Below, piece after piece: positions 1 to 64,000 of a DNA stretch of 64,000 bases. The stretch is taken from contig CBDFLJ010000002.1 in assembly GCA_965248835.1 (NCBI GenBank), positions 2,400,001 to 2,464,000 on the forward strand, read 5' to 3'. The notes beneath the pieces are model-generated. The model did no database searches and was not told where the DNA came from. It was given only the letters and a program-made list of their open reading frames with translations. The DNA comes from Alphaproteobacteria bacterium. Lineage in GTDB: Bacteria; Pseudomonadota; Alphaproteobacteria; MPNO01. The stretch's first letter is position 1. The number at the start of each line of letters is the position of its first letter. The position numbers and the translations under genes were made by a program.

Positions 1-1
1 G

Positions 2-307
2 TATCTGATCTACGAGTTCATGCATTACTGCTGCCATGTCGACGAGAACGCGTTCGTCCGCCTGTTCCCCTTCGTGAATACGCTGCGCCGCCATCATTTC
101 GCGCACCACAACACGCGCCTCATGATGGAGGTCAACATGAACCTGACCTTTCCGATCGCCGACTGGATGTTCGGCACCTCGGACCTCGATCGCGGGCTCC
201 TCGGCCATCTCTTCAACGGGTACAGCGAAAAACACCTGAAGAAGAATTTGCGCGGCGCGCCTGTCCCGCCCTTGGCCCTCGCCGGCGAGGCGCTGCCCGC
301 GGATTGA
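2..307 (+). CDS. Fatty acid hydroxylase/sterol desaturase family protein, C-terminal part (5' end outside window)
   Basis: His-rich motifs HYCCH and RHHFAHH followed by N(M/L)xxTFPIADWMFGT, typical of the family C-terminus. Confidence 0.7.
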   Translation, partial: YLIYEFMHYCCHVDENAFVRLFPFVNTLRRHHFAHHNTRLMMEVNMNLTFPIADWMFGTSDLDRGLLGHLFNGYSEKHLKKNLRGAPVPPLALAGEALPAD

Positions 308-517
308 AGCGCCGGACCCCGCAGCACCTTTTGAAAGAGGAACGAAGCACGCCGGATCGGGGCTCGTTGCCCGACGCCACTCCGGTGCTCTACACCAACC
401 CGCGCACCTTCGGTTCTAACTGATTGATATCAGGTCGTTTTTTCTCCCGCACTTTGTTGCAGGGGGGCGGATTCTGCAACTGTCCGTCCCCCTGCAACTG
501 CAACCGGGAGAACGCAC

Positions 518-769
518 ATGCCCAAGATCATCCTCACCGAGGCCCGCGTCAGGTCGCTCGGGATCCGCAAGACCACCTACGACATCCGAGATGGCAAGCT
601 CAGGGGCTTCGGCGTCCGGGTGCTCACCTCGGGACGCAAGCGTTTCTTCGTCCATTGCCAGCATCGAGCGGAACGGGTCTGGAAGGTCGTTGGCGACGCC
701 GCGATCGTGAGCGTCGACGAGGCCCGGTCACACGCAGCAGAAATGCTTGTTGCGATACGGCGGGGCGAG
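518..769 (+). pseudogene. Tyrosine integrase N-terminal arm-DNA-binding fragment, truncated by IS6
   Basis: MPKIILTEARVRSL...IRDGKLRGFGVRVLTSGRKRF...VGDAAIVSVDEAR resembles the DUF4102 arm-binding domain; similarity stops at the IS6 end at 770. Confidence 0.7.
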
Positions 770-1305
770 GGCATTGTCAGACTAAATGGCCTGGAGCTGC
801 AGAACCTTCAGTTGAGGACCCTTAGGCTGCAAGTTGCCTCCACTCGGCCAGCGCAGCAGCCCGGTCTTGTTTGAAAATGTCGCGGCGGTTGAGATGGCGT
901 TGGTGGTTGAAACGGTTGTGGATCGAGGCATGGACGGAGGCGAATTTCTGCAGAGATTTTACATCCCTGAATTTGACCATTGCGCGTTCCCGTCGTCGGA
1001 AGGGTTGATGCGCGTTTCCGGCCCGGTTGCCGAGCCGTCGTCCGGTCTCTTGGCGAACCTCGTTCGCCGATCACCTGCAACGCCGCCCGGTATGACCGAA
1101 GCCTGTCCGTGGCGATCGAAGCCGGCCGGCCATAGCGCTTCATCGTGCGCTTCAGGAACTTCGGCGCTGTCCTGAGATCCCGCCGCTTCGCGGCAAAAAC
1201 CCCAAGCCCCTCCCCTTCGTGATCAACGGTGTGCCATGGATTTCGCATCCGGCAAAACTATGGATGCCCCATCTGCCCTTCAATCCATTTTCGTCTGACA
1301 ACGCC
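770..1305 (-). mobile_element. Internally deleted IS6-family element with frameshifted transposase remnant
   Basis: Terminal IRs GGCATTGTCAGAC (770) and revcomp GGCGTTGTCAGAC (1305); minus-strand peptides KRRDLRTAPKFLKRTMKRYGRP..TDRLRSY and FRRRERAMVKFR..LQKFASVHASIHNHFN in different frames; only 536 bp. Confidence 0.8.
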
Positions 1306-1743
1306 GGCGCCGGCGCTGTCGAGGTCGGCGAGGGTGGCGACGGCCGGATCCGCCTGGCGCAGATCGAAGACTTCTCCGCCGACAGCCTGCACGCCTTCCC
1401 GGGCGCCAACCTCGCAACCGGCGCCACCGCCAGGACCGACGGCTGGGCCGGCTGCCTCGGCGCGTCCGGCGTCACACACGACCCGCACGTCGTTGGAAAC
1501 ATGGCCGCCCATATCGTCCTGCCCTGGGTTCATCGCGTCTTCGCCAACCTCAAGACCTGGGCGCTGGGCGTCTGCCACGGCCTCCGACGCCGACACCTGC
1601 AATCCTACCTCGACGCGTTCGTCTCCCGCTTCAACCGGCGCCGGTCCCGCCACGCCGCCTTCCGCTCCATCCTCGGCATCGGCCCCGCAATCAACCCGGC
1701 AACCTACAAAATGTTGATCGCACCGGAGCTACAGGGATAAGCC
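1306..1743 (+). mobile_element. IS1595-family transposase 3' fragment with right end
   Basis: GRIRLAQIEDFSADSL...TDGW...VLPWVHRVFANLKTWALG.HG...HLQSYLD.F..RFNRR; ends in GGGATAAGCC (revcomp GGCTTATCCC, IS1595-like IR). Confidence 0.75.
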
Positions 1744-1809
1744 TTTCCCGTATAAACTGTGCCCGAAAGCCGGGCAATCTACCTACGAATCCGAGGGGGA
1801 TCTCGCTCG

Positions 1810-3138
1810 ATGCACGATCTCACGGATGTTGCCAGAGGCGACCGGTGTCGGGCGCTCGGGTTGAGCACCTTCTCGTTCACCGTGTGCTTCGCCGTTTGGA
1901 CAATATTCTCGATCATCGGCGTGAAGATCAAACAGGATTTGGGTCTGTCGGAGACCGAATTCGGCATCCTGGTGGCCACCCCGGTGCTGACCGGGTCGGT
2001 CAGCCGCATCTTTCTGGGTGTCTGGACCGAACAATACGGCGGTCGCCTGGTCTTCACGCTCCAGATGCTGGCAACCGCGGTGGCTTGTTGGCTGTTGTCG
2101 GAGGTGCAGACCTACGAGGTCTTCCTGATCGCCGCCCTCGGCGTCGGGTTGGCCGGCGGATCGTTCATCGTCGGCATCGCCTACAACGCGCAATGGTTCG
2201 ACAGGGAGCGCCAGGGCACGGCGCTCGGCATTTTCGGGGTCGGCAATGTCGGCGCGGCGGTCACCAACTTCGGTGCGCCGTTCCTGGTGCTCGCTTTCGG
2301 CTGGGAGCAGACCGCCCAAATCTATGCGGTGCTGCTGGCGCTGACCGGCGTCGCCTTCTTCCTGCTGGCCAAACCGGACCCCGCGGAGGTGGCGCGCAAG
2401 CGCGAGGGGCACAAGCCGGTCTCGGCCAAGGACCAGCTTGCGCCGCTCAGGAACATCCAGGTCTGGCGCTTCGCCACATACTATTTCTTCGTGTTCGGCG
2501 GCTTCGTCGCGCTCGCCTCCTATCTGCCGCGTTTCTACCTCGGCGCCTACGACCTGCCGCTGGCGACCGCAGGCATGCTGGCAGCGGCCTATTCCATGTC
2601 CGGTTCGGTATTTCGTGCTCTCGGCGGCTGGATGTCGGACAAATGGGCCGCGCGCTCGGTCATGTATCTGACCTTCGTCGTGTCGTTGATATGCCTGTTC
2701 GTGATGAGTTATCCGCGTACCGAGTACACCGTTCAGGGCATTGCCGGGCCAATCCAGTTCACCTTCGGCGTCAGTCTGACGGTCTTCGTCATGCTCACCA
2801 TGCTGCTCGGTTTCTCGATGTCGCTCGGCATGGCCGCAGTCTACAAGCATATCCCGGTCTACTACCCGCATCACGTCGGTTCCGTCGGTGGGCTGGTCGG
2901 CATGATCGGCGGCCTGGGAGGGTTTGTCCTGCCGATCACGTTCGGCATCCTGAACGATTGGTTCGGCGTTTGGACCAGTTCCTTCATGCTGCTGTTCGCG
3001 ATCGTGCTGGTGAGCACGGTCTGGATGCACGTGGCGATCCGCCTTATGGAGCGCCGCCGTCACCCGGCGCTGGTTGACGAACTCTATCTCAGCGATGTCC
3101 CGGAAACGCCGCAGCCACCGCCGGAGTCGATGCGCTAG
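1810..3138 (+). CDS. narK: Nitrate/nitrite MFS transporter (NarK1-like)
   Basis: Multi-TM MFS with FTVCFAVWTIFSIIG, GLAGGSF, WF..ERQGTALGIFG.GN.GAA and GGLGGF nitrate/nitrite porter signatures. Confidence 0.85.
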   Translation: MHDLTDVARGDRCRALGLSTFSFTVCFAVWTIFSIIGVKIKQDLGLSETEFGILVATPVLTGSVSRIFLGVWTEQYGGRLVFTLQMLATAVACWLLSEVQTYEVFLIAALGVGLAGGSFIVGIAYNAQWFDRERQGTALGIFGVGNVGAAVTNFGAPFLVLAFGWEQTAQIYAVLLALTGVAFFLLAKPDPAEVARKREGHKPVSAKDQLAPLRNIQVWRFATYYFFVFGGFVALASYLPRFYLGAYDLPLATAGMLAAAYSMSGSVFRALGGWMSDKWAARSVMYLTFVVSLICLFVMSYPRTEYTVQGIAGPIQFTFGVSLTVFVMLTMLLGFSMSLGMAAVYKHIPVYYPHHVGSVGGLVGMIGGLGGFVLPITFGILNDWFGVWTSSFMLLFAIVLVSTVWMHVAIRLMERRRHPALVDELYLSDVPETPQPPPESMR

Positions 3139-3184
3139 ACCCTGCCCGCCGGCGCGTATTGCCGGCCGGGTTCGAAGAAGGAGA

Positions 3185-4139
3185 ATGATGGCCAAGAACC
3201 TGGCGACCTGGGATCCGGAGGACGATGCGTTCTGGCGCGCCGGCGGCAAACGCATCGCGACCCGCAACCTGTGGATCTCGATTCCCTGCCTGCTGGTCGG
3301 CTTCGCGGTGTGGCTCTATTGGGGGATCATTACGGTTCAGATGATCAATCTGAAGTTTCCGTTCTCCCAGGCCGAACTGTTCACCCTCGCCGCGATCGCC
3401 GGGTTGAGCGGGGCGACCCTGCGTATCCCCTCCTCCTTCTTTATCGGTATCGCCGGCGGCCGCAACACGATCTTCTTGACGACGGCGCTGCTGATCGTCC
3501 CGGCAGCCGGGACCGGGCTCCTGCTCCAGGATCCAAATACGCCGTTGTGGCAGTTCCAGATCATGGCGCTGCTCTCCGGCTTCGGCGGCGGCAATTTCGC
3601 TTCCTCGATGTCGAACATCTCCTTCTTCTATCCGAAGAGCGTGCAGGGCTATTCGCTCGGCATGAACGCCGGCCTCGGCAATTTCGGCGTCACCACGATG
3701 CAGATTCTGGTACCGCTGGTGATGACGGTGGGGATTTTCGGCGGCTCGGCCCTGGTGCTCGCCAACAGCTCGGGCACGCTGATCGGCAAGATCCCGGCCG
3801 GAACCGAGACCTATATTCACAACGCCGGCTATGTCTGGATCGCCATCCTGATCCCGCTGGTGGTCGCTGCCTGGTTCGGGATGAACAACATCACCGCGGA
3901 GCATGTCTCGCCCGGTCTGACATCGACCCCGGCCGCATTCGGCAAGATTCTGGGCATGCTGGCGATCGGGCTCATCACCGCGGCGGTCGGCCTGTGGTTG
4001 TTGCTGCCGGCCAAAGCCAGCGGTTCCGGACTGGAACTGAGCAAGTGGATCGTCCTTCCCCTGGTCATCGCTTCGACGGTTTTTGCCTTGCGGCTGATCC
4101 CCGGCACCATCCGCCGCAGCCTCGACCAGCAATACGCAA
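3185..4139 (+). pseudogene. narK: Second nitrate/nitrite transporter (NarK2-like), truncated by IS3 insertion
   Basis: RBS AAGGAG; WDPEDDAFW..GKRIATRNLWISIP, GFGGGNFASSMSNISFFYPK, GMNAGLGNFG; frame runs into the IS3 end at 4140. Confidence 0.85.
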
Positions 4140-4201
4140 TGAGGTGGCTCCACCTTTTCGGACAGCCTGGCGGCCGGGCTAAGGTGTATTCCGGTTATCG
4201 A

Positions 4202-5152
4202 TCAGGCCGCCAGGATCCCTTTCATGCGATCTTCCTGTTGCTGCTGTTGCGCCTGTGGGGCTTGAACGCATGCGTTCAAGGGCAAGGCGCGGAGCGGCTT
4301 GTCCATCATATCCACGGGCGGGTCGCCGCGGTATGCCTCGGCCGGGGTTCGCCCGTCCAGCGCCGCGTGCGGCCTCTCGAGGTTGTAAAAGCGGACCCAA
4401 TCACGGGTCAGGCGCCGGGCGGCGTAGCCGTCGGCGATCTCGTGGAGATAGACCGCCTCGTATTTGAGCGAGCGCCACAGCCGCTCGATGAAGATGTTGT
4501 CCATGCACCGGCCCCTGCCATCCATCGAGACCCGGATGCCGGGCGCCTGCAGGCGCCCGGTGAAGGCGAAGCTGGTGAACTGGCTGCCTTGGTCGGTGTT
4601 GAATATCTCCGGCCTGCCGTATCGACCCAGGGCCTCGTCGAGCGTGTCTGTACAGAAGCCCGCGTCCAGCGTGTTCGACAGCCGCCAGGCCAGGACGTAC
4701 CGGCTCGCCCAGTCCATGATCGCCACGAGGTAAAGGAAGCCACGCTGCACCGGGATGTAGGTGATATCGGCGCACCAGACATGGTTCGGCCGCTCGATCG
4801 CCAGGCCCCGCAGCAGATATGGGTAAACCCGGTGCTCGGGGTGCGGCGCGCTGGTCCGCGGCGCCCGCCAGATCGCCTGAAGCCCCATCAGGCGCATCAG
4901 CCGTGCGGCCCGCCGGCGCCCGATACGCACGCCCTCGCGGCGCAGGTGAAGCACCATCCGGCGGGCGCCGTAAAACGGGTACTTCAGGAACAGCTCGTCG
5001 ATCCGCCGCATCAACGCCAGCGTCTCGACGCTCTCCCCCTTCGGCTCGTAGTAGAGCGAGGAGCGCGCGATCGACAGCAGGCGGCATTGCCGGCTCAGGC
5101 TCAGCGCCGGGTGATCACGCACCACCATCGCGCGCCGCTCCGTCCGGCTCAT
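4202..5152 (-). CDS. IS3-family transposase OrfB (DDE integrase core)
   Basis: WCADITY, FNTDQGSQF, NIFIERLWRSLKYE, YN.ERPH motifs. Confidence 0.9.
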   Translation of the reverse strand: MSRTERRAMVVRDHPALSLSRQCRLLSIARSSLYYEPKGESVETLALMRRIDELFLKYPFYGARRMVLHLRREGVRIGRRRAARLMRLMGLQAIWRAPRTSAPHPEHRVYPYLLRGLAIERPNHVWCADITYIPVQRGFLYLVAIMDWASRYVLAWRLSNTLDAGFCTDTLDEALGRYGRPEIFNTDQGSQFTSFAFTGRLQAPGIRVSMDGRGRCMDNIFIERLWRSLKYEAVYLHEIADGYAARRLTRDWVRFYNLERPHAALDGRTPAEAYRGDPPVDMMDKPLRALPLNACVQAPQAQQQQQEDRMKGILAA

Positions 5153-5439
5153 CGACCGGACCCGCGCGATAAAAAATCCCGCTCCACGATCAGCTCCCCG
5201 ATCTTGGCATGAAGATCGCGGACCTCGCTCTCATGGTCCCGAACCCGCCGCTCGGCGCCCTTCGAGAACACCTCGACCAGACCCTCCATCGCCTGGCGCT
5301 TCCAGGCACCGACCTGGTTCGGATGGACCTGATGCTGCGAGGCGATCTCCTGCAGCGTTCGATCCCCGCGAAGCGCCTCCAGCGCAACCTTCGCCTTCAG
5401 CTCTCCCGAAAATCGACGTCGCTTGCTGCTCATCTGCAT
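5149..5439 (-). CDS. IS3-family transposase OrfA (HTH)
   Basis: KRRRFSGELKAKVALEAL...QVHPNQVGAWK; ATGA overlap with orfB; slippery GGATTTTTTA near its end. Confidence 0.85.
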   Translation of the reverse strand: MQMSSKRRRFSGELKAKVALEALRGDRTLQEIASQHQVHPNQVGAWKRQAMEGLVEVFSKGAERRVRDHESEVRDLHAKIGELIVERDFLSRGSGR

Positions 5440-5509
5440 TCCTCCGTTAGACGGGGGAATACACCTTAGCGACCTGTCCGAATTTCCGGGGCCACCTCAG
5501 TCAGCCTGG

Positions 5510-5830
5510 ATGCCATTAGCCTATTCACAGGATTTGCGGACCGTGTGATAGACGCGGTCGCGGTTGGGGGGATGAGCCGGCGTGCTGTGGCGCGTCGGTT
5601 TGGCGTGAGCGAAGCGTCAGAGATTAAATGGGTGCAGCGCTACTGCCGAACCGGGGCGTGCGTGCCGGTGGGCACGGGCGGGCATCGGCGCTCGGTGCTG
5701 AAACCGGAACGCGCCTGGCTGATGGCGGTGATCGAGGCAGCGCCCGGCATCACGCTGGAAGCCCTGCCGCGGCGTCTGGCCGCCGAGCGCGGGGTGCGCG
5801 CCGACACCTCGATGCTGGGCCGGTTCGACC
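5510..5830 (+). pseudogene. IS630-family transposase N-terminal HTH fragment
   Basis: MPLAYSQDLR (frameshift) DAV..GGMSRRAVARRFGVS..S.IKWV.RY.RTG...PGITL; no DDE domain follows. Confidence 0.7.
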
Positions 5831-5845
5831 AGGCCGGACTTTGCC

Positions 5846-6322
5846 CTACAGCGGGATTACCAGCAGCGTGTCGATGCTGCGCGAGTCGCAGACGGCGAGG
5901 CGTTCGGCGAATTTGAGGCCGTCTGCGGTCTCGACGATCCGGTCGAGATACTTGCCGCAGGCGAACACCGACATCGCGCCCGAATGCATGGTTCGGATCA
6001 CCGTGAAGTTGCTCTGGACGCGGTGCACACCGCCCTCGCTCGCCAGGATCTCGGCGGCGGCGATCGTGTGGCGGTAGTGGTGGGGCTCGAAGATGTTGGC
6101 GGTCCTGAGCGCGCTGATGCGGTCGCGCAGCATGCCGACCCCCTCGCAATGCATGATCGCGAGCGGCAGGTCGAGCTCGCGGTTCTCGCGGGTGAGGATG
6201 CGATAAAGCCCGTCATCGACGAAGAAGCCGGGCCAGTCCTCCAGCCGGTCGTCGTCGATCGCATGGACATAGGCGGCGTGCAGCCGCTGGATGCGCGCAA
6301 GCAGGGCAGCGTCCCCGCTCAC
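5846..6322 (-). CDS. Ring-hydroxylating oxygenase beta subunit
   Basis: YVHAIDDDRLEDWPGFF...MLRDRISALRTANIFEPH.YRH...IDTLLVIPL; GTG start overlaps the alpha-subunit stop. Confidence 0.85.
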   Translation of the reverse strand: MSGDAALLARIQRLHAAYVHAIDDDRLEDWPGFFVDDGLYRILTRENRELDLPLAIMHCEGVGMLRDRISALRTANIFEPHHYRHTIAAAEILASEGGVHRVQSNFTVIRTMHSGAMSVFACGKYLDRIVETADGLKFAERLAVCDSRSIDTLLVIPL

Positions 6323-7545
6323 AGATCCATGCACTCCCGCCACGCCTTCCAGAAGCCGCGCACCGCGGCCTCGGTCACCCGCGAGGCGCCGGCCGGGGCG
6401 ATCGCCCTTCCGCCCATGCGCATGAAGCTGCGCGCCTTGGGATCGGCCTTGGTGGCCGCGCGGATGAAGCCGCCGACGCAGCCGTCCTCCATCGACACGT
6501 AGCCCGCCGGCCCGACCAGGTTGTTGACCTTCATGCGCAGCGCCTGGAGTGCCGCATCGTCATCCTCGAAGCCGAGCACGGTCCACAGCAATTCGCATTC
6601 GTCGGGGCCGCGCGGGACGAGCTGGCGCAGCGCCAGCGCGTTCAGGATCTGCTGGACCACGAGCGTCGGGAAGATCGTCTGGATACCGTTGGTGATGCGG
6701 TCGCCGAGCTCCAGCCTGTGCTCCATCAGCGACGGGTCTTCCAGGCTGTATCGGTCCTTCAGCGAGCGCACCGCTTCGGCGCCGCCGGCCTCCGCGCCGT
6801 CGGCCGCGCGCTCGGTGAAGCTCAGATGGTGCCAACCGTTCTCGCTCAGCCTGATGCCGCCGCCCATGGTGAAGCGGACCACGCCGAAGGTGTTGTGGAA
6901 GACGTGCAGCAGGCTCGCGTGATAGGAGTCCTTGGTGTTCTCCATATAGAGCTTCCAGTTGTTCGGCAGACGCTGGCTGTGATAGCCCAGCACCTTCACG
7001 GGCTTGATCAGGACGCGGTCCATCGCCGCGATCATGGTCGGGCCGATATAGCTCTGGAAGTCCGGCGTCTGGTCGGAAAAGGTCCCGAAAACCAGCCCCT
7101 TGCGGAGCGCCACCCGGAGCCGTGCCAGCCCGTGCTCCGCAGCGGCAAAGCCGGGCTCCATCCCGCCCTCGCCGCCCACCCCGCTTTTGAAGGCGACCCC
7201 GGTCAACCCGCCGGCGAGATCGTAGGTCCAGTTGTGGTAGACGCAGGAGAATTCCTTGACGTTGCCGCGCGGCTTGTAGCAGAGCAGCGCCCCCTTGTGG
7301 GCGCAGCGGTTGACCAGGGCGTTGACCGCGCCCTCGGCGCTGCGCACCACGATGACCGGCGTGTCGCCGACATCGGTGGTCTTGTAGTCGCCGGGGTGCG
7401 GGATCTCGGCCTCCAGGCACAGGAAGTGCCAGGCGGGGCCGCGAAAGATCCGCTCCTGCTCGCGGACGTAGATCTCGGGATCGGAATAGACCCCAAACGG
7501 CACCCGCGAGACGTCGTCGTCGGGCCATTCGAGCGCTGTCGGCAT
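6319..7545 (-). CDS. Rieske ring-hydroxylating oxygenase alpha subunit (salicylate/anthranilate/terephthalate group)
   Basis: Rieske CAHKG...CVYHNW; Fe site NWKLYMENTKDSYHASLLH; GPAGYVSMEDG; RBS AAGGAG. Confidence 0.85.
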   Translation of the reverse strand: MPTALEWPDDDVSRVPFGVYSDPEIYVREQERIFRGPAWHFLCLEAEIPHPGDYKTTDVGDTPVIVVRSAEGAVNALVNRCAHKGALLCYKPRGNVKEFSCVYHNWTYDLAGGLTGVAFKSGVGGEGGMEPGFAAAEHGLARLRVALRKGLVFGTFSDQTPDFQSYIGPTMIAAMDRVLIKPVKVLGYHSQRLPNNWKLYMENTKDSYHASLLHVFHNTFGVVRFTMGGGIRLSENGWHHLSFTERAADGAEAGGAEAVRSLKDRYSLEDPSLMEHRLELGDRITNGIQTIFPTLVVQQILNALALRQLVPRGPDECELLWTVLGFEDDDAALQALRMKVNNLVGPAGYVSMEDGCVGGFIRAATKADPKARSFMRMGGRAIAPAGASRVTEAAVRGFWKAWRECMDL

Positions 7546-7701
7546 GGGCGTTCTCCTTGCCGCGAGGATAGGCGAATGCAACCGCCGATGACAGTGCGCG
7601 GCCGTTCCGGCCTGTCCCCACCCTGCACCCTACCCCGCACTAGGCTGCCGCCCGGCAAACCGCCATACTCGGTCCCAGCGTAGCCGGCGGGAGGACGCGG
7701 C

Positions 7702-8844
7702 ATGACGGCGGGCGGCGAGAAGCGCCGGATCACCTTGGGCGGACGAACGCTCGATGCACGGTTCAGCGTCCATCACAGCGGCAGCGGGCCGGGGCTGCTG
7801 GTGCTGGGCGACGGCGGCGGGCTCGATCAAGGGCTCGACGCGGTGGCGGCGCTGTTCGGCGAAGAAGGCTATGCCGCCTTGGCGTTCGATCCCCGCGATG
7901 TCGGGGACGTGGTCGAGGCGGCGGCGATGCTGCGCGCACTGCCCGAACGCCGCGGCGGGATCGGCGCGGTGGCCCACGGCAGCGGCGCCATCCTCGCCTG
8001 CCGGGCGGCAGCCGATGCCGGGTTCGCGGCGGTCGTCGCCTTCGATCCCGCCGACCCGACCGACCTGGCTGCGACGGTGGCCGGCATGCCCTGCCCGGTG
8101 GTCCTGCAATTCGGCACCGCCGGCTCCGGCGGTGCCGGCGCGAGCCTGCCGACGCTCGATCGCGGCGACGGCTCGAAGGTCTTCGAATACACCGACGCCG
8201 CGCCGGGCTTCGCCCTGCCGGGGCGGGCGGAATTCGACAGGCGGGTCGACGGGCTCGCCCATTCCCGCAGCCTGGAGGTGCTCCGCCGTGCGCTCGGGCC
8301 GCATTACGACCTGGTCGCGCTGTTCGCCGCCCATGTCCGCCATGAGTTCGAGACCCGCGACGTCGATGCGACCATGGCCACGATGATCGACGAGCCCTAT
8401 GTCAACCACGTCCCGACGCTCGCCGGCGGGGTCGGCCACGACATGCTCAAGCGGTTCTATGCCCATCATTTCGTCCATCAGAACTCGCGCGAGCGCGCCG
8501 GAACCCTGGTCTCGCAGACTCTCGGGCCCGACCGGATCGTGCTGGAGCAGGTCGTCCGCTTCCGCCACGACGCGGTGCTCGACCGCTACTTTCCGGGCAT
8601 CGCGCCGACCGGGCGGATGGTCGAGCTCGCGACGCTGCTGCTGGTCAAGTTCCGCGGCGACAAGGTGTGCCACGAACACATCTACTGGGACCAGGCCTCG
8701 GCACTGAAGCAGATCGGCGTGCTCGACGCGGACGGTCTGCCGATCGCCGGTGCCGAGGCGGCGGCCAAGGTGATCGACGAGACCCGGCCATCCAACATCT
8801 TCATGCAGGCGGCCTGGGCCGCCAGCGAAGGCAAACCCGTCTAA
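7702..8844 (+). CDS. Dienelactone-hydrolase-like domain fused to SnoaL/NTF2-like domain
   Basis: C-terminal HEFETRDVDATMATM..EPYVNHVPT...HEHIYWDQAS; N-terminal degenerate DLH fold. Confidence 0.75.
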   Translation: MTAGGEKRRITLGGRTLDARFSVHHSGSGPGLLVLGDGGGLDQGLDAVAALFGEEGYAALAFDPRDVGDVVEAAAMLRALPERRGGIGAVAHGSGAILACRAAADAGFAAVVAFDPADPTDLAATVAGMPCPVVLQFGTAGSGGAGASLPTLDRGDGSKVFEYTDAAPGFALPGRAEFDRRVDGLAHSRSLEVLRRALGPHYDLVALFAAHVRHEFETRDVDATMATMIDEPYVNHVPTLAGGVGHDMLKRFYAHHFVHQNSRERAGTLVSQTLGPDRIVLEQVVRFRHDAVLDRYFPGIAPTGRMVELATLLLVKFRGDKVCHEHIYWDQASALKQIGVLDADGLPIAGAEAAAKVIDETRPSNIFMQAAWAASEGKPV

Positions 8845-8942
8845 TTTCGCGCGCGGGGATCGCGAACTGTGCGCGCCGGAGGAACTTTGCTAGGCTTCGA
8901 CCTTGACCAACCGACGCCGGAAGGCGATGAGGAGATAATAGG

Positions 8943-9965
8943 ATGCGATTTCCCGGACTGAAGACGACTGCCGTCGGCCTCGTGGCCGGTGTGGCGCTGC
9001 TCGGCGCCGGCACCGCCGCGGAGGCAAAGATCAAGCGGATCACCATCGGCAGCAACCCGGCCGGCTCGGTCTACTTCCTGCTGGCCGGCGGCTTCGCCAA
9101 GCTGTTCCAGCAGAAGCTCGAGATCCGCTCGACCGCGCAGCCGCATGCCGGCTCGTCGGTCTACCTGCCGCTGATGAACAAGGGCGAGATCGTGCTCGGC
9201 CTCAATTCCAGCCTGGACTCGGGCATGGCGGTCAGCGGCCAGCCGCCGTTCCAGAGCAAGATCGCGAACGTGCGGATGATCGCGCGGATCTGGATCCTTC
9301 CCTACGCGTACATGGTCAAGGAGAACTCGGGCATCAAGACGATTGCCGACCTGCGCGGCAAGCGGGTCCTGGTCAACGTGAAGACCAACGTGTCCCTGGC
9401 CCAGGCCAACCGCACGCTGCTGTCGACCGCGGGGCTGACCGAGGCCGACGTAACCGCGATCGATTCCGGCGGCGTGGTCGCGGGCATCAACAGCGTCGTG
9501 GAGGGGCGTGCGCACGCCACCTCGATCGCCCTGACCATGCCGGCGATGCGCAAGGCCCATGCCACCGTGCCCGGCGGGCTCAGGGTCCTGGGTCTGGGCT
9601 CGATGGCCACCGACGCGTTCATGGCCAAGGGCATGGCCGGCCTCTACACGATGCAGGTCAAGTCCAGCAAGCGCCTGCCCTTCGTCCGCGGCGATACCTT
9701 GATCGCCGCCTTCGACAGCTATCTCAACGCCGGACCGCAGGTCGATGAAGAGGACGCCTACCGGCTGGCCATGACGCTTCACGTCAACTGGAAGAAGCTG
9801 CAGAAGGACTACCCGCCGCTGCGCGGGACGCCGCAGGCGGCGCTGGCGCCGTCCGGGAACGCGATGCCCTACCATCCCGGCGCCATTAAGTACTGGAAGG
9901 AAGTCGGCATGTGGACCGACGCCAACGCCGCCAGCCAGGCCAAGGTGATGAGCATGGTCCGTTAG
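8943..9965 (+). CDS. TAXI-family TRAP transporter solute receptor
   Basis: Signal peptide; ITIGSNPAGSVYF, SGIKTIADLRGKRV, PYHPGAIKYWKE. Confidence 0.85.
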   Translation: MRFPGLKTTAVGLVAGVALLGAGTAAEAKIKRITIGSNPAGSVYFLLAGGFAKLFQQKLEIRSTAQPHAGSSVYLPLMNKGEIVLGLNSSLDSGMAVSGQPPFQSKIANVRMIARIWILPYAYMVKENSGIKTIADLRGKRVLVNVKTNVSLAQANRTLLSTAGLTEADVTAIDSGGVVAGINSVVEGRAHATSIALTMPAMRKAHATVPGGLRVLGLGSMATDAFMAKGMAGLYTMQVKSSKRLPFVRGDTLIAAFDSYLNAGPQVDEEDAYRLAMTLHVNWKKLQKDYPPLRGTPQAALAPSGNAMPYHPGAIKYWKEVGMWTDANAASQAKVMSMVR

Positions 9966-10008
9966 GACCGCCGCAACGGCGCAGACCACACCACGCGGCG
10001 ACGCGACG

Positions 10009-11904
10009 ATGGATCGCTTCACCGGAGCGTTGCTGCGTGTCTGCCTGGCGCTGATCCCGATCATCGGGGTGCTGTGGATCTTCTCGGTCAGCGATCGGCT
10101 GGGCGTCACGCTGACCTTCCAGCAGACCGTCGGCACCGTCCTGGGCATCTCGGTGGCGGCGGCGTTTCTCAAATACCCCTATGCCAGCCGCACCGGATGG
10201 GGCGAGATCGTGCTGGCGGCGGTCGCGTTCGCGGCCTGGTTCTGGATGGCGATCCATTTCGAGCCGTGGATCGTCGGCATGGCCGACCGCACGCCCGAGA
10301 AGTGGGTGCCGGGCGTGATCGCGATCCTGACGATGATGGAGGCGCTGCGCAAAGCCTGCGGCACCGTCATCACGGCCCTGGTCTGGATCATGATCGCCTA
10401 TGCCTATTTCGGCGGACACCTGCCGGGCGTGCTGGAGGCCGAGGTGTTCCCGCCGACCAAGGTCATCCTCTACCTCTACGCCGACAACAACGGCATCCCG
10501 GGGCTGGTGCTGCGCGTGGTGACCGAGCTGGTGCTTGCCTTCATCATCTTCGGCAAGCTGCTGGAGGTCTCGGGCGCCACCCGGTTCTTCACCGATCTGG
10601 CGATGGCGCTGATGGGCCACCGCCGCGGCGGGCCGGCCAAGGTCGCCGTCGTCGCCTCCAGCGCATTCGGCACCATCTCCGGCTCGGCGGTCGGCAACAT
10701 CATGTCGACCGGCATCGTCACCATCCCGATGATGAAGCGCACCGGGTTCGAGCCGCGCTATGCGGCAGGGATCGAAGCGGTTGCTTCCAACGGCGGGCAG
10801 ATCGCGCCGCCGGTCATGGGGGCGACGGCCTTCATCATCGCGGAGTTTCTGGAGGTCCCGTATATCGACGTGGTGATCGCCGCGGCGATCCCGGCGGTGC
10901 TCTACTATCTGGTCCTGTTCCTCCAGGTCGATGCGATCGCCGTCCGGTTCGGGCTGCGCGGCTTGCCAAGGGCGGAGCTGCCGCGTGCGCTGCCGGTGCT
11001 GCTGGGGGGCTGGGTGTTCGTCCTGCCGCTCGGCGTGCTGATCTATTTCCTGTTCGGGCTCGGCTACAATCCCGGTCTGTCGGCGATGTATGCGGTGCTC
11101 GCGCTGCTCGCCTTGACGGTCGTCCGCAACCGGCGCCTGCCCAGCCGGGCGGAGTGGGCGGACTACACCTTCGGCTCGGGCGAGAACCTGCTGCCGCTGA
11201 TCCTGATCGCCGGCGGCGCTGGCGTGGTGATGGGGGTGCTGAATTCGACCGGGCTCGCCTTCCAGCTTTCGATCATCCTGGCCGAGCTCGGCGAGAGCGC
11301 CGGCATCCTCGCGATGCTGCTGGTGACCGCGCTGGTCTCGATCATCCTCGGCATGGGCATGCCGACGGCGGCGGTCTACATCATCCTGGCGACCGTGATC
11401 GCGCCGGCCCTGATCGAGATGGGGCTGCAACCGATGGCGGCCCACCTGTTCCTGTTCTATTTCGGCCTCTTGAGCATGCTCACCCCGCCGGTCGCAGTCG
11501 CCAGCATGGTTGCCGCAGGAATCGCGGGCTCGGACATGTGGCGCACCGGCGTCGTCGGGGTCCAGCTTGCCGCGGCCGCCTACCTGCTGCCCTTCCTGTG
11601 GGCGTTCAACCCCGCGCTGGTGATGGAAGGCTCCTGGCAAGCGGTCCTCTACGTCACCGCGACCGCGGCGGTCGCCGGGTTCCTGGTCGCCGAGGCGGTG
11701 GTCAAGCTGAGCGATCCCGGGCTGGTGAACAAGGGCCTGGCGCTCGCCTACTTTGCGGCGACGATTGCCGTCGGCGGCGCGACGATTTGGATCGGCCACG
11801 ATTCCCCCCTGACGCTTCTGGCCGCCGCCGCCGGTGCCGGGCTCATCGTCCTGGTCCGCCGCTGGGCGCCCGCCCGACAGCCGCGGACCGAGCCGTCGAC
11901 ATAG
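10009..11904 (+). CDS. TRAP transporter fused 4TM/12TM permease
   Basis: RGGPAKVAVVASS.FGTISGSAVGN, GGQIAPPVMGATAF, GMGMPT, LTPPVA. Confidence 0.9.
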   Translation: MDRFTGALLRVCLALIPIIGVLWIFSVSDRLGVTLTFQQTVGTVLGISVAAAFLKYPYASRTGWGEIVLAAVAFAAWFWMAIHFEPWIVGMADRTPEKWVPGVIAILTMMEALRKACGTVITALVWIMIAYAYFGGHLPGVLEAEVFPPTKVILYLYADNNGIPGLVLRVVTELVLAFIIFGKLLEVSGATRFFTDLAMALMGHRRGGPAKVAVVASSAFGTISGSAVGNIMSTGIVTIPMMKRTGFEPRYAAGIEAVASNGGQIAPPVMGATAFIIAEFLEVPYIDVVIAAAIPAVLYYLVLFLQVDAIAVRFGLRGLPRAELPRALPVLLGGWVFVLPLGVLIYFLFGLGYNPGLSAMYAVLALLALTVVRNRRLPSRAEWADYTFGSGENLLPLILIAGGAGVVMGVLNSTGLAFQLSIILAELGESAGILAMLLVTALVSIILGMGMPTAAVYIILATVIAPALIEMGLQPMAAHLFLFYFGLLSMLTPPVAVASMVAAGIAGSDMWRTGVVGVQLAAAAYLLPFLWAFNPALVMEGSWQAVLYVTATAAVAGFLVAEAVVKLSDPGLVNKGLALAYFAATIAVGGATIWIGHDSPLTLLAAAAGAGLIVLVRRWAPARQPRTEPST

Positions 11905-11946
11905 GGCTTGTCCGGAACATGGTCCGGCGGCGGCGGCAGAGTCGGT

Positions 11947-11960
11947 TTGATGCCGATCAA
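11947..11960. promoter_or_regulatory. FNR/FixK (Crp-Fnr family) consensus box
   Basis: TTGATGCCGATCAA is a perfect TTGAT-N4-ATCAA, intergenic, about 70 bp upstream of the ligA-like start. Confidence 0.6.
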
Positions 11961-12030
11961 AGTCGGAATCGCGCCGCGCGGGCTTTGAGATTAATCTGGG
12001 GCGTCGGGGAACGAGGATGCGGAGACGGTG

Positions 12031-12303
12031 ATGACGGATTACTGGCTGAACAAGCTGATGTTCGACCTCCAGGGGCCGGGCGGCAAGGACCGCTGGCAGG
12101 CGGACCGAACCGCCGTGCTCGATCAGTATCCGCTGGCGCCGGAGGTCCGCCAAGCGCTGCTCGACGACGACATGAAGGTCATTCAGCCGCTGGCCAACCC
12201 CTATCTGCTGCGCTTCCACCTGCTGATCAGCGGCTACGGCGATGCCGAATCGATCGCGCTGCTGAGCGCGCTCGCCAAGACCGAGGAGAGAGTCGATGGC
12301 TAG
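12031..12303 (+). CDS. LigA/CarBa-like small subunit of class III extradiol dioxygenase
   Basis: YWLNKLMFDL...VLDQYPL.PE.RQALL..D...ANPYLL; overlaps the ligB-like start. Confidence 0.7.
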   Translation: MTDYWLNKLMFDLQGPGGKDRWQADRTAVLDQYPLAPEVRQALLDDDMKVIQPLANPYLLRFHLLISGYGDAESIALLSALAKTEERVDG

Positions 12304-13129
12304 GATCGTAGGCTCGTTTGCCGCCTCGCACGGCCCCAACATCGCGCGCGAATGGGAGACCTTGAAGCCCCAGACGCGCGAATGGGTCCAGACCCGGTTC
12401 GACGACATGGGTGCGCGCATCAAAGCATTGGCACCCGATGTTCTGGTCATCCATTGCACCGACCATTGGGTCAATTTCTTCCTCGACAACATGCCAGCCT
12501 TCTGTATCGGCATCGGCGAGCAGCATGACGGCCCGCCCGAGCCGTTCATGAAGCCGGTCTTCCCCTACGAGACGCTGCCGGGCCACGCCGGGCTCGGCCG
12601 GCATCTCCTGAAGGCGGCCTTCGCCGCGGATTTCGACCCTGCCTATTCCATGCGCCTCAAGCTCGACCACGGCATGTGCGTGCCGATCTGGAAGCTCGAC
12701 TTCGACCCGATCCCGCCGATCGTGCCGGTGCTGATCAACCTGGTGGAAGAGCCCTTCCCGAGCCCGGCACGCTGCATCGCCTGGGGGCACATGATCCGCG
12801 ATGCGATCGAAAGCTATCCCGAGGACCTGCGGGTCGCGGTGCTGGGCACCGGCGGGCTCAGCCATTCGATCGGCGAGATCACCATGGGCTGGATCGACGA
12901 GCCGTTCGATCACGCCTGCATCGATCTGTTCAGGAACGCCTCGGACGGCGAGATCGCGGCGCGGCTGGACGAGATGCTGGAGCACACCGGCAACGGCGGC
13001 GCGGAGGTCCGCGCCTGGGCGGTCGCCCACGCCGCGGCCGGCAGCCAGGGCTTCGACCTGATCGACTACATCCCGATGCCCGAGGCGCTGATCGGCTGCG
13101 GCCTGGCCGAATGGCGTATCCCGGCCTGA
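12296..13129 (+). CDS. LigB/CarBb-like class III extradiol dioxygenase catalytic subunit
   Basis: ASHGP, TDHW..FF.DNMP.F.IG, LDHG..VP, GTGGLSH, NGG.EVR.W motifs. Confidence 0.85.
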   Translation: MARIVGSFAASHGPNIAREWETLKPQTREWVQTRFDDMGARIKALAPDVLVIHCTDHWVNFFLDNMPAFCIGIGEQHDGPPEPFMKPVFPYETLPGHAGLGRHLLKAAFAADFDPAYSMRLKLDHGMCVPIWKLDFDPIPPIVPVLINLVEEPFPSPARCIAWGHMIRDAIESYPEDLRVAVLGTGGLSHSIGEITMGWIDEPFDHACIDLFRNASDGEIAARLDEMLEHTGNGGAEVRAWAVAHAAAGSQGFDLIDYIPMPEALIGCGLAEWRIPA

Positions 13130-13162
13130 GCCCTACCCCGATGAGGTGATCGGAGCCGGCCC

Positions 13163-14365
13163 ATGAACGCCGTCCACAGGTCCACCGCGATCAAGGACCG
13201 GATCCCCGTGCTGGGGCTCAAGGAGTACTGGCACCCCGGCGTGCTGGCCCGCAAGGTGGGCAAACGTCCGGTCGGCATGAAGATGCTCGGTGAGGATGTC
13301 GTCTTCTTCCGCGGCAAGGACGGCAGGGTGGTCGCCGCAACCAATACCTGTCCACACCGCGGCGGATCGCTGATGCACGGCGATTGCCACTACCGAGGCA
13401 CCATCGCCTGCCCTTACCACGGCTGGGTGTTCGACGAGCACGGTGCGTGTCTGGCCGTGCTGTCGGAAGGGCCGAACAGCGCGATGCCGGGCAAGGTCAG
13501 GCTCCGGATCTACCCGACGCGGACGCTCAAGGGCCTGGTATTTGTCTGGATGGGTGAAGGCGTACCCGCCGCGATCGAAGAAGACGTCCCGCCCGAGTTC
13601 TTCGAGGACGACGGCACGATGCTGTTCATCTCCGTCCGCGACTGGGCGGTCAACTGGCGCGGCGCGCTGGAGAACGGCATGGACTCGCACGTCATGTACG
13701 TCCACCGCAACGCCCTGTTGTCGCTGATGGAGCCGATCCAGCATTTCGGCCCCGTCGGCTACTACCCCAAGGTGGTCAACGACAGGGCGGTCATCGGGTT
13801 TCTGAAGGACCCGCCCAGCAGCCGGAAACAGCATTTTGCGGCGCTGGGCGATAGCTGGCCCCGAACCGAGTGGCGCCGGCTGTGGCTGTGGGCCTTCGCC
13901 TGGCGCGCGAACCGGATCAAGAACAGCCCGCCCTTCCACGAGGACAGACAGGAATGGGGCATGCACGCCAAGGTCGACGGCAGATACGTCCGCGCGGCCG
14001 GCCACCACCTGCCCGCGATGTTCCGTTTCGATTTCGGCGGCCAGATGTATACGCGCTTCTGCGTCGCGACCACGCCCGATGAGACCAGGATCTTCTACGT
14101 CCACGCCTCGCGCCGTAAGGGCTGGCTCAACAGGAAGCTGCGAGCCGTCTACTACCACTGCTTCCGCAACTGGGCGCTGAACATCAACTTCTCCAGCCAG
14201 GACTACCGGGTGATGGCGACCCAGGACTATGCGGCGCCCGAGATGCTGTCCACCAGCGACGCGGAGATCGTCCAGTGGCGGCGCCTACTGCTGCGCGCCC
14301 GCGGAATGCCTCAGGCGCCGCATGCGGCTGAGACCGGGACGGCGGAGCGGACCGCGGCCGAGTAA
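13163..14365 (+). CDS. Rieske oxygenase, single-subunit type (CarAa/2-oxoquinoline 8-monooxygenase-like)
   Basis: LGLKEYWHP, CPHRG...CPYHGW, NWR.ALENGMDSH..YVH, NFSSQD. Confidence 0.8.
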   Translation: MNAVHRSTAIKDRIPVLGLKEYWHPGVLARKVGKRPVGMKMLGEDVVFFRGKDGRVVAATNTCPHRGGSLMHGDCHYRGTIACPYHGWVFDEHGACLAVLSEGPNSAMPGKVRLRIYPTRTLKGLVFVWMGEGVPAAIEEDVPPEFFEDDGTMLFISVRDWAVNWRGALENGMDSHVMYVHRNALLSLMEPIQHFGPVGYYPKVVNDRAVIGFLKDPPSSRKQHFAALGDSWPRTEWRRLWLWAFAWRANRIKNSPPFHEDRQEWGMHAKVDGRYVRAAGHHLPAMFRFDFGGQMYTRFCVATTPDETRIFYVHASRRKGWLNRKLRAVYYHCFRNWALNINFSSQDYRVMATQDYAAPEMLSTSDAEIVQWRRLLLRARGMPQAPHAAETGTAERTAAE

Positions 14366-14384
14366 CCCGACAAAAGGACGTTCA

Positions 14385-15443
14385 ATGGCGGAGATCCTCG
14401 GTCTCGGTCTGACCCACTATTCAGGCCTGCGGTTCACCGATGCCGACATGAGCATCTTTCTCAGAAGGACGCTCGAGGGCAGCCGGGTGCCAGCGGCGAT
14501 GAAGGACCCGGCCAATTGGCCGGCGCCGATGCGCGCCGAATGGGCGGACGACCGCGGTCTCGCCGCCGCGACCGCGCACCGCGCCCGGCACTGGGCGGCG
14601 TTCTCCGCAATCCGCGAGGAGTTGGCCCGGTTCGCGCCGGATTTCATCGTGATGTGGGGCGACGATCAGTACGAGAACTTCGTCGAGGACATGGTGCCGC
14701 CATTCTGCATCTACATCCTGGACCGTATCGAGTCCAAGCCGTTCCTGGCGGATCCCCGCCAGCCCGACGCCGCCAACCCGTGGGGCGAGGGCGCGGAGAC
14801 CGCCTTCGTCCATCGCGGCCACCCTGCAGGCGCGGCCTATCTCGCAGCGGGTCTGGGCGAGCGCGGGCTCGACGTTCCCTATGCCTACCGGCTGCGCTAT
14901 CACCGCGGGCTCGCGCATGCCTTCATCAACACACTGATGTTCCTCGACCACGACCGGACGGGGTTCGACCACCCGCTGGTGCCGTTTCACGTGAACTGCT
15001 ACGGCGGGGACCTGATCCGGACTCAGGGCGGCCACCTCGCGCCCGGCCAGGGGGGCGATGTGCCCGACCCGCCGGCACCCTCGGCGCCGGCGTGCTTCGA
15101 CCTCGGCCGTGCGGTCGCCTCGGTGCTGGCGGCATCGCCCTGGCGGGTGGCGTTGATGGCGTCTTCGAGCTGGTCGCACGCCTTCCTGACGGCCAAGAAC
15201 GCCTGGATCTACCCCGATCACGAGTCCGACCGCCGGCGCCTGGCGGATTTGCGCGCGGGCGACTACGCGCGCTGGCGCAGCTTGACCGGCGAAGAGATCG
15301 AGACCGCCGGCCAGCACGAGTTCCGCAACTGGATCTGCCTCGCCGGCGCGATGAGCGAGATCGGCTCGCAGGCGGAGATCATCGACTATATGGAGAGCTA
15401 TGTGATGAACTCCAACAAGTGCTTCGCCGTGTTCAGGCCATGA
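14385..15443 (+). CDS. Class III extradiol dioxygenase-like protein (LigB/MhpB superfamily, long form)
   Basis: MAEILGLGLTHY, WGDDQYENF.ED..PPFCIY, LAHAF, ASSSWSHAF, GQHEFRNW. Confidence 0.75.
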   Translation: MAEILGLGLTHYSGLRFTDADMSIFLRRTLEGSRVPAAMKDPANWPAPMRAEWADDRGLAAATAHRARHWAAFSAIREELARFAPDFIVMWGDDQYENFVEDMVPPFCIYILDRIESKPFLADPRQPDAANPWGEGAETAFVHRGHPAGAAYLAAGLGERGLDVPYAYRLRYHRGLAHAFINTLMFLDHDRTGFDHPLVPFHVNCYGGDLIRTQGGHLAPGQGGDVPDPPAPSAPACFDLGRAVASVLAASPWRVALMASSSWSHAFLTAKNAWIYPDHESDRRRLADLRAGDYARWRSLTGEEIETAGQHEFRNWICLAGAMSEIGSQAEIIDYMESYVMNSNKCFAVFRP

Positions 15444-16804
15444 ACGAGGCGCGCCAGGCCGACCGGCCCGGCCCGGCGGCGCCGCTCAGCGCGCAGCAGC
15501 GCGAATGGATCGCCGAGGCGAGCGCTGCGATCGACATGGATTTTCTTCTGGCAACGCTGGAGCGCGCGGTCGAGATTCCGAGCCCGACCGGGGCGGAGCG
15601 CGCCGTGGGCGCATTTTTTACCGAGACGATGAACCGGCGCGGGATCACCGCCCGGGACCAGCCGATCGACGAGCACCGCGCCAACAGCATCGGCCGCGTC
15701 GAGGGGACCGGCGAGGGACCGGACCTTTTGTTCTACGGCCATCTCGACACCACGTTCACCGCCGACCTCGATGAGGATCGTCCGGTCCTGGGCCACGCCC
15801 CGCGGCCGGACCTGCAGCCCAGGTTCCAGCGCCGCGACGACCTGCTTTACGGCCTCGGCCTGCAGAACCCCAAGGGCAGCGTGTGCTGCGCGATCGCGGC
15901 GGTCGATGCGGTCCTGCGCAGCCGCGTCGCGCTCAAGGGCAGCGTCACCGTCGGGTTGGCCGCCGGCGGCATCCACAAGGGCCCGGTCGAGGGGTTGATG
16001 CGGCCCTATCGCGGCGGCCGCTACCAGGGTTTCGGGGTGGGCTGCGAATACATGCTCAAGCACGGCCTGACCGCGGACTACTGCATCAGCACCAAACCCG
16101 GCTACGGCATCGTCTGGGAAGAGCCCGGCGAGTGCTGGTTCCGGGTCGAGATCACCGGCAGGCTGTGCTATTCGGGCCTGCGCCATATCCAGCCCAACCG
16201 CAACCCGATCGTCGACGCGGCCGCGATCATTCCGATGATCGAGGACTGGATCGCCGACCACACCAGGCGCCAAACGCTCGGCCAGATCGCGCCCCAGGGC
16301 ACGGTCGGGGCGATTGAAGCGGGCTGGCCGTTCAAGCCCGAGTTCATCCCCGGCATCTGCGTGCTCTACATCAACGTCCACACCAACGCGGTGCAGACCC
16401 CGCACGAGCTGCGCCGGAGCTTCGCCGCCCTGATCGAGGAGATACGGGCCGCGCGGGAGGGCATCGAAATCACCTGCGACATGCTGCTGTCATGGCCGGG
16501 CTCGCGGACGCCGCCGGAGGACTGGATCGTCCGCTCGGTCTCCGGCGCGCTGGAGGCGGTCGAGGGGCGGCCGGTTATCGTCAGCGGTCTCAGCGGGACG
16601 ACCGACGGGCCGATCCTGCGCCGTGCCGGGATCGCCACCGCACGGGTCGGGCTGCCCGGCATGGCCGAGCCGGAGCCCGACTGGCCGCCGATGTTCGATG
16701 CCTGCCGCATCGCCGACCTTGAGCGGCTGAGCAGGGTCTATGTCCATGCGCTGATCGATACCTGCACGCGGCCCCGCGAGGAGACCGCCGCACCAGGCCC
16801 TTGA
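15440..16804 (+). CDS. M20/ArgE-like hydrolase-fold protein
   Basis: IPSPTG.E, LLFYGHLDT, LYGLG..NPKG, G.TDG; ATGA overlap with upstream gene. Confidence 0.75.
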   Translation: MNEARQADRPGPAAPLSAQQREWIAEASAAIDMDFLLATLERAVEIPSPTGAERAVGAFFTETMNRRGITARDQPIDEHRANSIGRVEGTGEGPDLLFYGHLDTTFTADLDEDRPVLGHAPRPDLQPRFQRRDDLLYGLGLQNPKGSVCCAIAAVDAVLRSRVALKGSVTVGLAAGGIHKGPVEGLMRPYRGGRYQGFGVGCEYMLKHGLTADYCISTKPGYGIVWEEPGECWFRVEITGRLCYSGLRHIQPNRNPIVDAAAIIPMIEDWIADHTRRQTLGQIAPQGTVGAIEAGWPFKPEFIPGICVLYINVHTNAVQTPHELRRSFAALIEEIRAAREGIEITCDMLLSWPGSRTPPEDWIVRSVSGALEAVEGRPVIVSGLSGTTDGPILRRAGIATARVGLPGMAEPEPDWPPMFDACRIADLERLSRVYVHALIDTCTRPREETAAPGP

Positions 16805-16893
16805 ACCACAGCGGATTGTCGTAGCCCGGGGTTTCCGACATCATGGGCCGCCGCCCGTTTCCGGGTCGGCCGAACCGGCTGGAGTTTCACCCG

Positions 16894-17934
16894 ATGCGCA
16901 TCGTCGATTCACACTTCCACTGGTGGCCGCGCTCGATCTTCGAGCAGCTCTGCAAGCGCAGTGGCTACCCGCGCGCGGAGGTCAACGACATCGGCGGCTA
17001 TGCCTATTGGCGCCGCGAGGATAGCGCGGAACCGCTGAATATCTGGGGCGAGTGGTTCGACCTCGACAAACAGCTCGAACACATGGACGGCCTCGGCCAC
17101 GAGGTGGACGTGGTCTGCTCGATCGGACCGTTCTCGGTCCATTTCTCCGACGTTCCCGCCGACCAGGGCCGCGACGACGCGATGCTGTGGAACGAGGAGA
17201 TGGCCGGCGCGCAGCGCAGGTATCCGGGCCGGGTGTGGGCGAGCGCGGCCGTACCACTGACCGACACCGACATCGCCATCGAGGTCTTCGATCATGCGAT
17301 CAACGAGCTCGGCCTGATGGGGGTCAACCTGCCGGGCAGCGTCGGCAGCGACCCGCGCATCGACGCCGACCGGCTGGAGCCTTTCTACGCCCGCGTCGCG
17401 GAAGCGGGCGTGCCGATGTTCCTGCACCCGACCGACGCGGTATTCCAGGACATGCTGCAGGGCTATGACGGTGCGCTTCACCTCAGCCTCGGCCGGGTGA
17501 TCGAGGTCAGCGTCGCGGCCATGCGATTGGTCCTGTCGGGGATACTGGATCGTCACCCCGATCTTACGGTGGTGATGTCCCACACCGGGGGCGCCCTGCC
17601 CTACCAATCCGGCCGGATGGACAAGAACGGCAAGGCGGCGAAGCTTCCCGAGCCGCCGAGCACCTACATCAAGCGGCTCTACAGCGACACCGTCTCGCCG
17701 CACATGGCAGGCATCCGCTACGCGATCGAGTATTTCGGCGTCGACCGCGTCATGTATGGCAGCGACTACCCTTGCTGGATGCCGGCCGAGGCTCTGCGCT
17801 ATCTGGAAGAGGTCGGACTGCCGCCGGCGGATCGGGAGAAGATCCTGAACACCAACGCCAGGCGCATCCTGGGGTTGCGCGATCCGGTTGCGCCGGTGGT
17901 CCGGCTGCAGGCAAGCGCCGCCGCTCTGGTCTAG
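16894..17934 (+). CDS. Amidohydrolase_2-family protein (ACMSD/LigW-like decarboxylase or hydratase)
   Basis: VDSHFH, MFLHP, SHTGGALP, VMYGSDYP, NARRIL. Confidence 0.85.
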   Translation: MRIVDSHFHWWPRSIFEQLCKRSGYPRAEVNDIGGYAYWRREDSAEPLNIWGEWFDLDKQLEHMDGLGHEVDVVCSIGPFSVHFSDVPADQGRDDAMLWNEEMAGAQRRYPGRVWASAAVPLTDTDIAIEVFDHAINELGLMGVNLPGSVGSDPRIDADRLEPFYARVAEAGVPMFLHPTDAVFQDMLQGYDGALHLSLGRVIEVSVAAMRLVLSGILDRHPDLTVVMSHTGGALPYQSGRMDKNGKAAKLPEPPSTYIKRLYSDTVSPHMAGIRYAIEYFGVDRVMYGSDYPCWMPAEALRYLEEVGLPPADREKILNTNARRILGLRDPVAPVVRLQASAAALV

Positions 17935-18130
17935 CCCATGCCGCGAACAGGTTGGATCCGCGCTCCGCAGCGAGCGGGTCCAATCTATGCCTGAAGCCAG
18001 CCCGAACAGGTCGACCCGCCGCCGGCGGACGCTCACCGGAATGCGGGCCGCCGCACCGGTCCAGCGTCCTTGGGACATCACCGTTCGGCACAAATCCTGT
18101 AGGATGGGAGCGGAACCGAGGAGAGACGAC

Positions 18131-18379
18131 GTGGCGGAATTCTATCGTCCGGATCTCGGCGCCAATGCCGATGATCCGTTTGCCCGCGATGCCGACGGCA
18201 AGCTCGTGCGGCGCGGCTACTGGCTGGACATGGCCGACCGGTCTCTGGTGCTGGCGATGACCCAGGGGGTCGGCGCCAATCTGAGCGCCGATCAGAAGCG
18301 CGCCCATCTGGCGGATATCGGCCGGGACCATCTCATCGAGGCGGTCTGCGTCGTCGAGATCCTGCCGCCGGAGAAGTGA
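18131..18379 (+). CDS. Small hypothetical protein
   Basis: RBS GAGGAG, GTG start, GC3-biased codons, 82 aa; no recognisable family. Confidence 0.6.
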   Translation: MAEFYRPDLGANADDPFARDADGKLVRRGYWLDMADRSLVLAMTQGVGANLSADQKRAHLADIGRDHLIEAVCVVEILPPEK

Positions 18380-18469
18380 TCGCCGCGATCTGCACGAGCG
18401 ATCGGACCGGGCTTGAATTGCCGCTTTGGCGGCGTGTTTGCGATCATGGGACCGACCCCGACAAAGAAG

Positions 18470-19315
18470 ATGCCCGACGATCTCGAAGGCCTCAAACGCC
18501 ATATCGGAAACACCGCCGTCGCGCATGACGTCGCCGCCGCTTCCCAGGCCGGCAGGCTTGCCGCGACCCTGGGGGTCGCCCATCCGGCGCCCAATCCCGG
18601 CGATGCGTTGCCGCAGGGTTGGTACGGAATCTTTTTTCCGCCGCTCACGCCCACCGCCGGGCTGCGCGCCGACGGGCAGCCGGGCGAAGGGCTGGTGCCG
18701 CCGGTCCCGCTGCCGCGGCGGCGGCTGGAATCGGTGCGCGCGGTCTTCCACGAACCGATCCGGATCGGCGACCGGCTGAAAAAAATCTCCGAGGTCGCCG
18801 AAATCTCCGTCGAGGACCGCGGCGCCGGGCCGGTCGTCGGCGTGACGATCACCGAGACGATCACCGCGGAAGACAGGCTCTCGGTGGTCGAGCAGCGCGC
18901 GTTCCGGTTTTTCGGCGAGGCCGGGCCGGGCGCACCGGCCGAAGCGCCGTCGGTGCCGCAAGAGGCCGAATGGAGCCGGCGGATCGAGCCGGACCCGGTG
19001 ATGCTGTTCCGTCTGTCGGCGGTTCGGTTCAACAGCCACCGGGTGCATTACGACCGCGAATACGCCACCACGGTCGAAGGCATGCCGGGGCTTGCGGTGC
19101 CGATCACGCTGGTCTCCTCCCAGATGATCGAGATGCTGCGCGAGGCGCTGCCCGACCGGAGCCTGGCTTCGATCACCTACCGCTCGGTCAGACGGATCTT
19201 CGATCTCGGCGCCTACACCATCAACGGCGCGGCGGCGGACGGCGCGGCGGCGTTATGGGCGCGCGACCATGAGGACGCGCTCGCCGTGCTGGCGGAAGCG
19301 ACCTTCGCCGGCTGA
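18470..19315 (+). CDS. Double hot-dog dehydratase (mesaconyl-C4-CoA hydratase/HTD2-like)
   Basis: GD.LP.GW, L..DG, PP.PLPRR, PDPV.LFR.SA..FNSHR.HYDR.Y; alternative start 18446. Confidence 0.75.
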   Translation: MPDDLEGLKRHIGNTAVAHDVAAASQAGRLAATLGVAHPAPNPGDALPQGWYGIFFPPLTPTAGLRADGQPGEGLVPPVPLPRRRLESVRAVFHEPIRIGDRLKKISEVAEISVEDRGAGPVVGVTITETITAEDRLSVVEQRAFRFFGEAGPGAPAEAPSVPQEAEWSRRIEPDPVMLFRLSAVRFNSHRVHYDREYATTVEGMPGLAVPITLVSSQMIEMLREALPDRSLASITYRSVRRIFDLGAYTINGAAADGAAALWARDHEDALAVLAEATFAG

Positions 19316-19337
19316 GACGAGCGATCGCCGCCGGGCA

Positions 19338-21659
19338 TCATTGCGACAGCAAGCCGAGCACGCGCTGGGGTGTGATCGGCAGTTCGATCCCGGCGATGTC
19401 GAGCCCGAGCGCATCGATGACCGCGCCCGCGATGGCCGCCGGCGCGCCGATGGTGCCGCTCTCGCCCATGCCCTTGTAGCCGCCCTCGGTCAGCGGCGAG
19501 AGCGTTTGCTGGTGGACGATCCGCAAATCGGGCCCTTCGAAGGCGGCGGGGATCATGTAATCGGCAAACGAGCCGGTCTGGAGCTGCCCGTCCTGGTCGT
19601 AGTTGATCTCCTCCAGGAGCGCCGCCCCGATCCCCTGGACCACCGCTCCCTGGATCTGCGCCACGACGGTCTCCAGGTTCGCGATCCGGCCGCAATCCTC
19701 GGCGACGGTATAGCCGATCACCTCGACCTCGCCGGTTTCGGTGTCGACCTCCACGACGGCGATATGCACGGCCGAGGAGACCGCCGCACCCGGCGTGGTG
19801 AAACTTGCCGTGGTCATCAGCCCGTGCTCCAAGCCTTCGGGCAGCCCACCGACGGGCGCGTGTGCGAACGCGGCGATCTCCGCGAACGTCGCGAACCGGT
19901 TGCCGCCGGCGCTGAAGCGTCCGTCGGCATACGCGATCTCGCCCGGATCGACATCGAAGCGAATCGCGGCAAGCCGGGTCATTCGCTCGATCATCTTGCC
20001 GGCGGCACGCTGCAGCGCCCCGCCGCCCGAAACCAGCCCCCGGCTGCCGAACGCGCCGGAGCCGTGCGGCATCGCCGATGTGTCCGCGCACCGCACGGCG
20101 ACGGACTCCGCGGCGACCTCGAGTTTGCCGGCGAGGATGGCGCGCATCGAATTGAACGGGAGCTGGCCCATCGCCGGCACCGTGACGTAGGCCTCGACAT
20201 CGCCTGAGCGGGCGACGCGGATCTGCGCGGCATCGAAGGCCGGGATCTCGGACATGCCGCGGCTGCGGAAGACGCTGCACCCCATCCCCGTCGGCTCGAT
20301 GAAGCACGACAGGCCGATGCCGCGGCGGCGTCCGGGCCGCGCAGCGCCGCGCGGCTGTGCGGCGAGCCTCGCGTAACCGGCGGCATCCAGGGCCTTGTCC
20401 AGGAGCGCCGGATAGTCGCCGCTGTCCAGGATCGCCCCCGATGCGCTGCGGAAAGGATGGGCGTCGGGCTGGACCATGTTGCGCCGGCGGATCTCGGCAC
20501 GGTCGATGCCGGTGCGCCGGGCGAGCCCGTCCATCAGCCCCTCGGTCACCAGCGGCGCCAGGGCGAAGCCGACCCCGCGATAGGGACCGGTCGGGCACTT
20601 GTTGGTCGCCACCGCATGGCCGGTGTAGTCGTACCACGGCACGACATAGGGACCGGGCAGGCCGACGATGGCGGTGTGCGGCTCCAGCGCGCATCCCAGC
20701 GGATAGGGGGAATAGGCCCCCGAATCGCACCAGACCTGCGCGCGCAGGCCCAGGATGCGGCCGTCCTCCGTGGCGCCGAGCTCGGCTTCGATCACCGCGT
20801 CGCGGGCGTGATAGGCGGTCTGCAGGTGCTCGATCCGGTCCTGCGCCCACTTGACCGGCCGGCCAAGCCGCCGGGCCGCGAAGACCGTTACCACCTCTTC
20901 GGCATAAAGCGGCATCTTGACACCGAATCCGCCGCCGATATCGACCGGGATCACTCGGATCTTCGACTCCGCGATGTCGAGGAAGCGCGCCAGCCCGTCG
21001 CGCAGCATGTGCGGCGTCTGGCTCGGCGAATAGACGTCTGTCTGGTCCAGGCGCCGGTCATGGACGGCGACGCATCCGCCGCATTCGATCGGGGATGCGG
21101 CGACACGCGGATGGCGGAACCGGCCCGAAATCCGCACCGGCGCAACGGCGATCGGATCGGCCTCCGGATCGGTGACCATCCGGCTGCGGAACATCGTGTT
21201 GTCTTCGATCTCGGCATGCACCAGCGCCGCGCCGGGGGCAAGCGCCGCCTCGACATCGGCCACCACGGGCGCGGACCCGTAGCCGACCTCGATCAGCGCA
21301 CAGGCATCTTCGGCCCGGTAGAGATCGGTCGCAACGACGGCGGCCACCGGCTCGCCGACGAACCGGACCCGATCGACGGCGATCGCGGGCCAATCGGTCT
21401 CGCGATAGCTGTACCAGTCGGCTTCGTCCATGCGCGCGGCCATCGGCGCCACGCGGCCGGCAAGCGCCGCCCCGGTGAGGACCGCGATCACGCCCTCGGC
21501 CGCTTCGGCCGAACCGGTGTCGATCCCGATGATTTCCGCAGCCGCGAACGGGCTGCGCAAGAAGGCGATGTGAAGACAACCGGCCGGCGCGACGTCGTCG
21601 ATATAGCGGCCCCGTCCGGACAGCAACGGAACGCGCTCGTCGAGGGGATCGATGCTCAT
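19338..21659 (-). CDS. Xanthine dehydrogenase-family molybdopterin-binding large subunit
   Basis: LLSGRGRYIDD, VGEPVAAVVA, IGGGFGVK, active-site loop PYRGVG, KGMGESG. Confidence 0.9.
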   Translation of the reverse strand: MSIDPLDERVPLLSGRGRYIDDVAPAGCLHIAFLRSPFAAAEIIGIDTGSAEAAEGVIAVLTGAALAGRVAPMAARMDEADWYSYRETDWPAIAVDRVRFVGEPVAAVVATDLYRAEDACALIEVGYGSAPVVADVEAALAPGAALVHAEIEDNTMFRSRMVTDPEADPIAVAPVRISGRFRHPRVAASPIECGGCVAVHDRRLDQTDVYSPSQTPHMLRDGLARFLDIAESKIRVIPVDIGGGFGVKMPLYAEEVVTVFAARRLGRPVKWAQDRIEHLQTAYHARDAVIEAELGATEDGRILGLRAQVWCDSGAYSPYPLGCALEPHTAIVGLPGPYVVPWYDYTGHAVATNKCPTGPYRGVGFALAPLVTEGLMDGLARRTGIDRAEIRRRNMVQPDAHPFRSASGAILDSGDYPALLDKALDAAGYARLAAQPRGAARPGRRRGIGLSCFIEPTGMGCSVFRSRGMSEIPAFDAAQIRVARSGDVEAYVTVPAMGQLPFNSMRAILAGKLEVAAESVAVRCADTSAMPHGSGAFGSRGLVSGGGALQRAAGKMIERMTRLAAIRFDVDPGEIAYADGRFSAGGNRFATFAEIAAFAHAPVGGLPEGLEHGLMTTASFTTPGAAVSSAVHIAVVEVDTETGEVEVIGYTVAEDCGRIANLETVVAQIQGAVVQGIGAALLEEINYDQDGQLQTGSFADYMIPAAFEGPDLRIVHQQTLSPLTEGGYKGMGESGTIGAPAAIAGAVIDALGLDIAGIELPITPQRVLGLLSQ

Positions 21660-23119
21660 GCCGGCTCCACGTCATAGCTGTTCATCAGGCCGCTGAGAAT
21701 GTCGTCGAGCCCTTCCCAGTCGCAGACAAGGAAGCTGTAGAGGTTCATCACGAAACCGGGCCCGGCGTAGAATTTTTCGTACTGGGAATGCCGGCCGGCG
21801 AACTCGGAGCCCAGCAGGTCCCAGGCGAGCCGAAGCAGCTTCATGCGCTCCTTGGCGGTCTGGTCCGGCGCCGACCAGTAGGTTTCGAACTTCTCGGCCA
21901 GCTCCGGGTCGGCCAGCACCGAGGAATCGGCCGGCATCTGGAACGGCCCGCCGCCCATCAGCTCGCGCACCTGGTCGCAGATTTCCGAATAGTTGGTGGA
22001 GCACCAATGAAGCGCGGCATACATGTAGCGTCGGTTGACGGTCACGTAGCCGGAGCCCGGCACCATCTCTTCGCAGTCCAGGAGCTGGCCCCTGATCAGC
22101 CCTTCGAGCGTGGCGAGCTTGGCGGCAAGCTCGCCCATCACGCCCTGGACCGCGGGGATGTCGGCCGCATTGTTCATCTGCACGATGCGGTGGGCGACCG
22201 CGACGATCAGCTTGAGCTTCTCCAGGAAGCGGATATTGGCCTGGTGGTTGGCGAGCGAATGCCCGGGTGTCAGCGTGTAGATCGCCCGTGTCATCTCGAC
22301 GTCTTCGTGCAGGAAGACGTTCTCCCATGGCACATGGACGTCCTCGAACAGCACGGCCGCGTCGGTCTCGTCGAAGCGCCATGACAGCGGCATATCGAAT
22401 TCATTGATCGCGAACTTCTCGTATGGCTTGCGCGCCCAGATCGACACGCCCGGCGTTCCCAGCGGCACCGCGCAGGTAATGGCCTCCTTCTCCTGGCCCG
22501 GTGCGACGGGCTGCAGGTTGCCGACCCAGGTGGCATGGCAGAAGACCGCCGAAGTGCCGATCATCTTCAGCCCGTTGAGCGTCACCCCCGCGTCGTCCTC
22601 GGCCGTCACCCGCAGCGTCGGTGTCGGCCGGCCGGCATCGGTGAACGCCTTCGGCCGGCGGCTGACCTGCGGGTTTGTGACCGTGTGGGCGAGGAACAGG
22701 TCCTCCCGCCGCGCCTTCCTGTAGTAGGCGGTGAGGTTCGCGCCGGTGCCGGGCCGCAGGCTCTCGAACAGATCCGGCCTCGTGGCGAGCCCGCTCAGAT
22801 AGCTCGGGAAATTATCGGGCGAACGGCCAAGCAGGCCGTAGGACCACGAGGCGATCCGGCGATGGACCTCATAGCGGCGTTCCAGATCCGCGCGGCAGCG
22901 CGCCATCAGCCAATAGGCCGAATACGCCTCGCCATCCTCCTCGCACACCATCAGGTCGCGCTGATCCGGCGCGCGTTTCCTGTCGTAGATCTCGGCGAAG
23001 GACCGCGCCGCGTTGCGGAACGCCGGATGGGCCGTAACGTCCTCGATTCGCTCGCGCCCGACATAGACGCAGCGGCCGTCGCGCAGGCTCTCAAGGTATT
23101 CCTCACCGCTCAGCAGCAT
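21656..23119 (-). CDS. 4-hydroxyphenylacetate 3-hydroxylase (HpaB)-family flavin monooxygenase component
   Basis: GEEYLESLRDGR.VYV, GRSPD, RFDETDA...F.DV.VPWENVF, FAGRH.QYEKFYAG. Confidence 0.85.
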   Translation of the reverse strand: MLLSGEEYLESLRDGRCVYVGRERIEDVTAHPAFRNAARSFAEIYDRKRAPDQRDLMVCEEDGEAYSAYWLMARCRADLERRYEVHRRIASWSYGLLGRSPDNFPSYLSGLATRPDLFESLRPGTGANLTAYYRKARREDLFLAHTVTNPQVSRRPKAFTDAGRPTPTLRVTAEDDAGVTLNGLKMIGTSAVFCHATWVGNLQPVAPGQEKEAITCAVPLGTPGVSIWARKPYEKFAINEFDMPLSWRFDETDAAVLFEDVHVPWENVFLHEDVEMTRAIYTLTPGHSLANHQANIRFLEKLKLIVAVAHRIVQMNNAADIPAVQGVMGELAAKLATLEGLIRGQLLDCEEMVPGSGYVTVNRRYMYAALHWCSTNYSEICDQVRELMGGGPFQMPADSSVLADPELAEKFETYWSAPDQTAKERMKLLRLAWDLLGSEFAGRHSQYEKFYAGPGFVMNLYSFLVCDWEGLDDILSGLMNSYDVEPA

Positions 23120-23210
23120 CCCGACGACTCCACACAAACGCGATGGGCGAGCATAGGGCGAAGGCACCGGTGCTGCTACTCTGGCCGGCGGACAGCAAGG
23201 GAAGACGGGC

Positions 23211-24572
23211 GTGGACGAGGGACCGACCGGGGTGCTGGCGCGCTTTGCCGCATCGCTCGATCACGAGGCGATCCCGCCTTCCGTGCGCGAGGCTTGCAAG
23301 ACATTGCTGCTCGATGCGCTGGCCTGTGCGCTGGCGGGCCACAGGGGCGAGGAGACCGGCCAGATCGAGGCGATGGCCGCCGCACTCGGCCGGTCGCGCG
23401 AGGCGCGCGTCATCGGCGGCGATGCGTTGTCGCTCGCCGGTGCGGTGCTGCAGAACGGCTACCTGATCACCGCGACGACGATGTGCGACGTCCACCGCGA
23501 GACGCTGAGCCACATCACGCCGGAGATCATCCCGCCGGCGCTGGCGATCGCCGAGCGCGACGGCGCGTCGGGCCGGGCGCTGCTGACCGCGATCGCGGCC
23601 GGATGCGAGGTCGCGACCCGGGTGGGCATCGGCCTCGACTACCCCGTCTTCCGTGCCAAGGGCTGGCATGGGCCGGGTGTGATCGGGCCGTTCGGCGCGG
23701 CGGCTGCGGTGGGCAGCCTGCGCGGCTTCGACGGCACAGCCATGGCGCGTGCGTTCGGCCTGGCCGGCAGCCAGTCCGCCGGGACGTTCGCCGCCTGGGG
23801 AACCCCGACGGTGAAGTTCCACCAGTGCCGCGCCGCCTTGTCCGGGCTGATGGCCGCACTCCTGGCGGAACAGGGATTCGTTGCAACCGAGGAATTCCTG
23901 ACAGCGCCGGACGGCGGGCTCTACAACACCTATGCCGAGGGCGGCAGGCCGGAGGATGCGCTCGCCGGGCTCGGCACAAGCTGGGAGCTGACACGCATCG
24001 CGCTCCGGCTCTGGCCTGCGGCGACCGCGCTGCAGGCCGTCCTGACCGCGCTTGCGGCGCTGGAACAGATCGCATTTTCGGATATCGAGCAAGTCCGCAT
24101 CGGTCTCGGCCGTACGCCGTTCGAGATGCATGGCGGGTTCGCGGCCTACGCAGCGAAGTTCGAAGCGCTGCTGTCCGCCCACTACGTTGCCGCAGTCTAC
24201 CTGCGCGATCGGATGCTGACGCTCGATCAGTTCGAGCCTGCCTGCTACGACGACCCGGTGCTGCGCCGTTTCGCCGCCGGGAAGGTCGCGGTGGTCCACG
24301 ATTCAGCGCTTGCCGACGGCGAGGCCTTGGTCACGTTGACCACCACGGACGGGCGCGCGCTTGCCGCCCGGTGCGAGCATCCGCTGGGAAGCCCGGAGAA
24401 TCCGCTTTCGCGCGGCCGGATCGAGGAAAAGTTCCGCATCTATGGCGGCCCCCGCCTGGGTGCGGAGCGCGCCGAGGCCGTGATCGCCGCGGTCGGGGAA
24501 CTCGAAAATCTCCCTTCGGCGGCAGACCTCACGGAAATTCTCGGCACACCGCTCAAAGCGCCCGGCCGATGA
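23211..24572 (+). CDS. MmgE/PrpD family protein
   Basis: LLLDALACALAG, H..PEIIPPALA, GWH, AFGLAGSQSAG, G.PENPLS...IEEKF. Confidence 0.85.
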   Translation: MDEGPTGVLARFAASLDHEAIPPSVREACKTLLLDALACALAGHRGEETGQIEAMAAALGRSREARVIGGDALSLAGAVLQNGYLITATTMCDVHRETLSHITPEIIPPALAIAERDGASGRALLTAIAAGCEVATRVGIGLDYPVFRAKGWHGPGVIGPFGAAAAVGSLRGFDGTAMARAFGLAGSQSAGTFAAWGTPTVKFHQCRAALSGLMAALLAEQGFVATEEFLTAPDGGLYNTYAEGGRPEDALAGLGTSWELTRIALRLWPAATALQAVLTALAALEQIAFSDIEQVRIGLGRTPFEMHGGFAAYAAKFEALLSAHYVAAVYLRDRMLTLDQFEPACYDDPVLRRFAAGKVAVVHDSALADGEALVTLTTTDGRALAARCEHPLGSPENPLSRGRIEEKFRIYGGPRLGAERAEAVIAAVGELENLPSAADLTEILGTPLKAPGR

Positions 24573-25698
24573 TGTGCTTCATGATCTCGTTGGTGCCGGC
24601 ATAGATCCGGTGGACTCGCGCGTCGGCCCAGGCGCGCGCGATCGGGTATTCCCACATGTAGCCGTTGCCGCCGTGGAGCTGGACGCAGCGATCGAGCACC
24701 TTGTCGGCCAGCTCGGTGGTGGCGAGCTTGGCCATCGCCGCGACCTCGGCGGTCAGCATGTCTTCCGCGACGGCAGCGATGCAGCGGTCGACGAAGGGGC
24801 GCATAGCGGCGCACGCGGTCGCGAGATCGGCCAGGGTGAACTGGGTGTTCTGGAAATCGAACACCGGCCGGTCGAAGGCCTTGCGCGACTTGGTGTAGTC
24901 GATCGTCTGTTCGAGCGCGGTCTCGGCGATCGCCATCGAGCGGACCGCGACGACCATGCGTTCACGCGCGAGCCCGGCCATGAGCTGGCGCCAGCCGTTC
25001 TCGTCGCCGCCGAGCAGGGCCGCGGTCGGCAGGCGCATGTCGTCGAAGAACAGCTCGGCCGTGTCCTGCGCCTTGTTGCCCACCTTCTTGAGTACTCGGC
25101 CACGGCGGAAGCCCTCGGTGTCGGTCGGCACCAGGAACAGCGCCACGCCCTGCGCGCCCAGCTCCGGGTCGGCCGAGGCAGCGAGCAGGACCGCATCGGC
25201 GATGTGGCCGTTGGTGATGAAGGTCTTCGCACCGTTGATCACATAGCCGTTGCCTTCGCGCCGCGCGGTGGTACGGATGCCCGCCAGGTTGCTGCCGCCA
25301 TCGGGCTCGGTCAGCCCGAGGCCGAAGATCGCCTCACCGGCGGCCATCCTGGGCAGCCATTCGCGCCTCTGATCCTCGCTCGCATGCGCGACAAGCATGG
25401 GCGCGATGATGTGGCCGTGCATATCCCAGGCCGGCGCCGCCAGGCCGTGCCGGCCGAGCTCCTCGATGACCACCGCATCCCACAGGAAATCGCCCCCCGC
25501 GCCGCCATAGGCCTCGGGCACGCTGGTCCCAAGGAGGCCCATCTCGCCCGCCCGACGCCAGATCCCGCGCGGCGTCCGACCCTGTTCCTCCCAGCTCTCA
25601 TAATGGGGCACGACCTCGGCGGCGAAGAACGCGCGCACGCTGTCGCGAAAGATCTCATGATCGGGTGAGAACAGCGTTCGTTCCAGTCCGGGGATCAT
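24553..25698 (-). CDS. Acyl-CoA dehydrogenase
   Basis: LTEPDGGSNL, INGAKTFITNG, QDTAELFFDD, QLHGGNGYMWEYPIARAWADARV.RIYAGTNEIMK. Confidence 0.9.
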   Translation of the reverse strand: MIPGLERTLFSPDHEIFRDSVRAFFAAEVVPHYESWEEQGRTPRGIWRRAGEMGLLGTSVPEAYGGAGGDFLWDAVVIEELGRHGLAAPAWDMHGHIIAPMLVAHASEDQRREWLPRMAAGEAIFGLGLTEPDGGSNLAGIRTTARREGNGYVINGAKTFITNGHIADAVLLAASADPELGAQGVALFLVPTDTEGFRRGRVLKKVGNKAQDTAELFFDDMRLPTAALLGGDENGWRQLMAGLARERMVVAVRSMAIAETALEQTIDYTKSRKAFDRPVFDFQNTQFTLADLATACAAMRPFVDRCIAAVAEDMLTAEVAAMAKLATTELADKVLDRCVQLHGGNGYMWEYPIARAWADARVHRIYAGTNEIMKHIIGRAL

Positions 25699-25852
25699 TC
25701 CGTACCGACCTTTCGTCTGGCCATATATCGGCCGCCATTCTAGCGCGAGGGAGGACCGGGCGGGCGGCGATCAGCCGGACGGCCGATTGGCCTTGCCCGC
25801 CGTTCGCGGCTTCGCGTAGGCTTCGGCCCCGGGGCAAGGATCGGGACGGACC

Positions 25853-26578
25853 ATGGCGCAGGACTCGAAGGACGCGACCATCGTGGTCACCGGCGCGGGC
25901 AGCGGCATCGGATACGCCGTCACCCGCCGGCTGCTCGATGCCGGGTATGCGGTTTCGGCCTGGGATGTCGCGGAGGGCAAGCTCGCCGGCGCCAACGATG
26001 CCGGGCTCGCCTTCCACGAGATCGACGTCCGCGACAAGGCGGCGATGGACAGTGTCGTCGCCGGAATCCGCACCCCGATTGCCGGGCTGGTCAACTGCGC
26101 GGCGATCTACAAGCCGGTGCCGTTCCTCGAGCTCGACGAGGCGAGCTGGGACACCCATCTGGGCATCAACCTCAAGGGCACGCTGCTCGCCAGCCAAGCG
26201 GTGCTGCCGCTTATGCGGGCCCGCAAGTCGGGCGCGATCGTGATGTTTTCCTCGGGCATCGCACGCACCGGCGCGCGCCACGGCACCGCCTATGCCGCGA
26301 CCAAAGGCGGCGTTCTGGGCCTTGCCCGCGGCATGGCCCTGGACGTCGCGGCCGACAATATCAGGGTCAACGTGATCTCGCCCGGGGTGACCGATACGCC
26401 GCAGCCGCGCGGCCACCGATCCCAGGCCGATCTCGATGCGATGGCCGCGGCCAACCCGATGGGCCGGATCGGCGCGCCAGAGGACATGGCCGAAGCGGCG
26501 CTGTTCCTGCTGGAAGACGACAGTTCCTTCATCACCGGCCAGGACATCCGGGTCAACGGCGGCGGGATGCTGATCTGA
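25853..26578 (+). CDS. Short-chain dehydrogenase/reductase
   Basis: TGAGSGIG, YAATK, VNVISPG, ITGQ...VNGG. Confidence 0.9.
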   Translation: MAQDSKDATIVVTGAGSGIGYAVTRRLLDAGYAVSAWDVAEGKLAGANDAGLAFHEIDVRDKAAMDSVVAGIRTPIAGLVNCAAIYKPVPFLELDEASWDTHLGINLKGTLLASQAVLPLMRARKSGAIVMFSSGIARTGARHGTAYAATKGGVLGLARGMALDVAADNIRVNVISPGVTDTPQPRGHRSQADLDAMAAANPMGRIGAPEDMAEAALFLLEDDSSFITGQDIRVNGGGMLI

Positions 26579-27321
26579 TGGGCACAGCAATCGTGACAGG
26601 CGCAGCCAGCGGCATCGGACGGGCCACGGCGGAGCGGCTGGCCAGGCGCATGACGGTCGCTGCGGCCGACCGGGACACGGCCGGACTCGCCCGGACGGTG
26701 GACGCGATCGAGGCCGAGGGCGGCAAGGCCATCCCGATCGAGGTTGACGTCGCCGACGGGAAATCGGTGCGCGACATGATGGAACAGGTCGATGCGATCG
26801 GCGATCCGGTCGAGGCCGCCCTCCTCGCCGCCGGCATCTTCATCAAGGGCCCGGTCGATACGATTACCGAAGACGACTGGGACCGGATGATCGACACCCA
26901 CGCCAAGGGCACGTTTCTGTGCTGCCAGGCGGTGCTGTCGCGCATGGTGCCGCGCGGCGCGGGCGCGATCGTGACCATGTCCTCGGACTTCGCGGTGATG
27001 GCGGTACCCAACGGGGCCGCCTATTGCGCGGCCAAGTCGGCGATCTATTCGATGACCAAGTCTCTGGCGCTCGAGTTCGCCGGCAACGGCATCAGGGTGA
27101 ATACGCTGGGACCCGGGCCGATCGACACGCCGATCCTGCGCTCGGGCCGCAGCGAGGACGAATACCGGCAGGCCCGGGTGTCGATCGCCGAGCGCCTGCC
27201 CTTGGGCCGGCTCGGCCGGCCCGAGGAAGTCGCCGCGTGCGCCGATTTCCTGCTGAGCGAGCGGGCATCCTACATCAACGGCCAGATCATCCACCCCAAC
27301 GGCGGCCAGCAGACCTGGTAG
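26578..27321 (+). CDS. Short-chain dehydrogenase/reductase
   Basis: TGAASGIG, YCAAK, GIRVN.LGPG; TGATG coupling to the upstream SDR. Confidence 0.9.
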   Translation: MGTAIVTGAASGIGRATAERLARRMTVAAADRDTAGLARTVDAIEAEGGKAIPIEVDVADGKSVRDMMEQVDAIGDPVEAALLAAGIFIKGPVDTITEDDWDRMIDTHAKGTFLCCQAVLSRMVPRGAGAIVTMSSDFAVMAVPNGAAYCAAKSAIYSMTKSLALEFAGNGIRVNTLGPGPIDTPILRSGRSEDEYRQARVSIAERLPLGRLGRPEEVAACADFLLSERASYINGQIIHPNGGQQTW

Positions 27322-27331
27322 GCATACTGCG

Positions 27332-28363
27332 ATGCGCCTGGGGATCTGGACACCGTTGCCGCACACCGTCCGGGTCGAGCCCGAGATGGCGGTTGCGATC
27401 GAGGAGCTGTCCCACCAGGGAAAGGGCGGGGCGTCGGACCGTTCGCTGGGCCTTGCGCTCGCGCTGGTCAAGCGGGCCGAGGAGTTGGGTTTCGCGACCA
27501 CCCTGATCGCCGAGCGCCACCTGGGGCCGGATCTCGAGGCCTGGATCATGGCCGCGGCGATGATCGCCGAGACCTCCACCATCGAGCTGATGGTTGCGGC
27601 CCATCCCGGCATCGTCCACCCCCAGCTCGCGGCCAAGATGGGGGCGAGTCTGGACCGCATCAGCGGCGGACGGTTCGCGATCAACGTGGTCAACGGCTGG
27701 TTCCAGAAGGAGTTCGAGGTCTTCGGCAACGATTCCTGGCTCGACCACAGCGAGGCGCGCTATTGCCGCATGGGCGAGTTCATGCAGGTCCTCAAGGGGC
27801 TGTGGTGCGAGGACGGCTTCGACTTCGACGGCGCCTATTTCCGGCTCGTCGACGCGGTCCTGCCGATCAAGACCCTCCAGGTCCCCAACCCGCCGATCTA
27901 TGCCGCAAGCAGCGCCCGGCAAGGAATGGATCAGGTCGCCCGCCACGCCGATGTCTGGTTCGTCGGCTACGAGCCCGGCTTCGACAGCGCCGCGCAGAAT
28001 ATCGAGCGCATCGCCCGCGACGTCGCGCACATGCGCGAACGCAGCGCCGCGTACGGCCGCACGTTGCGGTTCGGAATCAGCGCCCACGTGATCTGCACCG
28101 AGAACCGCAAGGAGGCCGTCAGCCAGGCCCGCGCGCTGGAGGCCTACGGCGCGCAGGACCGGATCGCTCTGGTCGCGGCCAAGGGCCTCGGGGCGGGACT
28201 CGTCGGCACGCCCGATGACATTGTCGAACGCCTGAGCGCGCTCCATCAGATCGGCATCGAGACCCCGATGGTCCATTTCTACCCGATGCGCGACGGGCTG
28301 GAGACATTCGCCAGGGAGATCGTGCCGCGCCTGCCGAATTCGCAACCCTCGGGGTGCGGGTGA
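27332..28363 (+). CDS. Luciferase-like (LLM, SsuD/SfnG-type) flavin-dependent monooxygenase
   Basis: AEELGF..TLIAER, AAKMGASLDRISGGRFAINVV.GW...EF, LVGTP..IVE. Confidence 0.85.
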   Translation: MRLGIWTPLPHTVRVEPEMAVAIEELSHQGKGGASDRSLGLALALVKRAEELGFATTLIAERHLGPDLEAWIMAAAMIAETSTIELMVAAHPGIVHPQLAAKMGASLDRISGGRFAINVVNGWFQKEFEVFGNDSWLDHSEARYCRMGEFMQVLKGLWCEDGFDFDGAYFRLVDAVLPIKTLQVPNPPIYAASSARQGMDQVARHADVWFVGYEPGFDSAAQNIERIARDVAHMRERSAAYGRTLRFGISAHVICTENRKEAVSQARALEAYGAQDRIALVAAKGLGAGLVGTPDDIVERLSALHQIGIETPMVHFYPMRDGLETFAREIVPRLPNSQPSGCG

Positions 28364-28394
28364 CGGCCGGCCGCGCGTTCGATAAGGTGGGCGC

Positions 28395-29585
28395 ATGAGA
28401 CGAAGCGAAGATCGAATTCTCACCACCCATGTCGGGAGTCTCATCCGCCCGCAGGAGATCAAGGACCATCTGCTCGCCAAGCAGGCGGGCGGATACGACG
28501 AGGCGGCGCATCGCCGCAGCCTCACCAGGGCGGTTGCCGAGGTGGTACGCGGGCAGGCCGATGTCGGGGTCGACGTCGTCAGCGACGGCGAGTTCGGCAA
28601 GGGGATAAGCTGGTCTCAATATATGCTCGAGCGGCTCAGCGGTTTCGAGCGCCGGTTCCTCGACAAGGGCGCGCCGGACCCCTATGCATCCGGTGCCGAC
28701 CGCGCGCGCTTCCCCGAGTTCTACCGCGAGATGGATGAGGCCGACGCGCAGACATCGCGGAGCGACGGCGGCGCCGTCAAGGCCGAATCGATCTGCGTGG
28801 GGCCGATAAGCTACACCGGCCAGGCCGAACTGCAACGCGACATCGACAACCTGAAGGCGGCGATCGGCTCGGTCGACGTGGAAGAGGCTTTCCTGCCGGT
28901 CGCCGCACCTGCCAGCGCCATACCGGACCGGCGCAACGAATACTATGCGACCAACGAAGAATGCGTGTTCGCGCTCGCCGAGGCGATGCGCACCGAATAC
29001 AAGACCATTGTCGATGCCGGGCTGCTGGTGCAGATCGACGACGCGCGCGCGGCGGTCACCTTTGACCGAATGGTCCCGCCTGCCGGCAAGCAGGAATTCC
29101 TGTCGTGGCTGGCGATGCATATGGAAGCCCTCAACCATGCGATCGCGGGCATACCGGCGGAACGCATCCGCTATCACGTCTGCTGGGGAAGTTGGCCCGG
29201 GCCGCATACAACGGACGTTCCGCTGAAGGATATCCTCGACCTGATCCTGTCGGTCAATGCGGGCGCTTATGTCATCGAGGGCGCAAATCCGCGCCACGAG
29301 CACGAGTGGCTGGTGTGGCAGGACGCGAAGCTGCCCGACGGCAAGCTGCTGATCCCCGGGGTCATCAGCCACGCCACCAATGTGGTCGAACATCCCGAAC
29401 TCGTCGCCGAACGGATCGTCCGCCTCGCCAAGCTGGTGGGGCGCGAGAACGTGATCGGCAGCACCGATTGCGGCTTCGCCCAAGGTCCGTTCCATCGGCG
29501 CGTGCATCCCAGCATCATGTGGGCGAAGCTGGGGGCATTGGCCGCGGGCGCCGAGCTCGCCACCCGGGAGCTGTGGAAGCGGTAA
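28395..29585 (+). CDS. Single-barrel MetE-like (methionine synthase II / epoxyalkane:CoM transferase family) Zn enzyme
   Basis: TTHVGSL.RP, SDGEFGK, Zn ligands HVCWG...E.ANPRHEHEW...TDCGF. Confidence 0.85.
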   Translation: MRRSEDRILTTHVGSLIRPQEIKDHLLAKQAGGYDEAAHRRSLTRAVAEVVRGQADVGVDVVSDGEFGKGISWSQYMLERLSGFERRFLDKGAPDPYASGADRARFPEFYREMDEADAQTSRSDGGAVKAESICVGPISYTGQAELQRDIDNLKAAIGSVDVEEAFLPVAAPASAIPDRRNEYYATNEECVFALAEAMRTEYKTIVDAGLLVQIDDARAAVTFDRMVPPAGKQEFLSWLAMHMEALNHAIAGIPAERIRYHVCWGSWPGPHTTDVPLKDILDLILSVNAGAYVIEGANPRHEHEWLVWQDAKLPDGKLLIPGVISHATNVVEHPELVAERIVRLAKLVGRENVIGSTDCGFAQGPFHRRVHPSIMWAKLGALAAGAELATRELWKR

Positions 29586-29598
29586 CCCGCTAGCCGGC

Positions 29599-30375
29599 CT
29601 AGGCTTCGGCGCCCTCCTCGCCGCCCATCGCGGCAGCAATGGCGTGGTGGCGGTCGGCGAGCCAGTCGGAGTCGGCCCGGTCTTCGGGGCGGACGGCGAC
29701 CTCGATGGCGACCTTGGCCGGGGCGGCGAGCACCAGGACGCGGTCGGCCATCTCCAGCGCGTCGTCGATGCGGTGGGTGATCAGGACGCAGGTCTTGCCG
29801 AGGCGGCGCACCAGCTCCGTGAAATCCGCGCGCAGCGTCTTGGAGGTGACGTGGTCGAGCTGGCTGAAGCTCTCGTCCAGCAGCACCAGCGCCGGATCGA
29901 CGCACAGCGCGCGGGCGAGCGAGACCCGCTGGCGCATGCCGCCGGACAGCTCGTGCGGGTACTTCCTGACATTCTCCTCGCCGAAGATCTTGACGTTTTC
30001 CAGCCAGTCGATCGCCTGCTTGCGCTGGAAGTCCTTGTCATGGCCGAGGATCTCCAGCCCCAGCGCGACGTTCTCCCAGGCCGTGCGCCAGGGCAGCAGG
30101 CGGTCGGTCTGAAAGCTGACCGCAAGCTTGCCGCGCAGTTCGCGGAACTGGTTGTAGGGGTCCAGCCCCTCGACCCGCACGGTGCCTCGGGTCGGCTCCA
30201 TGACGCCCATGATCATGTGCAGCGCGGTCGACTTGCCGGCGCCTGTCCGGCCCAGCAGCGCCACGATCTCGCCTTCCATCACCTCGAACGAGAGGTCAAG
30301 CACCGCCGCGTGCGCGCCGAAATACTTGTCCACCCGGTCGATCTCGATGACCGCGCGGCCGTTCGCACCGTTCAT
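29599..30375 (-). CDS. ABC transporter ATP-binding protein (NitT/TauT type)
   Basis: Walker A GRTGAGKS, LLPWRT, LSGGMRQR, LLDE. Confidence 0.9.
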   Translation of the reverse strand: MNGANGRAVIEIDRVDKYFGAHAAVLDLSFEVMEGEIVALLGRTGAGKSTALHMIMGVMEPTRGTVRVEGLDPYNQFRELRGKLAVSFQTDRLLPWRTAWENVALGLEILGHDKDFQRKQAIDWLENVKIFGEENVRKYPHELSGGMRQRVSLARALCVDPALVLLDESFSQLDHVTSKTLRADFTELVRRLGKTCVLITHRIDDALEMADRVLVLAAPAKVAIEVAVRPEDRADSDWLADRHHAIAAAMGGEEGAEA

Positions 30376-31187
30376 CGCACGGTCACCTCGGGGCGCCATT
30401 TGAGCAGCCGCTTCTCGGCCCGGGCGACGATTGCCTGGACGCCGAGATTGACGATCACCAGCAGGATGGTCCAGCCGATCACACCCTGCATGTTGAGCTC
30501 GTCCTGGGCGAGGCCCATGCGCGCGCCCATGCCGGTATTGACGCTGACCAGCTCGGCGAATGCCGTCATTCGTGCCGCATAGCCGATGATCGACTTGGTG
30601 GTCATCAGGATGTAGGGGACCACGTGGGGCAGGATCAGAAGGCGAAAGACCTGCCAGCGGCTCGGCCGGAAGGTCTCCACCACCTCGACCAGATCGGTCG
30701 ACAGCGCCTTGATGCCGTCATAGACGTTGAGCGCGTAGAACGGGATCAGTATCACGCCGAGGATGAAAAAGACCCGCTCCTCGGTGCCCCTGAACCAGAA
30801 GATCGCAAACAGCATCCAGGACAGCGCCGGCACGCCGGTGAAGATGACGATGATGGCCTTGAGGTACGGTTCGGCCGTCTTCGACATGCCCATGACCGCG
30901 CCGATCATGCTGCCGATGACCAGCGAGAAGGCGACTGCGAAGACCAGCCGCAGGATCGTGGTGATGATGTGGATGTAGTCCTCGGCCAGGATCGTGAGGA
31001 TCTCGGCCCCGGTCAGCAGAGAGGACGGCATGATGTAGACCGGGGCGGCCCAGCTCCAGGCCTCCATGCCGAAGACGATCGCCGCGATGACGACGATGCT
31101 GGCGAAGAAGTCGCGCCGGAAATAGTTGCGTTCTGCCGCGCCTGAGACGGGCTCCGGGCCGGCGGCCGGATCGATCCGCGTGCTCAT
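30372..31187 (-). CDS. ABC transporter permease (NitT/TauT type)
   Basis: Hydrophobic TMs, P.LSW, AEL....GMG motif; operonic with ATPase. Confidence 0.85.
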   Translation of the reverse strand: MSTRIDPAAGPEPVSGAAERNYFRRDFFASIVVIAAIVFGMEAWSWAAPVYIMPSSLLTGAEILTILAEDYIHIITTILRLVFAVAFSLVIGSMIGAVMGMSKTAEPYLKAIIVIFTGVPALSWMLFAIFWFRGTEERVFFILGVILIPFYALNVYDGIKALSTDLVEVVETFRPSRWQVFRLLILPHVVPYILMTTKSIIGYAARMTAFAELVSVNTGMGARMGLAQDELNMQGVIGWTILLVIVNLGVQAIVARAEKRLLKWRPEVTVR

Positions 31188-31205
31188 GCCCCGCGCGCCG
31201 GCCGC

Positions 31206-32207
31206 TCAGGCCGCGAAATAGGACTCCGGCAGCTTTTGCGGCAGGGCGCCGGCCTTGCGCATGATCTCGGCGGCGAAATGGACGTCCTCGCGGTTCCTGC
31301 TCTCCGACATCGGCCGCATCTTGAACTGCATCCGGCCCGAATCCATCGCTGTCTTGAGGATCTCGGACTTGATCCGCACCGAAGGGCCGAGCGCTTGGAA
31401 ATCCGCCGGGTTGGACATGATCCACTCGAAGCAGTCGGTATAGACCTTGATCGCGCGCGCAATGGTGTCGGCCGGCACTTCGCCCAGCGCCTTGCTGTTG
31501 ATGGCGATGCAGAAATAGGGCTGATCGCGGCCGGTGTGGCTGCGGTAGAAATCGTTGATGTTGAGGAACACCTTGGAACCCGGGATCTTGTGCAAACCGG
31601 TCGACAGCGCGTGCTCCCACACGATCGCGGCATCGGCGCGCTCGGCGGCCACGATGCTGATCGTCGCCGGCGGGTTGGGCGCATTCTGGATGCGCACGTC
31701 CTTGTCGAAATCGATGCCGCCGAAGACCTTGGCCCAGGTCTTGGCCATCTTGAAGGTGCCCGAGGCCTGCATCGCGGCCACGGTCTTGCCCTTCAGCTCA
31801 TCCAGCGAGCTCGGCCCGTCCTTGCGCGCGAAGATGCCGGCCAGGGTGCCGGTCGAGACGATGCCGATGACCTGCATCGGCGCACCCTTCATGTGCATCT
31901 TGGCGAACGAGTCCCAGGTGCCGACGCCGATCTGGAAATTGCCCTTCAGGAAATCGGCGTAGTAGGTCCCCAGCCGGTTGTAGACGCGGAAGGAATCGAA
32001 CTTCAGCCCGTGCTTCTCGTCGAACTTGTTGTTGAACAGCACCTGGTTCTGCAGGTTCGACCAGCCGCCGGCGAGCGTCGCCGTCTTCAGGGTCGTGGGC
32101 CCGGCGCCGAAGGCCAGGTTGGGCGCGCAGATGATGCCCGCGCCCATTGCAAGACCGGTCGTGCCGGCGCTTTCGAGAAACCTCCTGCGCGAAACGGTCG
32201 TGCTCAT
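31206..32207 (-). CDS. ABC transporter substrate-binding protein with Tat signal (SsuA/THI5-like)
   Basis: SRRRFL twin-arginine signal; SLDELKGKTVA; ADAAIVWE. Confidence 0.8.
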   Translation of the reverse strand: MSTTVSRRRFLESAGTTGLAMGAGIICAPNLAFGAGPTTLKTATLAGGWSNLQNQVLFNNKFDEKHGLKFDSFRVYNRLGTYYADFLKGNFQIGVGTWDSFAKMHMKGAPMQVIGIVSTGTLAGIFARKDGPSSLDELKGKTVAAMQASGTFKMAKTWAKVFGGIDFDKDVRIQNAPNPPATISIVAAERADAAIVWEHALSTGLHKIPGSKVFLNINDFYRSHTGRDQPYFCIAINSKALGEVPADTIARAIKVYTDCFEWIMSNPADFQALGPSVRIKSEILKTAMDSGRMQFKMRPMSESRNREDVHFAAEIMRKAGALPQKLPESYFAA

Positions 32208-32320
32208 CGCGGTCCTCCCTTCGCCGCCCGGTTCTGCGGCGGGTTTTGACATGGGATCATCTTCGACAACAATACCGACAGTGTCCACACCCGATCCCGT
32301 GACCGAACCCGGCCGAATCG

Positions 32321-33325
32321 ATGCAGGAAGTCTGGATCCAGTACCTCAACCGCGCCGACGTGGAGGCGCTGGCGCTGACAGAGGCCGAGATCATCGCCGC
32401 CGTCGAGGGGGCGCTCGCCGCTCAGGGCACCGGCCGCACCGTCATCGAGCCGCGGGTTCACCTGGTGCCGGAGTCTTCCGACAAGGGCCATTTCAATATC
32501 CTCAGGGGTTATGTCGCACCGCTCGGCGTCGCCGGCGTGAAAATCGTCGGCGATTTCGTCGACAACTACCGCCGCGACCTGCCCTCGGAGATGGCGATCC
32601 TCAACCTGTTCGACCCCGAGACCGGCATGCCGCTTGCGCTGATCGACGCGACCGCGATAACCGACATGCGCACCGGCGCGATGACTGCGATCGGTGCCCG
32701 CCACCTTGCGCGCAGCGACTGCAAGATCCTCGGCCATATCGGCGCGCGGGGGACCGCCTATTGGAACGTCCGTCTGCTCGACCACCTGTTCGACTTCGCC
32801 GAAATCCGGGTCCACTCGCGCCGCGCCGAAAGCCGGGACGCGTTCGGCGCGCGGCTGGAGCGCGACCTCGGCAAGCCGGTCCGCGTGGTCGAGGACTGGC
32901 GCGCCTGTCTGGAGGGCGCCGATATCCTGGTCGAGGCCTCCCGGCTTCCTGCGCCACAGGCGCTGTTCAAGACGGAATGGGTCAAGCCGGGCGCCCTTGT
33001 CGTGCCGTACGGAACCATGAGCGCGGTCGAGATCACGCTGACCGACGTGATGGACAAGATCGTGGTCGACGATTGGGGCCAGTGCCGGCCGGGAATGCCT
33101 TTCGGCGCGCTGCGAAGGCATGTCGACGAGGGCAAGCTGACCGAGGCGACCCTGCATGCCGAGCTGGGCGAGATCGTCGCCGGCACCAAGCCCGGGCGCG
33201 AGGAAGACGGAGAGACGATCCTGTTCTGGCACCGCGGCTTGAGCCTGAGCGACATCGCGCTCGGCATGGCCATGCTGGACAAGGCCGCCACCCTGGGCGT
33301 TGGCCAGCGGCTGCGCTATGCCTAG
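32321..33325 (+). CDS. Ornithine cyclodeaminase/mu-crystallin family protein
   Basis: AGVKIVGDF..NY...LPS, L.DPETG.P, IT.MRTGA, GLSLSDIA. Confidence 0.85.
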   Translation: MQEVWIQYLNRADVEALALTEAEIIAAVEGALAAQGTGRTVIEPRVHLVPESSDKGHFNILRGYVAPLGVAGVKIVGDFVDNYRRDLPSEMAILNLFDPETGMPLALIDATAITDMRTGAMTAIGARHLARSDCKILGHIGARGTAYWNVRLLDHLFDFAEIRVHSRRAESRDAFGARLERDLGKPVRVVEDWRACLEGADILVEASRLPAPQALFKTEWVKPGALVVPYGTMSAVEITLTDVMDKIVVDDWGQCRPGMPFGALRRHVDEGKLTEATLHAELGEIVAGTKPGREEDGETILFWHRGLSLSDIALGMAMLDKAATLGVGQRLRYA

Positions 33326-33346
33326 GACGCGGGGCCGGAGGCGCCG

Positions 33347-34156
33347 GTGAGCATCGCCTGCGCGCGCATGTACAACATCGCGCCGGAGGCCCGCGCGGCG
33401 TGGCGGACGATCTTCGCGTGGGCTTCCGGCCGCACCGGCGTGCCGCTCGAGGTGATCGAGCATGCCGCGCCCGCGCCGCTCGACGATCTCTGGGCGCGCC
33501 TGGACATGGGCTGCGTCCTGATGTGCGGCTGGCCCTATGCGATGGCCGACCCGCGGCCTCGCCTGATCGCCGTCCCGGTGCCCTCGCCGCCGCGCTATGG
33601 CGGCAAGCCGGTCTATTTCACCGACCTCGTGGTGCGGGCCGACAGCGCGTACCGCAACGTGCCGGACACGTTCGGCGGGCGCCTCGCCTGGACCCTCGGC
33701 ACCTCCCATTCCGGCTACAATGCGCTGCGCCATCACCTGTTGCGATACCGCACGAACGAACGGCCGGCGCTATACCGCAAGACGGTCGGCCCTCTGGTCT
33801 CGCCCGTCCGGGCGCTGCAGGCCGTGGTCGACGGGGCGGCGGACATCGCGCCGCTCGACAGCCTGTGCCTCGACCTCCTGAGACGCCATGCGCCCGAGCG
33901 CGCGGCCGCGGTCAGGGTCATCGAAACCACCGAGCCCGCACCGTTTCCGCCGCTGGTGGCAAGCCCGGGCGCGGATCCCGAAGAATGCGCGCGCCTGCAA
34001 CAGGCACTGCTTTGCGCCCACGCGGATGCGACCCTGCGCCCGGCGCTGGAGGACGCGCTGATAAGGGGGTTCGCCGCCGCCGCGCCCGAGGTCTACGACG
34101 TCACGGTCAGCCGCGCGGACATGGCGGTCGCCGCCGGCTACGGAAAGCCGGGCTGA
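33347..34156 (+). CDS. PhnD/SsuA/transferrin-like substrate-binding-fold protein
   Basis: RMYN, MCGWP, S.SGYNALR, AV.DG.ADIA.LD, PPLV; no obvious signal peptide. Confidence 0.7.
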   Translation: MSIACARMYNIAPEARAAWRTIFAWASGRTGVPLEVIEHAAPAPLDDLWARLDMGCVLMCGWPYAMADPRPRLIAVPVPSPPRYGGKPVYFTDLVVRADSAYRNVPDTFGGRLAWTLGTSHSGYNALRHHLLRYRTNERPALYRKTVGPLVSPVRALQAVVDGAADIAPLDSLCLDLLRRHAPERAAAVRVIETTEPAPFPPLVASPGADPEECARLQQALLCAHADATLRPALEDALIRGFAAAAPEVYDVTVSRADMAVAAGYGKPG

Positions 34157-34162
34157 GGCGCT

Positions 34163-35281
34163 TCACTCGAGCGGCTCGAGCCGCCAGATCGGCTCGCCAT
34201 ACGCGTCGACCAGCAGATAGATGTTGCCGTCGGGGCCGGTGCGCACGTCGCGGATCCGCTTGCCGAAATCGGTCAGCAGCCGTTCTTCCGCCACCACGCG
34301 GGTGCCTGCGAGCGTCAGACGGACGAGGATTTGGCCGCGCAGCGCGCCGACGAACAGGTTGCCGCGCCACCGTGGGAACTTGTCGCCGTCGTAGAAGGCC
34401 AGACCCGACGGCGCGATCGAGGGCACCCAATAGGTTTTGGGCTGGGCCATGCCCGGCCGCGCGGTCTCCTCGCTGATGATCGTGCCACTGTAGTTCCGGC
34501 CGTGGGTGATCACCGGCCAACCGTAGTTGGCGCCGCGCTCGATGAGGTTGACCTCGTCGCCGCCGCGCGGGCCGTGCTCGTGCGACCAGATTCGCCCGCT
34601 GGCGGAATCGATGGCGAGCCCCTGCGGGTTGCGATGCCCCCAGGACCAGATCTCCGGCAAGGCATCGGGCCTGCCGACGAACGGGTTATCGGAGGGCACG
34701 GTGCCGTCCGTGTTCAGCCGCAGCACCGAGCCGGCGTGGCGGCCGAGGTCCTGGGCGTTCGACCGCTGCCCGCGGTCGCCGATGGTGACATAGAGCTTGC
34801 CGTCGGCGCCGAAGACCATGCGCGAGCCGAAATGTTGTCCGGCGCCGGTGCCCGGGCGCGCGGTGAAGATGGTCTCGAAGCCCTCGAGCCGGCCGGCGGT
34901 CAGCCGGGCCCGGCTGACCGCGGTGTTGAGCCCCTCGCCCACCGGCCGGGCGTGGGTGAGATAGACCAGCGCGTTGGTCGCGAAATTCGGGTGCAGCGCG
35001 ATATCGAGCAATCCGCCCTGGCCGTAGGACCGGATCCTCGGCAGGCCGTGCAATGCCCGCGAGACCTTGCCGTCCAGCCCGACCGTGCGCAAATTGCCGT
35101 CCTTTTCGGTGACCAGCATCCGGCCGTCGGGCAGGAACGCGAGCCCCCAGGGCTGGTCCAGAGGCCCTGACGCCGGCACCAGGGCGAAGGCGTGCTGTTG
35201 CGAGCGGTAGTCGGCGGCCTCGACCGTCCCCGCCAGCACAAGACCGCCGAATGCAACGGCGGCGGTCAGCGCGCGCTTCAC
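34163..35281 (-). CDS. PQQ-dependent soluble aldose sugar dehydrogenase (YliI/Asd-like)
   Basis: Signal peptide; PWGLAFLPDG, GQGGLLDI, HFGSR, GHRNPQG, EHGPRGGDE.N, SIAPSG, RIRDV. Confidence 0.85.
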   Translation of the reverse strand: MKRALTAAVAFGGLVLAGTVEAADYRSQQHAFALVPASGPLDQPWGLAFLPDGRMLVTEKDGNLRTVGLDGKVSRALHGLPRIRSYGQGGLLDIALHPNFATNALVYLTHARPVGEGLNTAVSRARLTAGRLEGFETIFTARPGTGAGQHFGSRMVFGADGKLYVTIGDRGQRSNAQDLGRHAGSVLRLNTDGTVPSDNPFVGRPDALPEIWSWGHRNPQGLAIDSASGRIWSHEHGPRGGDEVNLIERGANYGWPVITHGRNYSGTIISEETARPGMAQPKTYWVPSIAPSGLAFYDGDKFPRWRGNLFVGALRGQILVRLTLAGTRVVAEERLLTDFGKRIRDVRTGPDGNIYLLVDAYGEPIWRLEPLE

Positions 35282-35661
35282 ACCGGCCGGCCAGAGGTGT
35301 GCGAAGAGGTGATCTTGAGCCTGTATCCGTCGGGGAACGGGATGGTGAACGAGCTGTGGATCGAGCCCGAGGTGATATCGGACGGCGACAGCCCCATATC
35401 GCAGTAGCGTGCGTGGGTCGCCTCGACATCGTCGACCATCAGATCGACCGGCGCCATCTGGTCCGGCTCGATCCTGTGCTCGCCCGCCCGAACGATCAGA
35501 TGGGTCCCGCCGCGAAGCTCGAGGACCGCGAAGCTTTCCCGCCGCACGATCGGCCGCAGGCCCAGCTTCTCCAGCAAGTCGCAGGCGGAGTGAAGGTTGT
35601 TGACGTCCATTCTCACATGGCCGACCGCGACCGCGGGTCTGGCATCGCGCGCATCCTTCAT
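35278..35661 (-). CDS. VOC/glyoxalase family protein
   Basis: VGHV.M.V, AVLELRGGTHL, DLMVDDV, PDGY. Confidence 0.75.
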   Translation of the reverse strand: MKDARDARPAVAVGHVRMDVNNLHSACDLLEKLGLRPIVRRESFAVLELRGGTHLIVRAGEHRIEPDQMAPVDLMVDDVEATHARYCDMGLSPSDITSGSIHSSFTIPFPDGYRLKITSSHTSGRPV

Positions 35662-35804
35662 CGCGTCCTCTCCGGTGTCTTCATTTGTCCCTATATGGGG
35701 CCGGCATCGGCGCGATCAAACATACGCGGTCGACCGGCACGGTTGTTGCGGCGGCGATCCCGGCGCTCCGGTTGCCGGGCCGCGGGCGCGTTGCCGTGGC
35801 GCCA

Positions 35805-36761
35805 TCAGGCGGCGAGCCGCTGCTGCCACGCAGCCAAGGCGTCGGTCCGCTTGTTGTCGCCCAGATGGTTCAGCGCCTGGGCGACGAAATCCAGCCCCAC
35901 CAACTCGTTCCACGCCCGGATCAGCCGCATGGTCACCGGGCCCGGCAGCGCCTCGCCCCCGGCCACCGGGCTGCCGTTCAGGCTCCTGACCGGCAGCATC
36001 GTGCCGCTGGTGCCCGACAGGAACGCCTCATCGGCGGTATAGACGTCATAGGGCGTGAAATCGCCCTCGATCACCTCGATGCCGAGGCTCTCGGCGATCT
36101 CCAGAATGGTGGTGCGGGTGATGCCGCCCAAGACGTTGCGCGCACGCGACGTGCACAGCGCACCGCGGCTGACGAAGAAGAAGTTCGCCGTGTTCGACTC
36201 CGCGATGTTGCCGTCGAGGTCGAGGATCAGCGGCAGCGCCTCGGGGTCGGACTGCTGGGCCTCGAAGCGGGCCTGGAGCTGGTTCATCCGGTTGGTGAGC
36301 TTGGCCTTCGGATCGGCGCATTGCGGCGGCGTGCGGCGGACGCCCGGGGTGACGAGCTTGAGCCCGTCGAGATAGGCGTGCGCGAAACCCCTGAACCCTA
36401 CGTCCAGACAATACATTACGACCGTGGCCGCAGCCTTCTCGCCCTGCAACCTGTCGCCTCGGCTGATCACCTGCCACAACGCGAAGTCGCTGTCGGGCGC
36501 GCGGGTCGCCAGGTTGCGCTCGACCGTCTCGCGCGAAAGCGCGGTCATCTGCTCGACCGTTAGCGCGGGGTCGATCCTGGCATAGGCGAGCGAGCGGAAG
36601 AGCCTGGCCATGTGGAATTCCAGCCGGAACAGCTTGCCGTCATAGGTCCTGGTGACCTCGTAGACCCCGTCGCCGCCGGAAAAGCCCCAGTCGAGCACCG
36701 AGACCTTGGCCTGGCTTTCGGGCACAAAGTCGCCATTGAGATAGATCACCCGCTCGGTCAT
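35805..36761 (-). CDS. PLP-dependent aminotransferase class IV (branched-chain/D-amino acid type)
   Basis: YLNGDFVP...A.VSV.D.GF..GDGVYE, KAK, E...ANFF, LGGITR, ADEAFL.GT. Confidence 0.9.
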   Translation of the reverse strand: MTERVIYLNGDFVPESQAKVSVLDWGFSGGDGVYEVTRTYDGKLFRLEFHMARLFRSLAYARIDPALTVEQMTALSRETVERNLATRAPDSDFALWQVISRGDRLQGEKAAATVVMYCLDVGFRGFAHAYLDGLKLVTPGVRRTPPQCADPKAKLTNRMNQLQARFEAQQSDPEALPLILDLDGNIAESNTANFFFVSRGALCTSRARNVLGGITRTTILEIAESLGIEVIEGDFTPYDVYTADEAFLSGTSGTMLPVRSLNGSPVAGGEALPGPVTMRLIRAWNELVGLDFVAQALNHLGDNKRTDALAAWQQRLAA

Positions 36762-36899
36762 CGTCTGTTCCTTCCCGTTCACCGTGTCCGCGCCGTCCCA
36801 ACGATCCCCGATCAGCCGCCGGCGGGCAAGGCCTTCCGACGTTGGCGCGCGCTTTGCGCCGCGCTTAGACTGGTCTGGGACTCAACCCGGAGGGACGCC

Positions 36900-37946
36900 A
36901 TGGGGGCGATCGATGCCGATGCCCACGTAATCGAGACCACCGCGACGTTCGAATACCTGGGCGAGTCGGAGAGGGAGCATCTGCCCGGCATCCTGTCGCA
37001 GACCTACGGCAACGCGGCCAGGAACAACGCCGGCGATCCGATGCGCGATTTCTGGGTGGTCGACGGGATGATCCACGGCAAGGACCGCAACATCGGCCTG
37101 GATACGCCCAGGGAGTCGCGCGAGATGTCCGATGTCCCGGCTCGGCTGCGCCACATGGACGCGCTGGGGATCGACGTCCAGGTGCTTTATCCGACGCTGT
37201 TCCTGCGCCCGATCGCCCGCTCGTTCCGCAGCGAGGCGGCGCTGGTGGGCGCCTACAACCGCTGGCTCGCCGACATCTGGGCGCAAGGCGGCGGGCGGCT
37301 GCGTTGGGCGGTGATGCCGGCGCTGCAATCGATGCACCGGATCGGCGACCAGCTCGCCTTCGGCAAGGAGAACGGCGCCTGCGGGGTGTTCATGCGCGGG
37401 CTGGAATGCGACCTGCCCGTGGCGCACCCCTATTTCTTCCCGCTGTATGAGGCGGCCCAGGCGCTCGATCTTCCGATCTGCATCCATTCGGCCAACGGCT
37501 CGATCATCCATCACGACTTCTACGTCAAGGACACCACCTTCACGATGTTCAAGCTGACCATCGTGGGCGCGCTGCATTCGCTGATCGAAAAGGCGGTCCC
37601 GGCCGCGTTTCCGCGCCTGCGCTGGGGTTTCATCGAGGCAAGCGCCCAATGGGTGCCCTATGTGCTGAACGACCTCGAGGACCGCTTCCGGCGCGAGGGC
37701 AAGCCTTTCTTCCAAGACCCGCTGGGCGAGAACAACATGTATGTCGCCTGCGAGGTGACCGACGATCTGCCTTACGTGCTCAAGCACGCCGGCGAGGACA
37801 ATCTGGTCATCGGCACCGATTACGGCCACCACGACCCTTCGGCCGAGATCGATGCCATCGGGCTCATGCGCGCCGACGCGCGCGTGCCGGCGCCGGTGCG
37901 CGAGAAGATCCTCGATGCCAACCCGCGGGCGCTTTACGGGCTGTAG
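36900..37946 (+). CDS. Amidohydrolase_2-family protein
   Basis: IDADAHV.E, MD.LGIDVQVLYPT, ICIH, GTDYGH.D, NPRALY. Confidence 0.85.
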   Translation: MGAIDADAHVIETTATFEYLGESEREHLPGILSQTYGNAARNNAGDPMRDFWVVDGMIHGKDRNIGLDTPRESREMSDVPARLRHMDALGIDVQVLYPTLFLRPIARSFRSEAALVGAYNRWLADIWAQGGGRLRWAVMPALQSMHRIGDQLAFGKENGACGVFMRGLECDLPVAHPYFFPLYEAAQALDLPICIHSANGSIIHHDFYVKDTTFTMFKLTIVGALHSLIEKAVPAAFPRLRWGFIEASAQWVPYVLNDLEDRFRREGKPFFQDPLGENNMYVACEVTDDLPYVLKHAGEDNLVIGTDYGHHDPSAEIDAIGLMRADARVPAPVREKILDANPRALYGL

Positions 37947-38063
37947 TGCGATCGAGGCCTGGATCGACGCCCAGGGCGGAGGTCCGTCTGCCTGCCCGCC
38001 GCGCCGCACCCAAGGAGTCCGCGGCCGGGGGCGGCGATGCCCGGCGCAGGTTCCGAACAAGCT

Positions 38064-38831
38064 CTAATTGAACACGAACCCGCCATTGACCGGCAGGACC
38101 TGGCCGGTGACGAAGCCGGACGCATCGGAGAGGAAATAGAGCACCGTGCCGATGACGTCGTCGGGATATTGCTCGCGGGCGATGGCGCGCCCCTCGACCG
38201 CCTGCCGGTGGCGGTGCCGGGGCATGGTCGCGGTCGCTGGCACGATCGCCAGTCCGGGCGCGATCGCGTTGACGGTGATCGCGTCCGGTCCGAGCTCACG
38301 AGCGAGCGAGCGGGTCATGCCGATGACCGCGGCCTTGGATGTGTTGTAGTGCAGCACGCGCGGCGGGCCCCACAGCGCGGTATCGGATGCGACGTTGAGC
38401 ACCCGCCCCGCAGCGGATTTGCGCAAGTACCGGGCGCATTCCTTCACGGTAAGCCACGAGCCCCGGACGTTGACGTTCATGATCCGGTCCCATTCCTCGA
38501 CCGTGGTCTCCTCGAAGGTCTTGCCGCCGACGCCGTCGGCGAGCGCACCGTTGTTGACCAGCCCGTCGAGGCGGTCGTACATCCGACCGATCGCATCGGC
38601 CATCGCGCGCACCGATCGGGGCTCTGCCAGGTCGAGCGGGACGAAGGTCGCATCGAAGCCGCGCGCGGCCAGGCCGGCCGCCGCCTCCTTGCCCAACGCC
38701 TCACGCAGTTCAGCGATGATCACCCGCGCACCGGCCTCGCAGCAGGCTTCGGCATAGGCGTAGCCCAGACCGCGCCCGGCGCCGGTGATCAGGATGATCT
38801 TTCCTTCGAGGGAGATTACCGGCCGTGCCAT
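38064..38831 (-). CDS. Short-chain dehydrogenase/reductase
   Basis: TGAGRGLG, LVNNG, YNTSK, VTGQ...VNGG. Confidence 0.9.
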   Translation of the reverse strand: MARPVISLEGKIILITGAGRGLGYAYAEACCEAGARVIIAELREALGKEAAAGLAARGFDATFVPLDLAEPRSVRAMADAIGRMYDRLDGLVNNGALADGVGGKTFEETTVEEWDRIMNVNVRGSWLTVKECARYLRKSAAGRVLNVASDTALWGPPRVLHYNTSKAAVIGMTRSLARELGPDAITVNAIAPGLAIVPATATMPRHRHRQAVEGRAIAREQYPDDVIGTVLYFLSDASGFVTGQVLPVNGGFVFN

Positions 38832-38926
38832 CGACCTCACCAGAAGCGGTCAATTGATGTGCTACAAGAGCCGGCCGATCCTACTTGCCGAGGACACCGG
38901 CGCCAATCGTGCGGGAGGGCCGAGCG

Positions 38927-39223
38927 ATGCTGTTTCTGATCGTCAATATCGACAAGCCGGGCCGCAACGACCTGCGGCTGGCCAACCGGCCGGCGCAGCA
39001 CGACTACATCGAGCGCTTTCGCGAACGCATAAAGTTCGCCGGCCCGACCACCACCGAGGACGGCGGCATGTCGACCGGCAACATGTTCGTTTTCGAGGCC
39101 GACAGCTATGACGAGGTGCTCGCGTTCACCCGGGGCGACCCCTATCTCAAGGCCGGGCTGTTCGACACCACCCTGATCCGGCCGTGGAACTGGACCTTCA
39201 ACCGGCCCGGCCTGGATATCTAG
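38927..39223 (+). CDS. YciI-family protein
   Basis: DKPG...LR...RP, AGP, DPY.KAGLF. Confidence 0.8.
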   Translation: MLFLIVNIDKPGRNDLRLANRPAQHDYIERFRERIKFAGPTTTEDGGMSTGNMFVFEADSYDEVLAFTRGDPYLKAGLFDTTLIRPWNWTFNRPGLDI

Positions 39224-39241
39224 AGTGCGTCCGGAACGGCC

Positions 39242-39649
39242 CTAGCCGGCCTTGTCCGCGTCCCAGTGCATGGCCTCGATCTTGTGGCCGTCGGGATCGC
39301 GCACGAAGCAGCCGTAATAGGCCTGGTTGTAGATCGGCCGATAGCCGGGCGGACCGTCATCGACCGCGCCTGTTGCGATCGCCGCGCGGTGAAAGGCATC
39401 GACCGCATCGATCGAGGGCGCGAGGAAGCAGATATGCGCGCCGTTGGCCGTCGTCGCCTGGTTTCCGTCGATCGGCGTCTGGACCCAGAATTCCGGGAGC
39501 GTCTTGCCGTATGCGACCGCCTCGCCGTGCTCCATGATGCGCCGGCATCCGAGCGCGCTCAGCACGGTGTCGTAGAACGCGCAGGTGCGCGCGAAATCGT
39601 TGGTCCCGATCGAGACATGGGACATGATACGCGGGTTGTCCTTGCTCAT
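39242..39649 (-). CDS. VOC/glyoxalase family protein
   Basis: MSHVSIGTND, FYD.VL, VDAFH.AA, DDG.PG.RP.Y, FVRDPDG.KIE. Confidence 0.85.
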   Translation of the reverse strand: MSKDNPRIMSHVSIGTNDFARTCAFYDTVLSALGCRRIMEHGEAVAYGKTLPEFWVQTPIDGNQATTANGAHICFLAPSIDAVDAFHRAAIATGAVDDGPPGYRPIYNQAYYGCFVRDPDGHKIEAMHWDADKAG

Positions 39650-39719
39650 TCCTTCCCCCTGGTGACGGGCCGCGGTGTGGCAGGCGAACAATAGACCGGA
39701 ACCGTGGAGACCTGCAGCC

Positions 39720-40499
39720 ATGCCCATGATCGACGCCAACGGCGAGACCCTCCACCACATCACCGAGGGCGCGGGTCCGGCGGTTCTGTTGATCCATTCC
39801 ATGGGGGCGGACGTGCGCATGTGGCGCGATCAGATCGCGGCGCTGTCGGACCGCTACAGGTGCATCGCCTTCGACTGCCGCGGCCATGGCGGGTCGACCT
39901 ACAACGCCCGCTACACGGTCCCCGGCGTTGCCGCCGATCTGAAGGCCGGGCTCGACGGGCTGGGCGTGGAGTCCTGCCACGTCATCGGGCTCGCCATGGG
40001 CGGGCCGATCGCGGTCTCGTTCGCGGCCCAATGGCCGGGCGCGGTGCGTTCGATCGTCATCGCCGACGGGTTCGTCGACATGCGCGAGGCGGGCGGTGCG
40101 CGGATCCCCGACTGGTCGAACACCATCCGCTCCACCCCGATGGCCGAATTCGGCGAGACCTACGCCAGGATGCGGTTGCTGCCGTGTGCGTCGGACACCG
40201 CGCGGCGCGAACTCGCCGAGGCGATCGCCAAGGTGCCGCCCGAAGCCTATATCGACGTGATGAAGGCTATCTTCGACACCGCGTTTACCGACGAACTCGC
40301 CCGGGTCCGCGCCCCGGCCCTGGTGATCTGGGGCGAAGAGGACGACGTCACCCCGCTGCCCCATTCCCGGCAGATCGCCCAGGGCATCCCCGGCGCGCGG
40401 CTGGAGACGATCCCGGGCGCCGCGCACATCGCCAATCTCGACCAGCCCGAGGCGTTCAACCGTCTGCTCGCCGGCTTCCTCGACGCCCAGCCGAAATAA
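39720..40499 (+). CDS. Alpha/beta hydrolase-fold protein (PcaD/enol-lactonase-like)
   Basis: LLIHS.G, FDCRGHG.S, G-L-A-M-G elbow, GEED..TP, AAH..N...P..FN. Confidence 0.8.
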   Translation: MPMIDANGETLHHITEGAGPAVLLIHSMGADVRMWRDQIAALSDRYRCIAFDCRGHGGSTYNARYTVPGVAADLKAGLDGLGVESCHVIGLAMGGPIAVSFAAQWPGAVRSIVIADGFVDMREAGGARIPDWSNTIRSTPMAEFGETYARMRLLPCASDTARRELAEAIAKVPPEAYIDVMKAIFDTAFTDELARVRAPALVIWGEEDDVTPLPHSRQIAQGIPGARLETIPGAAHIANLDQPEAFNRLLAGFLDAQPK

Positions 40500-40518
40500 G
40501 CCCGCCGGCGGCCGCCCG

Positions 40519-41541
40519 CTACCCGGCCTGCTCGGCCGCGATCCGCTCTTCGAGCAGGCGGCGGCTCTGGAGCGTGGCATTGTCGACGTTGATGTCGATC
40601 AGCACGGTGTCGCCGCCCATCGACTCCAGGCTCTTGTGCTGGGCGCTGATCGCGACGACGTCCTGCATCAGCGCCTTGGTGAACATCGCGCGCAATTGTT
40701 CGGTGAACGCCGCGTCATCCAGCCTGAAGTTCCGCGCGTGGTGCCAGAAATAGTGCGTGGAGGTCGCCGATTCCGGGGTGAGCGTGTGGTTGGAGTAGAC
40801 TTCGGCGCCCCGGCTCCGGTCGCCCTCGCGCGCACCGCTGCCGGCGATCGCGCTGCCGGCATCGATCACGATGTGGCAGGGCGGGGTGTAGCTGATGTTC
40901 TGCCAGCGGTCGACATTGGCGTTGGTGCCCAGCGCGTGGGCGTAGAACGGCGACGGCGGGGTGTCCATCACCCAGCGGCTGGCATGAATCCTGTCCGCGC
41001 CGCGCCGCGCCGAGATCTCGGCATCCTGATCGCCCGCCGCGCCCAACGTGTCGGCGTGCAGGAACTGGATGTGCGACAGGTCGACGAGGTTGTCGACCAT
41101 CAGCCGGTAGTCGCCGGCGACATGGTAGACGCCGCCGTAGGCCGTCCATTCGGGATCGTCGTTCCAGTGGTAGTCGGGGATGAGGTCGGGATCGGCCCGG
41201 TCCGGCGCGCCCATCCAGATCCACACCCAGCGCCAGCGCTCGACCACCGGATAGGCCCGCACCCCGGCACCGGGCGGGATCGCGGTCTGGCCGGGCACCC
41301 GGACACAGCGGCCGTCGAAGGCGAACTCCAGCCCGTGATAGCCGCATTGCAGGCTGGTTTCGAGCAGCTTGCCCTCGGACAACGGCAGCGAGCGGTGACA
41401 ACACCGGTCCTGGAGGCCGTAGGCCCGGCCGTCGGCGGCCCGGAACAGCACCACCGGCTCGTCCAGTATGGTCCGCGCAACGAAACCGTCGGAGAGCTCG
41501 TGATCCCAGGCCGCGACATACCAGCAGTTGCGCATGAACAT
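40519..41541 (-). CDS. VanA-like Rieske oxygenase (O/N-demethylase type)
   Basis: RNCWYVAAW, CCHR...CGYHG, DNL.DLSH..FLH, QD. Confidence 0.85.
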   Translation of the reverse strand: MFMRNCWYVAAWDHELSDGFVARTILDEPVVLFRAADGRAYGLQDRCCHRSLPLSEGKLLETSLQCGYHGLEFAFDGRCVRVPGQTAIPPGAGVRAYPVVERWRWVWIWMGAPDRADPDLIPDYHWNDDPEWTAYGGVYHVAGDYRLMVDNLVDLSHIQFLHADTLGAAGDQDAEISARRGADRIHASRWVMDTPPSPFYAHALGTNANVDRWQNISYTPPCHIVIDAGSAIAGSGAREGDRSRGAEVYSNHTLTPESATSTHYFWHHARNFRLDDAAFTEQLRAMFTKALMQDVVAISAQHKSLESMGGDTVLIDINVDNATLQSRRLLEERIAAEQAG

Positions 41542-41765
41542 CGGCCTGATCCTTCCTATGTGCGGCAGAGCGGGCGGTGCTCCGGCGGTCTTCCGAATCT
41601 AAAGCCTAAACCCCGCCGGTTTTCAACCAATTCAACCAATTCAGCCGACGAACCGACCCTTGCCCGGACGGCCCACCGGGACGCCGCGCCGGCTGGCCCG
41701 CCTGCCGCCGAAATTGCTATCCTGTGCCGCGATCATACCGGAAAAGCGACAAGAGGGCGGGACAG

Positions 41766-43397
41766 ATGGCCGAGGGCTCGGTGAAATACGACTACGTGAT
41801 CGTCGGCGCCGGCTCGGCCGGCTGCGTGCTCGCCAACCGGCTGAGCGCCAGCGGCGCGAGCGTCCTGGTGCTCGAGGCCGGCGGACCCGACAAGAGCTGG
41901 CTGATCCATGTCCCGCTCGGCGTCGGCAAGGTCTGGCATTCGCCGGACTTCAACTGGTCATACACCTCCGATCCCGAGCCCAATCTCGACGGCAGGGAGA
42001 TATTCCATCCGCGCGGCAAGGTCCTCGGCGGATCGTCCTCGATCAACATGATGGCCTATGTCCGCGGTCACCGCGGCGACTTCGATCGCTGGCGCCAGAA
42101 GGGGCTTGACGGCTGGTCCTACGCGGACGTGCTGCCCTATTTCCGCCGCGCGGAGAGCTTCGAGGACCCGACCAACCCGTTCCACGGCACCGACGGACCG
42201 CTAAGCATCGAGACCAGCAGGATCGACGACCCGCTGATCGACGCCTTTCTCGAAGCGGCGGTCACGGCGGGCTACGAGACGACCCCGGACTATAACGGCG
42301 CCAGGCAGGAGGGCTTTGCCAGGCTGCAGAGCAACATCAGGAACGGCAAGCGCTGCAGCGCCGCGGTGGCCTACCTCCATCCCGCGGTCGCCGGCGGCCG
42401 GGTGCGGGTGGAGACCGGCGCGCTGGCGACCGGTGTGGTGCTCGAGGGCGGCCGGGCCACCGGCGTGCGCTACATCAAGAACGGACGCGGCCAGACGGCA
42501 AGCGCGGGGACGGAAGTGATCCTCTCCGGCGGGGCGATCAACTCGCCCCAGATCCTGATGCTCTCGGGCATCGGGCCGGCCGGGCATCTGGCCGAGCACG
42601 GCATCGAGACCACGCTCGACCGCCAGGGCGTCGGCGGCAACCTGCAGGATCACCCGGCGATCGGAGCCGAGTACGGCTATGCCGTCCCCTCGCGCTTCCA
42701 CCGCACGCTGCGGCTCGACCGGCTGGCGTTCAACATGATCCGCGCCCATCTGTTCGGCACCGGCCCGGCGGCGGTCGCACCGTCAGCGGCGACCGCCTTC
42801 GTGCGCAGCCGGCCGGAGATCGAACTGCCCGACATCCAGCTCTTCTTCCGGCCGGCCTCCTACAATGCGCGGGAATGGTTCCCCGTCCTCATGCCGCCGA
42901 CACCGGAGATCTTCGCCTTCCGCGCCTGCCACCTGCGCCCCGAAAGCCGCGGGACGATCCGGCTCCGCTCGGCCGACCCGACGGCCAAGGTGCGCATCCG
43001 CAACGATTTCCTGTCGACCGAGACCGACCGGCGCGCGCTCAGGGACGCCGTCCGCCTGATTCGGACGCTCGCCTTCCAGCCGGCATTGGAGCCCTACCGA
43101 GGCCCGGAGTGCCTCCCCGGCGCCGCGGTCGAGACCGACGATCAGATCGATGAATTCGTGCGCCAGAACCTCAGCACGGTCTACCACCCGATCGGCACCT
43201 GCCGGATGGGGAACGACGAGGACTCGATCGTCGATCCGGAACTCCGGGTCCGAGGCATCGACAATTTGCGGGTGGTCGATGCCTCGGTGATGCCCGATCT
43301 CGTCGGCGGCAATATCAACGCGGTGGTGATCATGATCGCCGAGAAGGCCGCCGACGCCATCCTCGGCAACCCGCCGCTGCCCCGGGCCGAGGTCTGA
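41766..43397 (+). CDS. GMC-family oxidoreductase (choline dehydrogenase-like)
   Basis: [60 protein letters not shown]. Confidence 0.9.
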
Positions 43398-43434
43398 GGC
43401 GGGCCGGACCGACCCGATCCGGTCGGAACTAACT

Positions 43435-44484
43435 CTATTCTATCGCCTTCATCTTCTCTGCGGCGGCTGCGCGGGTCTCCACCGCCGCTTTCTTGATGAG
43501 CTCGTACATCTCGCGGATCTCGGGGTCGCTGCCCAGGACCTTGTCGCCCAGCGGCCGGGCGCGGCGGAAGAACTCCTTGCGGTCGGCCTCGGACAGCTCG
43601 ATGACCGTTCCGCCCTCCTTGGTCCACTGCTTCTCCCAATGCCGGGTGATCTCGATCGCCACCTCGACGGTCCGATCGGTCAGATTCCGGCTTTCCTCCA
43701 ACACCGCGGCGCGCAGGTCCGCGGGCAGCTTCTGCAGGAATTTCAGATTGGTGAACGCGCCGACCGGGACGTAGCCGCCCTTGGTCTTGGTGAGATACTT
43801 GGCGACGGTGAAGAACTTGGAGGGCCCCATGACGATCACCGCGCTGCGCGCGCCATCGACAATCCGTTGCTGGATCGACGGGATGACCTGGGAATAGGGG
43901 ATCGGCACGCCTGCGGCGCCGAAGACCTTCATCAGCTCGACCTCGATGTTGGTGGCCAGCACCCGGAGCTTCTTGCCTTCCAAGTCCTTGAGCGTGCGGA
44001 TCGGATCGCGCGATGCGATCGCGCTCTCGCCGGCGGCCCAGATATAGGTCGCAACGAACCCGGCCTGCTCGCCGAGCCTGCTGAACTTGTCGCGCACCGT
44101 GGGGTGGTTCATCGTCAGATGCTGGTGCCAGTGCGATTCGAACATTCCCGGCGCGTCCGGTGCGGCAAAGGCCCGGTTCACGCCCTGGAAGAACCCGGGC
44201 GGGGTGTAGAACATCTCCTGGGTGCCGAGCTGCAGACCCTCGAGCTGACGCGGGATGGTGCCGAGCTGGGCGGCGGGAAAGATGCTGACCTTGATGCGGC
44301 CGTTGGTGCGCTTCTCCAAGGCTTCCTTGAGCCATTTCGAGGAAACGTGGTTGGAGTCGTTGATCGTCACGAAGCCGATCTTCAACGCGTAGGTCTTCTC
44401 CGATGCGGCCGCACCGGCGGCACAGGCCATCACGCACGCAGCGGCAAGCGAAGCACCGATACCAAGGCGTTTATCCTTCATCAT
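43435..44484 (-). CDS. TRAP transporter substrate-binding protein DctP (stand-alone)
   Basis: Signal peptide, RBS AGGAGG; RTNGRIKV.IFP..QLG, DL.GKKLR, VDG. Confidence 0.85.
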   Translation of the reverse strand: MMKDKRLGIGASLAAACVMACAAGAAASEKTYALKIGFVTINDSNHVSSKWLKEALEKRTNGRIKVSIFPAAQLGTIPRQLEGLQLGTQEMFYTPPGFFQGVNRAFAAPDAPGMFESHWHQHLTMNHPTVRDKFSRLGEQAGFVATYIWAAGESAIASRDPIRTLKDLEGKKLRVLATNIEVELMKVFGAAGVPIPYSQVIPSIQQRIVDGARSAVIVMGPSKFFTVAKYLTKTKGGYVPVGAFTNLKFLQKLPADLRAAVLEESRNLTDRTVEVAIEITRHWEKQWTKEGGTVIELSEADRKEFFRRARPLGDKVLGSDPEIREMYELIKKAAVETRAAAAEKMKAIE

Positions 44485-44581
44485 CGAACTGCCTCCTGAT
44501 TTGCCGATCCCGATCATCGGCCACCCGCAGAGCCTAATGATGATCCCGGCCTCGAATCAATAGGCTGACCGCGCGCCTGCA

Positions 44582-44600
44582 CAACCACCGAGACCGACAT
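44582..44600. repeat. Left copy of 19-bp imperfect direct repeat (att-like)
   Basis: CAACCACCGAGACCGACAT vs CAACCATCGAGACCGACAT at 47180-47198 (18/19 identical). Confidence 0.55.
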
Positions 44601-44610
44601 ATCGGTCGAG

Positions 44611-44885
44611 CAGGTGCCGGCGACGTTGAGGTGAATGTCCGGGAGGTCGGCGGGTAGGTGTGCGAGGCGTTCCTTGATCTCGTCCTGTTCCGCTTCCAGC
44701 TCGCGGAGCCGGTCCATCATGCCTCGGACTTAGCGGCCGTCACGATCGCCGCGATGATCCCTTGATCTTCTTCTCGACGCAGGCAAGCTCCCTGCGATCC
44801 GTTTCCCCGGAGGAACGCCACTCGCGGTTGAGCCGGTGGATCTCCTCCGCATAGCCGCGTATCACCTCGGCGGCGGCCTCGCTCC
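44611..44885 (-). pseudogene. Large serine recombinase C-terminal coiled-coil remnant
   Basis: Minus-strand EVIRGYAEEIHRLNRE...RELA.VEKKI (frameshift) MMDRLRELEAEQDEIKERLA..P.DLPDIH.NVA. Confidence 0.6.
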
Positions 44886-44925
44886 TGGATAGTTGCGACG
44901 CCATGTGACGCGGCGAAAATTCCTG

Positions 44926-45336
44926 CTATGCGCCCCCATGCAGCGTGATCGCCAAAGGATGATCGACAAGCCGGCGGTCGGCGGTGAGAAGTTTGAGACC
45001 TTCTTCCTGAGCCTGAACGAGGAGGAGTTCGTCGAACGGATCCTTGTGATCCAGTGGCATCTCGAGCGCCCGCGCGGCGTGACCTGCGGTCATCGGCAGG
45101 AAAGTCACGTCCTGCCCTTCCAGGACGGCGATCACGTCATTCGGATCGAAGGGGCTCTTTCGCTTGCCCGAAGGACGGCGGGCGCGATGTTTCAGCCGCA
45201 TCTCCCAGATCGACACGGCGCTTACATGGAGCCGCGCCTCGCGCCCGGCGAAGAACCGGCGCTCGGCATCGAAGAGTTTTCCCGGCGCCTCCATAAGGTC
45301 GTAGAGATAGGACGTATCGAGTAGAACACGCACCAC
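44926..45336 (-). CDS. vapC: PIN-domain toxin (VapC-like)
   Basis: RVLLDTS, SAVSIWEM.LK, HKDPFD.LL..QA..EG..LLT.D. Confidence 0.8.
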   Translation of the reverse strand: MVRVLLDTSYLYDLMEAPGKLFDAERRFFAGREARLHVSAVSIWEMRLKHRARRPSGKRKSPFDPNDVIAVLEGQDVTFLPMTAGHAARALEMPLDHKDPFDELLLVQAQEEGLKLLTADRRLVDHPLAITLHGGA

Positions 45337-45344
45337 ATGCCCGC

Positions 45345-45605
45345 CTATTCGTCGTCGAGCCCGAGCACATGCCGGCTGAAGGCGGGATCGTCGAATTCCT
45401 CCGGCCACCTCTCCCTGTCCCCTTCGATGCCGAGGCGCCGACGCGTCGCTTCCAGCTTGTCGAAGTCGATCCCGCCGCGCCTGTCGCAGCGCACGAGTTC
45501 GACGGCCGGTTGGCCGTGTTTCGTGATGATAACGCGCTCGCCATTCCGCGCGGCGGCGACGAGTTCGGAGAGGCGCGCTTTCGCCTCGCGCAAGGCAAGT
45601 TCCAT
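45345..45605 (-). CDS. Phd/YefM-family antitoxin
   Basis: LREAKARLSELV..A..GE.V.ITKHG.P..EL; directly upstream of the PIN toxin. Confidence 0.85.
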   Translation of the reverse strand: MELALREAKARLSELVAAARNGERVIITKHGQPAVELVRCDRRGGIDFDKLEATRRRLGIEGDRERWPEEFDDPAFSRHVLGLDDE

Positions 45606-45647
45606 GACGGACCGCTCCTGAAGGACGTTTCGTTTGCGCACTATGCG

Positions 45648-46109
45648 TCAATGCACATCCCAATTCAAGACCACATCGTGACCACAATATTCGACCGCCG
45701 TTTGTCGGCCCTGGCGGACGCGTGTCGCCAATTGACGGTGCTTGCGCATGGCCTTAGGTGATGAACAAGGCTGTCTTATCCGTAGTTCGGCACGGTTGGG
45801 GGCCGGGTTCTCTATTTTGCCCTGCTCTTCCGCCCAGGCCTGATAGGCGAGGTAGAACAAGTCTTCATAGTTGGCCTGCCTCTCGGTTTTTGTCGAATGA
45901 TATCGTTCCGCTTCCACATGAATGCGTCGTGCCATGCGATTGACGAGCAGAGATTCCTCGCCCGACGGTTCGGCGCCGTCAACGATGTAACTCGAATCGG
46001 TATGTCTCCGGACTCCATCGCCGGACAAAACCAAGTCGGTCAGACATCGGGTCGACGGAAATCCGGCCGGCAACGACGAACCGGCCCCCAACAAGATCGC
46101 GGTTTTCAT
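45648..46109 (-). pseudogene. SIR2-like domain N-terminal fragment (truncated)
   Basis: MKTAILLGAGSS.PAGFP...LT and N.EDL motifs; similarity lost after about 100 aa; atypical lower-GC codons. Confidence 0.55.
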
Positions 46110-46131
46110 GCGCGGGATCTGTTGCTGCCGC

Positions 46132-46506
46132 TCAGCCGGCAACCGCTCCTGGATCGACCTTGATAAGCGATTCCGCCGGGATGCCCAGCCCCCGGTGCAA
46201 CCGCCAGATCATCTTCAGGCTCAGCGGGCGCCTCCGGTTGAGTATTTCATAAACACGGCTGCGGCTGCCGATATAGGGCACCAGATCCTTAGGCGCCAGC
46301 GCGTTCTGCTCCATGTGGTAGCGGATCGCGGCGACCGGGTCCGGCAGGTCGAGCGGATAGTGTCTGGCCTCCCAGGCCTCGACGAGCGTGACCAGGACAT
46401 CGAGACGGTCGCCCTCCGGCGTGTTGCGCTTTGCCGTCATCAGGTCCTCGATCTCCTTCAACGCGCGTTGATGATCCCGTTTGGTCTTGATCGGTGCAAT
46501 GTCCAT
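46132..46506 (-). CDS. higA: HigA-type antitoxin (HTH)
   Basis: I.PIKT..D...AL, EGDRLDVL.TLVEAWE, PDPV.AI...MEQ, IGSR.RV.EILN.RR.LSL.MI..LH..LGIPAESL. Confidence 0.85.
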   Translation of the reverse strand: MDIAPIKTKRDHQRALKEIEDLMTAKRNTPEGDRLDVLVTLVEAWEARHYPLDLPDPVAAIRYHMEQNALAPKDLVPYIGSRSRVYEILNRRRPLSLKMIWRLHRGLGIPAESLIKVDPGAVAG

Positions 46507-46516
46507 GGCTCGTTCC

Positions 46517-46819
46517 TCAAATCGTCTGGGCATCGATGGCGTCGTACATAAGGTGGCTGCCGATGAACCGGATGTAGACGACGCGGTAGGGATAGTTGAT
46601 CCACACCACGATGCGGTACTTGTTGCCGGCGATGTTGAACACCGCCCGGCCGTCCTTGAGGATGCCGGCGCTGCGGATGTCCCGTTTGACATCGGCCGGG
46701 CTTGTCCAGTCGGCCGCCTTGACCTGCCGATACCATGACATCACCGGCTCGCTGGCATCCGCGTGAGCGGGCTCGGCGTCGATGAACCGCTTCAGCGTCG
46801 CCAGAGCGATGATCCTCAT
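46517..46819 (-). CDS. higB: HigB-type toxin (RelE superfamily)
   Basis: MRIIA...L..F, W.....A.W..P.D.K, RAVFNIAGNKYR.VV.I.Y....VYIRFIG.H..YD.ID. Confidence 0.9.
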   Translation of the reverse strand: MRIIALATLKRFIDAEPAHADASEPVMSWYRQVKAADWTSPADVKRDIRSAGILKDGRAVFNIAGNKYRIVVWINYPYRVVYIRFIGSHLMYDAIDAQTI

Positions 46820-46826
46820 GGCGAAA

Positions 46827-46879
46827 ACAATAATATGGTCCCATATCGGGATCAAGATCGAATCTCCCGATTTGGGACC
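46827..46879 (-). promoter_or_regulatory. higBA promoter/operator
   Basis: Minus-strand TTGATC-17bp-TATTGT ending 7 nt before the ATG; two inverted TCCCA-N4-GGGA boxes at 46837-46851 and 46865-46879. Confidence 0.6.
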
Positions 46880-46980
46880 TAAGGCACCATGCGTGGGACT
46901 GGCAAACAACCCTATTGCTTGATCGGACACGATCACCGTCGCCTCCGGGCAGTGGTCAAGCGCAAGTCCTCCATAGAAAC

Positions 46981-47121
46981 GGCGAGCCCCCCGGCGCCCT
47001 TGCCCACCGAGGCGCTCGCGGCCATATGCGCGGGGTCGTTCCTGGCGTCGTAGCCGTCCCGCTCGAAATAGCTGACGCCCCGGGCCGGCGAGGCGATCTT
47101 GCCGATCGAGGCGGCCAGCGT
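46981..47121 (-). pseudogene. TrwC/MOBF conjugative relaxase N-terminal remnant
   Basis: Minus-strand ASIGKIASPARGVSYFERDGYDARNDPAHMAASASVGKGAGGL resembles the MOBF N-terminus (YY..D.YY......S.W.G.GA..LG); no start codon. Confidence 0.6.
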
Positions 47122-47179
47122 CGCGCCTAATCAGATCGCGGTTACAAGCAAATGTCGGTCGCGGCCATTACGAGCCCCG

Positions 47180-47198
47180 CAACCATCGAGACCGACAT
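47180..47198. repeat. Right copy of 19-bp imperfect direct repeat (att-like)
   Basis: CAACCATCGAGACCGACAT; also pairs with AATGTCGGTC at 47151-47160 as an inverted repeat. Confidence 0.55.
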
Positions 47199-47301
47199 TC
47201 CGGACGAGGGCGCGCGACCCGCCGTTCGCGCGCGGTTCGCCAAAATGCCGTCGCTGCGCTAGAGATAGGTCCTGGCATTGCCCCATGGATGGGACCGGAT
47301 C

Positions 47302-48345
47302 ATGAAAGTCGGGCTTTTCGATCACCTGGAGCGGTCGGGCGACCGGCCCCTGGCGACCCAGTTCGACGAGCGGCTGGAGTTCGCTGCCGCCGCCGACCAG
47401 GCGGGGCTCTATTGCCTGCACGTAGCCGAGCATCACTCCTCGCCGCTCAACATGGTGCCGGCGCCGGGCGTCTACCTGGCCGCGGTCGCGCGCGCGACCC
47501 GGCGGATCCGGCTGGGGCCGCTGGTCTATCTGCTGACGCTGTATACCCCGCTCAAGCTGGCCGAGGAGGTCTGCATGCTCGACCACCTGAGCCGAGGCCG
47601 GCTCGAGATCGGCGTCGGGCGCGGCGTCTCGCCGTTCGAGCTCAATTACCACCACGTCGATCATGCCGAGTCGCGGGAGATCTTCTTCGATGCCTATGAC
47701 TGCCTGAAGGCCGCGCTCGGCGAGGACCGGTTCAGCTATCACGGCACGCATTTCGACTACGACGACGTACCGATGCCGTTGCGCCCGCTGCAGACGCCCC
47801 ATCCGCCGTTCTGGTACGGCTCGTCGAACACCATCGGGGCGACCTGGGCGGGCGAGCAGGGGATGCACTTCGTCGCCAACGGCCCGGTCTCGCTCGCCAA
47901 GCCCAACATCGAAGCGTTCCGCGAGGCGTTGGCGGCGCGTGGCGGCGCGGCCCAGCCCAAGGCGGCCTTCCAGGGCGGCACCGCGATCGGCATGCTGCGC
48001 CACGTCGTGGTGGCGGAGACCGACGCCGACGCCCGCCGGATCGCCAAACCGGCGATGGACCATCACGCCGGAAGCCTGCACTGGCTGCGCAGGATGCATG
48101 GCGCGGATGCCTTGGCCGGCCGCCTCAACATGCCGCACGGCGAGACTTTCGAGCAATGGGAGGAGGCCAGGATGGTCATCGCGGGCTCGCCGGAGACCGT
48201 CCGCGCCGAACTCGAAGCCCAGATCGCCGAGACCGGCATCAACTACCTGGTCACCTACCTCTTCTTCGGCACCATGGCGCTGTCCGATGCCATGCGCTCT
48301 CTCGACCTGTTCTCCGAAGAAGTCATGCCGAAGCTCGGCGCGTGA
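47302..48345 (+). CDS. Luciferase-like (LLM) flavin-dependent oxidoreductase
   Basis: VAEHH, TRRIRLG.LV, P..LAEE..MLDHLS.GRLE.GVGRG, PLQ.PHPP, AGSPETV. Confidence 0.9.
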   Translation: MKVGLFDHLERSGDRPLATQFDERLEFAAAADQAGLYCLHVAEHHSSPLNMVPAPGVYLAAVARATRRIRLGPLVYLLTLYTPLKLAEEVCMLDHLSRGRLEIGVGRGVSPFELNYHHVDHAESREIFFDAYDCLKAALGEDRFSYHGTHFDYDDVPMPLRPLQTPHPPFWYGSSNTIGATWAGEQGMHFVANGPVSLAKPNIEAFREALAARGGAAQPKAAFQGGTAIGMLRHVVVAETDADARRIAKPAMDHHAGSLHWLRRMHGADALAGRLNMPHGETFEQWEEARMVIAGSPETVRAELEAQIAETGINYLVTYLFFGTMALSDAMRSLDLFSEEVMPKLGA

Positions 48346-48455
48346 GAGGCCGGGTGCTGCAGACGGGCCTTGCCCCGCCCGCCCGGGGCGGACATGGTTG
48401 CGGGGTCAGGGACAAGGGGCGGCTGGTCGTGCAGCGCGCCCAAGGGAGGAATGCG

Positions 48456-49457
48456 ATGAGACGGATCGGAATCGGGATTGCCGCCGCGATGCTGGCGGCC
48501 GTAGGAGTCCAGGCAACCGGGGTTGCCGCAAAGGAGCTCAAGTTCGCGAGCTTCGTGCCGCCGCAATACATCCTGCACAAGCCGATCTTCCTGAAGCTCG
48601 GTGCGGATCTGGCCAAGGCGACCAACGGGAAGGTGACCATCAAGGTCTACGCCGCCGGTGCCCTGGGCAAGGGGCCGGTCGAGCAGTACCAACGTGCGGT
48701 CCGGCGGATCGCCGACATCGCATACGGGCTGCCGGGCTACACGTCCTCGCTGTTTCCCAAGACGCTTCTGATCGAGTTGCCCGGCGTGACCCGTGGCCAC
48801 CAGGATGCGACGCGGAAAATCTGGAAGGTGATGGATCGGCACTTGCGCGCCGAGTTCAAGCGGACGGTGCCGCTGGCCGTCTTCGTCACCCCGCCGGCCA
48901 TCTTCATGATGCGTGACAAGCCGGTGCGCGGACTGGCCGACCTCAAGGGGCTCAAGATCCGCGTCGCCTCGAGGTCCGCGGCCGCGGTGATCTCGGCCTA
49001 CGGCGCGACCCCGGTTCAGATGCCGGCGACCAAGGTCTACACCTCGATGAGCACGGGTGTCGTCGACGGCGCGCTGATGGGATCGGATTCGCTGCTGATC
49101 TTCAAGCTGATCGAGCCCACGAAATACATCACCACCGGGCTGCCGGAGATGCCGACGACGATCTTCATGGTGATGAACGAAGCGGCCTACAACGAGCTCG
49201 CGCCCGATGAGCGCAAGGCGCTCGACGGCCTGACCGGGCTCGACATCAGCCTGCGCTCGGCGCAGGGGCTTGCGAAGTTCGGCCAGATTGCGCTGTCGAA
49301 GTTCGCAAAGATCCCCGGCAAGACCACCGTCGCGCTGACCCCGGAGGCGCGCGCCGCGTTCGGCGCCCGCGCCCAGGCTGCGGTCGCCGGTCTGCTCAAG
49401 GAGCTCGACGGGCGCGGGCTGCCGGCAAGCCGGGTCGTCGATGCGATGAAGAACTGA
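48456..49457 (+). CDS. dctP: TRAP transporter substrate-binding protein DctP
   Basis: Signal peptide, RBS GGAGG; ATNGKV.I..Y..G.LG, DLKGLKIR, GVVDG. Confidence 0.85.
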   Translation: MRRIGIGIAAAMLAAVGVQATGVAAKELKFASFVPPQYILHKPIFLKLGADLAKATNGKVTIKVYAAGALGKGPVEQYQRAVRRIADIAYGLPGYTSSLFPKTLLIELPGVTRGHQDATRKIWKVMDRHLRAEFKRTVPLAVFVTPPAIFMMRDKPVRGLADLKGLKIRVASRSAAAVISAYGATPVQMPATKVYTSMSTGVVDGALMGSDSLLIFKLIEPTKYITTGLPEMPTTIFMVMNEAAYNELAPDERKALDGLTGLDISLRSAQGLAKFGQIALSKFAKIPGKTTVALTPEARAAFGARAQAAVAGLLKELDGRGLPASRVVDAMKN

Positions 49458-49479
49458 CCGGCCGAGCGGGGCGGCGCGG

Positions 49480-49986
49480 ATGAAGCCGCTCGATGGGCTC
49501 TGCGCCGCCCTTGCCGTCCTGTCCGGCGCGATCCTGCTCTGCCTGATCGGGCTTACCTTCGTCGACGTGGTGATGCGCTATGTCTTCTCGGCCCCGATCC
49601 TCGGCGCCAAGGACCTGCTGCAGATGGGCATGGTCCTGGTCTTCGCCTTCGCCCTGCCGCTCACCTGGCGGATGGGAGGGCACATCGTGGTCGACCTGAT
49701 CCCGGACTATCCGCTCCGCGGCCTGACGGTCGGCCGTGACGTCGCCGTCCGGCTGATCGGGCTGTTCATCTTCGCGGTGCTCGCTTCGCAGGCGTGGCTG
49801 CGCGCCGATGACGCCGCGCTGTTCAACGAAGCCACCAACATGATCGAGGTGCCGTTCCGGCCCTTCTTCCAGGCGCTCGCCGTCGCGGCCGCGATCCAGG
49901 TGCTGGTCCTGTGCGTCGAGACGGCGTGGCTGATCGCCGGCCGGCCGGTGGCGCTGACGATCGCCTGGCTGCGCCCCGCCGACTAG
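49480..49986 (+). CDS. dctQ: TRAP transporter small permease
   Basis: Four TMs, DV.MRY.F..PI.G, GHI.VD. Confidence 0.85.
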   Translation: MKPLDGLCAALAVLSGAILLCLIGLTFVDVVMRYVFSAPILGAKDLLQMGMVLVFAFALPLTWRMGGHIVVDLIPDYPLRGLTVGRDVAVRLIGLFIFAVLASQAWLRADDAALFNEATNMIEVPFRPFFQALAVAAAIQVLVLCVETAWLIAGRPVALTIAWLRPAD

Positions 49987-49988
49987 GG

Positions 49989-51329
49989 ATGGATCCGACT
50001 TTTCTCGGCATCCTGGGTTTCGTTCTGATTCTCGCCCTGATGAGCCAGCGCGTGCCCGTCGCGCTGGCAATGATCATCGTCGGCTTCGCCGGCCTGGTCG
50101 TAATCAACAGTTGGGCGGCGGCGCTGGCGACGCTGGTGACCGAGACCTGGAGCACGGCGATCTTCTACGAGCTCACCGTGATCCCGTTCTTCGTCCTGAT
50201 GGGCAATGTCGCCTCGATGTGCGGCATGAGCCGGGACCTCTACAACGCCGCCAACGCCTGGGTTGGCTGGATGCGGGGCGGCCTTGCGCACTCGACCGTG
50301 CTTGGCTGCACCGGCTTCGCGGCGCTGTCGGGCTCCTCGGTCGCCTCGGCGCTGACCATCGGCCGGGTCGCGATGCCCGAGATGAGCCGCTTCGGCTACG
50401 ACCGCAGGCTGGCGGCCGGCGCGGTCGCGGCCGGCGGCACGCTCGGCATCCTCATACCGCCTTCGACCGGGTTCGTGATCTACGCCATCCTGACCGAGGA
50501 ATCGATCGGCCGGCTGTTCCTGGCCGGCGTCATCCCCGGCATCATCCTGGCCGGCTTTTTTCTTTTCACCATCTTCATCCAGACCACGATCCGGCCGCAG
50601 CTCGGCCCCGCGGCGCGGCGCTACGACTGGCGCGAAAAGCGCGCTGCGCTGCTGCGCGGCTTCTCGATCATCTTCATCATCGTCGTCTCGATCGGCGGCA
50701 TCTATGGCGGCGTGTTCACCCCGGTGGAGGCGGCCGCGGTGGGCGCGGTGCTGGCGATGGCCTTCGCGGCCGCCCGGCGCCGGTTCACGCCGAGGCTGGT
50801 CGCCGATGCGCTGCTGAACACCGTCTCGACGACGGTGATGATCTATTTCATCATCATCGGGGCCGCGATCTTCTCGCCGTTCCTGGCGCTCACCCAGATC
50901 CCGGAGAACCTCGCCGGCGCGCTCAAGGGGCTCGACCTCGGCCCGGTGACCCTGCTGGTGATCGTGCTCGCGACCTTCATCGCGCTGGGAACGTTCCTCG
51001 ACGGGTTCGCGATGATGGTGCTGATCCTGCCGATCGTGCTGCCGATCATCGAGCAGTCACAGATCCCGGCCTTCCTCGCGCTGGACCCCGAGTCCAGCGA
51101 CCTGCGGATCTGGTTCGGCGTGGTCATGGTGGTGATCCTGGAGATGGCGCTGATCAGCCCACCGGTCGGCATGAACGTCTTCGTCGTCAAGAGTGTGGCC
51201 CGCGACGTCTCGATGCGCGACATCTATGTCGGGATCCTGCCGTTCTGGGCGGCGATGATGGCCTGCCTTGTGATCCTGGTCGCCTTCCCCGAGCTGTCGC
51301 TGATCCTACCCAACACCATGCTCAACTGA
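49989..51329 (+). CDS. dctM: TRAP transporter large permease
   Basis: IPFFVLMG, SGSS.A, GGTLGILIPPS, GGIYGGVFTP.EAA, SPPVGMN.FV. Confidence 0.9.
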   Translation: MDPTFLGILGFVLILALMSQRVPVALAMIIVGFAGLVVINSWAAALATLVTETWSTAIFYELTVIPFFVLMGNVASMCGMSRDLYNAANAWVGWMRGGLAHSTVLGCTGFAALSGSSVASALTIGRVAMPEMSRFGYDRRLAAGAVAAGGTLGILIPPSTGFVIYAILTEESIGRLFLAGVIPGIILAGFFLFTIFIQTTIRPQLGPAARRYDWREKRAALLRGFSIIFIIVVSIGGIYGGVFTPVEAAAVGAVLAMAFAAARRRFTPRLVADALLNTVSTTVMIYFIIIGAAIFSPFLALTQIPENLAGALKGLDLGPVTLLVIVLATFIALGTFLDGFAMMVLILPIVLPIIEQSQIPAFLALDPESSDLRIWFGVVMVVILEMALISPPVGMNVFVVKSVARDVSMRDIYVGILPFWAAMMACLVILVAFPELSLILPNTMLN

Positions 51330-53705
51330 TCCGCCCGCCGCGATCGCCCGCCAGATGCGCTCCGCCGTCAGCGGCATGGCGATGTCGGTGACGCCGTGCT
51401 CAGACAGCGCATCGAGCGTGGCCGCAACCAGGGCGGCCGGCGCCCCGATGGTGCCCGATTCGCCGCAGCCCTTGGCACCGAGCGGGTTGTGGGTGCAGGG
51501 CTGGGACTCCTCGACCTCCGAATGGAAGGACGGCAGGTCGTCCGCCCGCGGGATCGCATAGTCCATCAAGGAGCCCGAAAGAAGCTGGCCGCTGGCGGGA
51601 TCGTAGACCACATGCTCAAGCATCGCCTGGCCGAGGCCCTGGGCGAGCCCGCCATGGATCTGGCCCTCGACGATCATCGGATTGACCACCGTGCCGACGT
51701 CATCGACCACCCAGTAGGCGGCGATCGCAAGGGCGCCGGTGTCCGGGTCGATCTCGACCTCGGCAACATGGGCGCCGTTGGAAAAAGCGAAATTCTTGGG
51801 GTCGTAGAACGCGGTCTCGGTGAGGCCCGGCTCCAGGGTTTCGTGCGGGTAGTCGTGGGGGACATGCGCCCGCTCGGCAACCGCGGCGAACGGCACCGAG
51901 CGGTCGGTGCCGGCAATGGTGAATTCGCCGTCGGCAAAGGCGATATCGTCCTCGGAGGCCTCCAGCATGTGGGCGGCGATGCGCCTGCCCTTCTCGATCA
52001 CCTTGTCGGCGGCGTGGCACAGCGCCGAGCCGCCGACCGCGAGCGAACGCGAGCCGAAGGTGCCGGTGCCGAACTGGACCAGAGCCGTATCCCCTTCGAC
52101 GATCTCGATCTTGTCCAGCCCGATTCCGAAACGTTCCGACAGAACCTGGGCAAAGGTCGTCGCGTGGCCCTGGCCGTGGTTGTGGGTGCCGAGCAACGCC
52201 CGCAGGCTTCCCTGGCGGTCGACGCGGAGCTCGGCGGATTCGAACATCGCCAGCCGTCCGCCGAAGGCGCCGAGCAGCCGCGAGGGCGCAACGCCCGAGG
52301 ACTCGACATAGTTGGCGATGCCGATGCCGCGCAGCCGGCCGCGTGCCTTCGCCTCGGCCCGGCGCCGGGCGAAACCGTCATAATCGGACGCCGCGAGGAC
52401 ACGGCCCATGACGCGTGGAAAATCGCCGCAATCATAAGTCGGCCCGATCGGGGTCGCATAGGGCATGGCGGAAGCGGGGATAAGGTTGCGGCGGCGGATC
52501 TCGGCACGGTCGAGCCCGGTGGCCGAAGCGGCTTTGTCGGCCAGCCGCTCCAGCACGTAGCAGGCCTCGGGCCGCCCGGCCCCGCGATAGGCATCCGTCG
52601 GCGTGGTGTTGGTGAAGACCCCGGTGACCTGGACGTGGATCGCCGGCGTCTTGTAGACGCCGGCCAGCAGCGCCGTATAGATCGCGCTCGGGATGCCCGC
52701 ACCGACGGTCGAGTTGTAGGCACCGAGATCGGCGTGGGTCGCGACCCGCAGGCCGAGGAAAATCCCCTGACGGTCGATCGCGAGGCGGGCCGTCGTGCGG
52801 TGGTCGCGCGCCTGCAAATCGCAGGCGAACGCCTCGCTGCGGTCGGCGGTCCAGCGGACCGCACGGCCGAGGCGCCGTGCCACCCAGGCGAGGATGGTCT
52901 CCTCGGGGTAGTGCTTGCCCTTGTAGCCGAACCCGCCGCCGACATCGGGCGCGACCACCCGGACCCGCGCCTCGTCGATCCCGAGCTGGCCGGCGACCGA
53001 GCGCCGGATCATGTGCACCACCTGGGTGCTGTCATACAGCGTAATCGCGTCCTCGATCGGGTCGTAGAGGGCCGCTATCGCGCGCGGCTCGATCGCCGTT
53101 CCGATCAGCCGGTTGTTGTAGATCTCGACCTCGAGCACATGGGCGGCCGCGGCGATCGCGGCATCGACCGCGTCCGGATCGCCGCGTTCCCAGATGAAGC
53201 AGATATTGCCCGGCGCCTCGTCGTGGAGGATCGGCGCGCCTTCGGCCGCGGCGGCGCGCGAGCCGATAGCGGCCGGCAGCGGGGCATAATCGACCGCCAC
53301 GGCCTCGGCGCCGTCGGCGGCGGCTTCCCGGGTCTCGGCCACGACGACAGCGATCGCCTCGCCGACATGGCGCACCCGGTCGCGGGCCAGCGCCCAGCGC
53401 GGCGGCTCGGCCATCGGCTTGCCGTCTTTGCTGGGGACCGCCCAGAGCGGCGCCATGGGGCCGAGCCCGTCGGCAGCCATGTCGGCCCCGCTGAGGACCG
53501 TCACCACACCGGGCACGGCCAGCGCCGCGCCAGCGTCTACGCCGCGCAGCGCGGCATGGGCATGGACCGAGCGAACAATCCGGCAATGGAGCGCGCCCGG
53601 CACCGCCATATCCGCGACGTAGCGGCCCTGTCCGGTCAGGAACTTGCGGTCTTCCTTGCGCAGGACCGATGCGCCGATCCCCTGATGCTCGCTGGTCATC
53701 GTCAT
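51306..53705 (-). CDS. Xanthine dehydrogenase-family molybdopterin-binding large subunit (CoxL form II-like)
   Basis: RKEDRKFLTG.G.Y, VGGGFG.K, AYRGAGRPEA, HGQGH.T, NPLGAKGCGE. Confidence 0.9.
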   Translation of the reverse strand: MTMTSEHQGIGASVLRKEDRKFLTGQGRYVADMAVPGALHCRIVRSVHAHAALRGVDAGAALAVPGVVTVLSGADMAADGLGPMAPLWAVPSKDGKPMAEPPRWALARDRVRHVGEAIAVVVAETREAAADGAEAVAVDYAPLPAAIGSRAAAAEGAPILHDEAPGNICFIWERGDPDAVDAAIAAAAHVLEVEIYNNRLIGTAIEPRAIAALYDPIEDAITLYDSTQVVHMIRRSVAGQLGIDEARVRVVAPDVGGGFGYKGKHYPEETILAWVARRLGRAVRWTADRSEAFACDLQARDHRTTARLAIDRQGIFLGLRVATHADLGAYNSTVGAGIPSAIYTALLAGVYKTPAIHVQVTGVFTNTTPTDAYRGAGRPEACYVLERLADKAASATGLDRAEIRRRNLIPASAMPYATPIGPTYDCGDFPRVMGRVLAASDYDGFARRRAEAKARGRLRGIGIANYVESSGVAPSRLLGAFGGRLAMFESAELRVDRQGSLRALLGTHNHGQGHATTFAQVLSERFGIGLDKIEIVEGDTALVQFGTGTFGSRSLAVGGSALCHAADKVIEKGRRIAAHMLEASEDDIAFADGEFTIAGTDRSVPFAAVAERAHVPHDYPHETLEPGLTETAFYDPKNFAFSNGAHVAEVEIDPDTGALAIAAYWVVDDVGTVVNPMIVEGQIHGGLAQGLGQAMLEHVVYDPASGQLLSGSLMDYAIPRADDLPSFHSEVEESQPCTHNPLGAKGCGESGTIGAPAALVAATLDALSEHGVTDIAMPLTAERIWRAIAAGGSVEHGVG

Positions 53706-53798
53706 CACACCTCGGGAGGCTGGTTTGCGGCCAACAGTGCGCGGATCGGCGCGCGGTGTCGAGCGGGCCGGCCCGACTCCTGTCAAGCGGGCAATGCG

Positions 53799-54185
53799 TT
53801 AGTCGCCGCCGACCAGCGGCGGGAGGCCGCCTTCGAGCATGGGGCCCAGCGCACGGCCGCCGAAGATGTGGAAGTGGAGGTGCGGGACGTCCTGGTGCGA
53901 CCGCCTGCCGTGATTGGTGAGCACCCGGTAGCCGTCGGCGACCAGGTCGAGCGCCTCGGCGACCTTGCCGATCGCGCGCACCAGCCCGGCCTGCTCGGCC
54001 TCGGACGCCTTGGCCGAGAAATCGGCCATCGAGGCATATTGCCCTTTGGGAACCACCAGGGCATGGACCGGCGCCTGAGGCGCGATGTCGTGGAAGGCCA
54101 GCGCGTGGTCGTCTTCGTAGATCTTCCTGCACGGCACCTCGCCGCGCAGGATCTTCGCGAACACGTTCGAGTCGTCGTAGGTCAT
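53799..54185 (-). CDS. Histidine triad (HIT) nucleotide-binding protein
   Basis: NVFAKILRGE.PC, AFHDI.PQAP.H.LV, HLHFH triad. Confidence 0.9.
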   Translation of the reverse strand: MTYDDSNVFAKILRGEVPCRKIYEDDHALAFHDIAPQAPVHALVVPKGQYASMADFSAKASEAEQAGLVRAIGKVAEALDLVADGYRVLTNHGRRSHQDVPHLHFHIFGGRALGPMLEGGLPPLVGGD

Positions 54186-54187
54186 CG

Positions 54188-54523
54188 TCAGTCCCCGCTG
54201 CGCCGGCGCTTCTCGTCGTGGCCGGAAATACCCTCGCGCCGGGCAAGCTCGGCCCAGACGTCCTGCGGCCTTACCCCGGCCGCGGCCCAGCTCACCAGGA
54301 GATGATAGAGCAGGTCGGCGCTTTCGGAGATCAGCCGCCGGTTGACGCCAGTGGTCGCGGCGATCACCGTCTCGACCGCCTCTTCGCCGAGCTTCTGGGC
54401 GATCGCCTCGTTGCCCTTGGCGAGCAGGCTTGCGGTATAGGACGCGTCGGGATCGCCGCCGCGGCGGCTTTCGATCACGCGATAGAGCCGTTCCAGGACG
54501 GCGCTGTCCTCACCCTCTTCCAT
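54188..54523 (-). CDS. hisE: Phosphoribosyl-ATP diphosphatase
   Basis: SYTA.L..KG...IAQKLGEEAVE, ESADLLYHL, EL.RREG.SG. Confidence 0.95.
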   Translation of the reverse strand: MEEGEDSAVLERLYRVIESRRGGDPDASYTASLLAKGNEAIAQKLGEEAVETVIAATTGVNRRLISESADLLYHLLVSWAAAGVRPQDVWAELARREGISGHDEKRRRSGD

Positions 54524-54557
54524 GGCATTGCCGCCTTAGCAGATACGCCGGGCGCTG

Positions 54558-55316
54558 TCACGGCCGGACCGCGACGCCGCCGGCCCGCATATGCGCCTTC
54601 GCGGCGGCGATGGTGAACTCCCCGAAATGGAAGATCGAGGCGGCCAGAACCGCACTCGCACGGCCCTCGCGGATGCCTTCGACGAGGTGGTCGAGCGTGC
54701 CCACCCCGCCCGAGGCAATCACCGGAACCGTGACCGCATCGGCAATCCGCCGGGTCAGCGCGATATCGAAGCCCCGGCGCGTGCCGTCGCGGTTCATCGA
54801 GGTGAGCAGGATCTCGCCCGCTCCGTGCTCGGTCATGCGCCGGGCCCAATCGACGGCGTCGATCCCGGTCGGCCGACGACCGCCATGGGTGAAGATCTCG
54901 AACCGGTCGCCGGCGACCGCCTTGGCATCGATCGCAACGACGATGCATTGAGTGCCGAATTTCTGCGCGGCCTCGCGGACGAACGCGGGCCGGTCGACCG
55001 CGGCGGTGTTGATGGAGACTTTGTCGGCGCCGGCGACGAGAAGCTTCCGGATGTCCTCGATCGTCCGGACGCCGCCGCCGACGGTCAGCGGCATGAAGCA
55101 CTGCTCGGCGGTGCGGCCGACGACATCGAGAAGGGTCGCGCGGTTCTCATGCGAGGCGGTGATGTCGAGGAAGCACAGCTCGTCCGCGCCCTGGCCGTCA
55201 TAGACCTTGGCCTGCTCGACCGGATCGCCGGCATCGACAAGGTCGACGAAGTTGATGCCTTTGACGGTCCGTCCGTCCTTGACGTCCAGGCAGGGGATCA
55301 CGCGGGCCTTGAGCAT
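54558..55316 (-). CDS. hisF: Imidazole glycerol phosphate synthase cyclase subunit
   Basis: [44 protein letters not shown]. Confidence 0.97.
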
Positions 55317-55318
55317 GC

Positions 55319-56044
55319 TCAGCCGGCCAGGACCGACAGCGCCTCGGCCGGGTCGATCCGACCGTCATAGAGCGCCCGGCCGCAGATCACGCCGGTGATC
55401 CCGGCCCGCTCGTTGGCCTTGAGCTCCAGCAGGTCCTGGGTCGAGGACACCCCGCCGGAGGCGATCACCGGTGTGGTCAGGGCGAATGCGATGTCGACGG
55501 TCGCTTCGACATTCAGCCCGCCCAGCGCGCCGTCACGGTTGATGTCGGTATAGATGATCGCGGCAAGTCCCGCGTCTTCGAAGCGCAGCGCGAGGTCGAG
55601 CGCGCGCACCTGCGTGGTCTTCGCCCAGCCGTCGGTCGCGACTCGGCCGTTGCGGACATCGATCCCGACCGCAACGCGCCCGGGGTAGCGGGCGCAGGCG
55701 TCCAGGACAAAGTCGGGATCGGCGAGCGCCGAGGTGCCGAGCACCGCCCGTGTCACCCCCGCGCCCAGCCAGTGATCCAGCGTCGGCATGTCGCGGATAC
55801 CGCCGCCGAGCTGAACCGGGATGTCCACCGCCGCGAGGATGCCGGCAACCGCGTCGGTGTTGACCGGCTGGCCTTCGAACGCTCCGTTCAGATCGACCAC
55901 ATGCAGCCATTCGAAGCCCAGGGACCGGAAAACCCGGGCCTGATCGGCGGGGTCGTTGTTGAACACCGTGGCCTCGGTCATCTCGCCGCGCAGCAGGCGG
56001 ACGCACAGACCGTCCTTGATGTCGATCGCCGGGAACAGGATCAC
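55319..56044 (-). CDS. hisA: ProFAR isomerase
   Basis: [44 protein letters not shown]. Confidence 0.95.
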
Positions 56045-56262
56045 GGCGCGTCCGGTCCGTCGGCGGGGGTGGGAGCGACGAAATTCGTCGTGATCGATGC
56101 CGCGAAGCCCTGGGCCGCGTTGTGGCGCGGCGGCGGGCCGAGCCAGCCGAAGCCGTCGCCCTCGAGGACGGCGGATTCCGAGGCGTCGCACAGATCCGCC
56201 AGGTCGCGCTCGGAGAACGACCCGGCCGTCTCGACGGTGATCTCCGGTGCGGCGAGCATCAT
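56041..56262 (-). pseudogene. Short remnant of the GNAT acetyltransferase usually found between hisH and hisA
   Basis: DL.DLCDA.E.A..EG.GFGWL.PP.R N-terminus retained; only about 73 aa, acetyl-CoA-binding core absent; overlaps both neighbours. Confidence 0.55.
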
Positions 56263-56903
56263 GGCTGCCATTCGAGGAAGTCTCTTATGAACCCGAGGCC
56301 GGTCTGCTGGCTCTTCTCCGGATGGAATTGGGTCCCCAGCATATTCTCACGGCCGACGATGGCGGAAATGTGACCGCCATAGTCGGTTTCGGCCAGGACG
56401 ATGTCGGCCTCCTCGGCGAAGAAGGCGAAGCTGTGGACGAAATAGGCGTGCGCGCCGGCGGCGATCCGGCCTGCCACGGGGTGGTCTTTGCGCCGGACCT
56501 CGAGCTCGTTCCAGCCCATGTGCGGCACCTTGAGCCCGTTCGCCCGCGGCGTGATCGCCGCCACCCGTCCGGGCAGCCAGCCGAGCCCGGCATGACTGCC
56601 GTGCTCCTCGCCGGTACTCGCCATGAGTTGCATGCCGACGCAGATGCCGAGGAACGGCACGCCGGCGCCGCGGACCCGGGCTTCGAGCGCCTCGATCATG
56701 CCGCCGAGTGCCGCGAGCCCGGCCATGCAGTCGGCGAAGGCGCCGACCCCGGGCAGCACGATATGGCTCGCGCGGGCAAGGTCTGCCGGATCGGCGGTCA
56801 CCTCGACCCGCACCGGACCCGGCAGGTCGGACGCCGCGCGCTCGAACGCCTTCGCCGCCGAGCGCAGATTGCCCGAGCCGTAATCGATGATCGCAACCCT
56901 CAC
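56259..56903 (-). CDS. hisH: Imidazole glycerol phosphate synthase glutaminase subunit
   Basis: IIDYGSGNLRS, LPGVGAF, GICVGMQ, PHMGWN, YFVHS, QFHPEKS. Confidence 0.95.
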   Translation of the reverse strand: MRVAIIDYGSGNLRSAAKAFERAASDLPGPVRVEVTADPADLARASHIVLPGVGAFADCMAGLAALGGMIEALEARVRGAGVPFLGICVGMQLMASTGEEHGSHAGLGWLPGRVAAITPRANGLKVPHMGWNELEVRRKDHPVAGRIAAGAHAYFVHSFAFFAEEADIVLAETDYGGHISAIVGRENMLGTQFHPEKSQQTGLGFIRDFLEWQP

Positions 56904-57292
56904 GGCGCACCTGGCCGGTCGTGCTCGAACCATCGCTGGACCGCCCGTTCGGCATCCGGTGCGGCCACGATCGCGGCCAGGTCCATGCCGCGGCGCTCCA
57001 GCGCCCGGCCGCGCCAGTCGTTGGCCGACAGCCCGATATGGGCGGCCAGGCCCAGCACGGCGATGCCGGACGTGACCGCGTCCGCGCCCAAGGCCATGAG
57101 CGCGACATCGAGCCCGGCGATCGCCAGCAGCAGGACCGCCGCCGTCCCCCACAGCCGGTGCCGCAGCGCCCACAGCACAGAGAAAAAGAAGGCCGGCCAG
57201 CACATGCCCTGCCTGACCATAGCGACCGCGCGGTCGCGCTCCACAGAGGACGGATCGACATAGGCGGCATAAAGGCGGATCCGCGCGAACAC
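56900..57292 (-). CDS. DUF2628-type membrane protein
   Basis: V..G..WPAFFF..LWAL..RLW, G..AN.W....L...G; position between hisB and hisH. Confidence 0.7.
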   Translation of the reverse strand: MFARIRLYAAYVDPSSVERDRAVAMVRQGMCWPAFFFSVLWALRHRLWGTAAVLLLAIAGLDVALMALGADAVTSGIAVLGLAAHIGLSANDWRGRALERRGMDLAAIVAAPDAERAVQRWFEHDRPGAP

Positions 57293-57310
57293 GGCCGGTC
57301 TCCGGGCGGT

Positions 57311-57919
57311 TCAGGACGCAGCGTCGGCGCCGCCGATCGTTCCCTTGGTCGACGGGATGTCGGCGGCCGCCCTGGCATCGATCGTGGTCGCCGCCCGCAA
57401 GGCGCGCGCCAGCCCCTTGAAGCAGGATTCCACGATGTGATGGTTGTTCTCGCCATAGAGCGTCTCGACGTGGAGAGTCGCGCCGCTCGACTGGGCGAAG
57501 GCCTGGAACCACTCCTTGAACAGCTCGGTGTCCATCTCGCCCAGCTTGGGACGCGAGAACGCGACCCGCCAGATCAGATAGGGCCGCCCGGAGATGTCCA
57601 GCGCGACGCGAGAGAGCGTCTCGTCCATCGGGATCATCGCCGAGCCGTAGCGGGTGATGCCGCGTCGATCGCCCAGCGCCTGGGCAACGGCCGCGCCGAT
57701 CGCGAGCCCGGTGTCCTCGGTGGTGTGGTGAAAGTCGATATGCAGGTCGCCCAGCGCACGAACGCGCAGGTCGATCAGGCTGTGCCGGGAGAGCTGCTCC
57801 AGCATGTGATCGAGGAACCCGATGCCGGTGGAAACGTCATAGCTGCCACTCCCGTCGAGATCGAGGCCCACCTCGATACGGGTTTCGCGCGTGTGGCGCG
57901 TGATGGTCGCGCTGCGCAT
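57311..57919 (-). CDS. hisB: Imidazoleglycerol-phosphate dehydratase
   Basis: [37 protein letters not shown]. Confidence 0.97.
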
Positions 57920-58091
57920 TGGGGTCGCTCCTGCAGGAATCGGCGGTCTTTTAGCAGAGCGCGCATGCGAACGCCATATGCGCCGCGGCGGGCACCGGCA
58001 GCGCCTGCACTTGACGCGCGGTCCGCAAAACCCACATTTTCAATCTGGAAGTCAAGGTTCGTATTCGGGAGAGCGGCGTCGGCCGCGGGCG

Positions 58092-58640
58092 ATGTCGTCA
58101 TCGGATTCCCACGCATTCCACGGCACGACGATCTTGTCCGTCCGCAAGGACGGCAAGGTGATCGTCGCCGGGGACGGGCAGGTGAGCTTCGGCAACACGG
58201 TCATGAAGGCCAATGCCCGCAAGGTGCGCCGCCTCGGCGACGGTTCGGTGATCGGCGGGTTCGCCGGCGCGACGGCCGACGCGTTCACCCTGTTCGAACG
58301 GCTCGAGACCAAGCTTGAGCAGCATCCGGGCCAGCTCATGCGGGCCTGCGTGGAGCTCGCCAAGGACTGGCGGACCGACCGGTATCTGCGCCGGCTCGAG
58401 GCGATGATGGCGGTGGCCGACCGCGACATCTCGCTGATCCTGTCAGGGACCGGCGACGTGCTCGAGCCCGAGGACGGGCTGATCGGCATCGGCTCCGGCG
58501 GCGTTTACGCGCTGGCCGCAGCGCGTGCTTTGGCCGACGTCGCGGACATGGACGCCGAGGCAATCGCACGCAAGGCCATGGGGGTCGCCGCCGATATCTG
58601 CATCTACACCAATCACAATGTCATCATTGAAGGCATCTGA
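58092..58640 (+). CDS. hslV: ATP-dependent protease peptidase subunit
   Basis: [45 protein letters not shown]. Confidence 0.97.
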
Positions 58641-58646
58641 GCGGCT

Positions 58647-59954
58647 TTGACCAATTTCAGTCCCAGAGAGATCGTCTCCGAACTCGACCGCTACATCGTC
58701 GGCCAGGACGCCGCCAAGCGGGCAGTCGCCATTGCGCTTCGCAACCGCTGGCGGCGCCAGAAACTGTCCGGTGACCTGCGCGAGGAGGTCCTGCCCAAGA
58801 ACATCCTGATGATCGGGCCGACCGGCGTCGGCAAGACCGAGATCGCCCGGCGACTCGCCCGCCTCGCCCAGGCGCCCTTCCTGAAGGTCGAGGCGACCAA
58901 GTTTACCGAGGTCGGCTATGTCGGGCGCGACGTCGAGCAGATCGTCCGCGACCTGGTCGAGATCGCCATCCTGATGGTCCGCACCCGGCTGCGCAAGGAG
59001 GTCAAAGCCAAGGCCGAGGTCGCCGCGGAGGAGCGCGTGCTCGACGCCCTGGTCGGCGAAAGCGCCAGCGCGGATACGCGCCAGAAATTCCGCCGGATGT
59101 TGCGCGAGGGCCAGCTCGACGACAAGGAGATCGAGGTCGAGGTCAGCGACGGCGGCTCATCGCTGCCGACCTTCGACATCCCCGGCATGCCGGGCGCGCA
59201 GATGGGCATGGTCAATCTGGGCGACATGCTAGGCAAGGCCTTCGGCGGCCGCACCAAGTCGCGCCGGATGACGGTGGGCGAATCCCACACCATCCTGGTC
59301 GAGGAAGAGGCCGACAAGCTGCTCGACGAAGACGCCGTTGTGCGCGAGGCGATCGACTCGGTCGAGCAGAACGGGATCGTCTTCCTCGATGAGATCGACA
59401 AGATCTGCGCCCGCTCGGACCGCTACGGCGCCGACGTCAGCCGCGAAGGCGTGCAGCGCGACCTGCTGCCGCTGATCGAGGGCACGACGGTCGCGACCAA
59501 GCACGGCGCGGTGAAGACCGACCACGTGCTGTTCATCGCCTCGGGCGCCTTCCATCTCGCCAAGCCCTCGGACCTGCTGCCCGAGCTCCAGGGCCGCCTG
59601 CCGATCCGGGTCGAGCTCAAGGCGCTTACCGAGGACGACTTCCGCCGCATCCTGACCGAGCCAGAGACCAGCCTGATCCGCCAATATATCGCGCTGATGG
59701 GGACCGAGGACGTCTCGCTCGAGTTCAACGACGAGGCGATCACCGAGATCGCCCATGTCGCGGCCGAGGTAAACCGCTCGGTCGAGAATATCGGTGCCCG
59801 CCGGCTACAGACCGTCATGGAGCGGCTGCTGGACGATATCAGCTTCACTGCCACCGACCGGGCCGGCGACACGGTGACGATCGATGCCGAGTATGTGCGC
59901 GTCAACGTCGCCGACCTCGCCAAGGACGCGGATCTGTCGAAGTACATCCTGTAG
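58647..59954 (+). CDS. hslU: ATP-dependent protease ATPase subunit
   Basis: [58 protein letters not shown]; TTG start. Confidence 0.97.
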
Positions 59955-60000
59955 TCCACGTTCGACGGCTTGGCGCGCCGAAGACGTTCTCGGCCTCGGT

Positions 60001-60546
60001 TCAGAGGAAGACGGTCAGGTTCTTGGCGAGCAGGACCGACTGGTCGAGGATGATTTTTCGCCGGGCGATCATCAGCGCGCCGCCGATCCGGCGCAATTCG
60101 TCCGCGCGGCGGCCGACAAGGTAATCGGTCTCGGTCTCGAGGCGGTTGCGGTGGACCAGGAAACGGCAGGTCACCGTGGCCGCTTCACCCTCGGGCAGGG
60201 CGTCGACGGGCTCGACAAGGCGGATGTTGGTGATCAGGTGCGAGACCCGCGAGGGCGGCTCCTCGGCCCAATGGATGCCGGTCATGATCTGGCGGACACG
60301 CTTTTCGAGCGTCGTCTTGTCGTCATGGAACCAGGCGACATCGTCCTCGCCGGTGATGTCGTGTTCGCGCTCGGACCAGGGGAGGTTCTTGCGCAGCGGC
60401 GCCCAGTAGACGATGTCCTCGGTGAACAGATCGAGCCATTCCACGTAGCGGCGCTGGTCCAGCAGGTCGGCCTCGCGGTAGAGCAGGTCCTCGATCTCGC
60501 GCATCAGGCTCAGATAGGAAAGCCGCGCAGGGCCGGGGTCAGCCAT
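60001..60546 (-). CDS. Ring-hydroxylating dioxygenase beta subunit (HcaF/BphE-like)
   Basis: LYREA.LLD.R....WL, W.E.PPSR..H.ITN, G.R.D.LR, DQSVLLAKNL..F. Confidence 0.9.
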   Translation of the reverse strand: MADPGPARLSYLSLMREIEDLLYREADLLDQRRYVEWLDLFTEDIVYWAPLRKNLPWSEREHDITGEDDVAWFHDDKTTLEKRVRQIMTGIHWAEEPPSRVSHLITNIRLVEPVDALPEGEAATVTCRFLVHRNRLETETDYLVGRRADELRRIGGALMIARRKIILDQSVLLAKNLTVFL

Positions 60547-61867
60547 CGCCGGCACGCGCGACGTGCAGGTCCGCCGAGCTCTGTGCGTCCATGTACTCGG
60601 CCCAGCGCTTGTAGAGCTGCCGCGGATTCTGTTCGGTGGTCACCGGCGCCTCGGTGACGACGCCCGGGATCAAGGCGCTCGGCCCGCCGGCCCCGAGCCC
60701 CGCCTTGTAGTGATACGGGAACCGCCGTGCGATCGTGCCTTGGCTCGCCGCCGAGGCGTAGTTCCAGTTCTCCATGTCGTCCTGCTCGGTCATCCCGGCC
60801 GGGCCGGAATAGCGCAGGTAATAGCGTCTCAGGAACCGCTTGACCTCCTCGGGCGCGTCCTTGTCGACGAAATAGACCCGCCAGAGCTCGGTGCGGTCGG
60901 CAGCGCGCGGATGGCCGACGATGATCGTGCGCGGCTGCTGGCCGTGCAGCGACATGTTGGGAAAGACAGTGCCGACGATCACGTTGATGCCGGCCTTCTC
61001 GCCCAGCCGCGCGACGCGCTGCCGCCATCGGTCTTTGTAGTAGGCCGCCGTAGCCGCCGAATCGGCATAGTCGGTCCTCTCCGCATCGATCGGTCCGACA
61101 CCGTAGGTGAAGCCGTGCCCCTCGTGGTGGCCGGCCAGAATCAGCCGTCCGGGGTCGTCCCGCCTGCCCTCGCCTTCGGTCGGGCCGATGCCGACCATGT
61201 CGACCGAGCGGTGGCTGACGACGTGCAGCGCATCGCCGGCGAAGTTCTCCGCCACGAACTTCCAGTTCGACGGGATGATCCATTTCTGGACCGCGCCGAG
61301 CAGTTCGGTCTCGCCGTCGCCGCCGTCCCAGGGCGCGAGTGCGAGGTCGAGCGCGAACCGCGCCTCGCCCAGATAGTCCTCGAAGGAGGGCGCGGCCGCA
61401 TCCCAGGTCGCCCAGATCGTGCCGCGGCAGGTCGCGAGCCCGGCCACCTCGACCAACCCCCAGTCCGCCTTGTCGAACGGCGGCCGGTAGGCGTTCTCGT
61501 AGTCCTGGACGCCGACCAGCGCGCCGTCGGTGCCGTAGCTCCATCCGTGGTAGGGGCAGACGAAGGTCCGCGTGTTGCCCTCGTCGTAGCGGCACACCCG
61601 CATGCCGCGGTGCCGGCAGGTGTTGAGGAAGACGTGCAGGGAGCCCGCGCGGTCGCGGGTGAGGATCACCGATTCCTCGCCCATCCGCGAGACGAAGAAA
61701 TCGCCCGGCGCGGCGACCTGGCTTTCGTGGCCGACATAGAGCCAGGCGCGCGCGAACAGGCGCTCCTGCTCCTGGCGGTAGATGTCCTGGTTGACGAAGA
61801 TCTCGCGGCTGATCTCGCCGCCGTCGAGGTCGATCAGGGCGCGGGCGGAGCCGCCGAGGCCGGTCAC
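60539..61867 (-). CDS. Rieske ring-hydroxylating dioxygenase alpha subunit (biphenyl/phenylpropionate group)
   Basis: CRHRGM...CPYHGW; NWKF.AENF.GD..H...H; FPN; GPAG..EQDD.ENW. Confidence 0.9.
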   Translation of the reverse strand: MTGLGGSARALIDLDGGEISREIFVNQDIYRQEQERLFARAWLYVGHESQVAAPGDFFVSRMGEESVILTRDRAGSLHVFLNTCRHRGMRVCRYDEGNTRTFVCPYHGWSYGTDGALVGVQDYENAYRPPFDKADWGLVEVAGLATCRGTIWATWDAAAPSFEDYLGEARFALDLALAPWDGGDGETELLGAVQKWIIPSNWKFVAENFAGDALHVVSHRSVDMVGIGPTEGEGRRDDPGRLILAGHHEGHGFTYGVGPIDAERTDYADSAATAAYYKDRWRQRVARLGEKAGINVIVGTVFPNMSLHGQQPRTIIVGHPRAADRTELWRVYFVDKDAPEEVKRFLRRYYLRYSGPAGMTEQDDMENWNYASAASQGTIARRFPYHYKAGLGAGGPSALIPGVVTEAPVTTEQNPRQLYKRWAEYMDAQSSADLHVARAGDG

Positions 61868-62775
61868 GGCAGGATCTCGTCGAGGAGCTGTTGCGCGAGC
61901 GCCGCGCCCGGCGCCGGCAGGCCAAGCTCATGGGCGAGCTTGAGGCAGAGCCGGAGGTCCTTGTAGAACACCTCGCTCGCCTGCGGTGCCATCTTGAGCT
62001 TGGACCAACGCTCGGCGACCGCGCTTTGCGCCATCCCATCGCCGATGATTTTCTCCAGCATTTCGGCCGACAGCCCGGCCGCGCGCCCGAGGCGCATCCC
62101 TTCATGGGCGGCCATCAGATTGACGCTGATGATGAGCTGGTGGGCGAGCTTGGCGCGGATGCCGGTGCCGAGCCCGCCGGTATGGGTGATCTTGGGACCC
62201 GAAGTCTCGAAGATCGGCCTGCAGATCTCGAATGCGCGGTCGCTGCCGCCGACCATGTAGGACATCGTCCTGGTCCTGGCTCCTCGCTCGCTGCCGCTGA
62301 CCGGCGCATCGATCAGCTCGACCTCGCGCTCAGCCGCGGCCGCGGCCAGCCGTTCGATCGTCGCCGGCTCGACGGTGCTGTGGACGGCGATGATGGTGCC
62401 GGGCTTGGCGCCGGCAAGCACCCCGTCGGCAGCCAGCACGACGTCTTCGACCTGGGCGTCGTCCAGCACGCAGATCTCGACGACCTCGCCATGCGCGCCG
62501 ACCTCGCGGTTGGAGCGGGCGATCCGCGCGCCCGCCTTCGCCAGCGCATCCAGCGGTTCGGACCGGCACTGCCCAAGGACGTCGTAGACCATCAGGTCGT
62601 GATCCGACTGGGCGAGGTTGACGGCCAGGTACTTGCCCTGAGTCCCCAACCCGACGTGCCCCGCTTCGAGGTGCTGCCAAAGCGTTGGATTGTAATCAGC
62701 CGCAACAGGCGCCTCGCTCGCGACTTCCGTCACCTTCACTTTCTGAGTCCCCAACCCGATAAACCCGGCCTTCAT
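61864..62775 (-). CDS. NAD(P)-dependent oxidoreductase, 3-hydroxyisobutyrate dehydrogenase family, with in-frame 35-aa insertion
   Basis: GFIGLG, HST, DAPVSG, MVGG, K..Q, KDL; GLGTQ duplicated. Confidence 0.85.
   Translation of the reverse strand: MKAGFIGLGTQKVKVTEVASEAPVAADYNPTLWQHLEAGHVGLGTQGKYLAVNLAQSDHDLMVYDVLGQCRSEPLDALAKAGARIARSNREVGAHGEVVEICVLDDAQVEDVVLAADGVLAGAKPGTIIAVHSTVEPATIERLAAAAAEREVELIDAPVSGSERGARTRTMSYMVGGSDRAFEICRPIFETSGPKITHTGGLGTGIRAKLAHQLIISVNLMAAHEGMRLGRAAGLSAEMLEKIIGDGMAQSAVAERWSKLKMAPQASEVFYKDLRLCLKLAHELGLPAPGAALAQQLLDEILP
62638..62759. repeat. 17-bp perfect direct repeat flanking an 88-bp foreign segment
   Basis: CTGAGTCCCCAACCCGA at 62638-62654 and 62743-62759; period 105 bp. 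Confidence 0.9.
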
Positions 62776-62794
62776 CGGTACCGTCCTTTCCAGC

Positions 62795-64000
62795 TCATCC
62801 CGCCGGCCGAGCCGGCGCGCGTGCGTGTTCCACCGCCTCGACGATCCATGCAGGCGAGACCGGCGTGTGGTTGACCTTGATCCCGAACGGCGACAGCGCG
62901 TCAGTGAGCGCGTTGGCGATTGCGGCCGGCGGGTTGACGGCGCCGCCCTCGCCCATGCCCTTGAAGCCACCGAGGCTGTCGGGCGAGGGGCTCTGGAGGT
63001 GGTGTACCTCGATCCGCGGGACGTTGCAGGCCAGCGGCGCCAGGTAGTCGGCGAAGGTCACCGCAACCGGGTGCCCGTCCTCGTCATAGGCGGCATGCTC
63101 GAGCAGCGCCTGGCCGATACCCTGGGCGATGCCGCCGTGCAACTGGCCTTCGACGATCATCGGGTTGACCACCGTCCCGCAGTCTTCGATCACCACGTAG
63201 CGCAGGATGGCGACCGCGCCGGTGCGGATGTCGACCTCGACGACGACGGCGTGAAGCGAATTGGAGAAGCTGCCCGGATCGGGCGCGCGGTAGCGTCTGG
63301 TCGCCTCCAGCCCGGGGTCGATGTGTGCGGGCAGCTGGTTCGCCCGGTGATTGGCGATGCGGGCGATTTCTTCAAGCGTCATGGCGTGCGCGGGATTGTC
63401 GGCGACGACGATGCCGTCGCGGTAGCTCAGCCCGGCCGGATCGACCTGCAGCTTGTGCGCAGCGATCGCGATCGCCTTGTCGATGATGTCGCGGCTGGCG
63501 AGGATCGCCGCGCCGCCGCCGTAGACCAGGCTCCGGCTCGCCCATGTTCCCAGCCCGTAAGGCGCGACCGCGGTGTCGCCGAACCGCACCTTGACCCGGT
63601 CAAACGGCACGCCGAACTCATCGGCGACGACCTGGGCGAAGGTGGTCTCATGCCCCTGGCCCTGGCTGTGGGTGCCGAGGATCGCGGTGATCGCGCCGTC
63701 GGGCTCGAGCCGCACGCAGGCCGTCTCGAGCCCGAGCACCATTTCGATGCCCTTGCGCGAGACCTCATCCGGCCCGAGCGCCGAATGCTCGACGATCGCG
63801 GCGAACCCGACTCCGCGATAGGTGCCGCCGGCACGCAGCGCGGCATGTTCCCGCCGCAGGTCGGACAGGCCCAGGATCCTTTCCATCTCGTCCAGCGCTT
63901 CGGCCGAGCTGCCGCTCTCGAAGCGCAGGCCGGCCGGCGTCTGGTGAGGGTAGCTGCGCACCACGTTGCGCCGGCGCACCTCCAGCGGGTCGAGCCCCAG
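62795..64000 (-). CDS. Xanthine dehydrogenase-family molybdopterin-binding large subunit, C-terminal part (5' end outside window)
   Basis: HSQGQGHET, G.GT.ASRS, DCG.V.NP.IV.GQ..GG..QGIG, KGMGEGG. Confidence 0.9.
   Translation of the reverse strand: MGLDPLEVRRRNVVRSYPHQTPAGLRFESGSSAEALDEMERILGLSDLRREHAALRAGGTYRGVGFAAIVEHSALGPDEVSRKGIEMVLGLETACVRLEPDGAITAILGTHSQGQGHETTFAQVVADEFGVPFDRVKVRFGDTAVAPYGLGTWASRSLVYGGGAAILASRDIIDKAIAIAAHKLQVDPAGLSYRDGIVVADNPAHAMTLEEIARIANHRANQLPAHIDPGLEATRRYRAPDPGSFSNSLHAVVVEVDIRTGAVAILRYVVIEDCGTVVNPMIVEGQLHGGIAQGIGQALLEHAAYDEDGHPVAVTFADYLAPLACNVPRIEVHHLQSPSPDSLGGFKGMGEGGAVNPPAAIANALTDALSPFGIKVNHTPVSPAWIVEAVEHARAPARPAG

Follow-up and report, generated by a model that had tools for sequence, protein, structure and literature searches.

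A composite six-gene array in an alphaproteobacterial genome contains a co-conserved triad possibly directed at a nitrogen-substituted aromatic compound

The six-gene array at positions 12031-17934 of the window (the whole 64-kb stretch of DNA analysed) is, on sequence comparison, a composite: three blocks with separate inheritance lie side by side here but apart in related genomes. Our leading, tentative explanation is that the three co-conserved central genes (g3-g4-g5, hereafter referred to as the triad) form a so far uncharacterised module acting on a nitrogen-substituted aromatic compound. The best reading of its present position is that it was placed by rearrangement beside unrelated LigAB and decarboxylase genes.

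Layout of the array

The genes g1 to g6 lie on the + strand, 3' of a TAXI-TRAP transporter, in the order LigA, LigB, CarAa-like Rieske oxygenase, divergent LigB-like protein, M20 protein and Amidohydro_2 protein:

5846-6343 and 6319-7581, -: block A, Rieske oxygenase beta and alpha subunits, divergent from the transporter genes; Pfam Ring_hydroxyl_B/SnoaL_4 (beta) and Rieske + Ring_hydroxyl_A (alpha)
7702-8844, +: block A, 380-aa ORF; Pfam matches to DLH and SnoaL weak, below cut-off
8943-9965, +: block A, TAXI solute receptor; NCBIfam TIGR02122, 122.7 bits (cut-off 84.35)
10009-11904, +: block A, fused TRAP permease; NCBIfam TIGR02123, 514 bits (cut-off 320.65)
12031-12303, +: g1, LigA-like small subunit, 90 aa; ATG start, with a GTG at 12028; Pfam LigA 1.3e-6, above cut-off
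12296-13129, +: g2, LigB catalytic subunit, 277 aa; 8-nt overlap with g1; Pfam LigB 4.3e-33
13130-13184: junction A/B; G002 nucleotide homology stops at 13130, G012/G007 triad homology begins at 13185/13187
13163-14365, +: g3, CarAa-like homotrimer-type Rieske oxygenase, 400 aa; 33 nt past g2; Pfam Rieske 2.1e-18, Aromatic_hydrox 7e-10
14385-15443, +: g4, divergent LigB-fold protein, 352 aa; 19 nt past g3; Pfam LigB 2.2e-8
15440-16804, +: g5, NaaA-like atypical M20 protein, 454 aa; ATGA overlap with the g4 stop; Pfam Peptidase_M20 1.9e-6, M20_dimer 5.1e-5
16785-16812: junction B/C; triad homology stops at 16781/16784, g6-orthologue homology begins at 16813 (G002) and 16829 (G007)
16894-17934, +: g6, Amidohydro_2 decarboxylase-like protein, 346 aa; GGAG 9 nt upstream; Pfam Amidohydro_2 1.5e-35

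The first-pass annotation had described tightly spaced, co-directional genes downstream of a TAXI-TRAP transporter, and the coordinates, overlaps and gaps agree with this description. Its family calls (CarAa-like Rieske protein, second class III dioxygenase, atypical M20 protein) were upheld by Pfam and structure-database matches. The alpha/beta meta-cleavage hydrolase that it reported as absent is indeed lacking inside the array, where Pfam identified no alpha/beta-fold hydrolase; the nearest candidates are the weak DLH/SnoaL-like ORF at 7702-8844 and an Abhydrolase_1 gene at 39675-40499. The ATG of g1 is preceded by GGAG, 7 nt upstream. An alternative ATG at 16843 would extend g6 to 363 aa, so the g5-g6 gap is 89 or 38 nt. 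No terminator-like site was found between the genes or blocks of the array, and all six genes may now be co-transcribed. The locus was absent from the RNA runs searched.

Separate inheritance of three blocks

Block A comprises the Rieske alpha/beta genes, the hydrolase-like gene, TAXI-TRAP and LigAB, and is matched by the same-genus genome G002 as far as the LigB stop codon. Block B is the triad, and block C is g6, which lies megabases away in relatives. In blastn comparisons with the window, G002 matched positions 5850-13130 only, the triads of G012 and G007 matched 13185-16784, and the g6 orthologues of G002 and G007 matched 16813-17934. Rearrangement breakpoints, judged against the same-genus genome, fall at the same places as the block limits, and the G002 flank past LigB maps onto the other contig of the source genome. 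Contigs from four runs on one sample span both junctions without differences, but do not constitute independent support, because these runs are probably the source of the assembly itself.

The synteny search did not bear out the co-conservation of all six genes implied by the first-pass annotation: only g3-g4-g5 are kept together, and no other genome was found to carry the entire set. The g6 orthologue of G002 lies 2.5 Mb from its TAXI-TRAP-LigA-LigB part, and this genome has no match to g5 at E <= 1e-20 (g3 and g4 were outside that search); G007 has its three parts at 2.25, 2.85 and 3.28 Mb. The 80 genome loci around g4 relatives contained no LigA match and no LigB or g6 match of more than 50% identity.

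By sequence distribution, LigAB is a near-universal gene pair of the order. Orthologues of g2 were present in 26/26 relatives searched, and the g1 orthologue adjoined that of g2 in all seven of the relatives' loci fetched. At four of the five Pfam-annotated loci, the pair lies beside housekeeping-type genes (G005, G006, G007) or a histidine kinase (G002). The order TAXI-TRAP-LigA-LigB is conserved in G002 and G005; G002 also has the Rieske beta/alpha genes in the same arrangement (76-84% identity) and an orthologue of the 380-aa ORF in the same position (83%). Most likely, LigAB forms a unit of its own together with the transporter, Rieske alpha/beta and hydrolase-like genes that lie upstream of it. 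The g2 product matches the LigB structure 1b4u_B (6.9e-28), with H12, H57, H190 and E237 aligned to the canonical ligands H12, H61, H195 and E242. Like protocatechuate 4,5-dioxygenase LigAB, which with gallate dioxygenase DesB represents the class III extradiol enzymes, g1/g2 are a LigAB-type pair of two subunits in which every canonical residue is present, but g2 scores well under the NCBIfam cut-offs of the named enzymes (159 vs 290 bits).

The g6 product is probably a decarboxylase-type enzyme, brought in by rearrangement: its PDB matches were 3nur (1.1e-28), gamma-resorcylate decarboxylase (3.9e-27), ACMSD (2e-23), LigW (5e-22) and, at only 2e-12, LigY. Its orthologues (69-89% identical) occur in 5/25 relatives, distant from LigAB and the triad, and adjoin hydantoinase A/B genes in two genomes.

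The triad and its component families

Conservation of the triad extends to a second genus of the family, to metagenomes and to two MAGs, one from Defluviicoccus and one from another alphaproteobacterium. It was present in 6/6 fetched loci of the genus labelled g6 (a genus label, not the gene) and at L001 and L006. Orthologues of g5 with 74-76% identity were found in 10/12 genomes of this genus; among the other 48 relatives, seven had only g5 paralogues of 36-41% identity and 41 had no match at E <= 1e-20. Wherever the contig permitted a check, the g5 orthologue adjoined a g3 orthologue, and the g3 orthologues adjoining g4-g5 are 69-72% identical. In the metagenome loci, g4 adjoins g5 in 8/28, and g3 is followed directly by g5, without g4, in 12/28. 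Both M20 paralogues of the source genome also adjoin homotrimer-type Rieske genes. The Rieske + M20 pair is a deeper and more widely conserved unit than the triad. In the g5 tree, all g4-bearing loci fall in one clade (support 95/97), and the insertion of g4 between the Rieske and M20 genes is limited to this single clade.

Elsewhere, the triad has UbiD, HpaB-family, type I extradiol dioxygenase and alpha/beta hydrolase genes nearby. The islands of the genus labelled g6, Defluviicoccus and metagenome locus L114 contain a second extradiol dioxygenase (type I), an HpaB-family monooxygenase and the non-oxidative decarboxylase UbiD; the Defluviicoccus locus, truncated upstream, showed no UbiD. Pair-only loci have arginase-family, YdjC, NtaA-like monooxygenase, HAAT-type ABC transporter and peptide/opine-type binding-protein genes as neighbours, and the pair is found with GntR/FCD regulators as well as HAAT-type ABC transporters. 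No ring-cleavage gene was found within 10 kb at L121 and L129, the two fully annotated pair-only loci. These neighbourhoods fit nitrogen scavenging from a compound that is not necessarily aromatic.

In the PDB search, the closest solved structure to g3 was CarAa (4.5e-31), 30 bits ahead of all other matches, with OxoO at 1e-15; the similarity to CarAa is confined to residues 16-200. The translation contains the motifs C63-x-H65...C83-x2-H86 and D174-x-H176-x4-H181. No reductase or ferredoxin gene was found beside g3 in the triad loci examined, or anywhere in the 64-kb window.

The g4 family is large and uncharacterised, with at least 3,497 homologues. The predicted model (pLDDT 87.4) has the LigAB beta subunit as its top fold match, and hhalign related g4 to g2 at 97.6%. 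In alignment, g4 retains the acid/base histidines and Glu ligand of the LigB-type active site, and its motif GDDQYENF is invariant (18/18 aligned sequences), but a His iron-ligand position is invariably Gln in the aligned sequences; g4 may not be a dioxygenase, because one canonical iron ligand is missing. It resembles LigAB and DesB in fold, but is only 15-16% identical to these structures, with Asp/Gln in place of Asn57/His59 of DesB. Among the neighbours of the family at 76 loci are a Rieske gene (at 15), alpha/beta hydrolases (at 15 and 9) and Amidohydro_2 (at 12).

The sole close solved relative of g5 is NaaA, 5-nitroanthranilate aminohydrolase (2.5e-30; next PDB match 2.8e-3), with about 30% identity over residues 38-336. 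The two proteins have HLDT and N-x-K-G motifs in common, but the GEID stretch of NaaA, with its Glu, is GGIHK in g5. The metal-binding His of HLDT is Gln in 2/18 aligned family members and absent from three others. As this His is not invariant and the GEID stretch differs, NaaA-like chemistry is unproven for g5.

Candidate routes and related pathways

In the route that we tentatively propose for the triad, g3 would act first, together with a reductase and ferredoxin whose genes lie elsewhere, and would oxygenate the nitrogen-bearing ring carbon or its neighbour. Hydrolysis of a C-N bond by g5, either in an amide or, as with NaaA, in an aryl-amine, would follow, leaving a catechol- or aminophenol-type ring for g4 to open. 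We propose this order, g3, g5, g4, because the Rieske + M20 pair appears to be older than the triad. The same logic is found in the quinoxaline part of riboflavin/lumichrome catabolism, for which the available part of the source describes a Mo-hydroxylase, a ring-opening Rieske dioxygenase yielding an amide, amide hydrolysis and extradiol cleavage; as far as that text goes, the Rieske enzyme is of the alpha/beta type and is served by a dedicated ferredoxin and reductase, the amide is hydrolysed non-enzymatically and the dioxygenase is termed catechol-dioxygenase-like (PMC12746152).

The literature search found no characterised pathway matching the gene set, as the first-pass annotation had anticipated. 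That annotation read the six genes as one dedicated operon for the successive opening of the two rings in a bicyclic N-heterocyclic carboxylic acid, through TAXI-TRAP uptake, Rieske hydroxylation, two LigB-type cleavages, M20 amide hydrolysis and Amidohydro_2 decarboxylation. The idea of a nitrogen-substituted aromatic substrate is reasonable for the triad; sequential opening of two rings is unsupported as a conserved design, because the six-gene set is not co-conserved, but may occur through a newly assembled combination, as the blocks have no terminator-like site between them. We regard the single operon as rather improbable. It would account for the tight spacing, the overlaps and the lack of terminator-like sites, and the window has non-homologous analogues (LigAB, Amidohydro_2 and HpaB at 21656-23167) of the second extradiol dioxygenase, non-oxidative decarboxylase and HpaB-family monooxygenase of triad islands elsewhere. 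Nevertheless, the distribution of LigAB across the order and its usual housekeeping-type or histidine kinase neighbours, the different neighbours of g6 orthologues, the g4-relative loci devoid of LigA and of orthologue-level LigB or g6, and the match between block limits and breakpoints all argue against it. A Rieske + LigB-type + Amidohydro_2-fold combination, which recurs around g4 relatives, is also known from the dehydrodivanillate pathway of Sphingobium sp. SYK-6, with the Rieske enzyme LigXa, LigB-type LigZ and amidohydrolase-type LigY and LigW; that pathway is not known to have an M20 enzyme, unlike the array with g5, and g6 is far nearer to decarboxylases than to LigY (98 vs 50 bits).

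The gene order g3-g4-g5 is equally consistent with a carbazole-type sequence of oxygenation, cleavage and hydrolysis, mirroring carAa-carB-carC. Angular or lateral dioxygenation by g3, diol-ring cleavage by g4 and amide hydrolysis of the ring-fission product by g5, in place of a CarC-type hydrolase, would also be in keeping with the ATGA overlap of g4 and g5 and with the hydrolase genes often adjacent to g4-family members. However, the pair occurs without g4 in the 12 metagenome loci and both own-genome paralogous loci, so the M20 partner would predate the g4 product and be independent of it. The carbazole upper pathway (CarAa, CarBaBb, CarC) differs from the triad in its CarBa-like small subunit, not found with g4, and its alpha/beta-fold C-C hydrolase in place of M20; the triad has no nearby ferredoxin or reductase gene, similarity to CarAa over part of g3 only, and Gln at the His ligand of g4. 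We judge a carbazole-type route to be quite unlikely. Deamination as the initial step is unlikely, but the proximity of g5 to NaaA argues for it: g5 would convert NH2 to OH on an amino-aromatic acid, hydroxylation by g3 would then give a dihydroxy acid, and g4 would cleave its ring. Pairs lacking g4 would be explained, as a central pathway with its genes at another locus could take over the dihydroxybenzoate, and the accompanying GntR/FCD regulators and HAAT-type ABC transporters are compatible with this scheme. The low identity to NaaA, the altered GEID stretch and the variable metal-binding His argue against it, as does the strongly activated ring required for hydrolytic aryl deamination. 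In the available parts of the sources, NaaA removes an aryl amino group by hydrolysis (PMC10306065, PMC11903332), and in the 5-nitroanthranilate pathway of Bradyrhizobium sp. JS329 it is followed by 5-nitrosalicylate dioxygenase, a hydrolase coupled to ring cleavage as in the array; the cleaving enzyme there is a cupin rather than a LigB-fold protein (PMC10306065), and the portion available describes no Rieske oxygenase corresponding to g3. Finally, we consider it highly improbable that the Rieske + M20 pair acts on a guanidino, ureido or N-methyl compound, with g4 a LigB-fold protein that is not a ring-cleaving dioxygenase. The arginase-family, YdjC, NtaA-like and binding-protein genes of pair-only loci and the loss of the canonical His ligand from g4 would suit such a role, and homotrimer-type Rieske enzymes include the NdmA/B N-demethylases, carnitine oxygenase and stachydrine demethylase, several of which are among the PDB matches of g3. 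Nonetheless, CarAa is the best of these matches, g4 retains the catalytic acid/base histidines and Glu ligand, and aromatic-catabolic genes are abundant in the triad islands.

Gene layout and domain assignments

The six genes of the array (hereafter referred to as g1 to g6) lie on the + strand at 12031-17934 and matched, in order, the Pfam families LigA, LigB, Rieske plus Aromatic_hydrox, LigB (weakly), Peptidase_M20 plus M20_dimer, and Amidohydro_2. The GC3-based gene call gave the right frame for five of the six, that of g5 being taken from the ORF, the Pfam match and the start codon. The first-pass annotation had described the first five genes as overlapping or no more than 33 nt apart, and the spacings bear this out: g1 and g2 overlap by 8 nt, 33 nt separate g2 from g3 and 19 nt separate g3 from g4, and g4 and g5 join at a common ATGA. 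Between g5 and g6, the gap is 38 nt or 89 nt according to which start is chosen for g6 (GGAG stands 9 nt 5' of the ATG at 16894). The TAXI-TRAP transporter reported 5' of the array was likewise recovered, as two genes passing NCBIfam cut-offs, for a TAXI receptor (TIGR02122, 122.7 bits; cut-off 84.35) and a fused DctQM-type permease (TIGR02123, 514.3 bits; cut-off 320.65); a curated NCBIfam cut-off was reached by none of the six catabolic genes. A promoter/terminator scan, uninformative at the G+C content of this genome, returned no promoter-like site and five terminator-like sites (3.9 expected by chance), the sole + strand site lying within g5. A search for RNA runs containing the locus returned none.

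Features of the window referred to in the text
1219-1740 (+): IS1595-type transposase gene
4202-5152 (-): IS3-type (rve) transposase gene
12031-17934 (+): six-gene array, g1 to g6
17888-18379 (+): 163-aa ORF with no family match, overlapping the end of g6
18413-19315 (+): 300-aa ORF after the 163-aa ORF, with weak hotdog/dehydratase-like matches
19338-21659 (-): molybdopterin-hydroxylase large-subunit gene
21656-23167: HpaB-family monooxygenase gene, following the gene at 19338-21659
41724-43397: GMC oxidoreductase homologue
51306-53786 (-): molybdopterin-hydroxylase large-subunit gene
62795-63979 (-): molybdopterin-hydroxylase large-subunit gene

The 163-aa and 300-aa ORFs were not seen beside the g6 orthologues of relatives, and no FeS or FAD subunit gene was found beside the three molybdopterin-hydroxylase genes among the window ORFs scanned.

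The products of g1 and g2 matched the LigA small subunit (Pfam, 1.3e-6) and the class III (LigB-type) dioxygenase domain (Pfam, 4.3e-33), respectively, g2 also matching LigB and DesB at about 1e-27. In LigB numbering, we take the iron ligands to be His12, His61 and Glu242, and the catalytic histidine to be His195; residues H12, H57, H190 and E237 of g2 align at the ligand and base positions of 1b4u_B, and all are in place. The best PDB match of g3 was CarAa (4.5e-31, 111 bits), over the N-terminal half only (residues 16-200), with weaker matches to phthalate-type oxygenases (81 bits), DdmC (62) and OxoO (60); the Aromatic_hydrox match was limited to residues 129-202, and the Rieske and D-x-H-x4-H motifs are intact.

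The g6 product covers the whole Amidohydro_2 profile (1.5e-35) and carries an N-terminal HxH metal motif (DSHFHWW, residues 5-11 from the 16894 start). Its best matches were non-oxidative decarboxylases, namely gamma-resorcylate decarboxylase (3.9e-27), ACMSD (2e-23) and LigW (5e-22), whereas the C-C hydrolase LigY was matched at only 2e-12; bit scores were 77-104 for the decarboxylases, versus 50 for LigY and 46 for LigJ. The domain, the motif and this resemblance, closer for decarboxylases than for the hydrolases and hydratases of the family, support the earlier naming of g6 as a putative decarboxylase. In all four runs of one sample, probably the source of the assembly itself, a second 185-nt contig with nine differences covers 17763-17947, at the 3' end of g6; it is from a co-occurring strain or a paralogue.

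Conservation and block structure of the array

The array had been proposed to form one operon, but the full set was not co-conserved in 80 loci of g4 relatives or in the genomes of related bacteria. These loci were the best 80 of 563 relatives obtained in a scan with the g4 alignment, with one genome per species and a flank of up to 10 kb on each side. In tblastn searches of the 80 loci with the window proteins, g5 was found in two (a Defluviicoccus MAG and another alphaproteobacterial MAG, L006), a g3-like gene in nine and g1 in none, and any LigB or g6 matches had at most 32% identity. Of the 12 genomes from a second genus in the family (genus g6, a label unrelated to gene g6), 10 had g5 orthologues with 74-76% identity; at that level there were none in the rest of the 60 relatives, which include the two further genomes from the window's own genus. 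Orthologues of g2 were found in all 26 genomes searched, and those of g6 in five of 25 relatives. In genome G007 of genus g6, the triad g3-g4-g5 lies at 2.25 Mb, g6 at 2.85 Mb and LigAB at 3.28 Mb; in the complete genome G002, from the window's own genus, 2.5 Mb lie between LigAB and g6, and a whole-genome search did not detect g5.

At the nucleotide level, G002 matches the window over 5850-13130 (82-87% identity), the match ending one base past the LigB stop codon, and the triads of G007 and of G012, from the same genus, match 13185-16784 (76%). The g6 orthologues match, at 83-86%, 16813-17934 (G002) and 16829-17888 (G007), and the G002 flank past LigB corresponds to the other contig of the window's genome. 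Given these homology limits and the displaced flank, the array comprises three blocks joined at rearrangement breakpoints: the transporter region with g1-g2 (block A), the triad (block B) and g6 (block C). Contigs from the four runs cross both junctions without difference (for example, a 3,940-nt contig equivalent to 13078-17017), and the joins are therefore no obvious assembly artefact, although the runs are probably those from which the assembly was made. Two "skip" joints (11841>16232 and 12924>17317), with 21 letters on the shorter side, were disregarded. This structure is a clean case of operon assembly by rearrangement, and tight gene spacing does not by itself establish a pathway.

The two transposase genes lie just left of position 5850, where the G002 homology starts. 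In G002, a GMC oxidoreductase gene (L107:5909-7576) is located 2.2 kb from the g6 orthologue; the homologue in the window (69-74% nucleotide identity) is 24 kb downstream, and its orientation relative to g6 is the reverse of that in G002. This difference points to an inversion or insertion whose breakpoint lies immediately upstream of g6.

Block A is whole in G002, with divergent Rieske alpha/beta genes, a DLH/SnoaL-like ORF, TAXI, TRAP, LigA and LigB, and G005 keeps the order TAXI-TRAP-LigA-LigB. In other genera, LigAB is found among genes for ETF, 3-hydroxyacyl-CoA dehydrogenase, argininosuccinate lyase, EF-P and the like. The g6 orthologues of G007 and G029 adjoin hydantoinase A/B genes, whereas that of G002 has GMC-oxidoreductase and SnoaL genes as neighbours. 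The triad was present in all six genus-g6 loci fetched. In G012, G014, Defluviicoccus and the metagenome locus L114, it belongs to an island with a type I extradiol dioxygenase gene, two alpha/beta hydrolase genes and a Cpn60-like gene, the islands of G014 and L114 also including UbiD, SDR and MFS transporter genes. An HpaB-family gene lies near the triad in five of the six genus-g6 loci and in the metagenome loci L114 and L115. The g4 orthologue of G007 (L095:10408-11459) came out of tblastn in two parts, and in L006 two ORFs together make up the g5 orthologue (L006:11032-12412); these splits are frameshifts, pseudogenes or sequencing errors.

Predicted fold and active-site residues of g4 and g5

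By sequence, g4 matched no more than 37 residues of MhpB. A structure model built from 18 homologues (pLDDT 87.4, pTM 0.90) gave LigAB beta as its best PDB match (E 3.5e-14, TM 0.74 on the target), followed by DesB, MhpB and aminophenol dioxygenase, and the predicted fold of g4 is thus that of LigB; the profile alignment of g4 with g2 had a probability of 97.6%. For DesB, the accessible portion of PMC3962378 lists His12, Asn57, His59 and Glu239 as ligands, and His124 and His192 as acid/base residues. Residue roles in g4 were assigned from this list, the g4-g2 profile alignment and the g2-LigB alignment. The iron-ligand equivalents H11 and E312 are retained, with Gln95 at the LigB His61-equivalent and Asp93 at the Asn-equivalent; the His-His-Glu iron-ligand set is therefore absent from g4, Gln95 replacing the second histidine. 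The motif GDDQYENF, containing D93 and Q95, does not vary among the 18 aligned sequences, some of them from MAGs labelled Rokubacteria, Chloroflexota and Betaproteobacteria. Equally invariant are H178 and H265, which align to H125 and H190 of g2, such that the catalytic acid and base histidines (equivalents of LigB His127 and His195) are kept.

Of 7,996 candidates scored, at least 3,497 were homologues of g4 (E ≤ 1e-5), all with generic names or none, and a protein atlas returned only cluster names of the generic type "extradiol ring-cleavage dioxygenase". The best 120 of these at least 3,497 homologues were 57-99% identical and came from Pseudomonadota, Chloroflexota, Rokubacteria and Binatia. 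Clustering of the neighbourhoods of 76 g4-family loci, on GC3-based gene calls, identified Rieske genes (15), alpha/beta hydrolases (15 and 9) and Amidohydro_2 genes (12) as neighbours. The same 76 loci (among L001-L080) contained 15 extra g4-family copies. Eight of these follow g4 immediately on its downstream side, in up to eight loci, and such tandem copies are perhaps a sign of a two-subunit form in certain lineages.

The single close solved relative of g5 is NaaA, 5-nitroanthranilate aminohydrolase (2.5e-30; next PDB match 2.8e-3). The protein has M20 catalytic and dimerisation domains (PF01546, 28.4 bits, cut-off 24.6; PF07687, 23.6 bits, cut-off 21), and no NCBIfam model reached its cut-off (best 70.4 versus 217.6). 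We take the canonical dinuclear site of M20 enzymes to consist of HxD, a bridging Asp and Glu-Glu. In g5, HLDT is present, the Asn of N-P-K-G matches the aligned N-C-K-G of NaaA, and GGIHK stands where NaaA has GEID. The accessible portions of PMC10306065 and PMC11903332 describe NaaA as removing an aryl amino group by hydrolysis.

The Rieske-M20 pair and candidate pathways

A metagenome scan with the g5 alignment yielded 28 loci. In eight of these loci g4 adjoins g5, whereas in 12 a g3 orthologue (59-60% identity) is directly followed by g5, without g4; g3 and g5 are 2 kb apart in one locus, and seven were too short for the gene order to be judged. In the maximum-likelihood tree of g5, every g4-bearing locus fell into one clade (support 95/97, 15 rows), which takes in L110, cut off within g4, and G007, with its split g4. 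The deeper conserved unit is the pair formed by the Rieske and M20 genes. In loci with the pair only, genes for a GntR/FCD regulator and an HAAT-type ABC transporter precede the Rieske and M20 genes, which are followed by an arginase-family or YdjC gene; NtaA-like monooxygenase genes lie nearby.

The age of the pair suggests that g3 and g5 catalyse consecutive steps on one substrate, with g4 added later to open the resulting ring. CarAa-like oxygenases act on a carbon that bears a heteroatom or on one next to it, and M20 enzymes, the NaaA-like ones included, break C-N bonds by hydrolysis. Together with the age of the pair, these properties favour the order g3, g5, g4: g3 would oxygenate the substrate, g5 would hydrolyse an amide or aryl-amine bond, and g4 would cleave the catechol- or aminophenol-type product. 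Gaps in this mechanism include the altered metal site of g4 and the lack, in every triad locus examined, of a gene for a reductase or ferredoxin close to g3. For the triad, a deaminase-first order, with NaaA as the closest solved relative of g5, and a carbazole-type order are both live alternatives; so, for the pair, is a non-aromatic nitrogen substrate.

The proposal of a single six-gene operon for a bicyclic N-heterocyclic acid found no support, the set being three blocks without co-conservation; the value of the array lies instead in drawing attention to the triad and the pair, which are conserved and uncharacterised. We rate the triad as a putative aromatic upper-pathway module with two unusual parts, the M20 hydrolase partner and the Gln-type LigB-fold enzyme. 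A bolder interpretation, which we regard as rather unlikely, is that the pair is a widespread, wholly uncharacterised two-enzyme system that removes nitrogen from aromatic or N-heteroaromatic rings, that g4 defines a new class III ring-cleaving dioxygenase subclass present in several phyla, with a His/Asp/Gln/Glu metal site, and that the window captures the module being welded to LigAB/TAXI-TRAP and a decarboxylase, as a new pathway forms. Should the proposed role of the triad be correct, the module would add a route for N-substituted aromatics, in which an M20-fold enzyme replaces the usual alpha/beta hydrolase or deaminase, and would supply a function for two large unannotated families, the g4 family and the NaaA-like M20 clade, of which we know of only one characterised member.

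The first-pass annotation had recognised no such gene set, and the literature searches gave no account of the six-gene set, or any description of the triad or the pair; the alpha/beta meta-cleavage hydrolase that the annotation reported as absent was indeed not found within 12031-17934. The car operon was rejected as an identity, as it has CarBa, CarC and electron-transfer genes, all three lacking from the array; the window ORFs that were scanned included neither a ferredoxin nor a reductase gene. The 8-hydroxycoumarin/OxoO route for quinoline, with a three-subunit Mo-hydroxylase and an OxoO orthologue, was rejected because g3 scores 60 bits with OxoO versus 111 with CarAa, and the Mo-hydroxylase gene at 19338-21659 is a lone large subunit, on the opposite strand. 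The DDVA pathway (LigX/LigZ/LigY) was rejected because g6 is nearer to decarboxylases than to LigY and, to our knowledge, that pathway has no M20 enzyme. In the NaaA pathway, as described in the accessible portion of PMC10306065, the ring is cleaved by a cupin enzyme, whereas the ring-cleavage candidates of the array are LigB-type, and this identity was rejected too. The quinoxaline branch of riboflavin/lumichrome catabolism, according to the available part of PMC12746152, proceeds by Rieske ring-opening to an amide, amide hydrolysis and then extradiol cleavage; it shares the logic of the proposed triad but has unrelated parts, and is an analogy only.

Among the metagenome loci, L120-L137 (for example, L129:3611-12307) have a conserved operon on high-GC contigs, with five HAAT-type ABC transporter genes; the g5-like M20 gene is followed by an arginase-family (L121, L129) or YdjC (L123, L125) gene, and the nearby NtaA-like genes encode luciferase-family monooxygenases. 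The window's own genome has two M20 paralogues, at G000:C2:2070590-2071894 (L097) and G000:C1:1512468-1513775 (L098), 39% and 37% identical to g5, respectively. Both adjoin homotrimer-type Rieske genes, and L098 also has its own Fer2-FAD-NAD reductase, of class IA, together with VanA-like oxygenase, creatinase-like M24 and MetE-like genes.

Follow-up and report, generated by a model that had tools for sequence, protein, structure and literature searches.

An in-frame mosaic insert in an alphaproteobacterial dehydrogenase gene: a candidate scar of a lost IS5-family element

How did pieces of a transposase gene come to lie in frame, and in antisense, between two copies of a 17-bp host sequence inside the nucleotide-binding motif of a dehydrogenase? 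The question is raised by a minus-strand gene near the end of the window, a term used here for the whole 64,000-bp stretch of DNA that was analysed (C2:2400001-2464000 of a 4.89-Mb genome in two contigs, C1 and C2). This gene, hereafter the host gene, and its neighbours are arranged as follows.

60001..60555, minus strand: ring-hydroxylating oxygenase beta subunit
60539..61867, minus strand: Rieske ring-hydroxylating oxygenase alpha subunit, downstream of the host gene, the stop of which is overlapped by its start
61864..62775, minus strand: host gene for a HIBADH-like NAD-binding beta-hydroxyacid dehydrogenase (303 aa; most relatives have 264 aa)
62795..64000, minus strand: molybdopterin-binding subunit of a xanthine-dehydrogenase-family enzyme, upstream of the host gene and cut by the window end

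The product of the host gene matches NAD_binding_2 (E 1.3e-36) and NAD_binding_11 (E 1.4e-16), and contains a GxGxxG loop and the conserved Lys and Asn of the helical domain, a combination that points to a HIBADH-like dehydrogenase. Residues G42, G44, G47, K209 and N219 are invariant in 67 sequences, and the closest solved relatives are 9rb2, 3w6u and 3cky. Core genes (the his genes and hslVU) are found within 8 kb, and the locus is therefore regarded as chromosomal rather than as part of an obvious island. The ORF 61864-62775 is open throughout its 303 codons, so the host frame does continue across the insert, as an earlier note on this DNA had claimed; the N-terminus reads MKAGFIGLGTQ-KVKVTEVASEAPVAADYNPTLWQHLEAGHV-GLGTQGKYLAVNL, that is, MKAGFIGLGTQ, 30 new residues and then HVGLGTQGKYLAVNL.

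The elements distinguished in this region are given below; coordinates of the resident insertion sequence (IS) refer to the 947-nt unit C2:331370-332316.

62565..62576, plus strand: second private in-frame insertion, 12 bp, coding for LGQC after YDV
62638..62654, plus strand: left copy of CTGAGTCCCCAACCCGA, the first five bases of which (CTGAG, 62638-62642) are the IS target and the last three of which (CGA) are also IS 740-742
62652..62693, plus strand: IS-derived segment 1, 42 bp, equal to IS 740-781, with 100% identity to 12 copies
62694, plus strand: single A substituting for IS 782-800, the 19 nt that encode ERTFAW
62695..62727, plus strand: IS-derived segment 2, 33 bp, equal to IS 801-833, with 100% identity to 13 copies
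62728..62733, plus strand: CGTCAC, equal to IS 837-842, past a 3-nt skip (GAA), matched by eye against the IS sequence
62734..62742, plus strand: insert tail CTTCACTTT, 9 bp, without a safe source
62743..62759, plus strand: right copy of CTGAGTCCCCAACCCGA, joined directly to the original 5' end of the gene

The two copies of CTGAGTCCCCAACCCGA, both on the plus strand, are its sole matches in the window with up to two mismatches allowed; the chance expectation is 0.02, and none of 100 shuffles gave two matches. They are spaced 105 bp apart with 88 bp in between, and the window match and the shuffles confirm this layout, on which the earlier note had been built. The same note had described the insert as resembling an IS5-family transposase, lying antisense to the host gene and lacking the residues ERTFAW. 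The resemblance proved to be far stronger than proposed, with 42 and 33 bp at 100% identity to the IS of this genome, and the comparison with genomic IS5 copies that the note had suggested returned 12 places for the 42-bp and 13 places for the 33-bp piece, all of one IS family. The pieces are in transposase sense on the plus strand, where segment 1 encodes DVPRFEVLPKRWI, while the host gene is on the minus strand, and the missing ERTFAW corresponds to the 19 nt of the IS exchanged for the single A, which is untemplated or misincorporated. The absence of terminal inverted repeats was likewise borne out: no inverted-repeat sequence of the IS occurs between 62540 and 62780, where only the internal positions IS 280-293, 740-781 and 801-833 match, together with 837-842 by eye. 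An intact or MITE-like copy of the IS, which would carry both terminal inverted repeats, is not present here. For the tail CTTCACTTT, inspection by eye gave two short, possible but non-significant matches, CACCTTC with IS 789-795 and ACTTTC with the right end of the IS.

The source element is represented in the genome by a unit of 947 nt in 12 full copies and one split copy, which are 98.8-100% alike; the IS itself is about 942 bp plus a 3-bp duplication. Two overlapping frames of one copy (L002) match DUF4096 (E 6.7e-29), DDE_Tnp_1 (E 3e-19) and DDE_Tnp_1_2 (E 8.8e-10), and these domains therefore identify an IS5-family element, which we take to belong to an IS427/IS1031-like subgroup. Its transposase is of the DDE_Tnp_1 type and bears an IS4/5 N-terminal domain. 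The element has terminal inverted repeats and duplicates a short target: the ends, GAGCCCTTCCGGAAAGTT and GAGCCGATCCGGAAAGTTT, are near-complements, and the target CTNAG flanks all 12 full copies, in 10 of which the identical TNA is found on both sides. With 5106 CTNAG sites in 4.89 Mb (0.00104 per position), of which two distinct sites fall in the ancestral gene, the target is rare, and despite this rarity the duplicated 17-bp unit opens with CTGAG. The antisense frame of the IS that is used by the host gene is open for 179 aa. A search of a plasmid collection with the IS gave no match.

The same IS also accounts for the 12-bp insertion at 62565-62576, which is missing from the contigs of all four sequencing runs described below and from 10 aligned homologs. 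The 14-mer 62566-62579 is identical to IS 280-293 and is found genome-wide only in the 12 full IS copies, in the split copy and here; for comparison, 1393 of 2,000,000 random genomic 12-mers are found in the IS. On this evidence the host gene bears two IS-derived patches, 78 bp apart. As evidence for selection, only the 12-bp case is unbiased, because the in-frame property of the 105-bp addition helped the finding to be picked.

Comparison with relatives shows that the insert is derived and not ancestral. The syntenic orthologs in genomes G030 and G033 (72% DNA identity, with the same oxygenase neighbour) read MALKVGFVGLGVQGKYLAIN without the insert, and an alignment of orthologs of the kind that the earlier note had called for showed that these two and eight further homologs, 10 of 10, lack the 35-aa segment; both this segment and LGQC are private to the window protein. 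Among the best 120 database proteins, the 303-aa form is represented solely by the protein of the window (one member, one contig), and the other 119 are mostly of 264 aa, which equals 303-35-4. In the same-genus genomes G001 and G002, DNA search detected no ortholog of the host gene, its matches being confined to G030 and G033, which belong to another family; genomes therefore provide no close empty site.

Such a site is provided by public sequencing runs. Logan contigs of four metagenome-sized runs (X1-X4) from one sample of one study, in which the organism is present at a depth of 6-18 as a near-identical strain, were aligned to 62300-63100; contigs of this kind drop rare variants, and the contig records were filtered. 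In all four runs a contig joins 62637 to 62743, skipping 105 bp with 17 ambiguous bases, with no other letter differing in the flanks (62300-62637 and 62743-63100); these contigs represent the empty allele. Run X4 also has a 54-nt contig (depth 5) that consists of 62613-62642 followed by 24 letters identical to IS 6-29, and a 1022-nt contig that terminates at 62642. An allele thus exists in which the complete left end of the IS is joined at exactly CTGAG 62638-62642 and has the orientation of the IS pieces of the window; its support is one short contig in one of four runs. As is expected of a transposon footprint, both an element at the exact site and an empty allele are found. The junctions of the scar itself occur in no contig of the four runs, the contigs of which drop rare variants, and the depth in 62705-62731 is 0 in all four. 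Among the filtered records no contig of the resident IS covers 62652-62727, where the one IS contig seen, of 255 nt, belongs to a related IS and has three mismatches. An exact scan of public metagenome and genome contig collections for the scar junctions was empty, as was a scan for the 38 nt of plain left flank; since the flank itself is missing, the collections lack the locus and the blank for the scar is uninformative. The scar allele is therefore without independent support, because no run contig has its junctions and the 303-aa protein is found only in its own assembly.

Along the plus strand, the order is host DNA to 62564, IS 280-293, host 62577-62654, IS 740-781, the single A, IS 801-833, IS 837-842, nine nucleotides, and host DNA again from CTGAG. 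The central host stretch, 62577-62654, crosses the IS insertion point and reaches 12 nt into the right flank. The overlaps that can be read at the junctions are GGA, CGA and C, and also CTGAG if the template carried the IS. A derivation by deletions alone from a flank-IS-flank arrangement was considered and is impossible, the 12-bp piece lying within the left flank and 17 bp of host DNA being present twice. Template switching between the host locus and an IS is the simplest process.

It is rather probable, in our judgement, that the IS was inserted at this site and was lost by repair or replication with several template switches between host DNA and the IS. The fragment is read as the remnant of an IS at the site because the duplication opens with the IS target CTGAG and because run X4 has an IS end joined at 62642. 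The IS would have inserted at CTGAG 62638-62642, within the codons for GLGTQG and antisense to the host gene, and would then have been lost as the IS-bearing allele was replicated or underwent repair of a break. The nascent strand may have changed template repeatedly at microhomologies of 1-5 nt (GGA, CTGAG, CGA, C), copying 12 nt past the break into the right flank, returning to the IS, skipping twice and rejoining the right flank. The outcome would be the 17-bp duplication, 88 bp of IS-derived filler and the 12-bp filler 66-78 bp to the left, with the duplication arising as a by-product of repair synthesis and not as a target duplication. Two states in this series, the empty allele of the 264-codon type and the IS-bearing allele at the exact site and in the exact orientation, are directly seen in the runs; loss of the IS by template-switching repair or replication, and the enzymes of that process, we infer. 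The residue is templated, colinear with the IS and joined at microhomologies, save for the 9-bp tail and the one A without source.

Three observations weigh against loss by template switching. At least six switches in one event are a lot; the tail CTTCACTTT and the stray A lack explanation; and an alignment-driven consensus error would also imitate microhomology at the junctions.

The last point belongs to the main rival reading, in which the insert is present in no cell and is a chimeric partial insertion, created by a long-read assembler or polisher from a strain-mixed metagenome with empty and IS-bearing alleles. Such a consensus or assembly artefact is unlikely, at a probability that is still appreciable. 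The runs show both real alleles and never the scar, the 303-aa protein is unique to the source assembly, CheckM-type contamination is 9.5%, and strain-mixing errors are present at contig ends, where C1 closes with 21 kb that repeat, in reverse complement and with 141 mismatches, the 21 kb at its beginning, and where C2:1-23721 is a duplicate of C1:271259-294985 (278 mismatches). Some other IS copies are moth-eaten, a pattern that consensus errors at polymorphic IS sites could yield. However, the two real alleles agree in the left flank, so that a pile-up of them cannot place IS 280-293 there, at 66-78 bp from the junction, and deletions alone from flank-IS-flank cannot yield the 17-bp host duplication. 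Outside the IS elements base accuracy is high, with four gap openings in 44.8 kb of duplicated strain haplotypes, while the IS copies differ by shared substitutions and not by length, save for a tandem copy at C1:130342 with a few small changes, including a 1-nt deletion. Both private insertions are multiples of three. The structure is also unique: a genome-wide scan for other duplications around mobile-element fragments, which had been among the suggestions of the earlier note, found 44 isolated direct repeats of at least 15 bp, of which the window locus alone (1 of 44) has a spacer of repeated DNA. An IS630-like copy that is messy in the centre and has perfect ends is a better fit to two-ended gap repair than to the mixing of alleles. 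At an IS-polymorphic site, clean alleles would be expected from Flye, Racon-type and hifiasm procedures.

Two further routes would bring the fragment in from elsewhere or through RNA. The earlier note had correctly set normal transposition aside and had offered several alternatives, of which template-switch repair has become the preferred mechanism in view of the interleaved order of IS and host DNA. Its other options amount to ectopic capture, in which a 17-nt staggered break in an IS-free gene was filled in on both sides and a stray IS piece was ligated in, either by end joining or by an activity resembling that of an integrase or of spacer acquisition. Formally, insertion into a staggered cut is marked by a duplication on either side of foreign DNA, and 12 full and one split identical source copies are available in the genome. 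Nevertheless capture is very unlikely, and neither the free fragment at a staggered break nor the spacer-acquisition-like event found support: the first bases of the repeat are the IS target, and the allele with the IS, the end of which is at 62642 in run X4, has the exact site and orientation. The insert consists of at least three colinear pieces with skips, with a fourth 78 bp off, and there are just two repeat copies of 17 bp inside an ORF. Ku (PF02735) and LigD_N (PF13298) gave no matches in this genome, rated 100% complete, where controls gave matches, which argues against classical end joining; non-homologous end joining by Ku and LigD would probably lack its proteins here, and the Prim-Pol family likewise had no match in the genome, so rated. 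The note had also named as fatal to its view an IS residue with 17-bp target duplications; the IS residue is indeed what the locus points to, while a 17-bp target duplication does not apply, the IS making 3-bp ones. The remaining route, the patching of a break with template-jumped cDNA of the transposase mRNA made by a group-II-intron-type reverse transcriptase, is extremely improbable. The genome has one reverse transcriptase gene, with a YADD motif (C2:2218448-2219026), the IS pieces are in transposase sense, and their skips are like those of template-jumping reverse transcriptases; however, the sequence requires no RNA, the pieces are interleaved with host DNA, and the IS-bearing allele supplies a DNA template at the site. 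In the available text of a preprint (10.1101/2022.03.14.484287), group-II-intron-like reverse transcriptases are reported in microhomology-mediated break repair, but the enzyme here is of the ordinary YADD intron type and not of the YIDD repair type described there.

Other IS copies in the genome show oddities that fit either a scar or an artefact. The IS630-like copy mentioned above (C2:992686-993730) is identical to active copies except for central deletions of 1, 7, 14, 2, 10, 62 and 7 bp; two-ended gap repair is predicted to leave just such a disturbed centre between perfect ends. In another IS630-like copy, 12 mismatches are accompanied by 13 gap openings, one of them a 28-bp deletion between 12-bp direct repeats. 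One IS3-like copy carries a private non-tandem duplication of 15 bp, a weaker parallel to the scar in the window. Three orphan internal IS pieces (111, 67 and 51 bp) are intergenic and 100% identical to active copies.

In the host protein, the Pfam match to NAD_binding_2 begins at residue 39, which is the second GLGTQG copy, and the Pfam and PDB alignments of the protein start at residues 32-41. In an AlphaFold2 model built with 67 aligned sequences (mean pLDDT 86.6), residues 1-29 are below 50, strand 1 comprises residues 37-41 (EAGHV) and is followed by the GLGTQG loop and a helix at 45-55, and confidence falls to 78 in the neighbourhood of LGQC. Strand 1 and the glycine loop of the Rossmann fold are predicted to come from the second copy of GLGTQG with the IS-encoded LEAGHV before it, and the old start together with the insert would be a floppy N-terminal tail. 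Because the model leans on the alignment, it speaks for compatibility with the fold and not for function. No stop codon arose because the host frame follows the open antisense frame of the IS (179 aa); as 105 and 12 are multiples of three and this frame is open, the gene stays translatable and the overlap with the oxygenase gene is kept. The idea that the skips of 18 bp and 3 bp served to remove stop codons was rejected, since none were removed and the antisense frame of the IS is open for the whole 179 aa. An intact IS is expected to be polar on the oxygenase genes, and selection for its loss would therefore be plausible.

A wider reading, which we hold only tentatively as possible rather than probable, joins these points: IS breaks may be mended by low-processivity, microhomology-primed copying, like eukaryotic SDSA/TMEJ, which writes IS filler into genes. 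It would here have created a new in-frame N-terminus of 35 residues, with antisense-transposase LEAGHV serving as Rossmann strand 1, and the same process might produce moth-eaten IS copies and orphan internal bits as raw material for MITEs. A by-product would be two stretches of the operon mRNA, of 42 and 33 nt, in perfect antisense to the part of the transposase mRNA, from every copy, that encodes the catalytic region.

If loss by template switching is true, three states of one site (empty, IS-occupied and scarred) coexist in one natural population, which would be a rare and directly testable case of bacterial repair after the loss of a putative cut-and-paste IS. A cycle of insertion and loss could then add coding sequence, beyond breaking or restoring a gene, and the picture of filler DNA and abortive gap repair would extend to bacteria without classical end joining. 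Should the locus be an artefact, it would still be useful as a caution for long-read assemblies of mixed strains at sites polymorphic for an IS.

Among known systems, CRISPR spacer acquisition shares with this locus the duplication of a repeat on either side of new foreign DNA. Integration of that type takes place in an array of repeats of about 24-48 bp with a leader and cas1/cas2, whereas here two 17-bp copies lie in an ORF, there is no array or leader, and the insert is a mosaic with skips. In eukaryotes, polymerase-theta TMEJ and MMBIR or serial replication slippage produce short templated stretches from nearby DNA, flanked by duplications and joined at microhomologies of 1-5 nt; the present case differs in its bacterial setting and in having a transposon at the break as template.

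Loss of transposable elements with irregular junctions is also known in bacteria. The nearly precise excision of Tn10, which leaves a short transposon remnant, is classical. For the IS30-family element ISApl1 at mcr-1, ragged excision junctions with 1-4-bp repeats at the joint have been ascribed to template switching in the replication of a transposition intermediate, according to the available part of the source (PMC5821093). Loss of an IS with ragged, short-repeat junctions is what the present locus has in common with the imprecise excision of ISApl1. The events in IS30/ISApl1 and Tn10/Tn5 are single deletions near the IS ends, linked to copy-out-paste-in transposition or long inverted repeats, unlike the at least six junctions, internal pieces, host duplication and distant second patch found here with an IS5-family element. 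The IS-excision enhancer (IEE) is a bacterial factor that removes IS through microhomology-mediated end joining, as stated in the accessible text of two sources (PMC9943667; bioRxiv 10.1101/2023.06.07.543989). In the same text IEE is reported for the circle-forming families IS3, IS1 and IS30, while the element here is of the IS5 family and the genome has no Prim-Pol match; nor does the description of IEE, as far as that text goes, claim templated multi-piece filler.

The closest parallels are found in eukaryotes. Footprints with filler DNA and abortive gap repair are established for Ac/Ds of maize and have been worked out for plant and fly transposons, among them the IS5-related PIF/Harbinger group, so that a transposon footprint with filler is a known kind of event, while a multi-piece, in-frame bacterial case at an IS5-family site, with empty and occupied alleles in one population, would be new. 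A literature search found no paper on an IS5-family scar with IS-derived filler in bacteria, which is not proof of absence. PIF/Harbinger elements are the eukaryotic relatives of IS5, sharing the DDE transposase type and a 3-bp TTA/TAA duplication, and their families are described as following abortive gap repair in the accessible part of a source that lists Rubin and Levy 1997 among its references (PMC2213677). Unlike the footprints of Ac/Ds and PIF/Harbinger, the candidate scar is in a bacterium in which Ku and LigD were not found, the kept pieces are internal to the IS and not its ends, and there are a 17-bp host duplication, a second filler 78 bp off and an in-frame coding insertion. As in those footprints, an element held the site, and upon its loss short stretches of element and flank would have remained, colinear and linked at microhomologies; as in abortive gap repair, internally deleted derivatives with intact ends are present, in the form of the IS630-like copy of this genome.

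The dehydrogenase gene that carries the scar contains a second insertion, which is derived from the resident 947-nt IS5-family element (source IS 280-293):

Window 62565-62576, same host gene as the scar: private in-frame insertion of 12 bp, coding for LGQC

The YDV that ends strand 2 precedes these residues, which lie close to the cofactor-specificity loop of the dehydrogenase; the insertion was not found in the contigs of any of the four metagenome-sized runs with a near-identical strain (X1-X4, 0/4). The host gene reads the scar itself in the frame of a long antisense ORF of the IS:

L002 (a locus with a copy of the IS) 1136-1675, minus strand: antisense open frame of 179 aa, spanning the DDE region

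A further branch point in the population lies at window 62817-62846 in runs X3 and X4, where short contigs (56 nt, depth 4-6) follow the window sequence as far as 62846 and then continue with 26 letters that do not resemble it. They suggest an additional structural variant just upstream of the host gene.

The TNA triplets on the two sides of the 947-nt IS differ in two of its 12 copies, C2:794503-795449 (TAA/TCA) and C2:852643-853589 (TAA/TTA), and this hints at IS-mediated rearrangements. Two other copies form a head-to-tail pair with one TTA in common (C1:129397-131288), the second of which contains small complex changes at IS 757-760.

Three orphan internal IS pieces, located in intergenic or relic DNA, have neither IS ends nor a flanking duplication:

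C2:1759508-1759618: 111 bp, 100% identity to active copies
C2:2104883-2104949: 67 bp, 100% identity to active copies
C2:2315959-2316009: 51 bp, 100% identity to active copies

An IS3-like copy (C1:260092-260145) carries a private 15-bp non-tandem duplication, CTTCACCAGTTTTTT, which adjoins the frameshift motif and is absent from all four other IS3-like copies compared. More transposase genes are present at the window start, of ISXO2/IS1595-like DDE (1096-1737) and rve integrase-core IS3-like (4205-5230) types. The genome search for RVT_1 returned a single match:

C2:2218448-2219026 (locus L023 1165-2517, minus strand): group-II-intron-type reverse transcriptase, 450 aa, with YADD

Two pairs of reverse-complement duplicates, of 98.8-99.3% identity, involve contig ends of the assembly:

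C1:1-21046 versus C1:2264326-2285374
C2:1-23721 versus C1:271259-294985

The probable explanation is that the assembly walked strain haplotypes twice; this would account for the 9.5% contamination figure.

The IS630-like copy at C2:992686-993730 matches active copies fully outside a central zone (about ref 205-565), within which deletions of 1, 7, 14, 2, 10, 62 and 7 bp occur; it represents either a consensus error or a derivative resembling the products of abortive gap repair.
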